From contig OZ219750.1 of NCBI GenBank assembly GCA_964291315.2, positions 576,001 to 640,000 on the forward strand: a DNA stretch of 64,000 nucleotides, written 5' to 3'. Positions 1 to 64,000 of this stretch are shown here, one piece after another. A program made the position numbers and the translations under genes. The DNA comes from Candidatus Poribacteria bacterium (lineage in GTDB: Bacteria > Poribacteria > WGA-4E > WGA-3G). Numbering within the stretch: the first letter of the stretch is position 1; each line of letters opens with the position of its first letter. Below the pieces are notes generated by a model that did no database searches, was not told the DNA's origin, and saw only the letters and a list, made by a program, of their open reading frames with translations.

Positions 1-4
1 AACA

Positions 5-700
5 TTGTTGGCTGACATAGAAGCTAACTTACCCGATTGGATTCGGGATATCAATGAGGTTTGGGGAACCCCGCGTTATGCCATTTTAAGAGTATACCGT
101 GGATTAATAGATGATCCGGAGTTAGGTTGGCAACACCTCAAACCCTCCGCTATTCCAGCTGCTGACCCTGAAACGCTGCACCAAAAGACACACGAACTTC
201 AACACTTTGAATCGTATTGTGAAACTGCTGAAGAAGTAGCAGAGGGTGATGACTTCGGTTTAGCTATCGCTGTTTTAAAAAGCGGCACCGAAAAATATCC
301 GAATCTACCTGATGCATGGACAGCTTATGCAGATATGCTCACACGAGCATCACGCACAGTCTCGAGTGTACTCGAAAAAGGTGATTTCTTTGCTGAGGTA
401 GAAAGGGCTTTGAATATCGCACTTGAATTGAACCCTGATTATGCCCCGGCCCATCTTCTGCGTGGTTACAACCTTATCCTATCCGCTTACCGCAACGGCG
501 ATGAAACAGAACCAGGGCTTGAGTCTATCTATAAAGCCTTGGTTGCTGGGATCCAGGGCACACAACTGGCACAGGCCTACTTTTCTATCGGTCTCGCGCA
601 TCGGACAAATGGAGACGAAGAGCTGGCACATGAAGCGTTCGCGAAGGCAATTGCTGCTGACCCAAGGTTTATGCCAGCACAACTCGCTAATATGGCATAG
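5..700 (+). CDS. TPR-repeat protein, 5' end outside the window
   Basis: TPR-like helices (ALELNPDYAPAHLLRG, AQAYFSIGLAH, AIAADPRF); ORF open at the window edge. Confidence 0.7.
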   Translation: MLADIEANLPDWIRDINEVWGTPRYAILRVYRGLIDDPELGWQHLKPSAIPAADPETLHQKTHELQHFESYCETAEEVAEGDDFGLAIAVLKSGTEKYPNLPDAWTAYADMLTRASRTVSSVLEKGDFFAEVERALNIALELNPDYAPAHLLRGYNLILSAYRNGDETEPGLESIYKALVAGIQGTQLAQAYFSIGLAHRTNGDEELAHEAFAKAIAADPRFMPAQLANMA

Positions 701-714
701 GAGAAATACTGAAA

Positions 715-1662
715 ATGAGATACGACAGTGTTTTGCTCATTGCATTTGGGGGACCAGCCCCTGGATGCTGTCAAAGATACAGTAGTGATACATGTCCTGG
801 GGAAGCCTATTGTTTTGTGCAAGGAATTGTTGGGACGGCCGAGTCTCAAATAGAACGTATAAAAGATATTACTGCACATTATGTCCAATTAGGTGGTTTT
901 TCACCATTCAACAAATTAACTTTCGAGCAAGCGACCTCATTAGAAAACGCGTTACATAAACGAGCTATACCGCTTCCTGTTTATGCCGGATTTAGGCACT
1001 GGAGCCCCTATTTAAAAGATGTCATCGCGGAAATGGCACAGAAAGGTCATCGTAAAATACTCGGAATCATCATGGCACCGCACCAGTCCAAAGTTAGTTG
1101 GGAGTGGTATCAACAAACAGTAAAGAAAGGTATAGATGCTGTCGATGGTGAGAAACCGACTGTTGACTATCTCGCCCCGTGGTACACACACGAAGGCTAT
1201 GTAGGTGCAATTGCTGAAATTATTAAAATGGCATGTGGTGACAAATTGGAACGCGCTGAGCTTGTCTTCACAGCACATGCAATTCCGAAAGCGGCGGCGG
1301 ATACCTCACCTTACACGCAACAGTTTAGAAAAACCGGCGAAGCGGTTGCCCAAGAGATAGGGAAAACCCGATTCAGTCTGGTGTATCAGAGTGCTGTAGA
1401 AAACAGCCCAATACCTTGGACGCAACCTGATATTAACGATTGGATTAGAGCACGTGAAGCGAAGGGTGTTGATACCGTTGTCGCATCTCCAATCGGTTTT
1501 CTTTGTGACCATGTGGAAGTTCTCTATGATCTGGATATAGAGGCAGTGGAAACTGCAGCAGCGTGTGGCGTGGATTTTATTCGCGCGGGAACTGTGGGTG
1601 CCCATCCTAAATTTATCAACATGTTAGCGGACTTCGTTTGTGAGAAATCTGTGAGTAGATAG
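715..1662 (+). CDS. hemH: Ferrochelatase (proto/coproporphyrin)
   Basis: LLIAFGGP, GGFSP, FTAHAIP, YQS, PWTQPDI, SPIGFLCDHVEVLYDLD motifs; RBS GGAG upstream. Confidence 0.93.
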   Translation: MRYDSVLLIAFGGPAPGCCQRYSSDTCPGEAYCFVQGIVGTAESQIERIKDITAHYVQLGGFSPFNKLTFEQATSLENALHKRAIPLPVYAGFRHWSPYLKDVIAEMAQKGHRKILGIIMAPHQSKVSWEWYQQTVKKGIDAVDGEKPTVDYLAPWYTHEGYVGAIAEIIKMACGDKLERAELVFTAHAIPKAAADTSPYTQQFRKTGEAVAQEIGKTRFSLVYQSAVENSPIPWTQPDINDWIRAREAKGVDTVVASPIGFLCDHVEVLYDLDIEAVETAAACGVDFIRAGTVGAHPKFINMLADFVCEKSVSR

Positions 1663-1734
1663 GACTAACTTTGCACTTCTGCAAATGTAGCGATCAGAAA
1701 GTGTCGGTAAAGTGGTTTTGGATTGAGAGGTTTT

Positions 1735-3150
1735 ATGTCAAAAAATTCGGTTAGGAAGCATGCCGTTGTTGTCGGTGGTGGTATTACAGGACTAGCAGCA
1801 TGCTATCGCTTGCAACGCGTGGCGGCAGAGCGCAATATTCCGCTTGATGTTACACTTCTTGAAGCGACTGACCGCGTCGGTGGGGTTATTCGTACTGAAT
1901 ATCGCTATGGCTTCGTCCTTGAGCACGGTCCGGATGCTTTCATTTCGACAAAACCTGGAGCGAAGGTGCTCTGTGAAGAGCTGGGTATTGCAGATCAACT
2001 CATCGGAACTAACCCAGAAGTTCGTCGAAGCTTCGTTGTCCGAAACGGAGAGCTTCATCCGGTCCCTGAAGGCTTTTACATGATCGCACCGGGGTCTTTC
2101 AAGCCGTTTTTGAAAAGCTCGCTTTTCAGTTGGCGAGGTAAGCTGCGAATGGCAATGGAGCTTTTTGTTCCACCTCGTGGTAGAGATACGGATGAAGCCG
2201 TAGCGCACTTCGTCAGACGGCGCCTTGGGACAGAAGCTTTCGCACGAATAGCACAGCCTATGATAGGGGGCATCTATACCTCAGATGCCGAAAACCTCAG
2301 TCTGAGGGCTACCTTTCCAAGATTCTTGGAGATGGAAGACACGCACGGAAGTATTATAAAGGCGCTTCGCGCACAAAAAAAGCAGGCATCCCAAACCAGT
2401 CAGGGGACAAGTGGTCCTCGCTATAGTCTTTTTCTTTCATTCAAATCTGGCATGCAAACCTTAGTTGACGCACTCACTGAGGCTGTTTCGGATTCTATTC
2501 GAATAAATGCCAAAGTAGAACATATCCGGCATAGTCAAGACGAGGGGTGGTGTGTTTCACTATCTAACAAGAAGGTGCTCAAGGCGCAATTCCTCTGCTT
2601 TGCTCTACCGGCACCACAGACTGCGGCACTCCTCCGAAACGTTTCCTCTCCACTTGCCACGCAAATTAGTGGGATTCCCTATGCCTCTTCGGCAACTGTC
2701 AATTTAGCGTTCCACCGGGCAGATATCACACACCCGCTGGATGGTATGGGATTTGTTGTTCCTGCGACTGAAAACCTGTCTCTCATCGGTTGTTCATTCA
2801 GTAGCATCAAATTTGAGGGGCGCGCACCAGCTGAACATGTTCTGTTACGAGCTTTTGTCGGGGAACCGAGGGCTAAAGAGTCTGAAAATGAACTTATTGA
2901 ACTCTGTCAAGCAGATCTAACGCGGGTTCTCGGCATTAAAAGAGATCCACGATTTGCTATCGTTAGTAAGTATCCAAAGGCAATGGCACAGTATCAAGTC
3001 GGACACGAAGAGGTCATTAGTGGCGTAGAACGGCTCGTTGGAGAATTGCCTGGATTTGCGATCTCAGGCAATGGTTATTATGGGGTCGGTATCCCAGACT
3101 GTATTCGCAGTGGGGAACAAGCTGCGGTTTCGCTCTTAGGTGCCTTGTGA
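1735..3150 (+). CDS. hemY: Protoporphyrinogen/coproporphyrinogen oxidase, HemY type
   Basis: VVGGGITGLAA FAD motif, EHGPDAF, C-terminal GVGIPDCIRSG; follows hemH. Confidence 0.92.
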   Translation: MSKNSVRKHAVVVGGGITGLAACYRLQRVAAERNIPLDVTLLEATDRVGGVIRTEYRYGFVLEHGPDAFISTKPGAKVLCEELGIADQLIGTNPEVRRSFVVRNGELHPVPEGFYMIAPGSFKPFLKSSLFSWRGKLRMAMELFVPPRGRDTDEAVAHFVRRRLGTEAFARIAQPMIGGIYTSDAENLSLRATFPRFLEMEDTHGSIIKALRAQKKQASQTSQGTSGPRYSLFLSFKSGMQTLVDALTEAVSDSIRINAKVEHIRHSQDEGWCVSLSNKKVLKAQFLCFALPAPQTAALLRNVSSPLATQISGIPYASSATVNLAFHRADITHPLDGMGFVVPATENLSLIGCSFSSIKFEGRAPAEHVLLRAFVGEPRAKESENELIELCQADLTRVLGIKRDPRFAIVSKYPKAMAQYQVGHEEVISGVERLVGELPGFAISGNGYYGVGIPDCIRSGEQAAVSLLGAL

Positions 3151-3159
3151 GGAGGCGTA

Positions 3160-4182
3160 ATGCCCTTGATACGAACGCCCCGATGCTTCACAATCGGTGT
3201 TAGTTTTGCGGTTCTCGGATGTGCTCTAGCTCTATTAATTGGTAACCTGGTACTTCATGCTGAAAACCGTGCCGACCCGGTAGTAGAGGCGTATCAAAGC
3301 TTTAAGGATGGGAAGTGTAAAAGCTGCCATCCTGCAATCTGGAGAGAATGGGAAAATTCGATGCACGCGAAGGCATGGGTTGATGAGATCTATCAGGCGG
3401 CGGCAAGCCAAGTCTCAGATAGAGAGACGAAGTGTGATCAGTGCCATGCCCCTCAACCAATTCTTATTACAGGTATTGGGAAAATGCCGAAACTCAGAAA
3501 TAGGCAGCGAGAAACTGGGGTTTCTTGTCTAGTGTGTCATCTTGATGCAAGCGGTGCGATGCACGGGCCTCCTGCAAGCGCGGAAACCTACTTTCATGCC
3601 AACTTAACCAATCCGATCTATACGGAGCCAACTACTCTCTGCGCTACTTGTCACGGTCAGCCAAGCGTTCCTGAACACGACCAAATTTCCAGTTTTCTCA
3701 GTAGTAGGTTCGCTGAAGATGGGCAAGGTTGCGCGACGTGTCACATGCCGGTTATTACCCGATTACAAAGCATAACAAGTTATGAAAGTATCAAAGGGCG
3801 GAAACATACTTGGCGTGGTAGTCGAAGCGTTGCCCAACTCAGGCGTGCTGCAGGTCTTCAACTTGAATACAAAGCAGGAAAGGTGAGTGTAAGACTCGGG
3901 AGTAAGACGGGACACATCCTCCCAGGCGGGACTTTGCGAACTATCATACTTGAAGTTGCACTTCTTGCATCAGATGGGACTGAACGTCAAAAACAAAAGA
4001 TCTCAATTTCTGCTGACGAAGAGAACCGTCTGCTTCCAGATGAAAGTAGGTATTACATTTTTGATGTTCCATCTGCTACAACTGGGGACACAATCAGAGC
4101 ACGATTGAGGTACCGATTGACACCAAAAGCGCCGGAATCTGCTTGGATGTTAATGGCAGAAGCAATTCATGTTCTACCTTGA
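3160..4182 (+). CDS. Exported pentaheme cytochrome c
   Basis: Signal peptide; five CxxCH motifs (CKSCH, CDQCH, CLVCH, CATCH, CATCH); WENSMHAKA; GGAGG RBS at the hemY stop. Confidence 0.85.
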   Translation: MPLIRTPRCFTIGVSFAVLGCALALLIGNLVLHAENRADPVVEAYQSFKDGKCKSCHPAIWREWENSMHAKAWVDEIYQAAASQVSDRETKCDQCHAPQPILITGIGKMPKLRNRQRETGVSCLVCHLDASGAMHGPPASAETYFHANLTNPIYTEPTTLCATCHGQPSVPEHDQISSFLSSRFAEDGQGCATCHMPVITRLQSITSYESIKGRKHTWRGSRSVAQLRRAAGLQLEYKAGKVSVRLGSKTGHILPGGTLRTIILEVALLASDGTERQKQKISISADEENRLLPDESRYYIFDVPSATTGDTIRARLRYRLTPKAPESAWMLMAEAIHVLP

Positions 4183-4211
4183 TACATTTGGGATCCACTA
4201 AGTTTTCATAT

Positions 4212-4607
4212 TAGGTAAGGGATCGAAACCCGGCAGCAGCTTTAGTCTCGGTGTGCCCGCTAGATAACATCCGCTGATACCGATTTCAGGTGTGCTTGTT
4301 AGGGTTTGAAAGTGGAACTTCAGAAGAAACCTAGTAACCCAACACGCCGGACATTCGTTCTATTTCTGGAGAACCGTGCTATTGACAATCAAGATGGAGC
4401 TTCTCAGTCTATAATCGATGCAAGCGTCTTAGGTTCTTGGATAGCCTATTGTCAATGCGGTAGACGCGTTGTGCTCTGCGGACTATTACCGGCTTTCCGA
4501 TCAGTTGGGTCCAAATAAGGCACAGTTCCGAGCTCCACAGTTGTCTCGGGAAGTATTAGGATTTTGAGGAGCAGGAAACCGCCTATGTTAATCTGATTTT
4601 TCAGATT
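4212..4607 (+). ncRNA. Candidate large structured non-coding RNA, family not recognised
   Basis: Five consecutive non-overlapping stems inside a closing stem; G-U pairs favour the + strand; no credible ORF. Confidence 0.45.
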
Positions 4608-4642
4608 TAGTCAAAATGAGATTATCTTTGATGCATTTTCCC

Positions 4643-4671
4643 TTGACAGTTTAAGTGTTTTATAGTAAAAT
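4643..4671 (+). promoter_or_regulatory. Sigma70-type promoter P1 of the surface-protein operon
   Basis: TTGACA-17 nt-TAAAAT. Confidence 0.65.
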
Positions 4672-4737
4672 GTCAGGTAGCTTATAGGTTTCTACGTGAA
4701 CGTTCGAAAATCTCCAGAATAGGATTGAAATTTTGAT

Positions 4738-4766
4738 TTGACATATTTTAATGGTTGTGGTATCAT
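4738..4766 (+). promoter_or_regulatory. Sigma70-type promoter P2 with extended -10
   Basis: TTGACA-17 nt-TATCAT, with TG one base upstream of the -10. Confidence 0.7.
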
Positions 4767-4770
4767 ATAT

Positions 4771-5218
4771 AAGCAGACTGCAGTTTAATCGATAGAGATA
4801 CTAAGATGATATACCGATGCGGCGGGAGCAAATATTCACCGATTGCATAAAAACATCACGTAATTGCAAGTCAGTTTGGTTCAGAACATTTGTCCTAATG
4901 ACTAGATATGTCTGCTACGTAGCGATTAATTAAATGGTTGCTTAATTTTGTTACCTTTGTTAGAATAAATAAAAAATTCCCGCAATGTCGAGCATAAAAG
5001 TTAAGTCTTGTTTTCCACTTACGTTTGACTTATGTTTTATGTGCTACTGACTCTATCCGAGGGATACATCGGTACCGGGGAATTTCAAGTTCGTTGGTAG
5101 AATGTTATTTGGATGGGCAGACATCTACCCCGATCGCTTTTGTCGTATTCGCGCTTACCCATCTAAAACTCAGTACTTAGTCTCGCTTGCGCGTAGACTT
5201 AATGAGGAGGATAAGTTA
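4771..5218 (+). promoter_or_regulatory. Long structured 5' leader
   Basis: Complementary pairs 4812-4819/5067-5074, 4822-4827/4978-4983, hairpins 4991-5045 and 5108-5167; AGGAGG RBS before ATG 5219. Confidence 0.5.
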
Positions 5219-8200
5219 ATGAAAAAACGAACACTCGTTTGTTTTTTGATTTTTACTTTGTGTGTTTTTTATAGTTCAATTCCGAACGCTGTTTTCGGGC
5301 AGGAAGTCTCTCTCGCCCAGCAAGTGTTTGACAAGCACAGCGAGACGCTCCAGCGTGAAGATATTCAGGCGGTTTTGCCCGATGTTCTTGAGGGGCTGAA
5401 AGCACCAAACATTCAGGCCCTTTTGACCCCCCAAACCATTGCGATCGTTGTCGCAACTCCGGATCTCCTAACACAGTTTGTTCCAGATATAGATCAGCAA
5501 TTTGTGGCGCTTTTGAAAGAGGATGTTGATCTCCAAGGGCTGCTCAGCGATCCGCAAGTTCAAGAATTGCTCCAAGATCCAGCAGCAATTGACGAACTTG
5601 CAGGATTATTGGGTGTTGGTGCTGAACCTCCAGTGGTGGAGCCCCCAGTAGTGGAGCCTCCAGTGGTAGAGCCCCCAGTGGTGGAGCCCCCGGTAGTGGA
5701 GCCTCCAGTGGTAGAGCCCCCAGTAACAGTCCCAACTATAGATCCTTTTGAGCCAATAATGCCCACGAATGATTTCATTTTGGGTAAATCAAGGCTTGGC
5801 GGTCTCTCTCTGAATGCTGCTTCTGGAAAAGGTCTTATTGAAGAGATTATTCGAGCATCTGGGCTGCCTTTTGAAGCGAGCACTCTGGTAGATGCAATTC
5901 TTGACCTTGTTCCGCAAGGGATTTTCCCGAAGAAGCAGATGCGCCAGATTTTGATGTCCAACCGTCTCTCCATTTTTGAACAAGAAGCGAAGCAATTGGA
6001 TTTCGAGAATTTCGGAAATGCCATAATGCCGAACTTTGCTGATTTTGCCTATTTAGAAGCCAGCAGCAAACATGTAACAAGAGATGGTTTACAGGTTTAT
6101 ATGCGTGTACCCGCGAAGGTTGGAGGTGTTACGTTTACGCTCTCAGGTGGGAAAACAGTTCCGGGTACCGAAGTTACCATGGCTGAATTTCAAAGCGATA
6201 CCATTTCTTATACTTTCCAGTTAGATGAAACGCTTGCTGCTACCAACTTACCTGCATGGCCCAGTTTAGGTGCTCAACTGTTTTCGAGCGTTACGCTCCG
6301 GTATTCAAATACTGGCCCACAGGGAGACTACATAGCTGTTGATATGCAGCCGACAACTGGGAAAAATGGCGTTGTTTGGGAATCAGAAATAGGCATTCCA
6401 CCTAAAGGGAGTACCTATTACTATTTTGAAGTGATGCTCACTGAGCCGGTATCCTTCACGACGTTGGACCGTGAAGCAATTGCAGCTATGGATCCAACTA
6501 CTGTAAGCTTAGCGGATATTCTCAGTGCCACGAAAGAATACACAATTGAAGGTTGGGCGATGCCAGATCCAAAGAACCTTCAGATGGTCAATCGTGGTAT
6601 TGTCGAGGCGCTGTTTACCCCTGATTTAACACGTGTGCTTGATGATGTGCTGACATCACCCAACGCCGCAAACATAATCCTAAAGGTAAACGCGGGGCAG
6701 CAACTCAAGATAAACGAATTTTTGAGTGTTGCTACGCAAAAGCAACGGAATAGGATTACGAGTATAATCTCCCGTAATGCAAACAGAATCACAACTAAAT
6801 TTGAAACTGAATTTGATCCGATGTTGGCTTCTGTTTTTACTGTGCCACGTGTTAATATGCAAACAGAATCCCTTTGGATCGCACAAATTGAAGATATCGC
6901 TGATGGCAGCTACTATCTAGCGGCTGTTGTTCATGATGCCGATGGTAACCCGCTTGATCAGGTCCAAGAGATGGTCACTTTTGATACGACTGCTCCGGAG
7001 GCTCAGATTCAGATTATGGATGGCGGGAACACTGCAGGATATACAAATGCAGAAGGTGTCTATGTTGCTACTGCTCCTAATGCTGGTCCTGCAGCTCTCA
7101 ACATCATGGGTATGTCGAAGGGGAATGACGTAGGTGCAGGCAGGGGATACCTTTTTTATCAAGAGATTGCCTTGGATGCAGATGGAATTCCTCAAAGCAC
7201 ATGGATGCCATTAACGGTTGAGTCCACAATCTTGACATCTAGGATTTGGTCGTCTGTTCTGGAAAGATTCCCGCAAGAACTTGCTTCATTTGTGAAGATG
7301 AATTTCCCTGAACTCGTCGGTGGTTTGGACGATACAGCGATAGCAGGACTCTTAGGTAGTCTGACTCCTGAATCGCTCTTGGCCCTACTCTCGCCGGACT
7401 TAATCCAACAGTTTGCAAATCCATTTCTCAAGAGTTTAGAGCCTTTCATAGGACGCTTTCAACTCTCTGACTCTCAGAGCCAAGCGATAGTTGATGCTTT
7501 GGGTGCTACGGTGGATATCGTTGACCATCTGTTGCCAGTAACCTTTGAACCCTCTGAGCATGTGACCATGCCCATCCAGGGTGAGCATATGTCTCTTATG
7601 ATAGGAGACTACGGGATTCGAGCAATGGGGATTGATATGCTCTTCAATCTCGGGGTCTATGCTGAACCTGCCCGGCTCAGGATTGTCGTGCCGGAAACTG
7701 ATGCAGCCAGCGTTACAGCTGTCAATATCGGCGACCAGAATGGCGATGGTGATGCTAATGACCCTTATGAAAACGGTATGATCTTCGCGGATACTACGGA
7801 CGATGTAATGTTGACCGTCACTGTGGACAATCGTACTGTGCATCCTGCTTCCATCAGTGTGCAATATATGGATGCAAACGGGGCATGGCAGATGATCGGT
7901 GAAGCTCGTGAGCTAGCTGAAAATGAAGAAGTATCTATGTATCAGATCAGCTGGAATGTTACCGATTTTGATGCCCTCGTAGCTGCAAGTGATACGGTTA
8001 TGGTTCGGGCCGTGGCAACCAATGCCCTTCAACTTACGAGCACGTCAGAGCCGTTCGCAATAAAACTGGATGCTGACGTTTACCCTGCTCCTTTTGACGT
8101 AATAGCGCTTGCACTTGATGCTGAGTCCATTACGAAGACAAATCCAGATAGCGGGGGCCCCCAAGGCACGGTCACAATCAGTGGATATACGCCGCAACGG

Positions 8201-11185
8201 ACAGATCCAAGAATCACTTCTTTCCGAGTGAAGATTGGGGACGAAGTATTTACAACCAGCGAAGGCACCGTCATTACCTCGGAAGAATTTGAGAGGCTTG
8301 AAGACACGCCTGACGTTAGTGACGATCTCCTTTATCTGGCAGCTAGAGCTGTCGCAGAGGGGGGAGCCACAGAATCTCCGATCTATCGGGAAGACTATCC
8401 ACCGTATCTAATGAAATGGACGGTTACGGTAGATACGACGCGTCTTGACGACACTATCACCGCGGATAGCTCCGCAGCTCGCGATGCCTCCAAGGACGAA
8501 AATAAGCATGTTGTGACTGCATCCACAATGACAGATAGTGGCGAAATGCCGGCACCTGAGAATGTCAAGAGTCACTTGTCGGTTGATAATGTTGACGATG
8601 TTGGGCCAGTGGGTCCCACAAACATTACCGCTGTCACCAATGTTGCTGATGGGGTTGATTCTCAACTTGTTGAAGCAGATGAGGACGGAAGTTATATGGT
8701 CGGTGGGATTGTTGATGAGGCGGTTCCATCTCCGATGGATATGCTTACTATTGAACCGACGGCCGATGCTAAAACCTACGCATCTGTGAAATTAATCCAA
8801 ACCGATGCTGATGGGAACGAAACTGTGACAGATAGTGAAGCCGGCGATTTGAACGTTACAGTTGACGTTGGGATGCTTGAAAATGGAACATATATGTTCC
8901 ATGCTCTCGCTGTTGACGAATTTGGTAATGTGCAAACCGATGAGTCACCGAAAACTGTTGTACATGTGATGAACTTCCGCCTCTCGGATATCAGTGATTT
9001 AATGATCACAGCGGTTGATGGGCTGGAGGTAGCGGAAACGCCTGTTGAACCTATAGCGCTTCGGGATTCGCTCACAGCTGGTTTCGTTGTTGCTAACGGC
9101 TCATTAGCTACAGAACATCTGAGTGCTAGCATTAACGGGAATGCGGTCGCTAGTGAAAGTACAGAAGATCCAGAGATGACCTTCTCACTTTCGATGATGG
9201 ACCTTTCAGCAATGTCGGACGGTATGTATACGCTAGAAGGTATGGTCAACCGATGGAATGGTTCAGTGTCATTCCCGTTAGCTATGATTAACCTTGACAG
9301 TACGGGTCCGATGGTTAAGATTGAAACGCCTTTGGAAGATCATACGATTGACAGTTTACCGACTGTTTATGCGACCTATGAAGATGGTACGGGCGTTGGT
9401 GTTGACAGCACAGGCAAAGAGGGCTTGGCTTGGGCAACAACGGAACTTGCCGATGGACCAACCGTTATGTTGGTGCGTATACTGCCTGAGCAAGGTGACC
9501 AAGATATTATGATTGACCAGATGGCTATTGAAGCTGATAAATCCACCTTGGTTTACACCCGTGATGAACAACTTCCCGGTGGTGCCTACCGCGCAACTGT
9601 CAAAGTTGCTGATGTTCTCGGTAACATCGGGGAAGCCTCTGTTGAATTCGCTATCAGCGGCACTTTTCCAGCCGTTGCGATTCACTCACCAACTTCGGGG
9701 CAGACCGTCAAGGACACCACCCCACTGATTAGCGGTGAGATCTCGGGGGCAGGCGATCTTGAAATAACCATCTTTACTGTTGACGGTGTGGATGTTACAC
9801 CTGAGGTAGACGGGAACCGATTCTCTTATACGCCTGTTGCAGCGTTAAGCGGTGGGGCACACACTGTTGTCGTTGAAGTCACCGATGGTGACGGTCGAAC
9901 AGCACAGACATCCACCTCTTTCACAGTGGCGACAGACACAACTCCACCTGTTATCTCTGAAGTCGCTCCATCTGGAGTCATCAAAGGTGATAGCTGGATA
10001 ACAATTTCAGCGGTTGTTTCTGATGAACAATCCAGTATTGTAAGTGTGAAGTTTGCTATTGACGATAAACCGTCCCGCTCCGTTCCGCTTGCTCAAATTG
10101 CGGAAGGACGCGCTCAAATTGCGGAAAGCTTCACAGCAGGTGCACATACCGTAACTGTCATTGCAATTAGTGCGGGTGGCACGACACAACATTCGTGGAC
10201 TTTCACGTTAGAAGTCGATAATGTCGCACCTACGATTACCTCAATCACTCCGACAGGAACTATTCGTGCTGGACTCCCGGTAATCTCCGCGAGTGCCAAC
10301 GATGAATCTGGGGTGGATAAGATGGGTATTGTTGTGTTTGACAGCGACGGTGAAGAGGTAAAAGGCGATACCGAAGATGATGGTGAGGATGATGTTGAAG
10401 GTATCACACGCTTGGACTTCATTCCTGAGGAACCCCTTGATGAGGGAACTTACACGATTGAGGTTCGCGCGACTGATACAATCGGTAACTCTGCTACGGC
10501 AAAAAGTACTTTTTCAATTGACTTCGATACTGCTGCTCCGGTTATCACAATGTCATCGCCGCAAAATGAGGCACGTCTGACCGAACGGCGCCCTCAGATT
10601 TCGATAACCTACGCTGATGCTGAATCAGGGATAGATGTCGATTCTATCCGCTTTGTTCTAGATGACAAGCTGATTAATGTCAAACCGAATCAGAAGACGG
10701 CATCACAGTTGATATACACTCCAGATATCGATCTCGCTTTCGGGAAACATAGCGTCAAACTTGAGGTTTCTGACATGGCACATAAAGAGGGCAATGTCTC
10801 TGAAAAGAGCAGCGGCGCTCGTGAAGCAAACATGGCAGTCCATGAGTTTACATTCTATGTTGAGAGTGAGGAAGGTCCGGCGTTGGCCTCGCGTCCGATA
10901 AATGCACCTAACCCGTTCAGAGAGAACACGCGTATTTCCTTCACGTTGACTCGACAATCTACGGTGAGTATTGTCATTTACGATATGACGCTGCGACCTG
11001 TCCGAGTCTTGGTTGATAACGAAGTATGGGATGCAGGTGAGTACATTGGTACGAACGCAATCGGTTGGGACGGAACTAGTTCTTCTGGCGAGGATTTGGC
11101 TCGAGGTGTCTACTTCTGTCAAATTATGGTAGCGGACGGTTTTGAACCGGAGTATGTACTTCTCAAACTTGCACTGACACGCTAA
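5219..11185 (+). CDS. Giant secreted/surface protein (~1988 aa) with bacterial Ig-like repeats and a C-terminal FlgD-Ig/T9SS-like sorting domain
   Basis: AGGAGG RBS, Sec signal MKKRTLV...AVFG, repeated DTTAP/DTTPP Ig boundaries, C-terminal NAPNPF..TRISFTL..IYD..WDG..G..LARGVYF. Confidence 0.8.
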   Translation: MKKRTLVCFLIFTLCVFYSSIPNAVFGQEVSLAQQVFDKHSETLQREDIQAVLPDVLEGLKAPNIQALLTPQTIAIVVATPDLLTQFVPDIDQQFVALLKEDVDLQGLLSDPQVQELLQDPAAIDELAGLLGVGAEPPVVEPPVVEPPVVEPPVVEPPVVEPPVVEPPVTVPTIDPFEPIMPTNDFILGKSRLGGLSLNAASGKGLIEEIIRASGLPFEASTLVDAILDLVPQGIFPKKQMRQILMSNRLSIFEQEAKQLDFENFGNAIMPNFADFAYLEASSKHVTRDGLQVYMRVPAKVGGVTFTLSGGKTVPGTEVTMAEFQSDTISYTFQLDETLAATNLPAWPSLGAQLFSSVTLRYSNTGPQGDYIAVDMQPTTGKNGVVWESEIGIPPKGSTYYYFEVMLTEPVSFTTLDREAIAAMDPTTVSLADILSATKEYTIEGWAMPDPKNLQMVNRGIVEALFTPDLTRVLDDVLTSPNAANIILKVNAGQQLKINEFLSVATQKQRNRITSIISRNANRITTKFETEFDPMLASVFTVPRVNMQTESLWIAQIEDIADGSYYLAAVVHDADGNPLDQVQEMVTFDTTAPEAQIQIMDGGNTAGYTNAEGVYVATAPNAGPAALNIMGMSKGNDVGAGRGYLFYQEIALDADGIPQSTWMPLTVESTILTSRIWSSVLERFPQELASFVKMNFPELVGGLDDTAIAGLLGSLTPESLLALLSPDLIQQFANPFLKSLEPFIGRFQLSDSQSQAIVDALGATVDIVDHLLPVTFEPSEHVTMPIQGEHMSLMIGDYGIRAMGIDMLFNLGVYAEPARLRIVVPETDAASVTAVNIGDQNGDGDANDPYENGMIFADTTDDVMLTVTVDNRTVHPASISVQYMDANGAWQMIGEARELAENEEVSMYQISWNVTDFDALVAASDTVMVRAVATNALQLTSTSEPFAIKLDADVYPAPFDVIALALDAESITKTNPDSGGPQGTVTISGYTPQRTDPRITSFRVKIGDEVFTTSEGTVITSEEFERLEDTPDVSDDLLYLAARAVAEGGATESPIYREDYPPYLMKWTVTVDTTRLDDTITADSSAARDASKDENKHVVTASTMTDSGEMPAPENVKSHLSVDNVDDVGPVGPTNITAVTNVADGVDSQLVEADEDGSYMVGGIVDEAVPSPMDMLTIEPTADAKTYASVKLIQTDADGNETVTDSEAGDLNVTVDVGMLENGTYMFHALAVDEFGNVQTDESPKTVVHVMNFRLSDISDLMITAVDGLEVAETPVEPIALRDSLTAGFVVANGSLATEHLSASINGNAVASESTEDPEMTFSLSMMDLSAMSDGMYTLEGMVNRWNGSVSFPLAMINLDSTGPMVKIETPLEDHTIDSLPTVYATYEDGTGVGVDSTGKEGLAWATTELADGPTVMLVRILPEQGDQDIMIDQMAIEADKSTLVYTRDEQLPGGAYRATVKVADVLGNIGEASVEFAISGTFPAVAIHSPTSGQTVKDTTPLISGEISGAGDLEITIFTVDGVDVTPEVDGNRFSYTPVAALSGGAHTVVVEVTDGDGRTAQTSTSFTVATDTTPPVISEVAPSGVIKGDSWITISAVVSDEQSSIVSVKFAIDDKPSRSVPLAQIAEGRAQIAESFTAGAHTVTVIAISAGGTTQHSWTFTLEVDNVAPTITSITPTGTIRAGLPVISASANDESGVDKMGIVVFDSDGEEVKGDTEDDGEDDVEGITRLDFIPEEPLDEGTYTIEVRATDTIGNSATAKSTFSIDFDTAAPVITMSSPQNEARLTERRPQISITYADAESGIDVDSIRFVLDDKLINVKPNQKTASQLIYTPDIDLAFGKHSVKLEVSDMAHKEGNVSEKSSGAREANMAVHEFTFYVESEEGPALASRPINAPNPFRENTRISFTLTRQSTVSIVIYDMTLRPVRVLVDNEVWDAGEYIGTNAIGWDGTSSSGEDLARGVYFCQIMVADGFEPEYVLLKLALTR
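5624..5728 (+). repeat. Coding tandem repeat, 7 x 15 nt, (EPPVV)6-EPPVT
   Basis: Read directly; units differ mainly at synonymous positions. Confidence 0.97.
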
Positions 11186-11203
11186 GTAAATGGCAGTCTG
11201 CAT

Positions 11204-11235
11204 GTCGGGAATTGGACGCTTGTCTAGTTCCCGAT
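11204..11235 (+). promoter_or_regulatory. Intercistronic stem-loop without U-tract
   Basis: GTCGGGAATTGGAC-gcttt-GTCTAGTTCCCGAT. Confidence 0.65.
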
Positions 11236-11257
11236 GTGGACACTGAAGGAGGATATA

Positions 11258-12256
11258 ATGTTAATGACAGAACAAATCGCTAAATGGGTTTCCAAAAAGG
11301 GCCCGAAATTGTTATGCGGTTTACTACCCCTTTTCTTTTTTATCCTAGCGGTGTCACCGGCCAGTTTTGCGGGAGTGGATGCCATGCCACATCTGCGGCT
11401 TGGTGCCGGTGCACGCTCGATCGGCTTAGCTGGTGCATTCACAGCAATTGCTGATGATGCTACTGCAACCGTTTGGAACCCAGCAGGACTCGGCTCCGCA
11501 GCGGATTTAAGCCTCAACCTTTCAACACAGCAGCTTGATTTTGATAGGAACCATAACTTCATTGCATTGACGAAAGCTCTTGGTTCATCGGGGGCCATCG
11601 GCCTCGCTGTCACAAACGCGGGTGTCAGTGGCATCCAGCAGTATGACGAAAATGAACGCTACGGTGGAGAATTCGACTACAGTGCGAATGCTTACTCTCT
11701 CTCTTATGGCATCGGGTTCGGAAATTTCGGTATCGGTCTTACAGCCCGCCTGTTAACAGACAGCTTCGGGGGATCCGATGTTGAAAATCAAAGTGGTTTT
11801 GGGGGGCTAGATGTCGGAATCATGGGACATGCCCTGCATATCGATGTCGGTGAAGAAAATGTGCCAACCTTCCACTATGGGCTTGTTGCGAAGTACCTCG
11901 GGGCCTCCCTTGGTGATGACACTGTCCCCATGGTTATTAATCTCGGCTTAGCCTACAACCTCTATATGGGTAATGTTGTCACATTTGCCGCAGATATTGA
12001 GCAAGAACTCGTAAATCTTGACCAAAGTGCCACGAGTTTGAAGCTCGGTGCTGAATATACTATTCTCACTTACAAATCTACTGCTTTATCCATCCGTGGC
12101 GGGGTCAGAGCATCGCGCGATACCCAAAACCTCTTCGGTGGTTTTGGTGTCAACATCGGTGGGCTGCAGATTGATTATGCTATCCAAGATGGTATGGCGA
12201 GTGAAATCAACGGGGTCGGATCAACTCACTTTGCTTCTCTCTCTTATAGGTATTAA
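11258..12256 (+). CDS. PorV/PorQ-like (FadL-type) outer-membrane beta-barrel protein
   Basis: Signal peptide, LRLGAGARSIGLAGAFTAIADDATATVWNPAGL signature, amphipathic strands, C-terminal SLSYRY barrel signal. Confidence 0.8.
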   Translation: MLMTEQIAKWVSKKGPKLLCGLLPLFFFILAVSPASFAGVDAMPHLRLGAGARSIGLAGAFTAIADDATATVWNPAGLGSAADLSLNLSTQQLDFDRNHNFIALTKALGSSGAIGLAVTNAGVSGIQQYDENERYGGEFDYSANAYSLSYGIGFGNFGIGLTARLLTDSFGGSDVENQSGFGGLDVGIMGHALHIDVGEENVPTFHYGLVAKYLGASLGDDTVPMVINLGLAYNLYMGNVVTFAADIEQELVNLDQSATSLKLGAEYTILTYKSTALSIRGGVRASRDTQNLFGGFGVNIGGLQIDYAIQDGMASEINGVGSTHFASLSYRY

Positions 12257-12268
12257 AGGAGGAAATTA

Positions 12269-13129
12269 ATGAAAATGATAAGAGGCACGCTGAAGTTAGC
12301 ACTGATTCTGTACATCTGCGCAGCACTCAGTGGTGTTTATGTGTTATCCGCGTCGGCGAAAATCACGCCGCATGATGGCGATGACAATACTATGCTCATC
12401 ACAATTGTAAAGGGAGACACACTTTGGGATCTCTGCCAACAACATCTCAAGGATCCACTTCGCTGGCGTGAGCTGAGTAAGTATAACGACTTCACCAACC
12501 CGCACCTCATCTATCCGGGCGAACATCTGCGAATTCCTGTCGCTATGGTGAAAGAACTCGTTGAAGTGGCTGAGGAAGATCTCGCTAGTTCCCAGGAAGA
12601 GCTTGAGAGATTAAAAGTGGAATTAGCTGAATCGGAAGCAACGCGGGATAAACTAGAATCAGAAATTAGTGGGCTCAACGAGAGTATGGGACAACTCAAG
12701 GCGCAGCTTAAGGCTCTTGAGGACAGCCTGAAATCACAAGAGCAGCTCATCGATGCAGTTGGTCAATCGGGCGAGGTAATCGCCTTGAGCTTCAAAGAAG
12801 TCCTTACAGCAAATAAAGATGCTATCCTTGATGCGATTTCTGGTCTTGACGAACGTCTTAAAGCATTGGGGAAAATGCATGAAAAACGGAAAATGGAAGC
12901 AGAAAAGACACTCGCACGTGTCGAGACTATCCAGACGCATGTGAAAACGCTTCTAACCTCCGTTGAAAACAACCAAAAAGCGATCAGGGAAGTCAAGATG
13001 ATCCTTGAAAATGCCAAGGGTGTGCACGAGGAACTTTCCTCATCCAAACGTGGGTGGGTGTTCCTGACAACTGTCGCAGCTGGCATTGGGTTGTTTGCTA
13101 TCAATGCTATCGGTGGGCGAGGCGAGTAA
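12269..13129 (+). CDS. LysM-domain coiled-coil protein with C-terminal membrane anchor
   Basis: Signal peptide, IVKGDTLWDL...NPHLIYPGEHLRIP LysM, long heptad region, hydrophobic C-terminal WVFLTTVAAGIGLFAINAIG. Confidence 0.85.
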   Translation: MKMIRGTLKLALILYICAALSGVYVLSASAKITPHDGDDNTMLITIVKGDTLWDLCQQHLKDPLRWRELSKYNDFTNPHLIYPGEHLRIPVAMVKELVEVAEEDLASSQEELERLKVELAESEATRDKLESEISGLNESMGQLKAQLKALEDSLKSQEQLIDAVGQSGEVIALSFKEVLTANKDAILDAISGLDERLKALGKMHEKRKMEAEKTLARVETIQTHVKTLLTSVENNQKAIREVKMILENAKGVHEELSSSKRGWVFLTTVAAGIGLFAINAIGGRGE

Positions 13130-13148
13130 TCGAAACGCATCACCTTTT

Positions 13149-13187
13149 AGGCAGGGAAGGTGTTAAATCGCCTCCCTGCTTTTTTTA
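13149..13187 (+). terminator. Intrinsic terminator closing the three-gene operon
   Basis: GCAGGGAAGGTG...CGCCTCCCTGC followed by a T-run. Confidence 0.85.
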
Positions 13188-13216
13188 TAGCGTTTGCTAT
13201 TTTAAAGGCTCTGAAT

Positions 13217-13837
13217 ATGTCAGCAAATGTCTCTAAACATCCTCAACCTCCCTTTACTCAAGTAATGTCCCTCTCCGGTGATAGAGTTGGCAGTAAAGGA
13301 AGGTTCCGATTCGCTGGATTCGCGTGGATATCTGATGCAAAAGTCATCTTTGTCCAAGGCGATATGCAAAATTTGGAAACACCTCCGGAGTGGCGGCAGC
13401 TGTTACGTCTGATTAACCTCGCGCATCGTCTCAGAAGATCTATCGTTTTGTGGAATCTTCCTATTATCCATATCGCTACAAAACAGCGTAGAATGTCGTT
13501 AGCCAAGGCACAGGTGATTCAGAGGGTCGAATTGGCGCTACTAAAACTACCACACCCTATTATCGCAGTTTTTGACGAAACTTGCGATGGTGTTTATCCG
13601 CTTTCCGAAGCCTGCTGGAACGATGGTATTGTACTTGTGTCGTCCTTAGGTGCTCAACTTTCTGAATCTGGTAAGGTCAAAATGGCTCGACATCCAGCAG
13701 AAATTGCACCCGCGATTGTCTATCTTCTCTGTCAAGCAGCAGCTATTCCAGCTGCGGAATTAATTGAAGATCGAAGCGCGTCTCTGCATATGTTTGTTAA
13801 AAGCAGAACAGCGTTTTCGTCAGAATTGCTATCCTAG
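13217..13837 (+). CDS. Divergent AccA-like (carboxyltransferase alpha fold) protein lacking catalytic motifs
   Basis: LSGDR, PEWRQLLRLINLAHRL, LPHPIIAV, AELIEDR parallel AccA segments; DTPGA and GGSGG absent. Confidence 0.55.
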   Translation: MSANVSKHPQPPFTQVMSLSGDRVGSKGRFRFAGFAWISDAKVIFVQGDMQNLETPPEWRQLLRLINLAHRLRRSIVLWNLPIIHIATKQRRMSLAKAQVIQRVELALLKLPHPIIAVFDETCDGVYPLSEACWNDGIVLVSSLGAQLSESGKVKMARHPAEIAPAIVYLLCQAAAIPAAELIEDRSASLHMFVKSRTAFSSELLS

Positions 13838-13850
13838 TGAGGCACTTTTG

Positions 13851-14474
13851 ATGTTCGAAGCAAAATTAAAACCACACTTTGACGTTATTCTGTCTGTTGT
13901 CGCAAATAAGATGGTCGCACTCGGAATTACAGCAAATATGGTGACGCTTTTTGGATTCGTCGTCAATCTCATTGCCACTTTTTACGTAGCAACCGGACAT
14001 CTCGCTATAGGTGGGATTTTAATTTTATTTGGAGGCAGTTTTGATATGATAGATGGCGCGGTTGCTCGTGCCCAAATAAATCTCCGAGCCTCAGGTGCAC
14101 TCTTGGATTCCGTCATTGATCGTTATTCCGAAGGTTTTCTCTTTCTTAGTGTCCTTCTCTATTTTTATAGTTTGGGAAGTTTGATTGGAATAATTCTTGC
14201 CTTTGGTGCCTGGTTTGGTTCAATCCTGGTAAGTTATGTGAGGGCGAGATCTGAGGGACTTCAGATTACTTGTAAGGTTGGGCTTATGCAACGTCCAGAG
14301 CGTATCGTCTTACTTGGTGCTGGCACACTGCTCCAAGGACTGTTGTGGCACAAATTTCCAATCATTCAAACCAACGCTCTGATTCTACTCTGTGTGCTTG
14401 CGGTACTTACACTCACAACCCATATTACTGCACTTCATCGACTCGTTTTCTCGTATCAAGAATTGAACCGCTAA
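13851..14474 (+). CDS. CDP-alcohol phosphatidyltransferase (PIP synthase/PgsA-like)
   Basis: TANMVT, DMIDGAVAR...GALLDSVIDR, SYVRARSEG, RPER. Confidence 0.9.
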   Translation: MFEAKLKPHFDVILSVVANKMVALGITANMVTLFGFVVNLIATFYVATGHLAIGGILILFGGSFDMIDGAVARAQINLRASGALLDSVIDRYSEGFLFLSVLLYFYSLGSLIGIILAFGAWFGSILVSYVRARSEGLQITCKVGLMQRPERIVLLGAGTLLQGLLWHKFPIIQTNALILLCVLAVLTLTTHITALHRLVFSYQELNR

Positions 14475-15241
14475 TCTCCTCCTCCGCTCTGCCAAAGGAG
14501 GCGAGTCGCAAAAGCGATTACAGCGGCAATGAGCATCACTTTTATCCATTTTTCCCCTTTTGAGACCGCCCAATGACTTCCGAGCCATGCCCCGCTTGCA
14601 TTACCAACTGCCAGTGTCGGCCCTAAATACCAATTGATTTTGCCTTGTGAAATAAAAATACCAAGGGCAATTACGGTATAAAAGAAGATAACGAAAACTT
14701 TAATGGCATTCGTCCGGACTAAATCCATACCGGTGAAAAGGCGCAAAGCAGTTATAATAAGCAAACCAACACCAGCTTGGATGAATCCACCATAAATTCC
14801 GATAAAGAAAAAAACGATCATTACGATAATTTTAGAATTCTTGCTTCTGTTTTCAATCCTGTCTTTCAAGCGCTCCGTTGGATTAAGTAGTGTTAGGATC
14901 AGCATAACAAGCATCACGACAGCGAGGATTAGGTTGAATACCGAGTCCTTGATATCGATGGCTATTATAGCACCTATTATAGCACCGATAACCGCTGGTA
15001 TGGCGAGGAAAATGCTGTAGTTAAAATCAGATATCCCCTTACGGCGGAATCCCATGATGGCACTGAAGTTTTGAAAAAAAATAGCGATCCTATTCGTTCC
15101 GTTTGCGACCGCAGCCTCGAGCCCTAGGAAGATTAGCATAGGTAGGGCTAACAATGAACCGCCGAAGGCAACCGTGTTTAAGAAACCTGCAGCAATGCCC
15201 GTGCCAAAGAGTAAGAGGGCGTGAAGAAAGTTGAATTCCAC
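14471..15241 (-). CDS. TSUP (TauE/SafE) family transporter
   Basis: AGFLNTVAFGGSLLALP, ANGTNR, GIYGGFIQAGVG; multiple TM helices. Confidence 0.88.
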   Translation of the reverse strand: MEFNFLHALLLFGTGIAAGFLNTVAFGGSLLALPMLIFLGLEAAVANGTNRIAIFFQNFSAIMGFRRKGISDFNYSIFLAIPAVIGAIIGAIIAIDIKDSVFNLILAVVMLVMLILTLLNPTERLKDRIENRSKNSKIIVMIVFFFIGIYGGFIQAGVGLLIITALRLFTGMDLVRTNAIKVFVIFFYTVIALGIFISQGKINWYLGPTLAVGNASGAWLGSHWAVSKGEKWIKVMLIAAVIAFATRLLWQSGGGD

Positions 15242-15384
15242 TTTAAACTTTTATTATCTCCGTTTTTTACTAGCTTCCCACTTCCGGCCTGTAATGACTG
15301 TCGGCTTTCAGTTTTTGAATATCAGGGGCGCTGCAATCGCAAACGTTTTGTCTGCCACAAACTGATCTTGTTGACTACTGATAG

Positions 15385-15639
15385 CTATTTTGTTGACCTC
15401 CATTTCGCAATTCCAATCAAGATAAGGGCGACAAGGTTTCCTACAATGATCGCGCTTCCGAGCCCTACCATACCTAAGAAACCACAAATCTGAATTAGTC
15501 CGTTTCCAAATGGGCATTGCCAGTTATTTACGAAGATCGCACGGGCAGAAATTAGCACGCCGATTATAAAGCCGATACCGGCAGCTACAGCGGAAATCAT
15601 CTGTATTTTTTTTAAACCAGGAAGCTGTATTTCAAACAT
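15385..15639 (-). CDS. Small two-TM membrane protein
   Basis: ATG at 15639 just after the upstream gene; two hydrophobic helices. Confidence 0.6.
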   Translation of the reverse strand: MFEIQLPGLKKIQMISAVAAGIGFIIGVLISARAIFVNNWQCPFGNGLIQICGFLGMVGLGSAIIVGNLVALILIGIAKWRSTK

Positions 15640-15656
15640 AGAGGTTCCTTGCTTGT

Positions 15657-16676
15657 CTATGCTGTGCCGAGGTACCGATCTCGGCCTTGCACTAGAGCTT
15701 CTATTTTCCTGTCCACTACAGAGCGTTGGAGCATCCAAAAGCCGCAGTCCGGATGCACCCAACCAATCCGTCCTCCTCCCAACTTCTGTTCTGCTTTTTC
15801 TATGCTGACTGCTACATCATCAGGTGTCTCAATTGGATTAACTTTTACGTCAATCACCCCAATACCAAGAACGATGTCTGACGAGACTGCTTTGAGTGCT
15901 TCTAAGTCTGCCTCGGGACGGTGTTTGATCTCTAAAACAAGGTGGTTACATCGAAGCATGTTTAAGAAGTCTATGAGAGCAGCCCAGTTCCCTTTCTGGA
16001 TGACCTGTCCTCCGTAGTTGCCGAAGCAAAAATGAACTGCCTTTTCCCCGTTAAACGCGTCTAAGACAATATTAATCGCCTCAGCGGCGCGAGGTCCGTC
16101 TTCTGGGTTCCCCGGTATATTTGCTTCGTCTATTTGAAGGCACACACAGTCCAGCTCGCGCACTTGTGCAGCTAATGCTTGTGCCAAGTCCGTTAGCAGT
16201 GCATCAAAGTTGCCGTAATGCTTATCTAGTAGTGTCCGAGCAAGCATGTAGGGACTTGTTACTGTAAATTTGATATCTTTACCGGCAACACTTACAGCTC
16301 GCTCACAGTCAGAAACAAGGTTTAATGTACCTTCGCCTAACGCACCTTCAACGATGCCTGCGGGCTTTGCACGAAACGACATCGTTTGCATCTGTCTGAA
16401 TTCATACCATTCTTGTCGTCCGACTTCTGTTCTAACACCAGAAAGTGGTCGAATGAAATAGTCGATCATTCCGTTGGTGTTTGGATGGTTGGCATCAAAC
16501 CGATAGAGTTCGCCGTCGGTCGGTAGTTCAATGCCGTGTTGTCGTTGCGTATCTACAACAACTCGGGTGGCATCAAGAAGGGTTTGCTCCGTTGGTATTG
16601 ATGAGAGCCACATTGGCACCGGATAGGAGCCGACAGTTGTTGTCAAAATTTCTGGTTTTTTGGATATATTTTTCAC
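15657..16676 (-). CDS. Cobalamin-independent methionine synthase II family protein
   Basis: TTTVGSYP, TDGE, QIDE, HFCFGN, HPDCG zinc ligands. Confidence 0.88.
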   Translation of the reverse strand: MKNISKKPEILTTTVGSYPVPMWLSSIPTEQTLLDATRVVVDTQRQHGIELPTDGELYRFDANHPNTNGMIDYFIRPLSGVRTEVGRQEWYEFRQMQTMSFRAKPAGIVEGALGEGTLNLVSDCERAVSVAGKDIKFTVTSPYMLARTLLDKHYGNFDALLTDLAQALAAQVRELDCVCLQIDEANIPGNPEDGPRAAEAINIVLDAFNGEKAVHFCFGNYGGQVIQKGNWAALIDFLNMLRCNHLVLEIKHRPEADLEALKAVSSDIVLGIGVIDVKVNPIETPDDVAVSIEKAEQKLGGGRIGWVHPDCGFWMLQRSVVDRKIEALVQGRDRYLGTA

Positions 16677-16684
16677 GGATTAAC

Positions 16685-17695
16685 TTAGTTGTCCACCAGC
16701 TCAAAAGATTCGAGTTCAAAAACAGTTTCTACTGTGACATCGTCTCGCGTCTGTGCCTGTGTAAATCTAATGATACCGACATCTGGCGCGACCCATTTTT
16801 TCACGACGGTAATATCAAGCGGGAAATTTTGGTTTTCTATATCAAATCCCCATCTAAAAGACTCTTGAATTTGAAAGACATGATCAAAAGTTCCGGCGGG
16901 GACAGTCGCTGTCTCTTCTGAAAGCACTTCAAATTCGTCAATACCTTCACCAATCGGAAAGAGTTCCGGGACTAATTGTGCCTGAAATTTGACTTGCCAT
17001 TTATCACCTGGAATGAGTGGAAATTGATAAAGTGGAAGGAACGGGACGAATAGGATTGTATCACTCGTTCCTGATGTGGTATTCTGTGCGTGTTGTAAGA
17101 TCTGTGAGATCTCACCGTTTTCATCAACCTTCGTACCGAGGTAAGAGTAGTTTACAACGTTTTCTAATCCTTCAGCCTTACTAGATTTCTGAAGGACGAA
17201 ACTGTCAATAGTGTTTCCGCTCGCGCGTTGAATCTGGATGGTGTCCACGATTTCAAACGTAATTTCATTACCACTTGCGTCTTTATAGTGCCAAACATTT
17301 CCGACTGCCAAGGGATAATAGTCTCCAGGGCGTGTTCTCCACACTTGGATATCAAGTGTACTCTTTGTAGTGTTTTCACCATCTGTGACTGTAACTGCAA
17401 TCTGGTATTTTCGTTCGGTTTGTGGTGCCTGCCAGAGGGCACCAGAGGCGTTTTCCGTTAATTCTCCGTCTGTGGTAGACCAAGTATATGATAAAGTATC
17501 ATTCTCAAGATCAGCGGCTTTCAGATGGATTTGCACTTCTGTTCCAGGTGCAACGACATCTGCTTCAGATTCAAATGTTAAAATGCTCGGTGCGCGGTTG
17601 CTGTCACTCGGGGTCCCTTCACCGCAGCCCGCGACGACACTAATGAGCAAAACCCAAAGGATTTTCCAAGCGTTGGTTGCTTTTTTGCTCAGCAT
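16685..17695 (-). CDS. Lipoprotein with Ig/PKD-like domain
   Basis: Lipobox VAGC; NRAP...DLENDTLSYTW; YYPLAVGNVWHY, TVPAGTF. Confidence 0.7.
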   Translation of the reverse strand: MLSKKATNAWKILWVLLISVVAGCGEGTPSDSNRAPSILTFESEADVVAPGTEVQIHLKAADLENDTLSYTWSTTDGELTENASGALWQAPQTERKYQIAVTVTDGENTTKSTLDIQVWRTRPGDYYPLAVGNVWHYKDASGNEITFEIVDTIQIQRASGNTIDSFVLQKSSKAEGLENVVNYSYLGTKVDENGEISQILQHAQNTTSGTSDTILFVPFLPLYQFPLIPGDKWQVKFQAQLVPELFPIGEGIDEFEVLSEETATVPAGTFDHVFQIQESFRWGFDIENQNFPLDITVVKKWVAPDVGIIRFTQAQTRDDVTVETVFELESFELVDN

Positions 17696-17796
17696 TGTAT
17701 TTCACCCCATATATGCGCCTTTGCCACACAATACCCATAAGCTCCGGTGCTAGGTTCGCTGGGAAGTATCTTGGTCAGGCAAGATACTCGCTTTTC

Positions 17797-18540
17797 TCAT
17801 GAGCGCAAAGGTTTTCCACGTAAGACTTCTCTGCATTGGGTTTCACCGTTTCCTGTTATATTGTAAGCAAAAGTGTTCATCAATCGATCGTTTTCTGAGT
17901 TGTTTGGGGCAGAACCGTGGATAATGAGGGCATTAAAAAACACACCATCCCCTGGTTCCATTTCCACAGCAACGGCATCTTCACGTTCTTGGTAGTGCCC
18001 GGGTAAAAATACCCCAAATGTTTGCTGTTTCTGTTCATGCTCTTGTAGCCCCCAATTATGGCTTCCAGGCACGAACTGTATACACCCGTTCTCAAGATTC
18101 GCTTTGCTTATGGCTAATTGACAGTTGATCATCACCGGTTTGTTATTATCATTTTTCCAGTACGCGTAATCCTGATGCCATGGAATAGCGGTACCATCGC
18201 CGCCTGCTTTTGGCAGCAATTTGCTGTGATAGAGTGAAATGTTTCCGCCCATTAATGCTTCTAATATATTCAAAACTTCATTAGATCGGAGCAGACGATT
18301 GAGTGTTCGACTCACTAGTTCACTATGCATTAACTGCTTGATACGCGGTGGGTGATTCTCTGAGTCGTTGTAGACTTCCCAAGAAATTCCAACCCCCTCT
18401 GCAGGGTGTTCAGCCATACGATTGTGTATATCTTCAATCTCGACCCGGATTCGCGAGAGGTCTTCTGAAGAAACAAGTCTTTTTTTTAAGAAATAACCGT
18501 TTGTTTCATAGAATTTCAATTCTTGATGCGTAAGTCCCAT
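17797..18540 (-). CDS. Phytanoyl-CoA dioxygenase (PhyH) family protein
   Basis: WHQD, ENGCIQFVPGSH, HGSAPN..R. Confidence 0.9.
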   Translation of the reverse strand: MGLTHQELKFYETNGYFLKKRLVSSEDLSRIRVEIEDIHNRMAEHPAEGVGISWEVYNDSENHPPRIKQLMHSELVSRTLNRLLRSNEVLNILEALMGGNISLYHSKLLPKAGGDGTAIPWHQDYAYWKNDNNKPVMINCQLAISKANLENGCIQFVPGSHNWGLQEHEQKQQTFGVFLPGHYQEREDAVAVEMEPGDGVFFNALIIHGSAPNNSENDRLMNTFAYNITGNGETQCREVLRGKPLRS

Positions 18541-18886
18541 ACAATTTCTCCTTATCCTATTGAGTGGAACATCGGTCGCATTTCTAGTTGTACACTTGAT
18601 TCGTAAAGTGCTACCGACTCCTCCTCAAAGATTATACAATTTTAAAGTATACATCAAACCTTCAGAAAAATCAAAGTATTTTCGAGTAAACTGTGTCTTT
18701 AACCACATCATCTCGAAAAATGGTTTACTTTCTTTCTAACTCCTGCTAAAATAGGAATAGGTTGGATTTGTGTTCTTTTAGTTGATTTCTAGGTGTAAGC
18801 ATCTGCTTGCCCCTGTTTCGAGTGCCGTTTTGCGCCACGTTCCAAGTTCTTCTGAGTGAATGCTGGGAAAGGGAGTTAAAATTGCT

Positions 18887-19231
18887 ATGAACTATACACT
18901 TGAAAATTGCCAAAAACTTGTAGATGACTGGATACATACTTTTGGAGTCCGCTATTTTTCAGAGTTAACCAATACCGCTATCCTCATGGAAGAAGTAGGA
19001 GAATTGGCACGGATTATGGCGCGTCAATACGGTGAACAGAGTTTCAAAAAGAACGAGAAAGACTTGGATCTCGGTGAAGAGATGGCGGATATTCTTTTTG
19101 TACTGATTTGTCTTGCAAATCAAGCAGGCGTTGAACTTGAGGTGGCATTCAAAAAGTCTATGGAAAAGAAGACACGCCGCGATAAAGAACGACACAACGA
19201 AAACTCCAAACTATTGGAAAAAACAGTGTAG
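18887..19231 (+). CDS. MazG-like nucleotide pyrophosphohydrolase
   Basis: LMEEVGELAR, GEQSFK, EEMADILFVLICLAN. Confidence 0.9.
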   Translation: MNYTLENCQKLVDDWIHTFGVRYFSELTNTAILMEEVGELARIMARQYGEQSFKKNEKDLDLGEEMADILFVLICLANQAGVELEVAFKKSMEKKTRRDKERHNENSKLLEKTV

Positions 19232-19259
19232 TCTCATGGCCTGCTCAAGGAGATCGACA

Positions 19260-22055
19260 ATGACGCTCCCTAAAAACCATATGTTTTTCTTGTTCAGTTT
19301 GTTTTTTCTCGTTAGTGGGTGCACACTTTTCCCCAAAAAAACGTCTACTTCGGTGGTAGTTGACCCGCTTGTTGAGCGAAACCGCCAGTGGCGCGAATAC
19401 GTTGAAGCTGGCAATGATAAATTGAAACAAGGAAATCTCCAAGACGCTCTTACTGCTTATGCGCATGCTGTCGCAATTCGTCCGGACTCTAGTGACGTAC
19501 ATTACAAGATTGCAGAGATATATTTTCAACTTGAAGAGTACGAAAACGCAAGGGACGCTTTTCTTGCTTTTCTGACGCTGAAACCGAATAATGTCACAGC
19601 TCTGAATTACGTCGGGTACATTTCTGAGAAACTGAGTAACTATGCTGCTGCTGCCGAATACTACGAACGGGTTTTGGAAATTTCGGCTGATAACCTATAT
19701 GCCTTGAATCATCTCGGTTTATCTTATAAACAGCTAAAGCGTTTCGATGAAGGTGTAGCGGTGCTTCACAGAGCGTTGTCGATAGATCCGAGATGTGAAC
19801 GGCCCGAATGCAGAAATTTGCATAACTACTTGGGGCTAATTTATCTCGGACAGGATAAAATTGGTGAGGCTATCGCAGAATTCCGGGAGTCAATTCGGTT
19901 ATTTCCGACAGATACGTGGGCAAGACAACAATTGGCAGCGATTTATGAGAATCACCAGCGTTACTTTGAAGCTCAGCTGCAATACCAGCAGCTTTTGAAG
20001 ATTGAACCAGACAACCTACTTGCCCTCACACGACTTCAAGCACTTTCCGAACTGAATATCAACCCAGTGCAGCTCCTAGATGTGCTTCCTGTTACACTTC
20101 TGCATCCGGATGTTGAGTCCATTGTTGCAAATGCTCCGGACGCGAGTGATTATCCGAACTCCGATACTCTCGTTTTGTTCAACCATTTCAGCCATGATGT
20201 TTTACCGACAGGACAATCGCGTTATACAACGCATCAGGTCGTTAAAATTCTTACTGAAAGGGGCATCCAAAGATATGGAGATATTGCTATTCCTTACCAA
20301 CCTGCATCGCAAAATATTGGGGTTAATATAGCAAGAACAATCATAGCAGATGGCACAGTTCTTCAACCGCCTAGCGAAGCTTATAATGATGTAACCCCTC
20401 CCGGGTTATTGGCCTATAATCTCTATTCAGACACGATGTGGAAGGTAATCTCTATGGTTGGTCTCGCCCCGGGGGTTTGTATTGAGTATAAAGTAACGCT
20501 TGAGGATAAAGTCGCTGGTGGTAAAACGTGGATTACAGGAGGTTATAATTTTCAGTCGACAGAGGCGACCCTTGAAACGAGTTACGCCCTTCAGATACCG
20601 AGAAAATGGCCTCTTCAGTGGCAGATTGCTAACATCCCGTTGCAAAACTCTTTAAAGCCGCAGGTTTCCTATACGGAGAATGATACCGTCATCTATGTTT
20701 GGAAATATGGCGAAACTCCTGCGCTGGAACTAGAGGAAGGGATGCCGCATGTTAACAACGTTGTGCCACGCTTGCGTTATACTTCTATTACCGATTGGAG
20801 TGATATCTATAGGTGGTATAAGGAACTCGCGAAAGATAGGTATACACCAAATGCTGATATTGAGGAAAAAGTCCGGCAATTAATAAGAGATCTAGAAACG
20901 AATGAAGCAAAGATACGCGCTATCTACCATTTCGTTGCCTCAAACATCCGTTATGTTGGCATTGAGCTTGGACAAGGTGCTTATCAACCGTCGCGTGCCG
21001 CCGAAGTTTTTCAGATGCAGTATGGGGACTGCAAAGACAAAACAACGCTCCTAATTTCCATGCTTGATTTAGCGGGTATCAAAGCTTATCCTTGTTTGAT
21101 CAGCATTGCACCACACGAACAAGTTGATGCGACCCTGCCACTTCTCAACCAGTTTAACCATATGATTGCTGCGGTACCTACCGGGATAGATACCTATATC
21201 TGGCTGGATGCAACGGCGACTTGTGATTATGGAGAGCTGCCGTATAGTATCCAGGGACGCACCGGTTTCCTCATCTCTGATACACACGGCGTGTTCGTGG
21301 AGACACCTATTTTCCCGCCAGAATCCAATCGGCTTGTGAGTACAACGCAATTGGCTGTAAACAGTAAAGGGGATGTGCAAGGCACCATTCATATTCGGAC
21401 AAGTGGACAATACAGTCTAAATACTCGGTGGACCTATCAACAGATTCATCCGAGAACATTGAGAAAGACCTTAGCGAGTGAGCTCAGCCAGCAATTTCCG
21501 GGGATCCGGATAGAGTGGTGCAATATGTCCGACCTCAGTGATCTCACTGTGCCGGTGGAGATAGGTCTCGGTTTTCGAGCTGAGAATCATGCAAAAGTTC
21601 TTGGGAGCAGCATACTATTCCCTTTACCCATTGATGAATTCGCTGCATATGCTGAAACTTTTGCTAATGAACAACGCACCTATTCACTGGATTTCGGGTA
21701 TCCAATGCAAATTGAAAAAATAATTCATATCCAAATTCCTGATGGATGGACGGCTGTTTTGCGAGAGGACATCCATCACGCAATAGAGATAGCAGAACTG
21801 AGTCGGCAGTACAGACAAGTTGAAAATGTCATCACATATAGACTTGTGTTTGCCCTTAAAAGTCGAACGCTTCCAGCGGACGCGTATACGGCGGCAAAAT
21901 CGCTTTTTGTGTCGCTTGTGAGTGAAGATGGAAGTTGGTTATTACTAAATAGGGATCAGCAGAGGGAAATATTAGAAGATCGAAAGGTTGGAAGGGCGTG
22001 TACCCAAAATTCCGATGTTCCATCTTTCCATCTAAATTCCGAAAGTTTCCGATAG
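19260..22055 (+). CDS. Lipoprotein with TPR repeats, DUF3857 and transglutaminase-like domains
   Basis: AGGAG RBS, lipobox VSGC, TPR run, NIRYVGIELG, YGDCKDK, FNHMI, WLDAT. Confidence 0.85.
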   Translation: MTLPKNHMFFLFSLFFLVSGCTLFPKKTSTSVVVDPLVERNRQWREYVEAGNDKLKQGNLQDALTAYAHAVAIRPDSSDVHYKIAEIYFQLEEYENARDAFLAFLTLKPNNVTALNYVGYISEKLSNYAAAAEYYERVLEISADNLYALNHLGLSYKQLKRFDEGVAVLHRALSIDPRCERPECRNLHNYLGLIYLGQDKIGEAIAEFRESIRLFPTDTWARQQLAAIYENHQRYFEAQLQYQQLLKIEPDNLLALTRLQALSELNINPVQLLDVLPVTLLHPDVESIVANAPDASDYPNSDTLVLFNHFSHDVLPTGQSRYTTHQVVKILTERGIQRYGDIAIPYQPASQNIGVNIARTIIADGTVLQPPSEAYNDVTPPGLLAYNLYSDTMWKVISMVGLAPGVCIEYKVTLEDKVAGGKTWITGGYNFQSTEATLETSYALQIPRKWPLQWQIANIPLQNSLKPQVSYTENDTVIYVWKYGETPALELEEGMPHVNNVVPRLRYTSITDWSDIYRWYKELAKDRYTPNADIEEKVRQLIRDLETNEAKIRAIYHFVASNIRYVGIELGQGAYQPSRAAEVFQMQYGDCKDKTTLLISMLDLAGIKAYPCLISIAPHEQVDATLPLLNQFNHMIAAVPTGIDTYIWLDATATCDYGELPYSIQGRTGFLISDTHGVFVETPIFPPESNRLVSTTQLAVNSKGDVQGTIHIRTSGQYSLNTRWTYQQIHPRTLRKTLASELSQQFPGIRIEWCNMSDLSDLTVPVEIGLGFRAENHAKVLGSSILFPLPIDEFAAYAETFANEQRTYSLDFGYPMQIEKIIHIQIPDGWTAVLREDIHHAIEIAELSRQYRQVENVITYRLVFALKSRTLPADAYTAAKSLFVSLVSEDGSWLLLNRDQQREILEDRKVGRACTQNSDVPSFHLNSESFR

Positions 22056-22063
22056 TCCTAGGG

Positions 22064-22666
22064 TTAGTTTTTCACGTATTTCCATCCGTCGATCAAGACA
22101 GGCAATCCGCGAATGAGACACATTGTGACAGTTACAACAGATAAAATTACACCTGCCAATTTTAGACTGACAATCAATTCAGGATAGACACCGGAATTTT
22201 TGAGGGCTGTGACACCGCCGAGATAGAGAAAAGTAATTGTTTTCGCAATACCATAAATGCTACGGCTCGCTCGCGAACTCGTGAGGGCTTGTGTCCACCT
22301 TGAGGACATCATTGTGTTTTCACCAAATGCGGTTTTCCCTTGTGCAAATGCAGCACTCCGCAAACCGTCTGTAAAGAAACCACGGGCGATTACGATAATT
22401 GGAATCCAGATTGGAATCAAACCCACAACGGCGAAGTAAACCCAGAAGATACATTCAACAATACGGTCACCCACTATATCGAACAGTGCTCCAAAATCCG
22501 AGGTCTGATTCAATTTTCGGGCAACATGACCGTCAACTGCATCGAGAAATAAAATCAATCCAATCACGGCAACAAGCAGCATGTCTAAATAGACATGTTG
22601 TCCGAAGAGTGAAATCACGACGAATACCAAGATTAATCGGAAAAGCGTAATCAGATTTGCAATCAT
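22064..22666 (-). CDS. CDP-alcohol phosphatidyltransferase
   Basis: ANLITLFR, DAVDGHVAR...GALFDIVGDR. Confidence 0.9.
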   Translation of the reverse strand: MIANLITLFRLILVFVVISLFGQHVYLDMLLVAVIGLILFLDAVDGHVARKLNQTSDFGALFDIVGDRIVECIFWVYFAVVGLIPIWIPIIVIARGFFTDGLRSAAFAQGKTAFGENTMMSSRWTQALTSSRASRSIYGIAKTITFLYLGGVTALKNSGVYPELIVSLKLAGVILSVVTVTMCLIRGLPVLIDGWKYVKN

Positions 22667-22814
22667 TTTTCTTCTCCTTTGTTGAGTGAGGGCTCCTGGG
22701 CCTCAGTTCTATTTGGGTTTAGTGTTTTCCTTGATTTGCCTTTGTTTTTTAAGTGTAACGTAACTATATTATTAAACGCAATGCTAATTCCACGAATGAA
22801 AGGAGACCTATTCT

Positions 22815-24410
22815 ATGAACAAAAATAGAAACCCTAACATTGTTCTTATTCTAAACGATGATATGGGTTTTTCTGACTTAAGCTGCTATGGTGGCGAAGT
22901 CTATACGCCGAACCTTGACCGGCTTGCCGCTGGTGGATTACGGTTTACGCAGTTTTACAATACCGCTCGGTGCTGTCCATCCCGTGCGTCTATGCTGACG
23001 GGGCTGCACCCGCACCAGACCGGAGTCGGACACATGATGAGCGACGACGGACTTGAGGGCTATCGGGGCGATCTCAATGATAGATGTATCACTATTGCCG
23101 ATGCGGTCCGTTCGGAAGGTTACTGCACATATATGAGCGGGAAATGGCATATCTCTCGGCATATTGGCGGAGACGGTCCCAAGCATAGTTGGCCCTGTCA
23201 ATGCGGCTTTGACGAGTATTACGGGATTATCACGGGTGCAGCCAATTTCTGGAAGCCGAACACCCTTACCCGTAATAATACTTGTATCCAGCATAATGAA
23301 CTTCCTGATGACTATTTTCTCACAGATGCTATTAGCAATGAAGCAGCAGCGTTTATCCAGAATCATACAGAAAAAACACCAGAGCGCCCATTCTTCACCT
23401 ATGTTGCTTACACAGCACCACACTGGCCCCTTCATGCCCACGAAGAAGATATCGTACGCTATAATGGACGTTTCGCTGCCGGGTGGGACAAGCTGCGGGA
23501 AGAACGGCTCTCACGAATGCGGGCGATGAAGATTTTAGATGAGGCGTGGCAGCTCACCGCACGAGATCCTTCGCAGCCCCCTTGGAGGGAAGTGCAATAT
23601 AAAAAGTGGAATCAGCGGCGTATGGAAGTCTACGCTGCGCAAATCACCCGGATGGATGTAGGGATAGGGCGAATTATCGACACGTTAGAGAAGACTGGAC
23701 AGCTCGACAACACTCTCATCCTCTTCTTAGCTGATAACGGTGGTTGTGCCGAGGAACTCGGTGGCCCCCCGGCGCGACGCGACAGCGGTTCACTCATTAG
23801 TACTGAAACGACTTCTGATGGAAGACCTGTCTATCGTGGTAATGATCCAGATATCATGCCCGGCCCTGAAACTACCTATCAGAGCTACGGCGTTCCCTGG
23901 GCCAACCTATCCAATACGCCGTTCCGTGAATACAAGCATTGGGTTCATGAGGGTGGTATTGCTACCCCGTTGATTGTCCATTGGCCGGATGCGATAAAAA
24001 CAGTGGGGGAATTGTGCCGTCAGCCCGGACAACTTCCAGACATCATGGCGACGTGCCTTGAGGTTTCAGGGGCAACCTATCCTGAAGAACACGATGGGAA
24101 ACCGATTTTACCCTTAGAAGGAACGAGTTTAGTACCGATTTTCGCGGGGAAGAGCAACAATAAAGAGGTACTTTATTGGGAACATGAGGGCAATTGTGCA
24201 GTGCGTCAAGAGAATTGGAAACTGGTTTGCAAATTTCCGGGTGATTGGGAACTCTACGATCTAGCCGCCGAACGCACAGAGATTAATGATCTTGCCGCCA
24301 AGCATCCGCGAAAACTCAGAGAACTCGTTGGACTTTACCGAGACTGGGGTAACCGTTGTCTTATCTATCCATGGGGCAAACTTCAAGAACTCCGCAGACA
24401 GCGGCGTTAA
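22815..24410 (+). CDS. Arylsulfatase (Cys type)
   Basis: NIVLILNDDMG, CCPSRASMLTG, GKWH, DNG. Confidence 0.93.
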   Translation: MNKNRNPNIVLILNDDMGFSDLSCYGGEVYTPNLDRLAAGGLRFTQFYNTARCCPSRASMLTGLHPHQTGVGHMMSDDGLEGYRGDLNDRCITIADAVRSEGYCTYMSGKWHISRHIGGDGPKHSWPCQCGFDEYYGIITGAANFWKPNTLTRNNTCIQHNELPDDYFLTDAISNEAAAFIQNHTEKTPERPFFTYVAYTAPHWPLHAHEEDIVRYNGRFAAGWDKLREERLSRMRAMKILDEAWQLTARDPSQPPWREVQYKKWNQRRMEVYAAQITRMDVGIGRIIDTLEKTGQLDNTLILFLADNGGCAEELGGPPARRDSGSLISTETTSDGRPVYRGNDPDIMPGPETTYQSYGVPWANLSNTPFREYKHWVHEGGIATPLIVHWPDAIKTVGELCRQPGQLPDIMATCLEVSGATYPEEHDGKPILPLEGTSLVPIFAGKSNNKEVLYWEHEGNCAVRQENWKLVCKFPGDWELYDLAAERTEINDLAAKHPRKLRELVGLYRDWGNRCLIYPWGKLQELRRQRR

Positions 24411-24546
24411 TACTTGCTGGGCCGCTTCGCTTTCAGATCGTTCCGCTTCGGTTATCAGTGCCAGGTTAGTGGCAGTAGGAAGATTCGCCTTATAGACTGA
24501 TTGCTCAAAGGTGGCGTAGTAACTTGCTCGGACTATCGGCAACTAT

Positions 24547-25641
24547 TTAAATACACGGAAGCATTTTCAAACAGACAGGGGTTGGTACTTCTGTTACGTG
24601 GCCTGTTGCAGTTAATTCCCCGGTTTCTTGGTTGACGGCAAACGTCACAACAGTATCTGTCTGTTGATTCGCTGCAAAGAGGAATGTGCCTTCCGGATTC
24701 ACAGCGAAGTTTCGCGGAGTTCTTCCTTGAGTGGATTCATAACCGATAGGACTCAGCTCCCCCGTTTCTGCATCAATCGCGCAGATAGCGATACTATCGT
24801 GTCCACGGTTGGATCCATACAAGAATTTCCCGGAAGGGTGGACGTGAATATCGGCGCAGTGGCTTCTGCCGTCGAAATCATCGGGAAGCGTGGAAACTGT
24901 CTGAAATTCTGTAAGTGTTCCCGCGTTCGCGTCATACCGGAAAGCAGTGAAAGTTGAATCCAATTCGTTAATCACGTATGCATATTCCTGATTGGGATGA
25001 AAGTCAAAGTGGCGGGGGCCAGCACCTGGATGCACGCGAGCCCACGGCTGTGTATTGGGCGTAAGTTTGCCATTTTCTGCGTCTAACTGATAAATAAGAA
25101 TTTTATCAATCCCAAGGTCGGGCGAGAATGCGTAACAGCTGCTGGCATCGATCATGATTGAGTGAGCGTGTGGTTCCATCTGCCGGTCTAGATTGACACT
25201 CGATCCTTCATGCTGGACAAAATCAGAGGCTTCGCCGAGCCGCCCGTCTGATTCTATTGGGAAAGCTGCAACACTCCCACCTCCGTAATTCGCCACGAGC
25301 AGACATTTACCGGTAGCGTCCGCGCTCAGATGACAGGGGGCCCCCCCACTGGTCGAGCGTTGGTTGAGGTAACTAATCTCCCCTGTTTCTCGATGAATGT
25401 AGAATGCTGTGACGGCACCACTATTTTTGCCCTCAAACTCGTTGAGTTCGTTGACTGCAAAAAGATACTGCCCGCTCGGATGTATCTCCAAAAATGATGG
25501 ATTCTCAACGCCTGTTATTTTGCTGCTGTATTCTAAGGCGCCGGTCGCGCCATCTAAGCGGTAGACGTAAATTCCCTCGCTGTCTCCGTGCGTATAGGTA
25601 CCGACATAAACAAAATAGTCTTGGTGGTTCTGATTTGCCAT
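24547..25641 (-). CDS. pgl: 6-phosphogluconolactonase (beta-propeller lactonase)
   Basis: YVGTYT, NPSFL, ANYGGG, PHAH, GAGPRH, SNRGHDS, PRNF. Confidence 0.85.
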   Translation of the reverse strand: MANQNHQDYFVYVGTYTHGDSEGIYVYRLDGATGALEYSSKITGVENPSFLEIHPSGQYLFAVNELNEFEGKNSGAVTAFYIHRETGEISYLNQRSTSGGAPCHLSADATGKCLLVANYGGGSVAAFPIESDGRLGEASDFVQHEGSSVNLDRQMEPHAHSIMIDASSCYAFSPDLGIDKILIYQLDAENGKLTPNTQPWARVHPGAGPRHFDFHPNQEYAYVINELDSTFTAFRYDANAGTLTEFQTVSTLPDDFDGRSHCADIHVHPSGKFLYGSNRGHDSIAICAIDAETGELSPIGYESTQGRTPRNFAVNPEGTFLFAANQQTDTVVTFAVNQETGELTATGHVTEVPTPVCLKMLPCI

Positions 25642-25652
25642 TGATAATCTCC

Positions 25653-27263
25653 TTATGAAACTTTAAGATGAATTGTTTTTTCTTCGCTCTCGCTATAACC
25701 GATGCGGATCGCTTTTGCTCGTACGGTAGTTTCGCCTTCTGGTATACGTAGCGGACCGGTATATAACTGCCAGCGTGTATCATCCCCTTGCTCGGTTGTG
25801 TAGGCAATTGATGCACCTTGTGTGGAGCAGTGGAGTTGTAAAGTGAAAGGTGTTGACCATTCGTAACCCTCGTGTACTACTGTTGTACCGGGTTGTTCGG
25901 TGTTAATCGGAATAAAGATAGGCCCCGCTGTTTGCGGCTGCGTACGGTCAGGATACCATTGCTTGACCATCTGCTCTTCGGATATGTCTCCCATGTCCCC
26001 GAAATCTGTCTGCCACTGTGACAGTGCATCGCGCATTCGTTTCAGCACATCCTGATGTTCAGGGTCTGTCGCCAAATTGTTGAGTTCATATCTGTCTTTT
26101 TTGACATTGTAAAGTTCTTCAGCGGGACGTGGAGAGCGGAACATAACCGCCTCATCGCCCTCCAGTTTTCCCTCTGCATACAACCGCCACATTTCCTGCA
26201 TAATCGGATGCCGATTACGATATGGAATCCAGAGCAGATATGGTTTTTCAGGGTAGTAATTTCTAATGTATTTATACTTTTTGTCACGTATAGCACGTAC
26301 CATATCGTAAGATTCATCGTATCGGTCGCGCGTCGCGAAGATATATTCGCGTTCAACCTTTTCTGGCCCAAGGAAGGGGTGCCCTTGTAGATGTTCAGGT
26401 GACTTTACACCGCAGAGCGATAGAACTGTTGGACCGAGATCAATCAGACTGACTAATTGTTCGCTGACACTACCAGCGGTGAGCGCATCAGGCCACCTTA
26501 CAATCAGTGGTATACGGATACCGGCATCATACGGCCACCGTTTTCCGCGAGGCAGTCCTTCACCGTGATCGCTCCAAAGAAAAACGATAGTATTCTCTAC
26601 GAGGCCATCTTTTTCTAGTTGATCGAGGAGTTCTCCGACACGGGTATCAGCAGTTGCAATGTTATCATATTGGCGCGCCAATGCTTGCCGCGCTTTCGGT
26701 GTGTTGGGCAGATAGGGTGGTAATTGCACGGCATCAGGGTTTGTGGTTGTAGTCAAAGGACGGTCCCCGCGTTCCCACATACCGCTTTCGTGTGTAACCG
26801 TTGGGTTGAAAATTGAGAAAAATGGTTGACTTTCTTCGCGATTTCGCCAGTGTGCAGTGTCGCTACACTCATCCCATGCTGTGATAGGGGACGTAAACTG
26901 ATAGTCGGTTTTGCTATTGTTCGTACAGTAATAACCTGCTCCTCTGAGGTATTCGGTGAAGACCTTGACGTATGGAGGCGGGAGTGCTGAATATGGGGTT
27001 GGCAGTTTCGGCGTTTCCGCGTTCGTGTGTGTCGTTCGCATGTGGTGTGTACCAATTGAGGTCTGATACATACCGGTAATGATTGCAGAACGGCTCGGTG
27101 CACAGACACCAGCAGTCGAAAATGCATTCGGAAACCGGCACCCACCAGTGGCAAGCCGATCAATATTGGGCGTACGGGCAAGCGTGTCCCCGTAACAACC
27201 AAAACGAGGCGTTGTATCCTCTAAAGAAATCCAGAGAATATTTGGGCGGTCTGGCGTGTTCAT
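25653..27263 (-). CDS. Sulfatase with C-terminal FN3/chitobiase-like domain
   Basis: NILWISLED, CAPSRSAIITG, SDHG; C-terminal TQGASIAYT...KAIRIGY. Confidence 0.9.
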   Translation of the reverse strand: MNTPDRPNILWISLEDTTPRFGCYGDTLARTPNIDRLATGGCRFPNAFSTAGVCAPSRSAIITGMYQTSIGTHHMRTTHTNAETPKLPTPYSALPPPYVKVFTEYLRGAGYYCTNNSKTDYQFTSPITAWDECSDTAHWRNREESQPFFSIFNPTVTHESGMWERGDRPLTTTTNPDAVQLPPYLPNTPKARQALARQYDNIATADTRVGELLDQLEKDGLVENTIVFLWSDHGEGLPRGKRWPYDAGIRIPLIVRWPDALTAGSVSEQLVSLIDLGPTVLSLCGVKSPEHLQGHPFLGPEKVEREYIFATRDRYDESYDMVRAIRDKKYKYIRNYYPEKPYLLWIPYRNRHPIMQEMWRLYAEGKLEGDEAVMFRSPRPAEELYNVKKDRYELNNLATDPEHQDVLKRMRDALSQWQTDFGDMGDISEEQMVKQWYPDRTQPQTAGPIFIPINTEQPGTTVVHEGYEWSTPFTLQLHCSTQGASIAYTTEQGDDTRWQLYTGPLRIPEGETTVRAKAIRIGYSESEEKTIHLKVS

Positions 27264-27451
27264 TGTAACTCCAATTTTTTATTAATGATCGTACTCCAAG
27301 CAGCGATTTAAGTCAAGATATATCTCGGAATTATCCAGGGCCATTCAATTCCGATGCGGACACATTCCACAAGTTTAGGAGATAAAATTTAAAAATTTGA
27401 TAAGTATTTATAGATAAACTGTAATTTCAACAGCAGTAAAAATTTAAAAAC

Positions 27452-27480
27452 TTGACGAATGTTTACGGATGAAGTACAAT
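27452..27480 (+). promoter_or_regulatory. Sigma70-type promoter upstream of the peptide/ABC locus
   Basis: TTGACG-17 nt-TACAAT. Confidence 0.6.
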
Positions 27481-27657
27481 TTCCACAGGAATCTGAAAAA
27501 GAGATAAAAAATTTGACATTTTATATTTCGTTGATGAGCTAAATATTTATCAAGCTCGCGTTATATAGAATAGAGATGGATTGCCAAGGCTTCAAAACAC
27601 CTTTCAGATTTTGCCTTCCATACAGCACAGCAATCCGCGAAAACAGAGAAGTTTAAA

Positions 27658-27822
27658 ATGTTGAAAGCGTACTCCAAGAAAGTTCAAGCCAAGAAGGCAT
27701 ACGCCCCACCTGAATTTTTCCCATTGGGTTGTGCCACGTTTCTCGCCCACGGTTCTTGTGATGTTGGGTGTAACTATGAAAAAAGTGGGAATCAGAAAAC
27801 AATCTTTAGTTCCAATCGGTAA
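27658..27822 (+). CDS. Putative RiPP (lasso-like, RRE-dependent) precursor peptide, 54 aa, absent from the ORF track
   Basis: MLKAYSKKVQAKKAYAPPEFFPLGCATFLAHGSCDVGCNYEKSGNQKTIFSSNR; KKxYxxP...LG leader; 19 nt upstream of an ABC exporter. Confidence 0.6.
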   Translation: MLKAYSKKVQAKKAYAPPEFFPLGCATFLAHGSCDVGCNYEKSGNQKTIFSSNR

Positions 27823-27841
27823 TGTGTAGGGGGACAAAAAT

Positions 27842-29617
27842 TTGAACGCGTCCAAAAAGAAACTGATTTTGGGGAGTGGCAGCATAGCGATCCGCTTGTT
27901 GGGTTATCTCAAACCCTATTGGGGTATCGCCCTTTTATGTGTGCTCCTCCAGATCGTTTACCGGGCTACCTACTTGGTCAACCCATGGATAGAAGGGCAG
28001 TTGCTGGACCGGGTCTTTGGAGCGAAAGATGCCGATTTTCTACCTGTCCTTGTGAGTTTGTGGATGGGTATCGCCCTTGCGACCTATCTCACGAATCTGG
28101 TTTTGGCGTATCTTCTGAGAAACGTCACTTGTCAAACCCGCCGAGATATGCAACTGCAGGTTTACCAACATTTGCGGTTCCTCCCGTGCCGTTTCTACGA
28201 TAATCACACAACGGGGCAGATCATGGCTAACATCAGTTCCGATACAGAGTCGGCTGCGGGAGGGATTTTGTCAAGTGGCTGGATGCTCCTCTCGGGGATT
28301 GAATTTGTCATTACTCTGACGTTTGTGTTCGCGGTGAATCCATGGTTGGGGCTTTTTAGTATTCCGTTTGCCTTTGCCGTTGTTGGGCTCCCCTTTCTAT
28401 TTCGAAGGCCTGTGCAAAACGCTTCGAAGCAGGTCTTGCAGGAGAAAGAGAGCATTTCGTCAAGGCTTCAAGAAGGGATTGCGGGCTCGAGAGAGATAAA
28501 AGCCCTCGGTCATGAGCTGCGAGACATGGGTCGCATTCGGCGTTCAATAGACACCCTCATTCGTGCTGAACTCTATCAAACCTTAATCGGGGGCCTGACG
28601 ACCCTTGGCCCCCTTGCTTCTTGGTTGGGCCATCCGCTTTTCTTTCTCATCGGTGGGAAAATGGTGCTGGCCGGACACATCAGCGTCGGTTTTTTGTGGA
28701 TGGCAAACCGTTATTTACATCTGGTCACCCTGCCGCTACATCGGGTCGCCCAGGATGAATATCCAAAGCTTCTCCGAACCGGGGAGGGGGCAAAACGGGT
28801 GTTCGCTTTCCTCGAAAATCGAGCCGAACCCAACGATAGTATTGAGGCTGCTGACTTGCAAGGAAGTGTCCGGTTTGAAGGTGTCCATTTCAACTACAAT
28901 GGAACTACAGAAGTCCTTCAGAACGTCGGTTTTGAGGTGCAGCCCGGTCAAACCGCGGCACTCGTGGGCCCCAGCGGTGCAGGGAAAAGCACGATTCTCA
29001 ACCTGCTGCCGCGTTTCTACGAACCCACGCAAGGACACATCTTGGTTGATGAACACGATATCACGACACTTAAATTGAGAACCTTGAGATCGCAGATCGG
29101 CACGGTGTTTCAAGATCCTTATCTCTTTTCAGGTTCGATTGAAGAAAATATCCGAATGGGTGCTCGACACCCGGAAAACGTGAAAAGGGAGGACATCATA
29201 GCCGCTGCCACCGCTGCCACCGCCCACGGCTTTATCACGCAGCTCAAAGAGGGCTACGCCACAGAGATAGGCGAGCGGGGCATCAAACTCTCCGGGGGTG
29301 AGCGGCAACGGATTGCCATCGCTCGTTCCCTGATTCGGAATCCAAAGATTCTCCTTCTCGATGAAGCCACTTCCGCACTCGACTCGGAGACAGAGCGGGG
29401 TGTCACGGAAGCGTTAGAACGACTGATGAAGGGCAGGACCTCGTTTGTAATTGCACACCGATTGTCTACTGTGCTGAGCGCGGATGTGATTCTTGCCGTG
29501 GAAAATGGGAAAATTGTGGAACAAGGCACACATCAGGAGTTGATAGCCCGCGGCGGGCTCTATGCCCGGTTGTATCGCTTACAATTTGCGACCCCCGGCG
29601 ATCCAAACGATCAATAA
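27842..29617 (+). CDS. ABC exporter, fused permease + ATPase, no peptidase domain
   Basis: TM domain then GPSGAGKST, LSGGERQR, LLLDEATSALD. Confidence 0.93.
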   Translation: MNASKKKLILGSGSIAIRLLGYLKPYWGIALLCVLLQIVYRATYLVNPWIEGQLLDRVFGAKDADFLPVLVSLWMGIALATYLTNLVLAYLLRNVTCQTRRDMQLQVYQHLRFLPCRFYDNHTTGQIMANISSDTESAAGGILSSGWMLLSGIEFVITLTFVFAVNPWLGLFSIPFAFAVVGLPFLFRRPVQNASKQVLQEKESISSRLQEGIAGSREIKALGHELRDMGRIRRSIDTLIRAELYQTLIGGLTTLGPLASWLGHPLFFLIGGKMVLAGHISVGFLWMANRYLHLVTLPLHRVAQDEYPKLLRTGEGAKRVFAFLENRAEPNDSIEAADLQGSVRFEGVHFNYNGTTEVLQNVGFEVQPGQTAALVGPSGAGKSTILNLLPRFYEPTQGHILVDEHDITTLKLRTLRSQIGTVFQDPYLFSGSIEENIRMGARHPENVKREDIIAAATAATAHGFITQLKEGYATEIGERGIKLSGGERQRIAIARSLIRNPKILLLDEATSALDSETERGVTEALERLMKGRTSFVIAHRLSTVLSADVILAVENGKIVEQGTHQELIARGGLYARLYRLQFATPGDPNDQ

Positions 29618-29693
29618 CTGGTTCATCCACTAGTTCTTCGTTCTAGGATTCTCAAGAAAACGAAAAACTCTCTTCACCTTTTGGAGACATCCG

Positions 29694-30995
29694 ATGCATT
29701 TCACCGAAGCTTTCTTCATGAGCTGCACCGCAATCCTGGCAAATAAGATGCGTTCATTGCTGACGACGCTTGGCATTCTCATCGGGGTTGCCTCGGTGCT
29801 GGCAATGATAGCGATCGGTGATGGTGCGAAGGAAATTGTGCGACAAGACGCACAGAAATTGGGCGGTGCTAATCAGTTTATAATGTTCCGTTCGGGATAT
29901 GAATGGAAAGGGAATAAATGGGTGAAAGTCCGTCATAACGAATACCTCGAATATGGCGATGTCTTGGCGATTGCAGCGGAATGTCCATCGGTGAGTGCTG
30001 TCACCCCGAGAATTTGGGACTCGGGCGGTGTGCTAATTCAAGCCGCAGGTGGCACTGAAACCCGCGCAGGATATAATGGCGTAGATGCTACCTATCAAAC
30101 TGTCATGGATTGGGATCTCCAAGAAGGACGTTTTATCACCGCTGAAGATGTGGAGAACGCAACGAAAGTCTGTGTCCTCGGGGATGAAGTCTCGACGGCT
30201 CTCTTTGGAGAGAACTCCGCTTTGGGACAGGAAATCAAAATCGTAAGAGATGTCGGCCACTACGATCGATATGGTCGAAAAGCGGGGCGGCGTGCCGCAG
30301 AACGTTTCACGGTTGTCGGGACCTTTGTGCCGAGAGGCAGGACTCTTCGGTTCGGATCGAGTTTCGACACGCTTGTCTTCCTCCCGATATCTACCGTGCA
30401 AAAACGCTTCACAGGTAATGATCGGATTCAGCGCGTCTTAGTCTTCGTGCATAGGGTTGAGGATATGCCAAAGGCGATTGAGGAAGTAAAAGCGGTTATC
30501 CGCAAACGACACAGAAACCAAGATAGCTTCGTCCATATCTTTGAGATGCGAAAAGGTATAGCACAGCTAGAAAAAATAAGCAAAGTGATCAAGATTGCCC
30601 TCGGCAGCATCGCCGGTTTTTCGCTGCTTGTGGGTGGTATTGGTATTATGAATATGATGTTAGTTGCTGTAAACGAACGCACGCGCGAAATCGGGCTTCG
30701 GAAGGCAGTTGGTGCCAAACGCCGGGACATTCTGCTGCAGTTTCTCATAGAAGCAATGATGATGTGTGGTGTAGGAGGCGTGCTGGGTATTGGGTTCGGG
30801 ATTTTCGCAGGTGAAGGCATGGCACACCTTGCTGTCAACATCGTCAAAATCGTCCTCGAATGGCCGGCGGTTCTCTCGACAGAATGGATATTGATTTCGG
30901 TCACCTTTTCTGCGGTCATCGGTATCTCGTTTGGGCTGTATCCTGCGATAAAAGCCGCATCGCTCTCCCCAATGGAGGCACTACGTGCGGATTAA
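29694..30995 (+). CDS. MacB/FtsX-family ABC permease
   Basis: NKMRSLLTTLGILIGV, GGIGIMNMMLVAVNERTREIGLRKAVGA. Confidence 0.92.
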   Translation: MHFTEAFFMSCTAILANKMRSLLTTLGILIGVASVLAMIAIGDGAKEIVRQDAQKLGGANQFIMFRSGYEWKGNKWVKVRHNEYLEYGDVLAIAAECPSVSAVTPRIWDSGGVLIQAAGGTETRAGYNGVDATYQTVMDWDLQEGRFITAEDVENATKVCVLGDEVSTALFGENSALGQEIKIVRDVGHYDRYGRKAGRRAAERFTVVGTFVPRGRTLRFGSSFDTLVFLPISTVQKRFTGNDRIQRVLVFVHRVEDMPKAIEEVKAVIRKRHRNQDSFVHIFEMRKGIAQLEKISKVIKIALGSIAGFSLLVGGIGIMNMMLVAVNERTREIGLRKAVGAKRRDILLQFLIEAMMMCGVGGVLGIGFGIFAGEGMAHLAVNIVKIVLEWPAVLSTEWILISVTFSAVIGISFGLYPAIKAASLSPMEALRAD

Positions 30996-31391
30996 AACAA
31001 GGCACTTGATCCTCACGACACCTTCAAAACACACCGCCAGAAAGATCAGCGGATTCTGCCAAACCTCGCTGATTAGACATCAATGAATCAACACCAATAT
31101 TCGTTCTGTCTGCTCTGTGTTTATTTTGGGCAAAATGGGAATATGAGCGAGGCACCCTAAAAAAATCCGAAAATGCGCTTCGAGGCCAGATATTGCCAAG
31201 TTACCCTTTTTATATAAAAATAAACAGAAAAACGGATACGGATTGCTTTAAAATTCAGAACCGTTCAATTGTCGAGGTGTCCTTTACGTGTGGGTATGTC
31301 GCTCCACGGTTTCATCAGAGATAGCGTGCCTTTTCACGCCACCTCTGATAGGATATACCTCATTATACAAACGCATATTCTGAGGTGCTCC

Positions 31392-31559
31392 ATGAAAAAG
31401 AAAACGGGCCACTTCCTTGGCATATTAGCAGAGTCCCCAGATTTTCGAGATGTCCGCGGCAAACGCTATCCGTTCCCCGCTATTTTCGCCTTCGTCATTA
31501 TTGTACCAAAAAAGCTCCGTGTGAGCTCTGTGAGTTCGGCCGTTAAAATTCAATTCTGA
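31392..31559 (+). mobile_element. Remnant N-terminus of an ISAs1-family transposase
   Basis: LAESPDFRDVRGKRYPFPAIFAF resembles the DDE_Tnp_1-associated L..DPR..RG.R..L..I motif; truncated. Confidence 0.6.
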
Positions 31560-31725
31560 TACTAAATGATTTTCGGAAAAGTATTGCCGTCGTGTCAGGA
31601 TTGTGATAGAATAATGATATTCTGCAACATGGGCTTTCAAGTTGTTTCCTTAAGTTTAAAATCAAATTCTTTCTGCCTGACCTCGTACTGATATTCTACA
31701 GTTACACAATTGAGGTTATAGCATT

Positions 31726-32493
31726 ATGAGCAATTCTCATTTACGTTATCTACACGTTGCGCAAGAGGTTCTGAGACAGATTGAGGCTACACAAGCTGAA
31801 GCAATTACACAAGTGTCGGAGATGTGTGCCGAGACAATAGCAGCAGCAGGTCTCGTCTATTTGTTCGGTTCCGGACATTCCCGTATGGCTGTTGAAGAAA
31901 TTTTCCCACGCTATGGAAGTTTCCCTGGTTTTTTCCCTATCGTCGAGTTAGCTGTCACATTTCACAATCAAGTTGTCGGCTGCAACGGCCAACGTCAGGC
32001 GCTCTTTTTAGAAAATGTTTCAGGATATGCAGAAGTAATTCTACGCAACTTTACCTTCGGTCCGCACGACTTTATAATAGTGTTTTCTAATTCTGGGGCG
32101 AATATCCTCCCTATTGAAATGGCAATGGGTGCTAAGGCGCGGGATCTTCCGGTCGTTGCAATAAGTTCAGTTGCACACAGTCGTTCGTCTACCTCAAAAC
32201 ACCCTTCTGGCAGACGTCTGTTTGAGGTTGCTGATCTAACGATTGATAACTGTAATCCGCCTGGGGATGCTGTAGTAGAAATACCAAATTTAACCTATCC
32301 GGTAGGTCCCACCTCCAGCATCGGGACCCTGTCTATAGTGAATGCCATTAAGTGCCAAGTTGCGGAGTTGCTAACAGCGCGCGGGAAACCGCCTGTTGTA
32401 CTGACGGGGGCTCATTTCCTCGGCCCTGAAGAATCAGCGAAGCAAATTGAACGCGCTTATGATGATTACAAGGCTCGTGTCCGTCGAAGTTAA
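31726..32493 (+). CDS. SIS-domain sugar isomerase-like protein
   Basis: FGSGHS, FSNSG, DNCNPPGDA, GPTSS. Confidence 0.85.
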   Translation: MSNSHLRYLHVAQEVLRQIEATQAEAITQVSEMCAETIAAAGLVYLFGSGHSRMAVEEIFPRYGSFPGFFPIVELAVTFHNQVVGCNGQRQALFLENVSGYAEVILRNFTFGPHDFIIVFSNSGANILPIEMAMGAKARDLPVVAISSVAHSRSSTSKHPSGRRLFEVADLTIDNCNPPGDAVVEIPNLTYPVGPTSSIGTLSIVNAIKCQVAELLTARGKPPVVLTGAHFLGPEESAKQIERAYDDYKARVRRS

Positions 32494-32511
32494 CGCCACA
32501 CAATTTTCCGG

Positions 32512-32540
32512 TTGACTTCTCGCGTGCAAACTTATATACT
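32512..32540 (+). promoter_or_regulatory. Sigma70-type promoter of the nadD cluster
   Basis: TTGACT-17 nt-TATACT. Confidence 0.65.
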
Positions 32541-32601
32541 TTAAACATAACGAAGAGAGGCTGCGTTTACTGAATTGAGCTAGGATCCGCAGGACATTCT
32601 G

Positions 32602-33207
32602 ATGTTGAACACTATTGAAAGGATTGCAGTCATGGGTGGAACATTCAATCCGATCCATTATGCACATCTACTAAGTGCAGAACAGGTTCGAACTGGGCTG
32701 GGCTATGATAAAATCCTGTTTATTCCTTCTGCTAGGCCGCCTCATAAAGTTTCCAATGTTAGTATTATCGCTCCCGAACACCGGTACCAAATGGTACGCT
32801 TGGCAATTGCAGGAAACCTGAATTTTGAAGTGTCACGTATTGAATTAGATCGGGCGGGGCCTTCATACACCATTGATACCTTAAAAACCCTGGAGCAGCA
32901 GTACGGAAGTACCCATAGACTCGGGTGGATTATCGGCGCGGATTCGCTTATTGAGTATAAAATCTGGAAAAACTTTGATGAAGTCTTATCGCGATGCGTT
33001 ATGATTGCGACAACGCGTCCGAATTACGATTTAAATCGAGTGCCGCTAGAGGTGCGCAATCGGGTTACAACATTTCCAGTAACGGGTGTTGATATATCTG
33101 CTACAGTAATTCGAAACCGGGTTAGCAAGCGGTTGTCAATTCGGTATCTTGTACCAGAGGAAGTTCGATCCTACATCTATCACCATGAGTTGTATCAAAG
33201 GACGTGA
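32602..33207 (+). CDS. nadD: Nicotinate-nucleotide adenylyltransferase
   Basis: GGTFNPIHYAH, PPHK, SYTIDT, GADS, ISATVIR. Confidence 0.95.
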   Translation: MLNTIERIAVMGGTFNPIHYAHLLSAEQVRTGLGYDKILFIPSARPPHKVSNVSIIAPEHRYQMVRLAIAGNLNFEVSRIELDRAGPSYTIDTLKTLEQQYGSTHRLGWIIGADSLIEYKIWKNFDEVLSRCVMIATTRPNYDLNRVPLEVRNRVTTFPVTGVDISATVIRNRVSKRLSIRYLVPEEVRSYIYHHELYQRT

Positions 33208-33211
33208 AGAT

Positions 33212-33445
33212 ATGCAGCATAATTGCAGTATGTGTGGAACAGTTTACGATTTGGCGTGGAAAGAAGGCACCCCTTTACCGAAAAATTTTCCATTCTGTAG
33301 TGCTAGGTGTAAAGCAGTGGATTTGGCAAAATGGTTGAATGAGGAATACACTATCAGTACCTCGTTGCCGGGCACGGTATCATCAAACACCGATCAGGAG
33401 CTCCTTATCGAATTAGCAATTGACCTCGACGATGATGCGGGTTAA
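33212..33445 (+). CDS. yacG: DNA gyrase inhibitor YacG
   Basis: CSMCG...FPFCSARCKAVDLAKWLNEEY. Confidence 0.85.
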   Translation: MQHNCSMCGTVYDLAWKEGTPLPKNFPFCSARCKAVDLAKWLNEEYTISTSLPGTVSSNTDQELLIELAIDLDDDAG

Positions 33446-33455
33446 GCGGTAGAGG

Positions 33456-34118
33456 TTGACGGATATGAACTTACAAGAAATATCTGATAACGTTCTAAAT
33501 CCACAAAGCAGTAGAACCAGGTCTATATTAGAAGCACTTCGGACACACGCGAAATCGGTTGAGATTTGCTCCTATCTTTCAGCTAAATTAAGTACGGAAC
33601 GCCTTCAGCATGTTTTTTCTGTACAAGAAATGGCAATTGGCTTGGCACGCGCGCACAAAGCAGATATATGGCACGTTAACCTTGCTGCACTTTTGCACGA
33701 CAGCGCGAAGTGGATGAATTCCCAGCAGTTATATACAGAAATAGAACGGTACAAAATTTGTCTTGATCCGGTTGAGAAATTAAACCCTTCACTTTTACAT
33801 CCACTTGTCGGGGCAGAACTAGCGCTAGAGAGGTTTAAGGTAACTGAGTTTGAAATACTTGAAGCGATTCGCAACCATACGACTGGAAACCCGTCGATGG
33901 GAATTATTTCTCAAGTGCTATATGTCGCGGACTTTGCGGAGCCGAGGCGTACGCATAGTGGAGTTCATATCGTCAGAAAGTTTGCATACACAGAGTTGAA
34001 ACGTGCAGTGTATCATGTTGCGCGCGCGAAGATTGAGGATCTGCTACAAAAAGGGGTGATGATTCATCCGAACACCCTTCATACATACAACAAAATGTTT
34101 ACTAATCTTAGTAATTAA
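33456..34118 (+). CDS. yqeK: YqeK-type HD-domain Ap4A hydrolase
   Basis: RLQH, LLHDSAK, AIRNHTTG, YVADFAEP; nadD/rsfS context. Confidence 0.88.
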   Translation: MTDMNLQEISDNVLNPQSSRTRSILEALRTHAKSVEICSYLSAKLSTERLQHVFSVQEMAIGLARAHKADIWHVNLAALLHDSAKWMNSQQLYTEIERYKICLDPVEKLNPSLLHPLVGAELALERFKVTEFEILEAIRNHTTGNPSMGIISQVLYVADFAEPRRTHSGVHIVRKFAYTELKRAVYHVARAKIEDLLQKGVMIHPNTLHTYNKMFTNLSN

Positions 34119-34176
34119 TTTCAGAGCCGGTGCCTGTGCACATCCAGCAGTAACGGAGAGCAGTAAGGAAAATCAA

Positions 34177-34623
34177 ATGGCAGAACATAACACGTTAGAG
34201 ATAGTAAAAACTGCGGCTTCTGCCGCGATGAGTCGGCGCGCACAAGATGGTGTTATTCTCGATCTGCGAGAACTTGAGTGTTTCACAGACTTTTTTGCGA
34301 TCTTCAGTGGTGTTTCCGATATCCAAGTGGAAGGTATTTCTCAATCTGTCCTTGAGGAACTTGAGACGAATTGGGGCCAACGGCCTTGGCATCAGGAGGG
34401 CGAGCGTAAAGCGGATTGGATTTTATTGGACTACGTCGATTTTGTTGTTCATGTCTTTCTTGCCGAGAGGCGCGCCTATTATAACCTTGAACGCTTGTGG
34501 TCGGAAGCTAAACGAATTGAAATACCGGAATTAACAATGCCTATGCCTCTAGAGTATCAGTTAGACGACGATTCGGAAAACGCTGTGGATCCGGATGGGG
34601 CCTTGGTTTTTGGGAAGAGCTAG
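34177..34623 (+). CDS. rsfS: Ribosome silencing factor
   Basis: WILLDYVDFVVHVF...RAYYNLERLW. Confidence 0.93.
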   Translation: MAEHNTLEIVKTAASAAMSRRAQDGVILDLRELECFTDFFAIFSGVSDIQVEGISQSVLEELETNWGQRPWHQEGERKADWILLDYVDFVVHVFLAERRAYYNLERLWSEAKRIEIPELTMPMPLEYQLDDDSENAVDPDGALVFGKS

Positions 34624-34691
34624 GAAGAAACATCTCAGGGGTAGATTGCTTCCTAAAGAGGTAGAGACCTGCGGAAATCAACAGGCAGAGG

Positions 34692-35426
34692 CTAATCGCA
34701 GCTTACAAGGAGCACCGTGACGTTATCTGTGCCGCCGTAGTTGAGTGCTTTGTTGACAAGATTATCGCACGCTTCTTCAAGGGTGGCAGCAGACATAATA
34801 ATGCCAGCGATTTCCTGGTCGTCTACAATTAGGTCGTGTAAGCCATCGGTACAGGCGACGACAATGTCCCCACGGACAAGTGGGTGGGTGTCAGCATTGG
34901 TGGTGACTGTTCGTCTCAGTCCGATTGCTTGTGTGATAATGTTCCGTTTCTCATGGACACGGGCTTCTTCAGACGTTATTTCGCCTTTTTCGACCATTTT
35001 TTGGACCAGAGAATCGTCTGTTGTTATTTGTGTGAGTTTGCCGTCGCGCAGAACGTAGAGTCGACTATCCCCGACATGGACATAAGCAAGGTAACTGAAC
35101 GTAACAAAGCCAGCAATCAGAGTTGTTCCTATGCTGCAGGCTTTGCTACTCTTTTTGGAGGCAGTGTAGATGTGTTGATTCGCTTTTTCAGCGAGGGAGC
35201 TCAAAACGCCGAGCTTCTTCATGGGGCCCAAATCGCTATGTAGAGATGTTTCTGCTTGGGCCCACTGCTGAATAATATCAAGCGCGAGTTTACTTGCTAG
35301 GCCCCCTCGTTCGTGACCGCTCATACCGTCGGCGATAGCAAACAACTGAAGCTGTGTATCGAAATAGTATCGGTCTTCGTTTGTATCACGAAGTTTACCT
35401 ATGTCCGTTTTTGCTGCAAATTGCAT
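34692..35426 (-). CDS. PP2C-type Ser/Thr phosphatase
   Basis: NED, ADGM, HVGDSR, CTDGL, GGTDNVT. Confidence 0.92.
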   Translation of the reverse strand: MQFAAKTDIGKLRDTNEDRYYFDTQLQLFAIADGMSGHERGGLASKLALDIIQQWAQAETSLHSDLGPMKKLGVLSSLAEKANQHIYTASKKSSKACSIGTTLIAGFVTFSYLAYVHVGDSRLYVLRDGKLTQITTDDSLVQKMVEKGEITSEEARVHEKRNIITQAIGLRRTVTTNADTHPLVRGDIVVACTDGLHDLIVDDQEIAGIIMSAATLEEACDNLVNKALNYGGTDNVTVLLVSCD

Positions 35427-36094
35427 TTTTCAGCGTCCGTCGCATCAAATGTGATTGATAAAGTAAAAGGTTAGCACATGCTGCATCTCTAAGGAAGGTA
35501 CATACTCATTCAGAGAAACCGTTTATTTTCTCATAGTTGGTAGAAAAAACGATAGAGTATGAATTTAGTTTCAAAATTCTAGCGGGACCTATTATTTTGT
35601 TAATTGAACGTTTTGTGATATTTATTTTTTCTGTTTTGAGAGGACAAAGTGTTACTTTTCTGTGAAGGTCTCTTTGCTTGTGTTATCCTATAAGTCCATC
35701 AGACAAAGGGGGACATGAAAATGGAACTACGGTCTATTGTAAAAGAACCTACTGTGCAACTGAAAAACCTCCTACTTACTCTTGTAGTAGTTGCAGCTGT
35801 GATTTCACAGCCTGAAAGCTTTCCTTCCAAATGCGGAAACGGCCCCTCTATTACCAGCGATCTCTTAGCGATTGGGTGGCTCGTTCGTCGACATTGCCGA
35901 AAATCGAAAGGTTGTTTTGGGCGAGTTCTAGGATGATGGACAGTTTTTTTGGATATCCGGTGTGATCTGCACCGTTGCTGGTCGGCTGGTGGCGACTGTT
36001 ACTGGTGATTCAGCTCACGAAGACTCCCCGCAGATATATCTGATGGATGTGTCTGCACTGAAGTGAGTTTACTTAATATCGGAAGAGGACTCTG

Positions 36095-37153
36095 ATGCTG
36101 CGAGATGATTGTTCTTATGACAAAAGTGGAAGGCTGCCAAGTATTGTCAAATGTGCGTTTGCTGATATTAATGACAAACGTGACGCTACTGTTTTGACAA
36201 CGGAACCATCATGGGCAGTTGTTGCTGGCATTGCCATAAACCCGAAACAACTTATTTATATTGATGGGAATACGCAAACATACGTAACCGCGCTTGCCAA
36301 AGCGTGTGAAGGAGAAGTGGTTTACGGAATCGGCGGAGGTTTAGCAATTGACCTTGCTAAGTATGTTGCAGCGGCAAATGGGCTCCCTTTAGTTGCTCTT
36401 CCGACAATTTTGTCAACGGATGCTTTTCTCACTGATGCGACAGGTGTTAGGGAAAACGGGTGTGTCCGCTATCTCACTTCAAAAGTACCCGACACCGTTA
36501 TTGTAGATGTCGATCTTTTGTGCAATGCTCCGGCCTCAATGCGTGCTAGCGGTGCTGCGGATGTTCTCTCAATTGCAACAGCAATGTGGGATTGGCAAGA
36601 AGCCGAGAAAATGGGTAAAAACCCGCCTTGTCAGCAGGTTACACCGCAAGCAATTGATATGGGTGCTACCCTACTTCAGACTCTGCTTGATAACGTCCGC
36701 GAGATCGGGCGTGGAACGCCGATAGGTCTGGAGCTTCTACTAGATCTCCTTTGTATGGAAGTTCAACTCTGTTATCTGTGTGGACATAGCCGCGTAGAAG
36801 AAGGGAGCGAACACCATTTTGTCTATGCAATTGAAAAATATCTAACGTCTGTTAAGGGGAAACACGACAGTTCCGATAAAAATGGAGGTCCTATTTTACA
36901 CGGCGAACTAGTGGGGCTCGGCGTTTTGCTGATGGCTGCATTGCAATCTCAACCCTGGACACAGTATCGTCATGCGTTGGAGTGTTTACAGATTAACTAC
37001 CGGTGCCCGCTCCTTTCTACTGATGCAATTGCTGAGACGCTTGTTGGCCTATCCGATTATGTTGCTGAACATAAACTACCTTACACTGTCGCGACAGCGT
37101 TGCGAATTACTCCGGATATCGCCGAACGGACCATACAAACAGTATTGAGTTAA
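36095..37153 (+). CDS. sn-glycerol-1-phosphate dehydrogenase-like (EgsA/AraM family) protein
   Basis: GIGGGLAIDLAKY, PTILSTDA, GSEH, LHGELVGLG. Confidence 0.7.
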   Translation: MLRDDCSYDKSGRLPSIVKCAFADINDKRDATVLTTEPSWAVVAGIAINPKQLIYIDGNTQTYVTALAKACEGEVVYGIGGGLAIDLAKYVAAANGLPLVALPTILSTDAFLTDATGVRENGCVRYLTSKVPDTVIVDVDLLCNAPASMRASGAADVLSIATAMWDWQEAEKMGKNPPCQQVTPQAIDMGATLLQTLLDNVREIGRGTPIGLELLLDLLCMEVQLCYLCGHSRVEEGSEHHFVYAIEKYLTSVKGKHDSSDKNGGPILHGELVGLGVLLMAALQSQPWTQYRHALECLQINYRCPLLSTDAIAETLVGLSDYVAEHKLPYTVATALRITPDIAERTIQTVLS

Positions 37154-37164
37154 GACTGAAAACT

Positions 37165-38238
37165 ATGGAACAGAAAAACCGCCAGACACGATCAGATCTC
37201 CCGATCTCGGTACCGCATGACCAATCCGTCGTAATTGATTCACATAATGATGCTATTGTAGCACATATCCGCCGGGGTAATGTCAGTCTTGCTGATGAAG
37301 ACTGCCAGAATCCGACAGTTCCTGTCGGAACCGTTGCGTATCTGCGTGGGCCGGTGCCACCCGAAGAGGAAGCAATTGGGATCCAGGTCAATATCCCGAA
37401 AATGCGGAAGGGCGGTATTGATGCTGCCTTTTTTGCTGTTGATGTGACACGCGCATGGAAGAACCATCTTGCGTATGCTATGGATGCTTTCGGGTGGTTT
37501 GATACAGAAATAGCAGCCAACTACTCGGATATCTGTGTGGCGCGCCAAGCGAAAGATATTCGAGCGGCAAAAGCTGCTGGCAAAATCGCGGCAGTTCTTG
37601 CTATTGAAAACAGCGAAGCCGTTGAACGAAGTCTGAATATCCTCCGCGCCCTTTACTTGTTGGGGGTTCGCTCAATCGGATTAACCCATAATCCAAATAC
37701 GTGGGCATCAACAGGAAATGAGGAGGAAGATTCCGGCGGTGGCTTGACAAAATTCGGTGTGGCGTTAGTCAAAGAGATGAACTGTTTAGGGATGCTTGTC
37801 GATGTTTCCCATATTAGTGAGCGTGGTTTTTGGGATGTTTTGGAAATCTCAGAACGGCCCGTCATCGCTTCTCATAGCAATTGCCGGACCTTATGCCATC
37901 ACCCACGAAACTTGAGCAATGAGCAGTTGAAAGCTCTGGCAGCTAATGGTGGTGTTGTTGGTATTACCTTTGTACCTGGATTTATTAGCGTGGACGGTTG
38001 GACAAAAATGCCGCCGTTGGCCCAACTCCTCAATCATTTTGCCTATGCAATCGACATTGCAGGGATAGACCATGTCGGAATCGGTTCAGATTTTGATGGT
38101 GGAGGCGACTTACTCAAAGATGCGGGCGAGTTCGTCAAAATTGCGCAGGAATTAAGTGATCGCGGTTATTCCGATGAGGATATCCGAAAAGTGCTTGGCG
38201 AAAATCATCTGCGCGTCTTTGAGGCGACGTGTGGATAG
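37165..38238 (+). CDS. Membrane dipeptidase (M19)
   Basis: DSHND, VDVSH, ASHSN, GIGSDFDG. Confidence 0.92.
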   Translation: MEQKNRQTRSDLPISVPHDQSVVIDSHNDAIVAHIRRGNVSLADEDCQNPTVPVGTVAYLRGPVPPEEEAIGIQVNIPKMRKGGIDAAFFAVDVTRAWKNHLAYAMDAFGWFDTEIAANYSDICVARQAKDIRAAKAAGKIAAVLAIENSEAVERSLNILRALYLLGVRSIGLTHNPNTWASTGNEEEDSGGGLTKFGVALVKEMNCLGMLVDVSHISERGFWDVLEISERPVIASHSNCRTLCHHPRNLSNEQLKALAANGGVVGITFVPGFISVDGWTKMPPLAQLLNHFAYAIDIAGIDHVGIGSDFDGGGDLLKDAGEFVKIAQELSDRGYSDEDIRKVLGENHLRVFEATCG

Positions 38239-38257
38239 CGGATTTCATAGAAGACTG

Positions 38258-39265
38258 CTATGGTTTTGCCCTAAGAACACGCGTGATAGAACGCCAGACT
38301 TCGTCTACCTCGATGCCTTTCATACAGATATTATCTTTACATTTATTTGTAAATTGCTTGCACGGGCTGCAGGATACATCGTGGCGGATGGTTTGGTGTA
38401 AGGTTCCAAGCGGCTGAAACCGGATATGGTTGCCGGGGCCGAATAGGGAAACGATCGGGGTCCCGACTCCGGCTGCAATGTGCATCGGCCCGGTATCGTT
38501 AGTAACAAAGAGGTCACACTGTTCAATGCAGGCAGCTAATTGTCGCATCTGAAGATTACCGGCAAATCGGACAGCGCGAGTGTTCATCAGGTTCGCAACT
38601 CTCCGTACAAGTTCGGCTTCCTTTTGTCCGCCAAAAATGAGAACATCGGCGTCGAAATGTTCTACCAGTCTGTCTCCAATAGCAGCAAAGCGTTCGGGCA
38701 TCCATTCACGTAACTTCCACCCAGCGCCCGGAAAGAGTCCTACTTTTAACCTGCCATCAGCAATACCAGCTGTATTGAAGATCTTCATAGCGGCTCTCCG
38801 CTCCGAGTTATCGAGAAATAGTTCCAATTCCCGGTCTTCCGTTGGAATGTTTGCCGCTCGTAATAGGTCGAAGTAGTGTTCTGTTGTGTGTTTGTTGCCT
38901 TGTTCAGAGACACGAACAGTGCAAAGCCAACTCTTCCCAATCCGATCGACAGCGCCACTGAGGTACATTAGCATCTCAGTGCGGAACTTCCGCTGCAGAT
39001 CAATAGCTAGTGTGAATTTGCGTTTGCGTAAAATGCGGGCGGTCCGCCACATCTCCGCAGTATTTTTGCTTTTGGAAAGTCTATCAAACGTGATTATTTC
39101 GTCGAGATGTGGGTTTCCACGGAGGATGTCAGCAGATTGTTTCCCTACGAGCATAGCAATGTATGCCTTGGGGAAATTGGAGCGCACAGCTCGGATAGCC
39201 GGGGTCGTGAGTACAATATCGCCAAGAGAGCTGAGCCGAATGATCAATATTTTTGGAGAAACCAT
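38258..39265 (-). CDS. waaF: LPS heptosyltransferase II-like (GT9)
   Basis: ILIIRLSSLGDIVLTTP, TNDTGPMHIAA, LFGP. Confidence 0.8.
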   Translation of the reverse strand: MVSPKILIIRLSSLGDIVLTTPAIRAVRSNFPKAYIAMLVGKQSADILRGNPHLDEIITFDRLSKSKNTAEMWRTARILRKRKFTLAIDLQRKFRTEMLMYLSGAVDRIGKSWLCTVRVSEQGNKHTTEHYFDLLRAANIPTEDRELELFLDNSERRAAMKIFNTAGIADGRLKVGLFPGAGWKLREWMPERFAAIGDRLVEHFDADVLIFGGQKEAELVRRVANLMNTRAVRFAGNLQMRQLAACIEQCDLFVTNDTGPMHIAAGVGTPIVSLFGPGNHIRFQPLGTLHQTIRHDVSCSPCKQFTNKCKDNICMKGIEVDEVWRSITRVLRAKP

Positions 39266-39322
39266 CTGTCCGAGTCCATGCTATCATATGTTATCTATCA
39301 GTTTCTTATGTGCGAAACAAAT

Positions 39323-40483
39323 TCAACCCAATACCCGTTTTTCAAGACTGTTCAGTGCTTCTTCAACCAATGCTTCTATATCTAAGTTTGACTCTGCGAC
39401 CTCTAACTCGGCGAGCGAGGCCCGAGTGGCAGGATGCTTCGGCACGAAGAGGGAACAACAATCCTGATGTGGCCGTGTGGATACCTCAAAGGTGCCGATC
39501 CGTTGCGCCTTTTCGATAATTTCAGTCTTATCCTCACCGATGAGTGGACGAAGAATTGGAATGTCAGCAATTGCTTCGATGGTCCGCAGGTTCGTCAGCG
39601 TCTGTGAGGCGACTTGTGCGAGACACTCACCTGTAACGAGTGCCTCCGCGTTTACCAGGGTCGCGACACGCTCCGCGATACGGGTCATCATTCGTCGATA
39701 CAACAAAACGCGGAGCGGTGCTGGGGTTCCAGTAACAATAATCTGCTGGAGTTCAGCGAATGGAACTAGATAGACAGCGCTCCGATAATTGAAGGCTGCC
39801 AAAATTCGAGCGAGTTCTGTCACTTTCTCCAAGGAAGTTTTATCTGTATATGGATAGCTATAGAAGTGAATGAAAACAGCTTTCGTACCGCGCTTCATCA
39901 TTTGCCACGCAGCAACAGGAGAATCAATCCCGCCTGACAACATGACAAGCACGTTCCCGCTTACACCAACCGGTAATCCCCCAATACCGGGGATCTTTTC
40001 TGTGGAAATATAGACGTTTTTCTGTGTTATTTTAATCCAACAGACGAGCTCCGGATTATGCATATCCGCCCGTGATCCGGTTTTTTCGAGGAGATACCCG
40101 CCGACCTCGGCACTGATTTCGGGTGAAGTTAAGGGGAAAGTTTTATCGGTTCGTCTCGTTTCGACCTTAAGAGATGCATGCGGTTTTCCTTGGATTTGCT
40201 TTAAGGCGGTCTTTTTGATAGCAGTAATGTCTTTTTCCGTAGAGCAAGCGAGCTCAAAATAGGCGATTCCCATAACTTGTTGCAGCCGTTTCTTAATTTC
40301 AAGAATGTTGGCGTTTTCCCCAAGCCGTACGAGAATTCTATCATGAAGTCGCTTTACTTCTGCATAGCCAGTCCCGCGCAGAGCAACTTTGATATTGCTT
40401 ACGAGCCGTTTTTCAAAAAATATCCTATTTTTCCCTTTGAGCCCAACTTCGGCGTAGTGGACGCTAAACAAGTCTTCCATCAT
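39323..40483 (-). CDS. thiI: tRNA 4-thiouridine synthase
   Basis: LKGKNR, THUMP region, MLSGGIDSPVA, QVASQT, DCC. Confidence 0.93.
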   Translation of the reverse strand: MMEDLFSVHYAEVGLKGKNRIFFEKRLVSNIKVALRGTGYAEVKRLHDRILVRLGENANILEIKKRLQQVMGIAYFELACSTEKDITAIKKTALKQIQGKPHASLKVETRRTDKTFPLTSPEISAEVGGYLLEKTGSRADMHNPELVCWIKITQKNVYISTEKIPGIGGLPVGVSGNVLVMLSGGIDSPVAAWQMMKRGTKAVFIHFYSYPYTDKTSLEKVTELARILAAFNYRSAVYLVPFAELQQIIVTGTPAPLRVLLYRRMMTRIAERVATLVNAEALVTGECLAQVASQTLTNLRTIEAIADIPILRPLIGEDKTEIIEKAQRIGTFEVSTRPHQDCCSLFVPKHPATRASLAELEVAESNLDIEALVEEALNSLEKRVLG

Positions 40484-40515
40484 TTATCTCGCGCTAAAAA
40501 ATTTAAGACAGAGCT

Positions 40516-41250
40516 TTACAAAGCGCGGACAGCATCTGTCAAGCTAAAATGGATTTTCGCTATATCTTCCAAGGCGGGACTTCCGTGCAATCGAACAAAT
40601 TTTCTGCCGGCATCAATAACTTGGTGCGCGCCTCGGGGTAAGGTCATTTTATATTTTTCAGACAGTGCATCTATCCGCCTCAAAAAGGTGTCACGAGCAA
40701 TAATAGAAGCTGCAGCAACCGCAATATCCCGTTCCGCTTTTGGCACTTGGACTATCTCGAGTTCCAGAAAGGTTCGATTGGGGTGTCTACTCGGGGGTTG
40801 AGAAGAAGTTGCAAGTTGTAGAGGCGGGACACCGTTTGTCCGTTGCGTGAGCTGGGGCTTGATGAGGTCGTTTTTGGAAAATCTGTCAACCAAAGCGTGT
40901 TTCGCGCCTACCCGATCCGCTAGTGTAAAAATTGCTTCTGCATGGAGTGAGGCAAGCAGGTGGTTTAGATTTTGTCCACGTTTGCGGAAGTCATCGTAAA
41001 GGGCGTTATAGTCAGTGGGCATTTTTTCTACCACGGCGATATGCTGCTCATAGCGACAGCGTATCAGTTCGGCGAGGCGTTGAACGCGCCGTTGTGATAG
41101 TGTTTTTCCATCTGTGATACCTGCAGTTGATAAGGTTTCACAACACTCTGCGTTTACGTAGACAGCTGCCACAACAAGCGGCCCGAAATAATCGCCTTTC
41201 CCTGATTCGTCTGTGCCAATCCAAGCATTCCAGTTGTGTATTGTGTCCAT
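40516..41250 (-). CDS. rnhC: Ribonuclease HIII, catalytic domain only
   Basis: IGTDESGKGDYFGP, AVAAASIIAR, AKIHF. Confidence 0.85.
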   Translation of the reverse strand: MDTIHNWNAWIGTDESGKGDYFGPLVVAAVYVNAECCETLSTAGITDGKTLSQRRVQRLAELIRCRYEQHIAVVEKMPTDYNALYDDFRKRGQNLNHLLASLHAEAIFTLADRVGAKHALVDRFSKNDLIKPQLTQRTNGVPPLQLATSSQPPSRHPNRTFLELEIVQVPKAERDIAVAAASIIARDTFLRRIDALSEKYKMTLPRGAHQVIDAGRKFVRLHGSPALEDIAKIHFSLTDAVRAL

Positions 41251-41352
41251 TTAATTTTTTAAGCTATTAGTACTGGGTACCCTGAACATTGTTCGTAATG
41301 ATCTACAATTGTTAAAAAGTTTGCTTTGGATTATGAACGGTTTCTTAACTAT

Positions 41353-41520
41353 TCAGAATCTGCAGCAACGTCTAAAGACTGAATTCCGAATTTCTGAAAA
41401 TTCGGTATCTTGCTTACCTACGGCTTTGACGCGTTCCGTCAGTTCGGTATCACGTAAATTGCCATCCACATCAAGTGAATCGGACGAGTTCAGGATTGAT
41501 CCGTCATTTGCCGGGTTTAC
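41353..41520 (-). pseudogene. C-terminal fragment resembling NADPH-dependent FMN reductase
   Basis: SILNSSDSLDVDGNLRDTELTERVKAVGKQ; no start codon or N-terminal half. Confidence 0.45.
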
Positions 41521-41521
41521 G

Positions 41522-41541
41522 TAAAAGAACTAAGATTTCGG
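41522..41541. repeat. 20-nt dispersed direct repeat, copy 1
   Basis: TAAAAGAACTAAGATTTCGG, identical to 56950-56969. Confidence 0.9.
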
Positions 41542-41561
41542 AAACCACTTCCTGGTCCACT

Positions 41562-41897
41562 TCAATCTGTTAGGAGCGGTAAAATGAGAATAGCTCCTAG
41601 AGTTTTTTGCGTTGTCTTCGGGGAGTTATCTACCCACACCGGAGAGTTCGACACCACTCCGTTTGCAAGCCTAGTGGGCTCTGTACGGTACACCGTTACC
41701 TCTTTGGGTTCATTTTTTTTTAACGTGAACCTGTAAGGCATTTTTTTGACATCAGGGAAGGTGTAGGCACCGTTTCTGTCAGTCATGGTGTACTCTCCGG
41801 ACCTTTCACCTGCAATGATGGTTACCGTTGCATTTTGCACTGACTGGTTTTCCCTGATCTCGATACGGTCGTTGTAGAAACAACCCACACAGAGCAC
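41562..41897 (-). pseudogene. Remnant of an exported protein with carboxypeptidase-regulatory-like domain
   Basis: VQNATVTIIAGERSGEYTMTDRNGAYTFP; degraded ends. Confidence 0.5.
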
Positions 41898-42237
41898 TCC
41901 TCCCTCAAAGTATAAATTATTTTTCTTCTTTTTTCAATTGCTTATTTCTCCATAACAGACAGCATAACCGCTTTCACTTGATAATCTTGGTTATCTGCTA
42001 CCTACGCCTTCCTTTGCAGCGCAATAAACAGTGAGACACTCTTCGTATATGTATATGCAAGCATTACCGGGTACAACTGCGCCCCTCGTTGATTGCTGGT
42101 CTTATATTCTATCGGCTATTGCACCAGATATTTATCGAACCCGCGAATTATACCTTATCTAAAAGTATATCATAATTTAAAACCGGACATCATCTGTTTC
42201 CACGGTAGACTGAGGAACTGTAGCGGACAGATTTTTC

Positions 42238-42266
42238 TTGACATAATTAATGGGTTTTTGTAAACT
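42238..42266 (+). promoter_or_regulatory. Sigma70-type promoter
   Basis: TTGACA-17 nt-TAAACT. Confidence 0.6.
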
Positions 42267-42388
42267 ACCCCGGTAATTTAAAATGTGAGTCTCTTTCTAA
42301 CTTAACTATGGGCATCGAACAGTGCCCTATGAGCAAGCGACTTGCACTGTACCCTAATAAACCTGTTTTGGACATGAGGAGGTTACTC

Positions 42389-43174
42389 ATGCGTTCAATG
42401 ATATATTTGTTAGCTGTCGCCCTACTGATGGTAGTCCCTGCAGCCTTTACACATGCGATGGTTGAAGACGACGGTTTGATCGTTTACTTTAGTTTCGACG
42501 AAGCAAAAGGTGGCATCGTTAAGGATGAAACTGGTGGTGGAAATGACGGGAATCTTGACAACGCAAAGATTTCTACCAATGAGGCCGTCCACGGAAATGG
42601 GTCATTGGAATGCGGAGAAGGCAATTCCAGTATGACTGTTGACACATTCAAAGAGTTGGAAGAATATCAGGATAACACTTTTCTGTTTTGGCTTAACTTT
42701 ATCGAAGGCAACGATGGCAATTGGAACCAAATTGTAGCGAAAAAGGCCCCGGGTTCTGATCGTTCTCCGGGTATATCGACCTGTACCAATACCTTAAATA
42801 TTCATTGGCGGTTCAATCCTGGAAACCAAGGAACCGAGTGTGCCGGGCCCGATGGAGAAGGCGACCAGTTTGAAACCGGTAATTGGCATCACCTTGCAGG
42901 TGTGAAAAACGGTGCTAAACTGATCTTTTACGTTGATGGCAAAGAGATTCAAGAAAACGCTGTACCGGAAGAACATCTACAAGGCGGAGAAAAACTGTAT
43001 ATCGGTAAAACCGGCTACAGTGCTGCCCGTTTTTACATCGACGATCTCTATGTCTACAACAGAGCCCTTAGTGGAAAAGAGGTTGTAAGCGTTATGGAGG
43101 GCGGACTGCTCCCGGTTGAACCTGATAACAAAATTTCTACTACGTGGGGACAACTCAAAAGGCATCGCTACTAA
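42389..43174 (+). CDS. Secreted LamG-domain protein with TTWG-type C-terminal tail
   Basis: AGGAGG RBS, signal peptide, YFSFDE, WHHLAGV, IDDLYVYNRALS, ends LPVEPDNKISTTWGQLK. Confidence 0.88.
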   Translation: MRSMIYLLAVALLMVVPAAFTHAMVEDDGLIVYFSFDEAKGGIVKDETGGGNDGNLDNAKISTNEAVHGNGSLECGEGNSSMTVDTFKELEEYQDNTFLFWLNFIEGNDGNWNQIVAKKAPGSDRSPGISTCTNTLNIHWRFNPGNQGTECAGPDGEGDQFETGNWHHLAGVKNGAKLIFYVDGKEIQENAVPEEHLQGGEKLYIGKTGYSAARFYIDDLYVYNRALSGKEVVSVMEGGLLPVEPDNKISTTWGQLKRHRY

Positions 43175-43187
43175 CTTCATCTTCCAA

Positions 43188-43218
43188 ATGTAGGGACGGT
43201 TCCTGTACCGTCCTACAT
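43188..43218. repeat. GTAG-type REP-like palindrome
   Basis: ATGTAGGGACGGT-tcctgt-ACCGTCCTACAT. Confidence 0.7.
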
Positions 43219-43269
43219 CTATTTCTTCGCCTACGCATGCGCACTGATCAATTCCGCCTGTTCTCCATC

Positions 43270-44607
43270 ATGAAGATTCTGTTTTTTTCTCTTACCTTTT
43301 TCTTTCTATTTTTACTCATGCGGGGGTGGTGCTATACGGAAGAGAAAATCAACAGCCGGGTTGAACGCGGTGTCCGTTACCTTGATACTGAACAGTACCA
43401 TCTGGCACTCACCGAATTTCAAGCTATCCGAAAAGAATGCGATACATCCGAGAGTATTAGTAGTCTCGCGCAATGTTATATCGGTATTGTCTATCAGGAG
43501 CTCAATAGCTTGAGTGAGGCGATAAAAGCATATCAGAATGCATTGGCACTTAATGGACAGCCGAGAATTCATGCGAATGCTCACCTTCATTTAGGTATTG
43601 TCTACAAAGCGCAAGGCAGGTTAGCATTAGCTGAAAGCCATCTCAGACAAGCTCTTTCACATTTGGCTGAAACAGCCGAAGCGTATATTCATCTTGGCGA
43701 TGTCTACGCACTCCAACGTAAGTTTGATGCTGCTGAACAGGCTTATCATGAAGGGATCCGCTTGAACCCAAGCCATCCTGAATCCTATTACGGGCTGGGG
43801 CGAGTTGCAGAGATGCAAAGTCATTTGGAGCCAGCTGTGAAGTATTACGACGCTGCGCTCGTACGAAACCAGTATCTATTGCAGGCACATTATCGACGGG
43901 CGCTCATATACCGACGGCTTGGTGACAGCGAACAAGCTAAAATCGCTATGGTACAGTTCCGGCATTTGAAAATTTATGAGGATAGGATGCACCAATACCG
44001 TGAAGCCCTCTACACAAATCCGAATTTGCCCATGCTTTACATCAAACTCGGGGAACTCCATGAGAGTTATGATAACTTAACGGAGGCATTCCGGATCTAT
44101 GAAGTCGCAACGCAGGTACATCCAGCTTATTTACCAGCATACCTGAACCTTGGTCGGATATCCGTTCAACGGCGCGATCTTGAAAAAGCAACCTATGCCT
44201 ATCAGAAGGCCACAGAAATTGACCCCAATGAGCCACAAGTGTGGGTAAAATTAGGGGTCATCTATATCAACCGGCGCCAATTTGAATCAGCAATGTTGGC
44301 ATTCAAACAGGCGATTGCCGTGGATAATACGGCAGCAGAGGCATATAACAGCTTGGCGCGGCTCTATGCAGGACTCGGTAAAGAGAGACAACAAGCAGTT
44401 GCCTTAGCTGAACACGCAGTCACCTTGCTGCCAACAGCAAGAAATTACGACACACTCGCCTACACTTACTACCGCAACGCGGAATATGATGATGCCTTAG
44501 CTGCGATTAATCAGGCACTTGTGTTAGCACCTGATACGGATGAATATAGTAAGTTACGACTGAAAATTTTGGAAGCACAAGTTACAACTAAGTACCGTAA
44601 AAAATAA
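43270..44607 (+). CDS. Exported TPR-repeat protein
   Basis: Signal peptide MKILFFSLTFFFLFLL; many TPR units. Confidence 0.85.
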   Translation: MKILFFSLTFFFLFLLMRGWCYTEEKINSRVERGVRYLDTEQYHLALTEFQAIRKECDTSESISSLAQCYIGIVYQELNSLSEAIKAYQNALALNGQPRIHANAHLHLGIVYKAQGRLALAESHLRQALSHLAETAEAYIHLGDVYALQRKFDAAEQAYHEGIRLNPSHPESYYGLGRVAEMQSHLEPAVKYYDAALVRNQYLLQAHYRRALIYRRLGDSEQAKIAMVQFRHLKIYEDRMHQYREALYTNPNLPMLYIKLGELHESYDNLTEAFRIYEVATQVHPAYLPAYLNLGRISVQRRDLEKATYAYQKATEIDPNEPQVWVKLGVIYINRRQFESAMLAFKQAIAVDNTAAEAYNSLARLYAGLGKERQQAVALAEHAVTLLPTARNYDTLAYTYYRNAEYDDALAAINQALVLAPDTDEYSKLRLKILEAQVTTKYRKK

Positions 44608-44625
44608 ATTTGCGGTCACAATAGA

Positions 44626-44901
44626 AAGAAAAAACTGGGTGAAAAGGTAAAAAGTGGTGCTAGATTTGACTGCTTTGAGATCGGTACCCTCGAAAATGAT
44701 GTTGATCGGCTCGAAACATATGAACGTTCGTGGACAGAAATTCGTAAATTGATACCTGAAGCAAACAATAAAAATGTTACGCTTGTACTCGAAAATATTT
44801 GGAATGAGTTTCTTCTTAGTCCAATGGAATTTTGCCAATGTCTTGATGAATTTGAGAACGACACGATCCCTGTCTGCGCTAACTACCCCGCTTGGAAATA
44901 A
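44626..44901 (+). pseudogene. Fragment of a sugar-phosphate isomerase/epimerase (xylose-isomerase-like TIM barrel)
   Basis: YERSWTEIRKLIPEA...LVLENIWNEFLLSPMEF...LDEF; no start, truncated. Confidence 0.65.
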
Positions 44902-44913
44902 TCTAGGAAATCA

Positions 44914-45705
44914 ATGGAAATCGTTATTCAACCTACCTATGCACAGCTTGTAGTGGTTTCAGCAGAAATTATTCGGGACGCTCTATTAAAAAAGCCGAAT
45001 CTCGTTTTGGGGCTTGCTACGGGCAGCACCCCGATTGGCCTCTACGAAGTCTTGATACGGATGCACAAAACAGACGGGCTTGATTTCTCGAAGGTGACGA
45101 CTTTTAACTTGGATGAATACGTCGGAATCCCGCCAAGTCACCCGTATAGTTACCATACCTTCATGGAGACGTACTTTTTTAGTTCGGTTAATATTCCGAA
45201 GGAGAATTGCCATATTCCACAAAGTACTGCAGTGGCACATGAAGAATTCTGCGAAGGATATGAAGCAGCAATCGTAAGTGCTGGTGGTATTGACATCCAA
45301 GTGCTCGGCATTGGGAAGGATGGACATATCGGTTTTAACGAGCCCAGTTCTTCCCTGGGTTCTCGGACCCGCATTAAAACGCTCACACAGGCTACCTTGG
45401 AGGCGAACGCTCCACATTTCGGTGGGGCTCTTGATGCCGTGCCGAGAATGGCCATTACAATGGGGGTGCGCACGATTATGGAAGCTAAACAGTGTTTGCT
45501 GCTAGCAAGTGGGAAGTCGAAAGCAGATGCAATCGCGCACGCTGTGGAAGGAGCTATTACAGCAGAGGTACCCGCCTCCGTTCTACAGATGCATCCGCGA
45601 ACAATTGTGGTTATTGACGAGGCAGCGGCTTCACAATTGAAGCGCGTAGATTACTATAAACAGGTTTATGCGAATAAGCAGAAGCTCTTGAGTAGTAGTC
45701 AGTAA
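44914..45705 (+). CDS. nagB: Glucosamine-6-phosphate deaminase
   Basis: VLGLATGSTP, TFNLDEY, GIGKDGHIGFNEP. Confidence 0.95.
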   Translation: MEIVIQPTYAQLVVVSAEIIRDALLKKPNLVLGLATGSTPIGLYEVLIRMHKTDGLDFSKVTTFNLDEYVGIPPSHPYSYHTFMETYFFSSVNIPKENCHIPQSTAVAHEEFCEGYEAAIVSAGGIDIQVLGIGKDGHIGFNEPSSSLGSRTRIKTLTQATLEANAPHFGGALDAVPRMAITMGVRTIMEAKQCLLLASGKSKADAIAHAVEGAITAEVPASVLQMHPRTIVVIDEAAASQLKRVDYYKQVYANKQKLLSSSQ

Positions 45706-45730
45706 ATAGCAGTTAGTAATTCGGAGGGAA

Positions 45731-45821
45731 TCTGAACTAAGGTTCAGATGATTCTAAGATTTGCTATCATTAGAAGGTCTAGTCCCGGTAAATCTGATAA
45801 TCCGGTAAATCGTAGTTCAGA
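45731..45821. repeat. Imperfect palindromic element between convergent genes
   Basis: TCTGAACTA...TAGTTCAGA terminal inverted repeats with internal CCGGTAAATC duplication. Confidence 0.55.
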
Positions 45822-45848
45822 CGGTTTCCGATGCCCGATAGCTGCGCG

Positions 45849-47303
45849 CTATAAACCCTCTTTTTCACATAAACCGTACGCTTTTGCTTTTCGTTGAATC
45901 GTACGGCGGCTCACTTTCAATATTTCCGCTGCTTTTGCTTTGTTATTGTCTACGGATTCGAGGGTGGCTCGTAGGGCTTCACGGTTGATTTCATCAAGTG
46001 ACATGCCGACTTCCACATTTAAGGGGCGTTTCTCGTCGATTGCGTCAGTTGGTTTCCAGATGTTGGGGACTGTGGGTAAATTTGAAAACGCTATCCCGGT
46101 CGCTTTGAGGATGCGTTCTGGTAAGTCGATCTGTTGGATTATAGTTTGGGTAGACATCACAACAAGGCCTTCGATACAGTTTTTCAGTTCTCGGACATTT
46201 CCAGGCCACTTGTATTTCATCAGTGTTCTGATGGCTTCTGGTGAGAGGTTTACCGGAGATTTGTTGTTTTGTAGGCAAAATTCTTTAAGAAAGTCTTTAA
46301 CAAGTAAGGGGATATCTTCAATCCGTTCTTGAAGCGTTGGAAGATGAATAGGGATTACATTAAGTCTATCGTAGAGGTCAGGAAGGAAGGCACGTTTTTT
46401 AGATGCCTCCTCCAAATTGTGGTTTGTAGCGCATACAATTCGGACATCAACTTGAATTGTTTTGTCTCCGCCGACGCGCTCAAATTCGCGTTCTTCGAGG
46501 ACGCGCAGAAGACGTGCCTGATTAGATAAACTCAGCTGTGAAATTTCATCAAGAAACAAGGTACCTCCGTGGGCAAGTTCAAATCTGCCTTTGCGTTGAT
46601 GGTATGCTCCACTAAAGGCGCCCCGTTCATGTCCGAAGAGCTCCGACTCAGCAAGGTTCTCATTCAGTGTTGCACAATTGAATGCTATCAAGGAACCGGG
46701 GCGCAAACTGCGGTGATGAATCGCTCGGGCAACTAATTCTTTCCCTGTGCCGCGTGCTCCGTAAATCATCACAGTCGCTTTTGTCGGTGCGATTTGGGCG
46801 ATCATTTCACGGGTCCTAGTGATTTCGGCTGATTTGCCTGTCAAACGACGCAGCCCCTCATTTTCATCTATTTGTAATTGGAGCTGCCGGTTTTCGAACG
46901 TCAAGCGTTGGTTTTCGAGGGTTCTATGCAACAGTGCTTCTAGATGAACAGGGTTAACCGGCTTTGGCAGAAAGTAAGTGTCTTTGTACGCAAGCATTGC
47001 TCTGATACCAATGTCAGTTTCTAAGATATTGGTTTCTGTAATAAAAATTACACCGACATCTGGATAATGCTGTGTTGCCGCCTCCACCAGTGCCAACCCA
47101 TCAATCTGTCTGGCCTTCAACTGTGCGATAAGGATATCTATTTTCAGGTGTTCAATATGATGAAATGCCTGGTACATATTGCCTGTAACAACCAGACGCA
47201 GCCCTTTGCCTGCTAATGTTTCACAGATGAGTTCACGTTCCGCTTGATTGGCATCTACAATAAGCACGGTCTTCTGTGTGTCCATAGTTGGAGTGTGTTC
47301 CAC
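45849..47303 (-). CDS. Sigma54-dependent transcriptional activator (REC-AAA+-Fis HTH)
   Basis: GARGTGKE, ESELFGHERGAFSGA, LFLDEI, WPGNVREL, C-terminal HTH. Confidence 0.92.
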   Translation of the reverse strand: MEHTPTMDTQKTVLIVDANQAERELICETLAGKGLRLVVTGNMYQAFHHIEHLKIDILIAQLKARQIDGLALVEAATQHYPDVGVIFITETNILETDIGIRAMLAYKDTYFLPKPVNPVHLEALLHRTLENQRLTFENRQLQLQIDENEGLRRLTGKSAEITRTREMIAQIAPTKATVMIYGARGTGKELVARAIHHRSLRPGSLIAFNCATLNENLAESELFGHERGAFSGAYHQRKGRFELAHGGTLFLDEISQLSLSNQARLLRVLEEREFERVGGDKTIQVDVRIVCATNHNLEEASKKRAFLPDLYDRLNVIPIHLPTLQERIEDIPLLVKDFLKEFCLQNNKSPVNLSPEAIRTLMKYKWPGNVRELKNCIEGLVVMSTQTIIQQIDLPERILKATGIAFSNLPTVPNIWKPTDAIDEKRPLNVEVGMSLDEINREALRATLESVDNNKAKAAEILKVSRRTIQRKAKAYGLCEKEGL

Positions 47304-47438
47304 AATATCTCGGATTCCTAATCAAGGTTCTCTTACTTAATCCAAAAAAGTATTGTTTGAAGTTGAGAATTTTGATAGACTATAACATTATAATGTGTAT
47401 TATGAAGAACCTCATTCACAATTTTTTGGGAGGAATAA

Positions 47439-48092
47439 ATGGATAGAAAACTCGTTTCGTTGTATAGACTCGGCGGACTCACTAGTATCTTGAGCGGTTT
47501 CCTGATGCTCGCGTCAAGCATTTGGTTTATTTTGGATTTATCATCTATTTCCTCCGTCCAGTTGGAAGAACGGTTTGCGCTTCTGGATAAAACAGCGGTC
47601 TTTCACGGCATAGGGGTTGTAACACTTATCCTATTAATCCCGACCCTGTTAGCAAGTTGCGGTCTGTTTTATTCTATAGCGAGCACACGAACCATCTTGG
47701 GAGCGACTTTTGCCGTATCGTGGCTTATCGTGGAATTGATAGCGCACTGTTCGCAAACTGCCCCGTTGGGTGCCCTATCCAAATTGACAAGCGCAGCTGC
47801 TACTGCTTCAATTGGGGCAGCACTCTATACGCTCTGGGCTGAATGGGCGGAAGCTCTCTTCATGACCGGTGCCTTCCTCTGTGTGCTATTAGCGCTTTGT
47901 TACAGTTCTGCACTCAGGACATGGGGGAATCAGATTGCCTCATATCTGTTTTTTATCTCTATACTCGCTTTTCCAATCGGTGTTAGCTTGTTTGATTTTG
48001 GCATACAGCTGCATGTTCTCACCCGAGGCATCGCGTTTTTGTTCCTTGGTGGCATCCTTATACAGGTGCCTGTAGAAGCAGAAGAGGTGTAG
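47439..48092 (+). CDS. Hypothetical multi-TM membrane protein
   Basis: GGAGG RBS; several hydrophobic helices. Confidence 0.7.
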   Translation: MDRKLVSLYRLGGLTSILSGFLMLASSIWFILDLSSISSVQLEERFALLDKTAVFHGIGVVTLILLIPTLLASCGLFYSIASTRTILGATFAVSWLIVELIAHCSQTAPLGALSKLTSAAATASIGAALYTLWAEWAEALFMTGAFLCVLLALCYSSALRTWGNQIASYLFFISILAFPIGVSLFDFGIQLHVLTRGIAFLFLGGILIQVPVEAEEV

Positions 48093-48153
48093 CGATCGAA
48101 TTTGGTTTCCCTGTATTCTCTTAACTAAAGCGTTTGATAGGAGGTAAGTTACG

Positions 48154-48924
48154 CTATGTATCGTCTTCGTTTAATAGTCTTTCCAATTCTGCTAGGATAT
48201 CGTCTTCATCACTATCTGCTTCTGTGACGTCTGTGTCAAATGCTTCCAAATCAGAACGAAATTCTATGAGGTTACTGAGGTAGCGTTCACGTGTAATATT
48301 TTCTGCTTCGCCTTGTTCCTCGCGGAGACATTCGCCGCAAAACTCGCCGATCTGTCGAATCCCCGTGTCTATGTGTTGTAATGCTGCTGCTTTGTCATCT
48401 TCTTGCAGACTTAATTCTGCGTTGGCGATGCTGTGCATCATCAGCATATACCCCTTATATTGATAGCTCTGCCAAGCGATATCAGATGGGGCATATCGGC
48501 GCGCCAAATTTGTTACAGCGATATTAGTAGTGGTATCCCGTTGAACGTCTTTCCATCTTTGAATACTTGCAAATAGGAGATAGCGCGTGTAGCGATGGAA
48601 GGACTCCTCAAAGAGAGTTTGCCATTCCTCTGATTCCAATTGGAATCTTTCCTGAGTGCCATGCTCTTCCTCGTGTGCCTGCAACTTTGCGAAAAAGTAA
48701 TCATAATAGGAAGCCACACCGTGTGGGCGTAGCCCATCAGGACGCCCGGTTGTATAAATGCGAGAGATGGTAAAGGCGTTCGGTTGTACAATGAGGACCT
48801 CCCTACCATCTGCGATTTTCAAGACACTCACGGGGCGTTCTATATCAAGATTCAACGTTTCGAGAACCCGATCGAAGGCTTGAACCCATAGGGTGTTTCT
48901 TTGTATAGAGTCGTTCGTTTCCAT
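48154..48924 (-). CDS. Conserved hypothetical protein
   Basis: TTGRPDGLRPHG motif, recalled from PVC-group hypothetical proteins; acidic tail. Confidence 0.6.
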   Translation of the reverse strand: METNDSIQRNTLWVQAFDRVLETLNLDIERPVSVLKIADGREVLIVQPNAFTISRIYTTGRPDGLRPHGVASYYDYFFAKLQAHEEEHGTQERFQLESEEWQTLFEESFHRYTRYLLFASIQRWKDVQRDTTTNIAVTNLARRYAPSDIAWQSYQYKGYMLMMHSIANAELSLQEDDKAAALQHIDTGIRQIGEFCGECLREEQGEAENITRERYLSNLIEFRSDLEAFDTDVTEADSDEDDILAELERLLNEDDT

Positions 48925-48949
48925 TTTTCTGTCCTTTTTATACTTTTTA

Positions 48950-49035
48950 GTTTCAGTAATCAGTTATCAGTAAGTTATTATGGTAGGTGAGAACGCTGGC
49001 AGCTACCACGCTTTTCACTGATAATTGATAACTAT
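48950..49035. repeat. Heptamer-based inverted-repeat hairpin downstream of carB
   Basis: CAGTAATCAGTTATCAGT ... ACTGATAATTGATAACT. Confidence 0.65.
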
Positions 49036-52000
49036 TAAAGGGTCCGAGAATAATCTTGAAGAGACCTGACAGTGATATCTCCGCGTTGCAGAGCGTCAAT
49101 AGCGTGAACGGCTGCAGCTGCGCCAGGAATAGTTGAGAAGATCGGAATATCGTGTGTTATTGCCATCTCGCGAATTAACAGTTCATTCGAGCGGTGTGAA
49201 TCGCCGCTCGGTGTATTGATAATCATGTCAACAGCGTGATTTTTGATATAATCGTGAATAGTTGGTCTTCCTTTTCCGATGCTAAAGACGAGTTCTGCCT
49301 TCATCCCGCTGCGGAGTAAGACCTTCGCGGTTCCATGTGTAGCGATGAGTTCAAAGCCCATATCTGTGAGTTTCTTAGCGATGAAAATAATTGAACGTTT
49401 GTCTTTGTTTCTAACACTGATGAAGACTTTTCCGCCTAATGGTAGTGTGTAGCCGCAAGCCTTTTGAGCCTTTGCGAACGCACGAGAAAAGTCTGTATCG
49501 ATGCCCATTACCTCTCCCGTGGATTTCATTTCGGGGCCAAGTCGGGTATTCGATCCCGGGAAGCGGTTAAACGGGAAAACCGGTGCCTTGACGCTGAAAT
49601 ATGCCGGTTCAATTTCGCGTGTGAATTCGAGTTCAGTGAGCGTTTTGCCGGCCATCACGCGCGCTGCAAGCTTCGCTAGCGGCACCCCTATTGCTTTGCT
49701 AACAAAAGGAATGGTTCGAGACGCCCGGGGATTTACCTCAAGTACGTAAATTTCATCGTTTTTTATCGCGTATTGGACGTTCATCAAACCGCGCACATGT
49801 AGTGCTTGTGCTAAGGCGTAGGTGAAAGTCTTTAGTTGTCCAATCTGTTCATCTACGAGTGTATACGGTGGCAACACACAATCGCTATCTCCTGAATGAA
49901 TACCTGCTTCTTCAATGTGCTCCATGATACCGCCGATGACGGTGAGATTTCCGTCAGATATAGCATCAACGTCTACTTCGATTGCTTCTTCAAGGTATTT
50001 ATCGATCAGTACCGGATGTTCAGGTGAGGCTTGGACAGCAGAGTGCATATATTCGTGCAGGAGTTCTTCATCGTAAACAATTTGCATTGCACGTCCGCCT
50101 AAGACATAAGAAGGACGGACAATAACCGGATAACCGAGCGTGGCGGCAATCGGGGCAGCTTCCTCGCTTGATGTCGCTGTGCCGTTAGGCGGTTGCATTA
50201 GTCCGATTTCATCTAGCACCGCTTTGAAAAGTTTCCTGTCCTCAGAACGAGCAATGTCTTCAGGACTCGTGCCAATTATAGGGACACCTGCCTCTTTGAG
50301 CTCGATGGCGAGATTTAAAGGAGTCTGCCCACCAAACTGAACAATGACACCGAGGGGCTTCTCCTTGTGGTAAATGTTTAGAACGTCTTCGCACGTCAAC
50401 GGCTCAAAATAGAGGCGGTCAGAAGTGTCATAATCCGTGCTGACAGTTTCCGGGTTACTGTTTACCATAATGGTTTCGTAACCGTCGGTCTTGAGGGCAA
50501 GTGCGGCATGGACACAGCAGTAGTCGAATTCGATGCCTTGTCCGATGCGGTTCGGTCCTCCGCCGAGGATCATAATTTTCGGTTCATCAGACCGACGTAT
50601 CTCATCTTCGCTCGAATAGGTAGAATAGTAGTAAGGTGTTTCCGCCTCAAACTCAGCGGCGCAAGTGTCAACTGTTTTGAAAGTGGCTTCAATACCGAGA
50701 TCTTCTCGGCATTTACGGATAGTTTCATCAGATACATCGTAGATGGCCCCTAGCTGGCGATCAGAAAACCCGAATTGTTTTGCTTGTTGCAAGAGGTGCT
50801 TTGTTGGCCCGCTGCCTGATCCACCGTTCTGTGGTGCCTGATTTGAAACAGCGCTTTGCAAATGCTGCTTTACACATTGTTGGGCATCAGCTTGGGACAA
50901 AGTCTGCTCAAAATCAACGATTTCCTTCAGGTTGTAGAGGAAAAACGGGTCTATGTGTGTGTAGGCATTAATTTCTTCAATGCTCATGCCACGAGTGAGT
51001 GCTGCCTTGATGTAAAAGATACGCTGCACGTTTGGAATGCTCAGTTTACTCGGAAGTTCGGACAACGGAAGTTCATCTAGCGGATGATTATCCAAGCCGG
51101 TCCAACCTGTTTCCAATGAACGTAATCCTTTCTGTAGTGCCTCTTTAAAAGTTCTACCGATTGCCATTGCTTCGCCGACCGATTTCATTTGTGTTGTGAG
51201 CGTTGCGTCGGTACCTTGGAATTTTTCAAATGCCCAGCGGGGAATCTTGACAACAACGTAATCTATTGTAGGTTCGAAACATGCAGGCGTTTCAGCCGTA
51301 ATGTCGTTCGGGATTTCGTCTAAATTGTAGCCGACAGCCAATTTTGCGGCGATTTTAGCGATCGGAAATCCGGTGGCTTTTGAGGCGAGGGCAGAACTCC
51401 TTGAGACACGCGGGTTCATTTCAATAATAACTTGTTTACCTGTTTTAGGATCAACAGCAAATTGGATATTCGAGCCTCCTGTGTCAACACCGATTTCGCG
51501 GATAATTTTAATCGCCGAATCCCGCATTAATTGATATTCTTTGTCTGTTAATGTTTGAACGGGGGCTACGGTAATGCTATCACCGGTGTGGATTCCCATA
51601 GGATCGACATTTTCAATTGAACATATTATGACGACGTTATCCGCGCCGTCTCGCATCACTTCCAGTTCAAATTCCTTCCACCCAATAACCGATTCTTCGA
51701 TAAGCAATTCATTGATTGGGCTTAGGGTGAGGCCTGCTGTGACCATTTTTTCGTATTCTTCAATATTATAAGCAATTCCACCGCCAGTCCCTCCGAGGGT
51801 AAATGCTGGCCGGATGATTGCCGGGAAGCCAATTTGTCTGACCAGGTCCATTGCTTCTTGCACGCAGTGCGCGATGCCACTCTGAGGCACCGCCAATCCA
51901 ATTTCTAGCATTGCCTCTTTGAAAAGAGCGCGGTTCTCTGCTTTTTGGATAGCTGGTAGCTTGGCACCGATGAGTTCAACCCCGCACTTATCTAATACGC

Positions 52001-52316
52001 CGGATTCTGCAAGTTCAACAGACACGTTCAAAGCGGTTTGCCCACCGAGCGTTGGTAATAATGCTTGTGGGCGTTCTTTAGCGATGATGAGTTCTACTGT
52101 GTCTGCTGTAATCGGCTCAATATATGTCTGATCAGCAAAATCCGGATCGGTCATGATAGTAGCCGGGTTACTATTGACGAGGGTAACCTCATACCCCTCC
52201 TCTTTAAGTGCTTTACATGCTTGCGTTCCGGAGTAGTCAAACTCACACGCTTGGCCAATAATGATTGCACCAGATCCGATAATTAAGATCTTTTCTATGT
52301 CTGTTCGCTTTGGCAT
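49035..52316 (-). CDS. carB: Carbamoyl-phosphate synthase large subunit
   Basis: [19 protein letters not shown], two ATP-grasp halves, MGS domain. Confidence 0.98.
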
Positions 52317-52389
52317 GATTAATTTCGGCTATCGTTTATGAGCTCTCAATTAAATAAGAAATTTTTCGTTTCAAAGATGCTAGTCGTAA

Positions 52390-53490
52390 CTACTGACGCT
52401 TTTCCGCCTCTATCATTTCTGTAAAGCGCGAAAAGAGATAACTTGCATCGTGGGGCCCTGGAGATGCCTCCGGATGATACTGCACAGAAAAAATTGGATA
52501 CTCCCGGTGTTGTATCCCTTCTAGTGTGTTATCATTTAAGTTCACATGGGTAATGTCAACATTATTCGGTAGCGAGTCAATGTCGACACAGAATCCGTGG
52601 TTCTGTGAAGTAATTTCGACCCGGTCGGTTTCGAGATGTTTGACGGGTTGATTCGCCCCGCGATGTCCGAACTTCAGTTTGAACGTTTTCCCACCGAGGG
52701 CAAGCCCTAAAAGTTGGTGCCCCAAACAGATGCCGAAAAGCGGTTTTTTGCCTACCAAACCTCTTATTGTCTCTATTGCGTACTTGACTGGCATCGGATC
52801 GCCCGGACCATTTGATAAAAGGACTCCATCTGGCTCCGCATCGAGAATCTCTTCAGCGGTTGTTTGTGCTGGCACGACTTGAACTTGGCATCTGTGTTCT
52901 GTGAGTTGACGTAAGATGTTATATTTAATACCGAAGTCGAGAGCTACTACACGGTATTTAGCGTTGCCTCTGTTTTTTTCTTGGTGCTGCCAGGCGTAGG
53001 CATTCGGACATGTCACACGTTGGACTAAATCCCAACCAACTAAGCCGTGCCATGCTTTGGCTTTCGCGACAAGGGACTCGGGATTCAAATTTTCTGTAGA
53101 GAGGCATCCGTTCATAACACCGCGCACCCGAAGACGGCGGGCGAGTGCCCGGGTATCAATTCCTTGGATGCCGATGATGCCGTGCTCGGCAAGATAGGTG
53201 TCTAAGCTCCATTGTGACCGCCAATTGCTATGGTATGCGCTGTATTCACGGACCGAAAACCCCTCGAGCTGTGGGCCCATGGATTCAACATCTCCTTCAT
53301 TGCAGCCGTAATTACCGATCAACGGATATGTCATTGTAACGATTTGCCCATTATAGGAGGGGTCGGTCAAAACTTCCTGATACCCCGTCATGCTGGTGTT
53401 AAAGACAACCTCGCCAACTGTTTCCCCGGTTCCCCCGAATTGTTCACCTTCAAAAACTGTTCCGTCGGCTAATGCTAGAATCGCTTTCAT
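52390..53490 (-). CDS. carA: Carbamoyl-phosphate synthase small subunit
   Basis: GEVVFNTSMTGYQE, SNGPGDP, GICLGHQ, QYHPEASPGP. Confidence 0.98.
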   Translation of the reverse strand: MKAILALADGTVFEGEQFGGTGETVGEVVFNTSMTGYQEVLTDPSYNGQIVTMTYPLIGNYGCNEGDVESMGPQLEGFSVREYSAYHSNWRSQWSLDTYLAEHGIIGIQGIDTRALARRLRVRGVMNGCLSTENLNPESLVAKAKAWHGLVGWDLVQRVTCPNAYAWQHQEKNRGNAKYRVVALDFGIKYNILRQLTEHRCQVQVVPAQTTAEEILDAEPDGVLLSNGPGDPMPVKYAIETIRGLVGKKPLFGICLGHQLLGLALGGKTFKLKFGHRGANQPVKHLETDRVEITSQNHGFCVDIDSLPNNVDITHVNLNDNTLEGIQHREYPIFSVQYHPEASPGPHDASYLFSRFTEMIEAEKRQ

Positions 53491-54857
53491 ATTTTTCCCC
53501 CTTCCCGGAGTGTAATTGTCTGCCAGCCTTTAACTTCCCACCCCGCAAACGGAGTGTTTCGACTTTTTGATCGAGATTTTGTTATGTCAATTTGATTAAT
53601 CGAATCAATATTGATGACGGTGACATCTCCGGCTGCACCGACGGACAGTGTCCCGCGGTTGATACCGAGTATATTTGCTGGAATTGAGGTCATTTTTGCG
53701 ATTGCTTCTCTCAATGTAAGATGTCCCGGCTGGACCAGGTACGTAAATACAAGCGGTAGGCATGTCTCCAAGCCAATAATTCCGTTCGGAGCCTCAAGCA
53801 TGCCTTGTGCTTTTTCAAAAGGTGCATGGGGTGCATGGTCGGTTGCAATTGCATCAATTGTCCCGTCGCGCAACCCCTCAATAATCGCATCTATATCTGC
53901 CTTTGTGCGTAGCGGCGGATGCATTTTTGCATTTGTTCCGTGCTTTTCTACCTCTACATCGGTAAGAAGCCAGTGGTGCGGACACGCCTCGGCAGTTACA
54001 TGAACGCCTCGTTCTTTGGCTTGCCGTATTAACTCAACCGCACCCGTTGTGCTGACATGGAGCACATGAAGGTGCCCGCCAGTCATCCCTGCTAGCAGAA
54101 TATCGCGTGCGACGATAATGTCCTCCGCCGCATTTGGACTACCGGTAAGCCCTAATTTTCGCGAAGTTTCCCCCAAATTCATGACAGCGCCGGCGTTGAG
54201 GTTATGTTCTTCACAGTGAACCATAATCGGGAAACCGAGTTCTGCGCTCAGGGCGAGTGCGTCGCGCATAAGTGCGGCATCCATGACTGTGATGCCGTCG
54301 TCACTAAAACCGACTGCTCCAGCGGAATGCATGCCACGCATATCGGTGAGTTCATTGCCGGCAAGATCCTTGGTGATACTACCAAAAGGGAATACGTTGG
54401 TGCTTGCAGTTTCTCTAGCGATATCATAAATTTCTTCAACCCTTTCAGGGGTGTCTATCACCGGGGACGTATTCGCCATACAAGCGACCGATGTGAATCC
54501 ACCTGCTGCTGCCGCAGCCGTACCGGTGCCGATCGTTTCTTTATGCTCAAACCCCGGTTCACGAAGGTGAACATGCATGTCAATTAAACCCGGGGCAACA
54601 ATCAAACCCGTTGCATCGTAGACATCAGAGTAGTTCTCGGTTTTCGGTTCTCGATTCTCAGATCTTATAGGAGGGATTTGTGGCCCCACATACTTTCTGT
54701 CCACAAAGTTCTTTTGCTGGTTGCTCCCCGCAGATTGCTGCTTGTTGTTAACATTGACTCGGGCAATTCTGCCATCAACGATAACGAGATCGCCGTTTCC
54801 GTTAATGTTATTAGCTGGATCGATGATATGCCCGTTAGCAATAACTGCGTTGTTCAT
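53487..54857 (-). CDS. pyrC: Dihydroorotase (type I)
   Basis: DMHVHLREPG, AGGFT, HCEE, ATDHAPH, SRNTPF. Confidence 0.95.
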   Translation of the reverse strand: MNNAVIANGHIIDPANNINGNGDLVIVDGRIARVNVNNKQQSAGSNQQKNFVDRKYVGPQIPPIRSENREPKTENYSDVYDATGLIVAPGLIDMHVHLREPGFEHKETIGTGTAAAAAGGFTSVACMANTSPVIDTPERVEEIYDIARETASTNVFPFGSITKDLAGNELTDMRGMHSAGAVGFSDDGITVMDAALMRDALALSAELGFPIMVHCEEHNLNAGAVMNLGETSRKLGLTGSPNAAEDIIVARDILLAGMTGGHLHVLHVSTTGAVELIRQAKERGVHVTAEACPHHWLLTDVEVEKHGTNAKMHPPLRTKADIDAIIEGLRDGTIDAIATDHAPHAPFEKAQGMLEAPNGIIGLETCLPLVFTYLVQPGHLTLREAIAKMTSIPANILGINRGTLSVGAAGDVTVINIDSINQIDITKSRSKSRNTPFAGWEVKGWQTITLREGGKI

Positions 54858-55408
54858 TCATCCTCTCTTTCGTAAATGATTGCTGCGTCTATTCCACGAT
54901 CGTCGGCGAGCTGCACTCGAACAAATTCTTTGCGGGATGTCGGAACATTTTTGCCGACATAGTCAGCAGCAATTGGCAATTCGCGATGGCCTCTGTCAAT
55001 CAGGGTAGCTAGTTGGATTGCTGCGGGTCTACCGAAATCCATTAGAGCATCCATTGCGGCGCGGACTGTGCGGCCTGTATAGAGAACCTCGTCTACCAAG
55101 ATGACCCATTTTCCGGTAATATCAAAAGAAATCTCGGTGCTGTTAACTTGGATTTGGTTCTCATACAGATTAATATCATCACGGTAGAGCGTGACATCAA
55201 TGGCACCGACAGCAACGTCAATGTTTTCGATGCATTCAAGATTTTCAGCAATGCGGTGGGCGATAATATCGCCTCGACTTTTAACGCCGACGAGCACAAG
55301 ATCACCGATCCGCTTATGGTTCTGCTCTAAAATTTCGTGAGCGATTCTGAGTAAAGCGCGACGAATTTCCTCAGCATTCATAACTTGAGCTTTTTCGCGC
55401 ATTTCCAT
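54854..55408 (-). CDS. pyrR: Pyrimidine operon attenuation protein/UPRTase
   Basis: RIAHEILE, DVTLYRDD, LYTGRTVRAA, DRGHRELPI. Confidence 0.96.
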   Translation of the reverse strand: MEMREKAQVMNAEEIRRALLRIAHEILEQNHKRIGDLVLVGVKSRGDIIAHRIAENLECIENIDVAVGAIDVTLYRDDINLYENQIQVNSTEISFDITGKWVILVDEVLYTGRTVRAAMDALMDFGRPAAIQLATLIDRGHRELPIAADYVGKNVPTSRKEFVRVQLADDRGIDAAIIYEREDE

Positions 55409-55449
55409 TTGTTCATCCTATATCAATGTATGGCGTTGCCGATATAAAC

Positions 55450-55485
55450 AAAAAACCTCTCCCGTCTAATGTAACGAGAAAGGCT
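55450..55485 (-). terminator. Attenuator terminator in the pyr leader
   Basis: Minus strand AGCCTTTCTCGT-loop-ACGGGAGAGGTTTTTT. Confidence 0.85.
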
Positions 55486-55536
55486 GCATCTAGTCTATTT
55501 CAATTTATAATTTTGATTCAAATTGTGATCTTGCAT

Positions 55537-55571
55537 CCTTTTTTCAACCTCTCTGGATTGGATTAAAAAAG
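55537..55571 (-). promoter_or_regulatory. PyrR-binding RNA element
   Basis: Minus strand TTTAATCCAATCCAGAGAGGTTGAAAAAAGG matches the UUUAA...ARUCCNGNGAGGYU consensus. Confidence 0.88.
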
Positions 55572-55805
55572 ATTCCTTGATGTTATCAAGCTACTTTCAT
55601 ATATTATACCATATTCATCTTTTAATTACAAATTTTTATCTTTATCAGGATCTCTAAGATAGACCATGACGAGAAACATTTTTGTACTAAAATTGAGATA
55701 ACGAGCCGCTGCTACCAGATGCACGATTTTATCTGTAGAGTCGTAGGTGTTTCAAACGCTCCATAAACTGCGGTTAATTTATGTGTTTCATGGATTGACA
55801 TCAAA

Positions 55806-56588
55806 TTAATTTTCTTGTATGGCACTGATTTCATCTTCTGAAATTTTATGGACGCTTTTCGGGTTAAATGTCTGCGTTGTGTCAAAGCGCAATGCGACCT
55901 CAATCCTGCCGCCTGTCAATACAAAGAACTGAATCAGAAAACCGCCTCCCTGCATCGACTCTACCTGATATTCTTCTTCATCAAGGTTTTCCAACCATGT
56001 CGGTAGAGCCTCTTCAAATTTCGGGTGCGCGACGACGTTCTCTGGCAGCGCTATAATCAAAGTGCCAGGAGCCTGGCCGATTGCCTCCCCGATAACTTGG
56101 CGTTTTTCCACCATGAAGGGCACAACGCGGTTCGCATATTCAAAGTCATCAGCCGTCGTTCGTTCAGGCGGCACAAGTCCCCAGGTCAGATGATGGATAA
56201 ACGGGTTCCCATATCCTTGGCTAAGCATATGTTGTAGTGCTAGTTTGTCAATAGGATGTACAACAGCAACGTAGTCAAACCATCCTTCGCTGCGGGCAGA
56301 ACTAGCCGCTGTCAATTGTGCAGAGACATTGATATAATCGTAACCATCAACAGGGGATGGATAACACCGCGCATCCCATCCGTTGACGTAACCGAGTCGT
56401 TTTAGACCCTCTGCCACAAGGTGCGGTGGATCACAGAAAATCGCAGCGTGATCCATATTGGCGTGAAGCTTTACACCGGCTCCTATGACGCTTTCTGCAA
56501 CCGCAGTCGCTTCTTCGAAGCGGATATCTGCGTTTTCAATGCTCAAATAATCAGAAAAATTTGTTGGTAATGCGATCAAGTTTTCCAT
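55806..56588 (-). CDS. Hypothetical protein, possibly VOC-like metalloprotein
   Basis: Long ORF; MDHAAI, IHHLTW, LIQFF...RIEV spacing. Confidence 0.6.
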   Translation of the reverse strand: MENLIALPTNFSDYLSIENADIRFEEATAVAESVIGAGVKLHANMDHAAIFCDPPHLVAEGLKRLGYVNGWDARCYPSPVDGYDYINVSAQLTAASSARSEGWFDYVAVVHPIDKLALQHMLSQGYGNPFIHHLTWGLVPPERTTADDFEYANRVVPFMVEKRQVIGEAIGQAPGTLIIALPENVVAHPKFEEALPTWLENLDEEEYQVESMQGGGFLIQFFVLTGGRIEVALRFDTTQTFNPKSVHKISEDEISAIQEN

Positions 56589-56914
56589 TTTTTCTCATTC
56601 ATGTAAGTTTCATAAAAGAGTTAGAATTTAGGGCAGCGGGGTTCCGCGCTATTTTGCAGAAGTTCAGAGTCGTTCGGGGCCGGTTTATGCTCTGACAACT
56701 GCACGCTGGCAACGGTGCGTATCTATTGACTTCGCAGTTCCTAAAGTTCCGATCCTGCAAGTGTTCCAACTGTGTCTGACTTTTCAGCAGATCGATCCGT
56801 GTTTCAATCAGCATCCGTTTCCTTCCCATTCTCACACCGGAGCCTGTGATACTCATGGCAATTATTCCCTCCCACCACTGGGTGCGACCTCATTTTTCTC
56901 CACACCAAAACTAT

Positions 56915-56946
56915 ATAAAAAACCCGGTGGCCTAGATTGCCGAGTT
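56915..56946 (-). terminator. Probable intrinsic terminator after the small lipoprotein
   Basis: Minus strand AACTCGG...CCGGGTT followed by a T-run. Confidence 0.55.
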
Positions 56947-56949
56947 AGT

Positions 56950-56969
56950 TAAAAGAACTAAGATTTCGG
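56950..56969. repeat. 20-nt dispersed direct repeat, copy 2
   Basis: TAAAAGAACTAAGATTTCGG, identical to 41522-41541. Confidence 0.9.
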
Positions 56970-56975
56970 GAGCCA

Positions 56976-57152
56976 TTAACTGTTAAAATGCGTTACCGAA
57001 ACTACTGCTACCGGCATAGCCGGTGCAGCAGACACCTCAGGTTCTTCAACTGAAGGTTGTAGTATCTGTGCATCTTGACCACACCCAAAGAGGCCGCCGA
57101 GGGTCAGCAAGGCGATTAACAGTATCGTTGCGGTTATATAGATGTTTTTCAT
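56976..57152 (-). CDS. Small lipoprotein, 58 aa (or truncated lipoprotein gene), absent from the ORF track
   Basis: AAGGAG RBS; MKNIYITATILLIALLTLGGLFGC lipobox then GQDAQILQPSVEEPEVSAAPAMPVAVVSVTHFNS. Confidence 0.7.
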   Translation of the reverse strand: MKNIYITATILLIALLTLGGLFGCGQDAQILQPSVEEPEVSAAPAMPVAVVSVTHFNS

Positions 57153-57255
57153 GTGAATTTCTCCTTCTATTTAGATTTTGCTATTGTAGGAACAAGCTCA
57201 CGGGGTGTGCCTCCCTCATATTATCACCAATTTTTCATTTTTTTTAATTTTAGCA

Positions 57256-57285
57256 ATTTTACACGAATAGACCTTATGGTGTCAA
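57256..57285 (-). promoter_or_regulatory. Sigma70-type promoter of the small lipoprotein
   Basis: Minus strand TTGACA-18 nt-TAAAAT. Confidence 0.6.
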
Positions 57286-57549
57286 GCGAAAAATCAAAGG
57301 TATTGGCACGGAGCCTGAAATAGATGGCAGTTTTTAGCCATGCTACATTATACCGTGAGTTTGAAAAAAGAGTTAGAGATAAAAAAACAGGAACCCCGTG
57401 GGGGATGGCTTGCAATTCAAAACCTGCTGTTAAAAGTTGTTGAAAAAAGTGTGTATCTCTGCTAATGTTAATATGGACTTGCTTTAGGGTGCAGCCTGCA
57501 AGCCCATATTCAAAAGGGTCACCTATACTTCAAAACAGAGGAGCAATTT

Positions 57550-58338
57550 ATGAGAAGAAACACCTTCCGAGAACTGTTAACTGCTGACAAACCTACTGTT
57601 GGCACGCATATCCATACTACCTGGCCCTCCATCGTTGAAGCGATTGGGCACACTGGGATGTACGATTATGTCGAATTTGTGGGCGAATACGGCCCGTTTG
57701 ATCTGCACGATCTCGATAATTTGTGCCGAGCAGCTGAACTTCACAATATCTCCACAATGATTAAAGTTGACCAGGAGCCACGCGGCTTCATCGCACAACG
57801 CGCAATTGGCTCTGGTTTCCAGAGCGTTCTTTACGCAGACTGTCAGAATGTCAAAGATGTCGAGGAATGCGTTCGTATTACCCGTGCCGATACCCCTGAA
57901 GATGGTGGCAGTTACGGTGTGGCGACCCGCCGTTTCTCCTATATGGGGTACGGCGGCGGTCCAGAATACGTCCAGGCGCTCCGTGATGTCGTTGTTGTTA
58001 TTATGATAGAAAAGAGAGGCACTGTTGAACACCTTGAGGAGGTCTTGTCTGTTGAAGGCGTTGATATGATTCAATGGGGCGGTTCAGATTATTCTATGAG
58101 TGTTGGAATGGTTGGTCAGCGCGGGGATCCTGAAATCCGTGAGGTACAAGATAAGGTGTTTAAAACCGCAATAAAGATGGGCGTACCGCCGCGTGCTGAA
58201 ATTGGAAGTGCCGATGACGCGAAACGCTATCTTGACATGGGGGTACGACATTTTTGCATCGGCACGGATATCTCTATTCTCTACAGTTGGTGGCGAGAGC
58301 ATGGTGGCGGGTTACGGAAGGCTATTGAGGGACACTAG
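57550..58338 (+). CDS. HpcH/HpaI aldolase family protein
   Basis: YDYVEFVGEY, VIMIE, GVDMIQWGGSDYSMS. Confidence 0.85.
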   Translation: MRRNTFRELLTADKPTVGTHIHTTWPSIVEAIGHTGMYDYVEFVGEYGPFDLHDLDNLCRAAELHNISTMIKVDQEPRGFIAQRAIGSGFQSVLYADCQNVKDVEECVRITRADTPEDGGSYGVATRRFSYMGYGGGPEYVQALRDVVVVIMIEKRGTVEHLEEVLSVEGVDMIQWGGSDYSMSVGMVGQRGDPEIREVQDKVFKTAIKMGVPPRAEIGSADDAKRYLDMGVRHFCIGTDISILYSWWREHGGGLRKAIEGH

Positions 58339-58360
58339 AAACCTTATTAGTTCGGATCAA

Positions 58361-58387
58361 CGCCGAGTGCACGGGTTGCACTCGGCG
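58361..58387. terminator. Perfect 11-bp hairpin between convergent genes
   Basis: CGCCGAGTGCA-cgggt-TGCACTCGGCG. Confidence 0.7.
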
Positions 58388-58458
58388 GGTTCTCATTTAA
58401 AAGAGTACTCTCGTTCAATAACCGTATCTCTTAATTAACCAACGGTAACTCACACCTA

Positions 58459-59187
58459 TTAGAGCATTACCTGCATTTTTTCTACTAGCCACTCCACAGC
58501 GACATCAATCATCGCTTGTCCTTTTTCAACCGTTGCTAACTTGGCTTGGTGGTGATATTCCCTATCCTCTTTTGCTTGTTCTTCGTTAGAGATCGTAAGT
58601 TTTGCTCTGTCGTAATCTACACCGTTCCAATCAACATTTTCCGCAAAAGCAGCGAGCGCGAACGCTGTCTCGAATTCTGCTGCGTGCCCCGGACAAATGC
58701 CGGATTCCATCTGCACCTTGACCAATTTTTCAGTATAAGCTTCCCAGTAGGAGTGAAATACGATATTAATGCCGAGTTTCTCTCGGTAACCGCTTAACCG
58801 ATCGTTCACTGGCCCCGCGTTCCCCGCGTGCCCGTTGACAATCAAGATGTTGTCGATTCCATGTCGATGCACGCTATCAGCGACATCGTATAGCACCTCA
58901 CCGAAGACTTCTGGGCGGAGTGTCAAGGTACCCTTGTGGTCCATCCAGTGCTCGGATACACCGATCGCTAAGGGTGTCGTGACGACAACCTGTGGAAATA
59001 ACCTTTCGGCTACTAATTTAGAGACATGCACTGCACTTTGTGTATCATGATACATTGCCAAGTGCTCATTGTGTTGTTCTGTGCTGCCTGTTGGAATAAT
59101 CGCGCCCTTGAGTGTACCGGCATCAATCGCCTCTCGGATATACCGCCGTTGGTTTTCCCAAAGTAGCACGGATTTAATTTTGGACAT
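58459..59187 (-). CDS. Creatininase family amidohydrolase
   Basis: PTGSTEQH..HL...D, GVSEH, NGHAGN, GHAAEFET. Confidence 0.9.
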   Translation of the reverse strand: MSKIKSVLLWENQRRYIREAIDAGTLKGAIIPTGSTEQHNEHLAMYHDTQSAVHVSKLVAERLFPQVVVTTPLAIGVSEHWMDHKGTLTLRPEVFGEVLYDVADSVHRHGIDNILIVNGHAGNAGPVNDRLSGYREKLGINIVFHSYWEAYTEKLVKVQMESGICPGHAAEFETAFALAAFAENVDWNGVDYDRAKLTISNEEQAKEDREYHHQAKLATVEKGQAMIDVAVEWLVEKMQVML

Positions 59188-59272
59188 TGTTTAACTGACC
59201 TCCATATTTAGATGTGTAGGAGAAAAATAAATTTCTGGCCTCTACGTTACTCCTTTTTAAATTTTCGGCATG

Positions 59273-60301
59273 CTAAACGTTTTGATATTGTGCCAGTGTT
59301 CTTCGGATAACCTCGATTCCATCTTCCATGTACTCTCGATTCGGCGGAAGGTAGTCTTGCAGGCTTTCCCAGTCGTATTCGTTCTGTTTTGCGTTGTTGT
59401 GCCGAAAGAGAATCTTGGTGCCGTAATCTCGGATTTCATTAATTGTCCATTCGTAGATATAGAAGCCAAAAATATCCGCATATAGAGAGGCTTTCTCTTC
59501 GCTCTCGGTAAGATACCTTTCCAAAACCACCTCAAACCGTTCCCCCGTGAAGGCGACCAAATCTTTTTCGGGTGGACCTAAACACACACTATCCCAATCG
59601 ATTAAATGAAGTCGATTCTCGAGATCTAGGATGAGGTTGCCAGGGGTCGGATCGCCGTGTGTAATGACGAAAGGAATCTGTAATGCTGCTGCCGAGTGTC
59701 CAAGACTTTCGTATCTTTCGAGGGTCTGCAGAATCTCTGATTTGTGTTGTATGAGTAATTCAAGGAGCTGTTTCTGATATTGGTTCTGCGGTGTTGTTTT
59801 TTTCGAAGGTGCCTCAAGGACTGTGTGAAATTCATGTCGTAAAGGTAGATCGTATTTTGCTGATGTAAGATGATTGGATGCGATTGTATTTGAACAGCCA
59901 TGGATTGTTGCAAGTAAGGCTCCTGTTTCTGAAAGTTGGGTGTCCGTGAAATCTGCTCCGGCTTTCCACAGATCCCAGCGAGTTTTACCTTCAATGAACG
60001 GAAACAGCGAGACTTGGAAGTGTTGCCATGCCATAGTTTGTTGCCCGTCTTGTGTTTTCAAAGGTGCCACGATACCGGATATGTTGCATTGGTGCCGCAA
60101 GAGTGAGGCTACATGCAAGCGACTGCTTGGCACAGAAGTTGAGGCTTTGGCAAAATATTTTTCACCTGTTTCGGAAGCAATAATGTAACCGTAACTATCT
60201 TCACCCTCAGGAAGAAAGGTTATCGACTGCAACGGTAGCTTGTAGGCAGTAACGAGGTGTTTCAGTAATTCTCTTTTATCAAAAGCATTATCAACTTTCA
60301 T
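59273..60301 (-). CDS. Aminoglycoside phosphotransferase family kinase, APH(9)-like
   Basis: FLPEGED, THGDPTPGN, LIDWD, PPEKDL. Confidence 0.8.
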   Translation of the reverse strand: MKVDNAFDKRELLKHLVTAYKLPLQSITFLPEGEDSYGYIIASETGEKYFAKASTSVPSSRLHVASLLRHQCNISGIVAPLKTQDGQQTMAWQHFQVSLFPFIEGKTRWDLWKAGADFTDTQLSETGALLATIHGCSNTIASNHLTSAKYDLPLRHEFHTVLEAPSKKTTPQNQYQKQLLELLIQHKSEILQTLERYESLGHSAAALQIPFVITHGDPTPGNLILDLENRLHLIDWDSVCLGPPEKDLVAFTGERFEVVLERYLTESEEKASLYADIFGFYIYEWTINEIRDYGTKILFRHNNAKQNEYDWESLQDYLPPNREYMEDGIEVIRRTLAQYQNV

Positions 60302-60327
60302 AAAAAGCCCGTTAAGAATCGGAAAAT

Positions 60328-61098
60328 TTATCTGAATTTCTCAAAATAAGTATCAATCTCATCCCTTAATTCAAGACCTGCTTTCTCAAAGGCATCTAGC
60401 AGATCTGTGTAACTGCCTTCACCACCCAAAAAATCCCAGAGATTTTCTGCTATCAAAACTTCGTGGTTTAGGTCTAACATCCCTTTCATTGTCCATCGTT
60501 TATATTCTTTGGGTGCATAAGGGTTGTAGGGGATCCCGATCATTGTGTTTACAACAACACTGGGATCTCGGGCTAATTCAGCGGCACCCCATTCCAATAG
60601 TGTTCGTTTGAATTTCTCGAAATTTCCTTTGTTAGGTTTCACAGTTTTCAGATCGATTAAAAACAATTCATCTTCATGGTTTTCGATCCAGACATCTACT
60701 TGAGTCAATTTAACTGTTTCTAAGGTGCCAGTGCAGCAAACTTCTCTGATCTTTTCTATTTCTATAGATTTGTCGGGATCTCTATTAGCCGCCGTTAATT
60801 CATTCATTATAGTCTGAATTTGCTTGTGTGCTTCCGAGCTAATTTTGTTAAAGGGTTTAACTTGTGTTTCTACGACCTTAAACCTTTACCTCGCCAGGGC
60901 AATAGCCACTGGCTCATAAATCGATACACCAAATGTTGTATTCAAGGACTGGATAAATGAAAATAAAGCCATTCTATCCTTACCGAGCAAACGGTAGTGA
61001 AATGGCATTTTATCAGTTTCAGGCTTATAATACCGAAATTTAGTCCTTAGACACTTTTTAATTGTTTCTTTAATTGCTGTTTGTCGTTGTAAGGGCAT
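60328..61098 (-). pseudogene. TdeIII-like type II restriction endonuclease interrupted by an in-frame TAA at 60886-60888
   Basis: MPFHYRLLGKDRMALFSFIQSLNTTFG and VD...IDLKTVKPN are in one frame separated by a single stop. Confidence 0.8.
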
Positions 61099-61101
61099 CC
61101 G

Positions 61102-62676
61102 TCAATTCCTTTTTTCTTTCAAGTGAAATATCGTTTCGGAATATGCTGCTTCTCGATTTTTTTCAGTTCGGTTTAAGACGGGGCGTTTGTATTGGTTGAC
61201 AATGCACATCCCCGCTATTTCAGCGATAGTCGGATACATGTTAAACTTATCGTTTGCGACTACAAAGACATCGTAATCATCGGCCAAAAACCGCTTACAG
61301 TTTTTGAAAACTTCCGCTGTGCCGTGAATATATGTTTTTCTTGCTTCTCTTCCTTTTCCTCTAGATAAGGGACCAATTTCTAATTCATCTAGCCGTTTGA
61401 ATCCAAAGAGATCATAAGCGTAGGCATGTTGCTCGTGGTAGTTGATGAGGCCAACATACGGTGGGCTAGTAAAAATACCCTTAATCAGTTGTTTTTGGCA
61501 AGTTTCTGTGAATTGCGAATCTACCTGTTTTAGCGTAGCGAAGATGTCGATTGTCCGTGAATCACCGGTGATACAGTGTTGAAAGGTATCCGTTTTTAAT
61601 TTACTGAACTCAGACCATCGTGCTATGCTGTCTTTATTATATCGCTCCCACCATCTCAGGATTGAAAAGAGCGGTTTGCAAACTTTCCCATGTTTCCGAC
61701 AATAATAGGTCGTCGTTACAGGCTGCCGCAATGTACCTAAATCTGCGTGTGTTGTGGCTCTACAGGAACGGATGGTACGGCTTAAAATGAGCTTCAAAGC
61801 TTTTTGTGTTGACAGATCTTCCACTTTGCGAATTGCGTTGTGAACAAAATCGATCTCTGTCCTGACCCCGAGAAAATACCACGTTTTCATGAAACGATCG
61901 GTGTCACTAAGTATCTGTGTGTCAATTTGGTACTCGGCGACAAGTTTATGGTATGTTTCTAAAAAAATGGATTCTTTCTCAGCTCCATACTGCTTCTGAT
62001 CTATTTCACCCGATCTGACTTGGCGTTTGAAAGAGGCTGGAAAGTGTTGATTATTGAAATCTACAAGCATTTCTGAGAGTTTAGCTTCAAATTCGGTTAC
62101 CCCAGATGTAGCGACGAAATTTTTGAGCGATGCTGTGATTTTTTGGCTTTCTTCATACAGATGAGTCAAATTATATGTTCCGACTTTACCGTTGCTGATG
62201 AAGGCATTAAATGCTGAAACGTCAATGCCAATCGCGTGCATACCCAATTCGTTGGCTTGTACCAAGGTAGTCCCACTTCCGCAAAATGGGTCAAGCACAA
62301 TATCGCTCGGCTGAAAATAGACATCTCGCTTAAAACTGTCAGTATGCAAATCCAAGAAATAGGCTACCAGCTGTGGAATAAATTTGCCTTTATACGGATG
62401 TAACCGGTGAACGTGTTTTGTTGTTTCTGCCTCTTTAACCTTTTCAAAAGCCAATGTCCAATTTAAATCGTCTCCGAGCTGGTCCTTCCATCGCGTCTCT
62501 CTACAACTCAGGCTGTAGTAATCCACAAGACTTTGCATGGGAACTAACGTTACGCTATTGCTAACAACGGATTCAATCCTCCCATATTGGATTAAATAGG
62601 AGATATTTGACGATGTAACATTTTTGCTGAGATGTTCTGAAGCCCATTTGCTTGCTTGTTTAAGCGTCAAGAGCAT
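61102..62676 (-). CDS. Site-specific DNA methyltransferase (likely m4C, alpha motif order) with N-terminal HTH
   Basis: HPYKGKF, LDPFCGSGTT (motif I), TSPPY (motif IV); next to the REase. Confidence 0.9.
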   Translation of the reverse strand: MLLTLKQASKWASEHLSKNVTSSNISYLIQYGRIESVVSNSVTLVPMQSLVDYYSLSCRETRWKDQLGDDLNWTLAFEKVKEAETTKHVHRLHPYKGKFIPQLVAYFLDLHTDSFKRDVYFQPSDIVLDPFCGSGTTLVQANELGMHAIGIDVSAFNAFISNGKVGTYNLTHLYEESQKITASLKNFVATSGVTEFEAKLSEMLVDFNNQHFPASFKRQVRSGEIDQKQYGAEKESIFLETYHKLVAEYQIDTQILSDTDRFMKTWYFLGVRTEIDFVHNAIRKVEDLSTQKALKLILSRTIRSCRATTHADLGTLRQPVTTTYYCRKHGKVCKPLFSILRWWERYNKDSIARWSEFSKLKTDTFQHCITGDSRTIDIFATLKQVDSQFTETCQKQLIKGIFTSPPYVGLINYHEQHAYAYDLFGFKRLDELEIGPLSRGKGREARKTYIHGTAEVFKNCKRFLADDYDVFVVANDKFNMYPTIAEIAGMCIVNQYKRPVLNRTEKNREAAYSETIFHLKEKRN

Positions 62677-62772
62677 TTCTATATCTACCCCTCTATCATA
62701 TATTTTTTTATTAAAGAACCGTTTGTATTTGTAAAGTAGAGAAGAGCTGTCCACTTGACGTGGCAGAGCTTT

Positions 62773-63213
62773 TCAATCTGTTGCCGGGGAATCTACTTTC
62801 TTAAGAACTACTCTGCTTGGGCTCTCCAACTCTAGTGTTTTGGCGATATTCCCGCTATTAATCGCGATTTTAAAGCGTTTCGTGGTGGTCGAAAACCGGC
62901 CTAAATAGTCACCTACAGGAACATCTCCATAGTTTTCAACTAATTTTATCTGAATTTTCTGCCCGGTTGCAAAGGTTACTTTGAGCGTATCGCCAAGTTC
63001 CCAGCCACGCGTGATAAACGGTGCAATTACTAAGTCAGTCACAGCGTTACCGTGGTCGTCTATCTCGGTGATTGCCCCAATGAGCTGGGTCGATTGAGAG
63101 AACTCCGTCCCGCCCTTTGTGTGACTGCATCCAATAAGGAATATTGTTGTCATAAAAGGGCATATAAGTGCTAACTTCCAGTAATACAAACAAGATTGAT
63201 AGTAGTATCTCAC
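62773..63213 (-). CDS. Lipoprotein consisting of a SAM hydroxide adenosyltransferase (DUF62) C-terminal-like domain
   Basis: Lipobox LIGC; GAITEIDDHGNAVT, NYGDVPVG, IAINSGN. Confidence 0.6.
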   Translation of the reverse strand: MRYYYQSCLYYWKLALICPFMTTIFLIGCSHTKGGTEFSQSTQLIGAITEIDDHGNAVTDLVIAPFITRGWELGDTLKVTFATGQKIQIKLVENYGDVPVGDYLGRFSTTTKRFKIAINSGNIAKTLELESPSRVVLKKVDSPATD

Positions 63214-63249
63214 TACAATACCTCCATAGCGTTTTAGAAAACTCTCTTA

Positions 63250-63332
63250 AGTATAAGTGGAATGATAGGCAAGTGTCAAGCGGAAGTAACAAGACAATTC
63301 AATTTGACACATAAATAGATTTGTGGTACGCT
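63250..63332. promoter_or_regulatory. Divergent sigma70-type promoter pair
   Basis: Minus TTGACA-18-TATACT (63250-63279); plus TTGACA-17-TACGCT (63304-63332). Confidence 0.6.
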
Positions 63333-63446
63333 CTTCTTCGGTGTAAGTTTCTTCAGAGATGATAAATAATCAATACTAGCGGTGGTCAAAAGATCACTGA
63401 TTAGCAAAGTAGCCTCAATTACAAAATTGAGGTGTTGGAGATGAAT

Positions 63447-64000
63447 ATGTCGAGAAAAATAAATTGTTATGATAGATTTTCAAAACTTGTCTCTTTTGTG
63501 AAAACAGGGATTCTGTTATTGGGGATACTGTTGAGTTTTTCGAGTTGTGAAAAAATACAAATGTCGATGATACCAGATGCCATTGCCCCGGATGCGGAGC
63601 CGCTTACAGTGATGACCTATAACGTTTATGTCGGTAGCAGTGTAGATGCACTTTTGGCCGTAGAGAATGTATTGCAAGTGCCGACGGAAGTTGCTAACAT
63701 ATACAACAACGTCATAGCATCTGATTTCCCAGGGCGCGCTGCAGCGATCGCTGAATCTATAAAACTGTATCGTCCGCATCTCATCGGTTTGCAAGAGATT
63801 TCGCTAATTCGGCGACAGAGCCCGGGGGATCGCATTGCGGGCGGGACTGTTCCAGCTGAAGAAGTTGTCATAGATTTTCTCCAAGTCCTGATGGACGCTC
63901 TTCAATCAGAAGGTTTAAACTATCGGGTTGCTGCCCAGGTCCAAAACATTGATGTCGAAATGCCAATGTTCACTGATGCCGGGATAGTCGATGTCCGCTT
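63447..64000 (+). CDS. Endonuclease/exonuclease/phosphatase family lipoprotein, runs off the window
   Basis: Signal ending FSSC, LTVMTYNVYVG, PHLIGLQE; no stop before the edge. Confidence 0.8.
   Translation, partial: MSRKINCYDRFSKLVSFVKTGILLLGILLSFSSCEKIQMSMIPDAIAPDAEPLTVMTYNVYVGSSVDALLAVENVLQVPTEVANIYNNVIASDFPGRAAAIAESIKLYRPHLIGLQEISLIRRQSPGDRIAGGTVPAEEVVIDFLQVLMDALQSEGLNYRVAAQVQNIDVEMPMFTDAGIVDVR

Follow-up and report, generated by a model that had tools for sequence, protein, structure and literature searches.

A phylum-wide Poribacteria operon encodes a giant type IX-like cargo, a PorV/PorQ-family barrel and a LysM protein that may together anchor a surface fibre at the cell wall

Candidatus Poribacteria bacterium belongs to Poribacteria, a candidate phylum at NCBI whose members are sponge symbionts. 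Three adjacent genes in its genome encode a giant protein with a type IX secretion system (T9SS) C-terminal domain (CTD), an outer-membrane barrel and a LysM protein, which raised the question of what such a trio does in a phylum other than Bacteroidota. On balance, and with modest confidence, we favoured the reading that the trio forms a highly expressed operon shared across Poribacteria, in which a dedicated cargo-barrel pair anchors one giant surface fibre at the cell wall and is served by a T9SS-like outer-membrane module without a known motor. In the literature on Poribacteria together with type IX or Por secretion, or with Ig-like or LysM proteins, we found no description of this operon.

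The three genes are co-oriented in the order cargo, barrel, LysM protein, within positions 5219-13129 of the window, the whole stretch of 64,000 nucleotides that was analysed (Table 1). A GGAGG sequence precedes each of them (GAGGAGG for the cargo gene, GGAGG for the barrel gene and AAGGAGG for the LysM gene). The cargo reading frame spans 5102-11185, with the ATG at 5219, just behind the GAGGAGG, as its likely start. The barrel frame spans 11234-12256 and probably starts at 11258 after the GGAGG; the alternative start at 11234 would give 340 aa. The candidate promoters sit within about 1 kb of non-coding DNA upstream of the cargo gene and represent weak pattern matches only, as the consensus scan returned 22 sites against 15.1 expected. 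The terminator stem (13149-13181), followed by seven T residues, folds at -27.1 kcal/mol (z -4.46). All the parts described in the first-pass annotation were thus real and lay where it had placed them or a few bases off, including the three co-oriented genes with strong ribosome-binding sites, a stem-loop after the cargo gene (given as 11204-11235) and one terminator (13149-13187). It had also listed no PorK, PorL, PorM, PorN or SprA gene in the window, and none of the core T9SS genes (SprA, GldK, GldL, GldM, GldN) was present among the neighbours scanned, which comprised haem synthesis genes, a multihaem cytochrome, a CDP-alcohol transferase and TauE.

Table 1. Features of the cargo-barrel-LysM operon, with positions in the window
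Feature	Position	Strand	Evidence
Two candidate sigma-70-like promoters	4643..4766 (4643-4671; 4738-4766)	+	Consensus scan, each 11/12 positions
Cargo gene, 1988 aa	5219..11185	+	ORF, Pfam, NCBIfam
Ig-like stretch of cargo, aa 1429-1809	9503..10645	+	Pfam/NCBIfam: CopC-like, Big_7, Big_13, Big_3_3
T9SS type A CTD, aa 1897-1988	10907..11182	+	PF18962, TIGR04183, alignment of orthologues
Intercistronic RNA hairpin (core stem 11201-11238)	11194..11245	+	Folding, covariation
PorV/PorQ-family outer-membrane barrel, 332 aa	11258..12256	+	NF033709, AF2 model, Foldseek, PDB profile search
LysM / helical-rod / C-terminal hydrophobic helix protein, 286 aa	12269..13129	+	Pfam, AF2, alignment
Intrinsic terminator	13149..13188	+	GC-rich stem then T7; inner stem also seen in scan

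The arrangement of the trio was highly conserved. The order cargo-barrel-LysM was kept in all 20 loci fetched from eight families. A search of genome contigs with the barrel gave 80 further loci, all from Poribacteria or MAGs, of which 73 passed a strict synteny test; among the other seven, the barrel start was over-extended by the ORF caller in five and the contig ended in two. The trio order was present in all 78 further loci with upstream DNA, and the gap between the barrel and LysM genes was mostly 13 nt. The cargo-barrel pair with a coiled-coil LysM partner, as first proposed from this one locus, is therefore syntenic elsewhere. The LysM gene occurred in 146 of the 151 genomes of the phylum. 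A profile built on barrel orthologues scored 338-483 bits on 20 of 20 orthologues and at most 130 bits on the 13 other PorV-family ORFs of the source genome, and the best barrels of the five genomes lacking the LysM gene reached only 104-168 bits, so that the barrel and the LysM gene are absent together. At seven of the eight best-barrel loci in these five genomes, a CTD ORF lies directly upstream.

The hairpin between the first two genes follows the cargo stop codon and ends just ahead of the barrel ribosome-binding site, without a U-run. Its core of 17 pairs folds at -32.1 kcal/mol (z -5.45), and none of 200 shuffled sequences folded as well. Across loci, 95 of 99 carried the hairpin at -27 kcal/mol or stronger. 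In the alignment, 96.8% of cells pair and nine of 12 pairs showed compensatory changes, a result matched by none of 500 shuffles. Rfam contained no family for it, and two sub-threshold matches fell elsewhere. A role as terminator was rejected, because the U-run is missing and the downstream orthologues are no less expressed than the cargo. The hairpin may act on the mRNA, in its processing or stability.

The expression values were taken from Jahn 2016 (PMC5087111; Supplementary Data S1), where three consecutive genes on SAG 3G contig_55.56 are 6897, 999 and 864 nt long, in agreement with the trio of one of our loci (L094, WGA-3G contig 55). Their mean FPKM values in the sponge metatranscriptome were 1329, 1691 and 1510, or 1.70, 2.17 and 1.94 times the housekeeping level. 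All three trio orthologues are expressed above housekeeping level, in data that come from the orthologue of another species and not from the source genome, a limit counted against the anchoring reading. The three mRNAs stand at about 1:1:1. Such a ratio does not show protein stoichiometry, which was held against the anchoring reading as well.

The cargo begins with a Sec-type hydrophobic leader, as judged by reading the sequence, followed by a module of helices (aa 28-135), an array of Pro-rich repeats (DNA 5630-5724), a long Ig-like region and the type A CTD. Pfam scored the Ig-like part at 87.5 bits for Big_13 and 53 bits for Big_3_3, and an atlas search of the middle region returned Ig-like leads only, with scores below 0.9. 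The CTD exceeded both curated cut-offs, at 29.8 bits for PF18962 Por_Secre_tail (cut-off 27) and 24.3 bits for TIGR04183 (cut-off 23). The profile matches cover aa 1897-1973 of 1988 (aa 1897-1969 for Por_Secre_tail), and the PNPF, WDG and GVYFCQ motifs were kept in an alignment of 21 orthologues, bearing out the C-terminal domain that had been recognized from its PNPF...WDG...GVYF pattern. A profile of this domain matched the CTDs of PorU (6za2_A, E 1.1e-9) and PG93 (5m11_A, E 9.8e-4). CHU_C, the type B CTD, had no match to the cargo in the Pfam scan. The 1988-aa Ig-repeat chain would pass the inner membrane via Sec.

The barrel protein has a signal peptide and a GAGARS...DDATATVWNPAGL signature. 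It matched the NCBIfam model PorV_fam (NF033709) over positions 3-324 of 326 with 82 bits (E 5.7e-23), below the curated cut-off of 90, and no Pfam family matched at E <= 0.01, PF19572 PorV and PorP_SprF (PF11751) included. Both the score below the cut-off and the missing Pfam match weigh against the anchoring reading. In the equivalog tests the barrel also stayed far below the cut-offs, with 20.7 bits against 250 for PorV (NF033710) and 38.9 against 220 for PorQ (NF033711). Genome-wide, the best PorP_SprF match (18.4 bits) was at another locus. The AF2 model (pLDDT 75.6) formed 14 strands with an N-terminal plug-like segment. In a Foldseek search with this model the PorV chains 8gl6_F (E 1.2e-12, TMq 0.72) and 6h3i_F ranked first, and FadL/TodX chains came next (best FadL E 1.5e-7, TMq 0.58; FadL range 0.55-0.60). 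A PDB profile search gave E 1.6e-12 for PorV versus 0.92 for TodX. The barrel is thus closer to PorV than to FadL by sequence and fold, in line with the PorV-like signature noted on first inspection.

Known systems offered several points of comparison. As set out in the relevant part of a review (PMC10202324), large surface proteins are encoded beside their own PorV-like barrel, and Porphyromonas gingivalis needs a wall-binding third partner. SprB-SprF of Flavobacterium johnsoniae and PG_1035-PorP-PorE of P. gingivalis are, as far as described there, alike to the trio in their functional layout of cargo, barrel and wall binder. However, the Poribacteria CTD is of type A and theirs of type B, the barrel belongs to PorV_fam and not to PorP_SprF, and wall binding falls to a LysM-rod-helix protein whereas PorE is an OmpA_C-type lipoprotein. 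The phylum is also not Bacteroidota, and GldL, GldM and GldN were not found (see below). In the same part of the review, PorZ-PorQ and PorU-PorV of the P. gingivalis attachment complex are type A CTD proteins that retain their CTD and are held at the surface by a PorV/PorQ-family barrel. They likewise combine a type A CTD with such a barrel, but the Poribacteria barrel is below the PorQ and PorV cut-offs, and its cargo is a giant Ig-repeat fibre rather than a machinery component, with a CTD that may be retained. The PorV shuttle of F. johnsoniae (PDB 6H3I, 8GL6) was the best solved match to both the barrel model and profile; its identity to the barrel is 16%, and the latter has 13 family members beside it in the genome and goes with just one cargo gene and a LysM partner. 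By analogy with PorZ-PorQ, PorU-PorV and the type B cargo of PorP/SprF, the type A CTD would be received and held by its own PorV/PorQ-family barrel.

The third protein has a leader (aa 1-30) with an A-S-A|K site and a LysM domain (PF01476, aa 44-90) that scored 32.4 bits (cut-off 20.9) and was retained in 21 of 21 aligned orthologues. Its AF2 model (pLDDT 75.2) contains two long helices, at 92-165 and 169-251, followed by a hydrophobic one (258-281), so that the LysM domain, long coiled coil and C-terminal helix of the first-pass annotation were recovered. In the model, however, the rod folds as a hairpin, and one end carries both the LysM domain and the C-terminal helix. This makes it a poor fit to a simple membrane-to-wall spacer and counts against the anchoring reading. 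Foldseek returned no match to this model at E <= 0.001, and its list consisted of generic helical hairpins (Smc arms, EmrA, PcsB). Among 1.84 billion representatives the LysM profile gave 43,817 matches at E <= 1e-3, mostly LysM/coiled-coil proteins, with ten weaker look-alikes spanning the full length. The LysM/helical-rod protein could fix the base of the barrel and fibre to peptidoglycan, as PorE does beside PorP or Omp-alpha beside a Thermotoga porin.

This last comparison opens another reading, namely that the barrel and the LysM protein are primarily a split outer-membrane-to-peptidoglycan connector, a strut like Omp-alpha/porin or SlpA. The C-terminal helix would then lie in the outer membrane, and the giant CTD protein would form an abundant coat, a sheath or something like an S-layer, with the strut as its mooring and secretion specificity secondary. 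Thermotoga Omp-alpha (OmpA1), encoded beside the porin OmpB, has a wall-binding domain, a long rod and a hydrophobic C-terminus according to the portion of PMC3387000 that covers it, and Deinococcus SlpA is a fused form of such a connector in the corresponding portion of PMC9388160. As far as those accounts go, the LysM protein repeats the Omp-alpha order of leader, wall-binding domain, long rod and hydrophobic C-terminus, with a barrel gene adjacent. In all 95 distinct orthologues, K/R residues stand right ahead of the C-terminal helix, and the chain ends 1-6 residues behind it, which is not usual in a stop-transfer anchor of the inner membrane whose N-terminus lies outside. The trio is also expressed above housekeeping level and core to the phylum, and a second barrel of the genome is paired with wall-active domains (LysM-M23 and SLT). 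On the other hand, only architecture is shared with Omp-alpha and SlpA, to which neither sequence nor fold showed a relation. LysM replaces SLH, of which the Pfam and NCBIfam scans found none in the LysM protein, and the rod of about 160 aa, a predicted hairpin without significant structural match, compares with 316 aa in the described Omp-alpha. The C-terminal helix, with a mean Kyte-Doolittle value of 1.94, has the hydrophobicity that an inner-membrane position requires, four OmpA_C-type domains in the genome could tether the outer membrane, and the partner barrel comes from the T9SS cargo-handling PorV family and not from the porins. We therefore considered this reading unlikely, and kept to a fibre anchored through a dedicated barrel.

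Whether the barrel is indeed dedicated was judged against the rest of its family. The genome holds 13 other ORFs that match PorV_fam, 14 with the operon barrel, and five of the 14 adjoin a co-oriented CTD gene, which in one case is a PorU-like gene, directly followed by its PorV-family barrel. Other paralogues score higher than the operon barrel, with 98.5 bits on the PorV equivalog and 135 bits on the PorQ equivalog. The 98.5-bit paralogue (G000:C4:2067218-2068342) aligned almost over its full length. A 1026-aa protein encoded upstream of the PorQ-like paralogue was considered as a PorZ-like cargo and ruled out, as it is a Type ISP restriction enzyme. If the operon barrel served every CTD cargo of Poribacteria as a general PorV shuttle, its place next to this cargo would reflect only that the latter is the major substrate. 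The barrel's single-copy, phylum-wide and highly expressed state would suit such a role, as would the PorV shuttle being its best solved structural match. Yet the paralogue is the better PorV equivalog (98.5 versus 20.7 bits), several of the 14 family members have a CTD gene each, and the five genomes lacking the barrel orthologue keep SprA-like genes and CTD-plus-barrel pairs, a hint that other CTD secretion is unaffected there. Because the paralogues fit the PorV and PorQ equivalogs better and other barrels adjoin CTD genes, the barrel is probably dedicated rather than general, and a general shuttle appeared improbable.

Candidate T9SS machinery lies elsewhere in the genome. A 2242-aa protein matched the SprA model TIGR04189 in four colinear stretches with 134.9 bits (E 1.8e-39; cut-off 200), and 28 of its 30 named atlas matches belong to the SprA_N set. 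It had no Pfam family at E <= 1e-5, and solved SprA was matched neither by phmmer nor by a 10-sequence profile at E <= 10. The SprA assignment is thus weak, a further point against the anchoring reading. Such a gene is present in 150 of the 151 genomes of the phylum, and the cargo may cross the outer membrane through this distant SprA-like translocon. Three PorU-like C25 peptidases with CTDs scored 400, 331 and 381 bits against the PorU cut-off of 420; each of them matches Peptidase_C25 (288-296 bits) and has a C-terminus of FlgD_ig type. There are also 35 other TIGR04183 matches in the genome, without any such trio. GldL, GldM and GldN stayed unmatched (E <= 0.01) in the genome, which is 95.2% complete, and GldM was found in none of the 151 genomes, in searches run without a positive control; the lack of a match was counted against the anchoring reading. 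The GldK/PorK model gave 124 matches, all to its FGE-sulfatase part, with only multi-domain ORFs exceeding the cut-off by summed scores. A 1203-aa triple-FGE protein encoded just upstream of the SprA-like gene reached 344 bits on this model (cut-off 350).

These genome-wide results bear on two claims of the first-pass annotation. It had placed a T9SS-related locus in a non-Bacteroidota lineage, which agrees with the CTD and PorV-family barrel found here in Candidatus Poribacteria, and a complete canonical T9SS does not account for it, since GldL, GldM and GldN remained unmatched in the searches described. Its suggestion of a self-contained, possibly minimal system, taken in the strong form in which the barrel itself would let the cargo through, was not supported. 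In favour of it, the trio is compact and closed by a terminator of its own, and the core genes are missing from the window and, for GldL, GldM and GldN, unmatched in the genome. But the genome also encodes the SprA-like protein, the PorU-like peptidases, 13 further PorV-family ORFs and 35 CTD matches that have no such trio, and, judging from PorV/FadL structures, a plugged 14-strand barrel would be far too narrow for a 1988-aa folded Ig chain. Such a system is very improbable. We gave hardly any credence to a channel of FadL/UPF0164 type that takes up hydrophobic compounds and has no functional tie to its neighbours: NCBI names for orthologues vary (one 'PorV/PorQ family protein', another 'UPF0164 family protein', others hypothetical) and FadL/TodX chains are the next-best structural matches, but PorV is better in sequence and fold, so that the barrel does not group with FadL lipid transporters, and the CTD and LysM genes are invariably adjacent, the latter mostly at a distance of 13 nt.

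Returning to the anchoring reading, a bolder form of it is doubtful, and we offer it tentatively. Poribacteria would run type IX-like secretion and anchoring from outer-membrane parts only (SprA-like, PorU-like and many PorV-like barrels), without a GldKLMN motor. The giant fibre would be the main surface structure, on a split outer-membrane-to-wall connector made of a cargo-specific PorV-like barrel and a LysM rod whose C-terminal helix would be set in the outer membrane after the Omp-alpha pattern. Kamke 2014 (PMC3909097) reported, in the part concerned with these proteins, that many poribacterial repeat proteins carry a Por sorting domain, that structural Por genes were not found in Poribacteria and that the pathway "remains to be revealed". 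For the pathway left open in that part of the paper, the locus and its genome context give named candidates: the SprA-like protein, the PorU-like peptidases and a PorV-like barrel family with partner CTD genes. Should this pathway prove to work in the absence of GldLM, a type IX translocon can run lacking its known motor. Since the operon belongs to the core of the phylum and is well expressed inside sponges, the fibre is likely to be a main contact surface between a dominant sponge symbiont and its host. The LysM strut would be a new variant among the ways in which diderms tie the outer membrane to the wall. Fused relatives of these parts also exist, one joining a barrel to a TPR tail and another joining LysM to a PorV barrel.

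The three co-oriented ORFs within window positions 5102-13187 form a compact operon, with unrelated housekeeping genes on either side. They encode a giant Ig-rich cargo protein, a PorV/PorQ-like barrel and a LysM protein. Each start codon follows a strong ribosome-binding site, as the first-pass annotation had described; everything that it observed at this locus was confirmed.

Features of the operon (window positions)
Feature	Position	Strand	Size or copies	Details
Cargo ORF	start ATG 5219	+	1988 aa	after GAGGAGG
Pro-rich repeat array in cargo	5630-5724		6.3 copies of 15 nt	after the helical module
Intercistronic hairpin	core 11201-11238		17 pairs	between cargo stop codon and barrel RBS; -32.1 kcal/mol, z -5.45
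Barrel ORF	likely start 11258	+	332 aa	after GGAGG
LysM gene	12269-13129	+		after AAGGAGG
Terminator	13149-13188			closes the operon; GC-rich stem with T7, z -4.46

The cargo begins with a hydrophobic leader and a helical module (aa 28-135). The roughly 1250 aa after the Pro-rich array had no family match, and the atlas gave only Ig-like leads below 0.9. Further downstream, Ig-like Pfam domains were found (Big_13, 87.5 bits; Big_3_3, 53 bits; Big_7, 47.8 bits). The C-terminus is a type A C-terminal sorting domain (CTD) of type IX secretion (T9SS) cargo, which passed the cut-offs of both PF18962 (29.8 bits; cut-off 27) and TIGR04183 (24.3 bits; cut-off 23), bearing out the C-terminal domain recognized at first. 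Cargo length varied from 1955 to 4383 aa across the fetched loci with a complete ORF. In distant families the CTD was 39-54% identical to that of the window (29% for the pair furthest apart), and the passenger of the same taxa was roughly 25-33% identical over long stretches. By sequence identity, no part of the cargo is better conserved than the CTD, which fits a conserved partner.

Several further features of the cargo gene were observed. In the CTD motif GVYFCQI (about 11117-11137) the Cys was conserved in 90% or more of the 21 orthologues of the CTD alignment (A3); one other CTD examined (locus L161, 6906-7517) has Tyr there, and the mature barrel showed no conserved cysteine. Leader and helical module together (first 135 aa; 5219-5623) shared 82% identity with the N-terminal end of a trypsin-like protease of 715 aa that also carries a type A CTD (G000:C4:141119-143266, locus L160). 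Weaker copies of this module occurred in two more proteins, one with a CTD match. Upstream of the cargo gene lies about 1 kb of non-coding DNA (4183-5218), with no match in Rfam. It holds two promoter-like sites, each fitting at 11/12 positions and located roughly 450-570 nt ahead of the start codon, from which a long leader would result.

Almost every listed orthologue of the barrel is likewise 332 aa long. The barrel matched the NCBIfam PorV_fam model (NF033709) over its full length (E 5.7e-23, 82 bits; cut-off 90), and had no Pfam match at E <= 0.01. The AlphaFold2 model, built on a 21-sequence alignment (pLDDT 75.6), contained 14 strands and a short helical N-terminal segment. Foldseek placed PorV first (8gl6_F, E 1.2e-12, TMq 0.72), then 6h3i_F, with FadL and TodX behind PorV (E 1.5e-7 or weaker, TMq 0.53-0.60). 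The orthologue profile likewise matched PorV at E 1.6e-12 versus 0.92 for TodX. The barrel is therefore PorV-like, as first proposed. Assignment to the PorV, PorQ or PorV2 equivalog was ruled out (20.7, 38.9 and 40.4 bits, respectively).

Among 17 longer barrel relatives in metagenomes, several carried TPR tails, and one had a LysM domain (aa 536-583) followed by a PorV barrel. These fusions support a general link of such barrels to periplasmic or wall-binding modules. Elsewhere in this genome (G000:C3:218589-220755; L161 2090-4256), two LysM domains and an M23 peptidase domain are combined in one protein, whose gene is followed by an overlapping 471-aa ORF. The translation of that ORF shows an N-terminal PorV signature, then a middle part as long as a barrel and, at the end, an SLT-like motif of lytic transglycosylases. 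This pair is another case in which wall-active domains are linked to a PorV-type barrel.

The LysM protein has no paralogue in the genome. It carries a leader with an A-S-A|K site, a LysM domain (Pfam, 32.4 bits) and a rod of two helices (92-165 and 169-251), which AlphaFold2 folded into a hairpin (pLDDT near 90). A hydrophobic helix (258-281) follows, with five residues to the end, so the domain order recognized at first held. This helix may sit in the inner or in the outer membrane. It is hydrophobic enough for the inner one (mean Kyte-Doolittle 1.94). However, in all 95 distinct orthologues the K/R residues precede the helix, on its periplasmic side, and the chain ends 1-6 residues after it, an arrangement that goes against the usual charge rule for an inner-membrane anchor. 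It recalls Thermotoga Omp-alpha, in which an SLH domain is joined to a coiled coil of 316 aa and a hydrophobic C-terminus; the Omp-alpha gene adjoins a porin gene, and the protein remains associated with the porin (PMC3387000). Another small rod-plus-C-terminal-helix protein was noted at L161 6106-6543 (G000:C3), near a 203-aa CTD protein; this ORF of 145 aa combines a leader and NGRIDG-type repeats with a hydrophobic helix at its C-terminus.

The trio is widespread in the Poribacteria, which NCBI treats as a candidate phylum belonging to no superphylum. For both the barrel and the LysM protein, near-identical orthologues carry the source name 'Candidatus Poribacteria bacterium', and every named locus among the 80 found with the barrel alignment belonged to Candidatus Poribacteria. 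The LysM protein occurred in 146 of the 151 genomes sampled across the phylum (127/131 among high-quality genomes). In 20 loci taken from LysM-positive genomes and chosen to cover eight families, a CTD-ending giant ORF, the barrel and the LysM gene followed one another on one strand without exception. A strict order test was passed by 73 of the 80 barrel-alignment loci; five failed only through an over-long barrel start set by the ORF caller, and two because the contig ended before the cargo. The trio is thus syntenic elsewhere, with a barrel-LysM gap of 6-76 nt, mostly 13 nt. In more distant families, a second large CTD-ending ORF lay directly upstream of the cargo gene (L052, L054, L060, L061 and L064); it measured 882 aa when complete and as much as 3034 aa when cut off by the end of the locus.

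A barrel profile built from 21 orthologues gave 338-483 bits for the 20 fetched orthologues versus at most 130 for the 13 other PorV-family ORFs of the genome, and on these scores the orthologues stand out as a sharply separate group. The best barrels of five genomes lacking the LysM gene reached 104-168 bits. The missing orthologue-level scores indicated that the barrel and the LysM gene are present or absent together.

The stem-loop after the cargo and the single terminator noticed in the first pass were both recovered. Within the 75 nt that follow the stop codon of the cargo gene, folds of -27 kcal/mol or stronger were present in 95/99 loci (exceptions L055, L056, L060 and L063), the shuffle controls for folding energy covering the window only. 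Distant families also folded a strong hairpin, with unrelated stem sequences. In an alignment of 42 distinct sequences of the window's own family, from 77 available, 96.8% of cells paired, with compensatory changes in 9/12 pairs (48 cells). None of 500 shuffles reached the observed pairing, covariation score or compensatory-cell count, and one reached nine compensatory pairs; slid registers fell to 29-64% paired. The hairpin matched no Rfam family.

Published expression of orthologues bears on its role. Jahn et al. 2016 (PMC5087111) mapped Xestospongia metatranscriptomes on SAG 3G, and their Supplementary Data S1 has three consecutive genes of contig_55.56 in rows 125, 85 and 106. Gene 2265145750 (6897 nt; pfam13750, labelled 'TonB') had a mean FPKM of 1329 (1.70x housekeeping), 2265145751 (999 nt; hypothetical) 1691 (2.17x) and 2265145752 (864 nt; pfam01476) 1510 (1.94x); these figures come from a relative's orthologues, not from this genome. 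At locus L094 (WGA-3G contig 55) the barrel, LysM and next genes measure 999, 864 and 594 nt, the lengths in S1, and this agreement identifies the rows as the trio's orthologues. Because no U-run follows the hairpin and the downstream genes were expressed no lower than the cargo, it was rejected as a terminator and is probably an mRNA processing or stability element.

The idea of a self-contained system did not survive a search of the genome (4.4 Mb, 4 contigs, 95.2% complete). PorV_fam gave 15 matches in 14 ORFs, four over cut-off; one paralogue scored best on the PorV equivalog (98.5 bits, nearly full length) and another on PorQ (135 bits). TIGR04183 exceeded its cut-off at 35 other places. 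Three PorU-like proteins (1750-2137 aa) had Peptidase_C25 scores of 288-296 bits and CTD-like ends, and one of their genes is directly followed by a PorV-family barrel. Four colinear stretches of a 2242-aa SprA-like ORF matched the SprA model, together scoring 134.9 bits (E 1.8e-39) against a cut-off of 200. This ORF recurred in 150/151 poribacterial genomes, with identities of 46-84%. It had no Pfam match at E <= 1e-5 and no phmmer match to solved chains, where a ten-orthologue profile found none even at E <= 10. In the atlas, 28/30 of its named matches fell in the SprA_N set (0.96-0.97), a lead and not a test. The GldL, GldM and GldN models had no match in the genome, nor GldM in any of the 151, and as no control genome matched, the sensitivity of these models here is unproven. 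GldK hits fell only in the FGE-sulfatase domain, all 124 matches in the genome being of that type. A 1203-aa protein with three such domains (G000:C4:559954-563565; L072 4955-8566; GldK 344 bits, cut-off 350) is encoded immediately upstream of the gene for the SprA-like protein (G000:C4:564019-570747).

A co-oriented CTD gene adjoins 5/14 PorV-family ORFs, and in the five genomes without the trio a CTD ORF lay directly upstream in 7/8 best-barrel loci. Across the phylum, CTD proteins are thus generally paired with a barrel of their own; the LysM partner is particular to the trio's pair. In a T9SS review (PMC10202324), type B cargo genes and PorP/SprF barrel genes are usually clustered, the barrels being proposed cargo anchors, and P. 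gingivalis PG_1035 additionally requires the peptidoglycan-binding PorE. The trio has the same three roles of cargo, cognate barrel and wall binder, but they are built from different parts. Since these roles coincide, the trio most likely represents, by analogy, a dedicated anchoring cassette for its cargo, which the genome-level SprA-like/PorU-like module would serve. The same source states that PorU and PorZ keep their CTDs, bound to PorV and PorQ, and that cognate PorV-like barrels may shield the CTD from cleavage. On this reading, the trio would be a variant of the anchoring systems in which T9SS cargo has a cognate barrel.

Kamke et al. 2014 (PMC3909097) described the sorting domain on poribacterial proteins, reported no Por structural genes and did not settle the pathway. 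Our literature search found no paper on the trio operon or on a poribacterial T9SS-like module. Some parts of the trio have already been named by NCBI's pipeline.

What the first reader, a model, noticed from the sequence alone, without database searches (positions are those of the whole stretch)
27658..27822. Hidden 54-aa RiPP precursor with a lasso-type leader and Cys-containing core
Seen: MLKAYSKKVQAKKAYAPPEFFPLGCATFLAH-GSCDVGCNYEKSGNQKTIFSSNR, downstream of a good promoter and 19 nt before an ABC exporter. Known: lasso leaders follow YxxP...LG...T-x then a G/S/C/A-starting core with D/E at position 7-9. Here the -2 position is Ala (GCC, one change from Thr ACC), the acidic residues fall at core positions 4 and 10, and there is a CxxxC pair. 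Inference: an atypical lasso peptide, another RRE-dependent RiPP class, or a decaying precursor.
Basis: partly seen in the sequence, partly recalled or inferred. Interest (0 to 1): 0.8.

Follow-up and report, generated by a model that had tools for sequence, protein, structure and literature searches.

The report
Orphaned lasso-peptide precursor beside its exporter
The small gene is a genuine relative of lasso-peptide precursors found in sponge-symbiont Poribacteria, but this genome has lost the enzymes that would tie the knot, so the gene is most likely a slowly decaying leftover next to a still-useful export pump.

Summary
It belongs to a small family (21 sequences, 19 distinct cores), found here only in Candidatus Poribacteria genomes and unnamed metagenome proteins. 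The family leader fits the lasso motif exactly: Y(-17)xxP(-14)xL(-12), G(-8), T(-2), then Gly(+1).

In one relative of the same genus (G022) the homologue opens a complete lasso cluster: precursor, ABC exporter (D), PqqD/RRE (B1), two GT4 glycosyltransferases, Asn-synthase-like cyclase (C), B2 peptidase.

In this genome only the precursor and D remain. D runs into a MacB-like permease after 76 nt, and no B1, C or B2 homologue was found in the 4.4-Mb, 95%-complete assembly.

The local precursor carries five changes in a 16-residue leader block that is almost invariant elsewhere. It is the only one of 21 sequences without Thr(-2). Its leader dN/dS is about 0.85, against 0.03-0.10 in relatives, while D stays at 0.13-0.18.

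Close D orthologues occur in 23 of 112 genomes of the GTDB family searched (the same family as this genome; unnamed), precursors in 5, the full cluster in 1.

Verdict: an orphaned, decaying lasso precursor in an eroding cluster, with the exporter outliving it. It is a new member of a known kind, of moderate interest.

The parts
27658..27822 (+). 54-aa precursor (A) gene, stop codon included. It is a member of the Poribacteria lasso-precursor family.
   Evidence: ORF and translation. Homologues.
27700..27753 (+). Leader recognition block, Y15(-17) to G32(+1): YAPPEFFPLGCATFLAHG. The family consensus is Y-x-K-P-E-L-Y-P-L-G-R-A-T-F-L-T-H-G. The local copy differs by K>P, L>F, Y>F, R>C and T>A.
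   Evidence: Deviation table. Codons. NG86 counts for G000 vs G046 are 3 synonymous and 8 nonsynonymous differences. Motif positions follow PMC10368454 (passages read).
27751..27819 (+). Predicted core, G32 to R54: GSCDVGCNYEKSGNQKTIFSSNR. Acidic residues fall at core positions 4 and 10. The 'EK' pair is the family-conserved motif.
27842..29617 (+). ABC exporter (D), 591 aa with fused TMD and NBD. It is the orthologue of the D gene in the intact G022 cluster, is itself intact, and is under purifying selection.
   Evidence: Pfam. 75% identity over 589 aligned residues to G022 D. dN/dS 0.13-0.18. Close orthologues (at least 69% identity) in 23 of 112 genomes of the same GTDB family.
29618..29693 (.). 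76-nt junction between D and the next gene. In G022 this position holds B1, two glycosyltransferases, C and B2 (about 5.9 kb). In G046 it holds a broken B1.
   Evidence: No remnant was detected here.
29694..30995 (+). MacB-like permease (MacB_PCD + FtsX), 433 aa. It recurs next to D or to D remnants in relatives.
   Evidence: Pfam. Synteny. dN/dS 0.15 against G126.
27377..27486 (+). Two tandem 55-nt promoter-like repeats (73% identical) upstream of the precursor. The second carries TTGACG-17-TACAAT (27452-27480).
   Evidence: The repeats are not shared with G022, G126 or G046 in the alignment.

Best explanation
The ORF is the precursor (A) gene of a lasso-peptide gene cluster that has been partly deleted in this genome.

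Inferred history: the ancestral cluster, preserved in relative G022, read A, D (ABC exporter), B1 (RRE), two GT4 glycosyltransferases, C (cyclase), B2 (leader peptidase). In this genome the stretch from B1 to B2 was lost, which fused the end of D to a MacB-like permease gene.

Without B1, B2 and C the 54-aa product cannot be cleaved or cyclised. The precursor is therefore drifting. It has lost Thr(-2) and Leu(-12), three further conserved leader residues and its strong ribosome-binding site, but it has not yet acquired a stop or a frameshift.

The exporter is kept intact by selection. I infer that it serves on its own, most plausibly by pumping out (conferring immunity to) lasso peptides made by neighbouring Poribacteria, as McjD does for microcin J25, or as a general efflux pump.

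Shown: family membership, cluster context in G022, absence of maturation genes here, relaxed constraint on A, and purifying selection on D. Inferred: the direction of events (loss, not gain), that the peptide is non-functional, and the immunity role of D.
For: 1. Family and motif.
- 21 sequences share Y-x-x-P-E-L-Y-P-L-G-R-A-T-F-L-T-H-G followed by a variable core.
- Tyr lies 17 residues before the invariant Gly, Pro 14 and Leu 12. These are the positions given for lasso leaders in PMC10368454.

2. Cluster context.
- In G022 the homologue is followed by an ABC exporter, PqqD, two Glycos_transf_1 proteins, an Asn_synthase protein (558 aa) and Transglut_core3.
- Its B2 passes NF033537 (42 bits against a cut-off of 33).
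- Its cyclase aligns end to end with NF033561.
- 12 cyclase clusters of 64-100% identity exist in the protein database. Three sit on contigs of the same length as the contigs of family precursors.

3. Loss of the maturation genes here.
- Pfam Asn_synthase, PqqD and Transglut_core3 searches of the genome find no lasso-type gene.
- G022's C and B2 find nothing in G000, and B1 finds nothing at E <= 0.01.
- Local tblastn gives only D an orthologue.
- D and MacB are 76 nt apart inside a 650-kb contig.

4. Remnants in relatives show loss rather than gain.
- G046 has A, D, then a B1 with stop codons.
- G126 and G011 have A, then a 32-residue D remnant.
- Further D loci carry B1 fragments (G044, G011) or a B2 fragment (G072).

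5. Relaxed constraint on A.
- There are 5 deviations in the 16-residue block, against 0-1 in 18 of the other 20 sequences. Two divergent metagenome members also have 5.
- Thr(-2) is present in 20 of 21 sequences and absent only here.
- Leader dN/dS is about 0.85 for G000 vs G046, against 0.03-0.10 among the other pairs.
- The RBS is AGAGAAG here, against AGGAG in G022 and G126.

6. D is maintained.
- dN/dS is 0.13-0.18.
- Orthologues of 69-86% identity occur in 22 other genomes of the same GTDB family.
- None of the 8 further D loci examined has an A gene.

7. McjD gives self-immunity by export (PMC5641919, abstract as listed).
Against: - The ORF is still intact after the loss, and so are the copies in G126, G011 and G046, which also lack the enzymes. 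The G126 and G011 leaders are still at consensus; G046 has one leader change and a rewritten N-terminus. That could mean selection for some enzyme-independent role.
- The dN/dS contrast rests on 18 codons (11 differences) and is noisy.
- Two divergent family members (P0033, P0034) also show 5 leader deviations, so a deviation count alone does not prove decay.
- The assembly is 95.2% complete in 4 contigs, so a maturation locus in the missing part cannot be strictly excluded.
- Ile or Val at -2 is tolerated in some natural lasso systems (PMC10368454), so Ala(-2) need not be fatal by itself.
- No expression data were available.
- The immunity role of D is inference only. By sequence D is a generic ABCB-type half-transporter.
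Confidence: 0.75

Rival explanations
1. The small ORF survives because it now works without maturation. It could be an upstream reading frame whose translation helps expression of the exporter 19 nt downstream (coupling or attenuation), or a linear peptide exported by D.
For: - The frame is intact in four genomes that lack the enzymes: G000, G046, G126 and G011.
- It keeps the N-terminal MLKAY and the 19-nt spacing to D.
- In G000 and G046 it still directly precedes an intact D.
Against: - Eight further D loci have no such ORF, yet D is intact in all of them, so D does not need it.
- In G126 and G011 the ORF persists although the D behind it is deleted.
- The most conserved part of the family is the RRE-binding leader. 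That has no reason to be conserved for a coupling role, and it is exactly the part drifting in G000.
Confidence: 0.12
2. It is still a working lasso precursor. It would be matured by enzymes encoded in the unassembled 5% of the genome or supplied by another symbiont, giving an atypical lasso peptide with Ala(-2) and a ring closed at Glu10.
For: - The frame is intact.
- Gly(+1), Tyr(-17), Pro(-14) and the family's 'EK' motif are kept.
- E10-only cores are common in the family: 7 of 19.
- Non-Thr residues at -2 exist in nature (PMC10368454).
Against: - The place where the enzymes sit in G022, and where a B1 remnant sits in G046, is a clean 76-nt junction here.
- No homologue was found elsewhere in the genome.
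- Maturation is intracellular and ATP-dependent, so supply from another cell is implausible (established knowledge of lasso biosynthesis; PMC9266682 passages).
- It is the only family member lacking Thr(-2), and Leu(-12) is also changed.
Confidence: 0.07
3. The peptide is the substrate of a different RRE-dependent pathway that borrows a lasso-type leader, like the linear phosphorylated peptides of Bacillota. It would use the genome's other PqqD-family protein.
For: - A 155-aa PqqD-domain protein exists at G000:C1:192236-192700, next to two proteins with no family match and an ABC ATPase.
- Non-lasso pathways with lasso-like leaders are described (PMC13381572, abstract as listed) and were noted earlier in this scan.
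Against: - That PqqD protein is present in 110 of 112 genomes of the same GTDB family at 67-94% identity, while the peptide is in 5. The two do not co-occur specifically.
- It lies about 410 kb away.
- Its 662-aa neighbour shows no similarity to the G022 cyclase (best E 1.4) and has no Pfam match; it looks like a multi-pass membrane protein by eye.
- The peptide's own homologues sit in a classical lasso cluster.
Confidence: 0.03

Closest known systems
Lasso-peptide clusters with split B1/B2 and a YxxPxL leader (the fusilassin/fuscanodin and paeninodin type)
   Same: - The leader has Tyr(-17), Pro(-14), Leu(-12), Thr(-2) and Gly(+1) at family level.
- The intact relative has a PqqD-type RRE, a Transglut_core3 peptidase, an Asn-synthase-like cyclase and an ABC exporter (PMC10368454 and PMC6784204 passages).
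   Different: - In this genome only A and D remain.
- The local leader has Ala(-2) and Phe(-12).
- The core has no Asp/Glu at positions 7-9.
- The intact relative adds two GT4 glycosyltransferases.
- The phylum is Poribacteria.
McjD, the microcin J25 exporter and self-immunity protein
   Same: Both are fused TMD-NBD ABC exporters encoded in a lasso cluster. Export as immunity is the model I apply to the retained D gene (PMC5641919, abstract as listed).
   Different: - No specific sequence tie was shown. The best PDB matches are generic ABCB/MsbA/Sav1866-type exporters.
- Here D is retained without producer genes in many genomes.
- An immunity function is untested.
Pseudomycoidin, a phosphorylated and glycosylated lasso peptide
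   Same: It is a lasso peptide that carries sugars (PMC9266682 and PMC8498205 passages).
   Different: There the hexoses are added to a phosphoserine by a nucleotidyltransferase homologue (PsmN). The Poribacteria cluster instead encodes two GT4-family (Glycos_transf_1) enzymes and no kinase.
Linear peptides with lasso-like leaders (Bacillota family of PMC13381572)
   Same: A lasso-type leader exists without a cyclase in the same genome.
   Different: Those are dedicated, conserved pathways with their own RRE and tailoring enzymes. Here no such partner tracks the peptide, and the family's intact form is a true lasso cluster. I saw only that paper's abstract in the search listings.

Membership tests
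Lasso peptide precursor | YxxP in the leader, with Tyr at -17 and Pro at -14 relative to the core | tested here: met
   Y15 and P18 lie 17 and 14 residues before G32. Positions follow PMC10368454.
Lasso peptide precursor | Conserved Leu at -12 (YxxPxL) | tested here: not met
   Phe20 in the window copy, codon TTT against CTT. Leu is present in the other 20 of 21 family sequences.
Lasso peptide precursor | Thr at the penultimate leader position (-2); rare natural Ile/Val exceptions exist | tested here: not met
   Ala30 (GCC). Thr is present in 20 of 21 family sequences. Thr(-2) is described as a critical recognition element in PMC10368454.
Lasso peptide precursor | Small residue (usually Gly) at core position 1 | tested here: met
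   Gly32 is invariant in all 21 sequences.
Lasso peptide precursor | Asp or Glu at core position 7, 8 or 9 to close the macrolactam | tested here: not met
   The window core has D4 and E10 only. 12 of 19 distinct family cores have D/E at 7-9, and 7 have it only at 10. The 7-9 rule is taken from PMC9266682.
Lasso peptide precursor | Homology to precursors that sit in a cluster with B (RRE + peptidase) and C (cyclase) | tested here: met
   The G022 homologue (55% identity, E 2.4e-9) heads the cluster A-D-B1-GT-GT-C-B2.
Functional lasso biosynthetic gene cluster (in this genome) | Cyclase (Asn-synthase homologue) and leader peptidase/RRE present | tested here: not met
   - No full-length Asn_synthase match. 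The 3 hits cover profile positions 12-112 only.
- No Transglut_core3 match above the cut-off.
- G022's C, B2 and B1 find no orthologue.
Lasso peptide (product) | Threaded lariat topology of the mature peptide | not testable with these tools
   This needs isolation and MS/NMR. No product is expected here.
Lasso-cluster D exporter | ABC exporter orthologous to, and syntenic with, the D gene of an intact cluster | tested here: met
   75% identity over 589 aligned residues to G022 D. It lies directly behind A in G000, G022 and G046.

The most novel reading that the evidence does not exclude
Two bolder readings remain open.

1. This Poribacteria family makes glycosylated lasso peptides whose ring is closed at the invariant Glu of the 'EK' motif. 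That would give 9-residue rings in some members and 10-residue rings in others, a size so far reported only for an in vitro fusilassin analogue.

2. After the producers decay, the exporter, sometimes still dragging its precursor along, is kept across many sponge symbionts as an orphan immunity gene against the few remaining producers. On that reading the window shows an intermediate stage of a producer-to-cheater transition.
Probability: 0.2. Interest if true: 0.65.

Novelty: new member of a known kind. Interest (0 to 1): 0.38.

Why it matters
For this window, the result explains an unannotated small gene and prevents a false 'new RiPP class' call. It is a lasso precursor stranded by deletion of its enzymes.

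More broadly, it points to an uncharacterised lasso family in uncultured sponge symbionts:
- The cluster carries two glycosyltransferases.
- Its conserved acceptor Glu often sits at position 10.
- The genomes form a graded erosion series: full cluster in 1, precursor in 5, and close exporter orthologues in 23 of 112 genomes of the same GTDB family.

If the exporter acts as stand-alone immunity, that would bear on how antimicrobial-peptide production and resistance are shared out among co-resident symbionts.

The intact G022 cluster, not this locus, is the one worth expressing.

Tried and rejected
- Pfam and NCBIfam give no family for the peptide. The only hits are two sub-threshold cytidine-deaminase matches, taken as chance.
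- Two scans of JGI metagenome contigs with the family alignment returned only chance matches. The two 'confirmed' loci, L046 and L047, carry the nine-residue word inside unrelated ORFs.
- The genome-contig scan re-found only G046, G011 and G126.
- The 5' UTR hairpin (GGATTGC...GCAATCC, shared with G022) folds no better than shuffles: z = 0.54.
- The GT4 gene downstream of MacB in G126 is not a remnant of the cluster's transferases: 23% identity.
- The 662-aa neighbour of the genome's other PqqD protein is not a cyclase.
- Earlier notes of this scan hold nothing on this place or this sequence.
Co-location of three pairs is inferred from equal contig lengths only.
- Complex prediction, structure prediction and the protein atlas were not used.

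Literature searches:
- 'Poribacteria' + 'lasso peptide' gave 3 papers, none with both terms in the title. In the one I opened (PMC9426513), lasso clusters with glyco-, sulfo- and nucleotidyl-transferases are reported for sponge microbiomes but are not tied to Poribacteria in the passages shown.
- The search for natural 10-residue rings gave 11 papers holding at least 2 of 6 terms. I opened only PMC8498205, the one paper whose title and abstract are about the chemical diversity of lasso peptides; there a ten-residue ring appears only as an in vitro analogue. The one other hit with lasso peptides in its title, a preprint on engineered lasso peptides, and the remaining nine were judged from title and abstract start alone.

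Full report
**Observation**

The window holds an ATG-started ORF at 27658-27822 on the + strand.
- A 19-nt gap separates its stop from the TTG start (27842) of a 591-aa ABC exporter with ABC_membrane and ABC_tran domains.
- Residue 30 is Ala (GCC).
- Counted from Gly32, the core has Asp4, Glu10 and a Cys3-x3-Cys7 pair.
- The 'good promoter' is only a consensus match: TTGACG-17-TACAAT at 27452-27480. The region holds 6 such sites against 4.4 +/- 2.0 in shuffles.

**It is a real gene family**
- tblastn over 41 related genomes found two clear homologues in the same genus: G022 at E 2.4e-9 and G011 at E 1.4e-7.
- A profile search of all 176 genomes held for the phylum found the family in 5: G000, G022, G011 and G126 in one genus, and G046 in another genus of the same family.
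- Record titles of three of these name them Candidatus Poribacteria MAGs.
- A search of 5.8 billion proteins gave 15 clusters of 55-61 aa.
- A filter-free profile search of 1.84 billion representatives gave 6 hits at E <= 0.001. Two were new, more divergent members.
- In all, this makes 21 sequences and 19 distinct cores.
- They share M-L-K-A-Y, a Lys-rich spacer, then Y-x-K-P-E-L-Y-P-L-G-R-A-T-F-L-T-H-G, then a variable 6-8 residues, a conserved E-K-D-S-N-G-Q-E-like stretch and an aromatic, Asn-rich tail.

**The leader is a lasso leader**

PMC10368454 (passages read) places the YxxPxL motif of lasso leaders at positions -17 to -12, and a Thr at -2 that is a critical recognition element. PMC6784204 (passages) says YxxP and the Thr are needed for recognition by the RRE.

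In this family Tyr, Pro and Leu lie exactly 17, 14 and 12 residues before the invariant Gly, and Thr lies 2 before it. The invariant Gly is therefore core position 1.

**The intact cluster**

In G022 the homologue is followed on the same strand by these genes:
- a 590-aa ABC exporter
- a 102-aa PqqD protein
- two Glycos_transf_1 proteins (541 and 594 aa)
- a 558-aa Asn_synthase protein
- a 145-aa Transglut_core3 protein

NCBIfam results:
- The Transglut_core3 protein passes the curated cut-off of 'lasso peptide biosynthesis B2 protein' (42 bits against 33).
- The cyclase aligns over its whole length with the albusnodin-type macrolactam cyclase model (94 bits, below that model's cut-off of 300).
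- The PqqD protein's best match is a lasso PqqD chaperone model (37 bits, below 80).

Twelve cyclase clusters of 64-100% identity exist in the protein database; the source name shown for the 100%-identical one is a Candidatus Poribacteria hypothetical protein, and the other eleven carry no name. Three lie on contigs of the same length as those of precursors P0015, P0008 and P0011. I take that as probable co-location, but I could not read the contigs.

**What is left in this genome**

The window's exporter is 75% identical to G022's D over 589 aligned residues. After it, however, comes a 76-nt gap and then a MacB-like permease (MacB_PCD + FtsX).

Searches of the 4.4-Mb, 4-contig, 95.2%-complete genome gave:
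- Pfam Asn_synthase: only three short PP-loop-type hits, covering profile positions 12-112.
- Transglut_core3: nothing above the cut-off.
- PqqD: one clear protein, about 410 kb away.
- G022's cyclase and B2: no match. Its B1: none at E <= 0.01.
- Local tblastn with all six G022 proteins: an orthologue for D only.

**Loss, not gain**
- G046 has A, then D, then a B1 with two stop codons and a frame change, then a MacB gene with an internal deletion. Its D reads through in one frame over residues 5-586.
- G126 and G011 have A, then a remnant of D covering residues 10-41, then MacB.
- D orthologues of at least 69% identity occur in 23 of 112 genomes of the same GTDB family, G000 included. A 24th genome matched only at 46% identity and I count it as a paralogue. 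Three orthologues carry one stop codon, and one covers only residues 3-443.
- I fetched 8 further D loci and compared them with the G022 cluster proteins and the window's A and MacB, dropping rows under 35% identity except those for A.
  - All 8 have D; G044 has two tandem copies.
  - None has A.
  - G044 has two B1 fragments and G011 one. G072 has a B2 fragment next to MacB.
  - MacB lies beside D in G044, G126, G092 and G072.
- A profile search of the 700 nt upstream of the 9 D copies found nothing (best E 0.27).
- DNA similarity to the window starts at 27809-27881 in all 8 loci, behind the leader.
- The genomic surroundings differ from genome to genome. G126 has an IS605-type TnpB gene close by.

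**Constraint**

In the 16-residue block K-P-E-L-Y-P-L-G-R-A-T-F-L-T-H-G the window copy differs at 5 positions (K>P, L>F, Y>F, R>C, T>A).
- 18 of the other 20 sequences differ at 0 or 1 position. The two divergent metagenome members differ at 5 but keep Thr(-2), Pro and Leu.
- Four of the five changes are single-base changes from the relatives' codons.
- Nei-Gojobori counts on the 18 leader codons give 3 synonymous and 8 nonsynonymous differences between G000 and G046, a dN/dS of about 0.85. Among G022, G126 and G046 the ratio is 0.03-0.10. The numbers are small.
- By contrast, D has dN/dS 0.13-0.18 in all three pairs, and MacB 0.15.
- The AGGAG upstream of the start in G022 and G126 is AGAGAAG here.

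**Explanation**

The ORF is an orphaned lasso precursor in a partly deleted cluster. It cannot be matured here and is drifting. The exporter is kept by selection and, across the family, outlives A, B and C.

By analogy with McjD, which protects its producer by exporting microcin J25 (PMC5641919, abstract as listed), I infer that D is retained as stand-alone immunity or efflux. That step is inference: by sequence D is a generic ABCB/MsbA-type half-transporter.

**Rivals**
- A maturation-independent role as an upstream reading frame or a linear peptide is not excluded, because the frame is intact in four enzyme-less genomes. But D does well without it at 8 other loci, and in G126 and G011 the ORF outlived its D.
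- Maturation by undetected enzymes is unlikely given the clean junction.
- A different RRE-dependent pathway is unlikely. The only other PqqD protein is a core gene in 110 of 112 genomes of the same GTDB family, and the peptide is in 5.

**A point beyond the finding**

The invariant Glu of 'EK' is at core position 9 or 10. 12 of 19 distinct cores have some Asp/Glu at 7-9, and 7, the window's among them, have one only at 10.

Reviews give 7-9 as the natural range (PMC9266682) and mention a ten-residue ring only as an in vitro fusilassin analogue (PMC8498205). The search turned up no natural case; I opened only PMC8498205 from it and judged the other ten hits, one of them a preprint on engineered lasso peptides, from their titles and abstract starts.

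GT4-type glycosyltransferases in a lasso cluster also differ from the one glycosylated lasso peptide described in those reviews (pseudomycoidin, via PsmN). A sponge-microbiome survey reports lasso clusters with group transferases but does not link them to Poribacteria in the passages I saw (PMC9426513).

**Verdict**

This is a new member of a known kind. The window locus itself is a relic; the family it reveals is worth a specialist's look.

Noticed in passing
L024 (G022:C42) 9947-17904: A complete lasso cluster in a Poribacteria MAG of the same genus: precursor, ABC exporter, PqqD, two GT4 glycosyltransferases with long extra regions (541 and 594 aa), cyclase and B2. The Asn/Ser-rich C-terminal tails of the family (NSNG, NNG, SNTN) are candidate sugar acceptors.
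   Followed up: partly
family cores (P0007, P0011, P0013, P0014, P0034, G046 = L021:1450-1632, window 27751-27819): Seven of 19 distinct cores have no Asp/Glu at positions 7-9, only the conserved Glu at position 10. This hints at a natural 10-residue macrolactam ring.
   Followed up: partly
window 27377-27486: Two tandem 55-nt promoter-like repeats (73% identical), plus a third TTGACA-containing stretch at about 27508. They are specific to this genome in the four-genome alignment. Their purpose is unknown.
   Followed up: partly
L018 (G000:C1:184000-201000) 7383-11902, minus strand: A gene set conserved across the GTDB family: a 662-aa polytopic membrane protein and a 346-aa protein, both without any Pfam or NCBIfam match, then a 155-aa PqqD-domain protein and a LolD/MacB-type ABC ATPase. 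The PqqD protein is present in 110 of 112 genomes of the same GTDB family. It is an RRE-like protein with no visible RiPP partner.
   Followed up: partly
L051 (G044:C1:416000-434000) 6839-12229, minus strand: MacB, then two tandem copies of the exporter (77% identical to G022 D), each followed by a B1 fragment. This suggests the cluster was once tandemly duplicated.
   Followed up: no
P0005 (metagenome protein on a 4.69-Mb contig): A precursor identical to the G126/G011 copy up to the 'EK' motif, then a different C-terminus. It looks like a frameshifted allele.
   Followed up: no
L022 (G126:C3) 7481-8695, minus strand: An IS605 OrfB/TnpB-type gene lies about 1.3 kb upstream of the orphan precursor in G126. 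It may be connected with the rearrangements at this locus.
   Followed up: no
G000:C1:645042-645272 and G000:C4:3248210-3248440: An identical weak tblastn hit appears near the end of contig C1 and also inside C4. This suggests a repeated or overlapping stretch between the two contigs.
   Followed up: no
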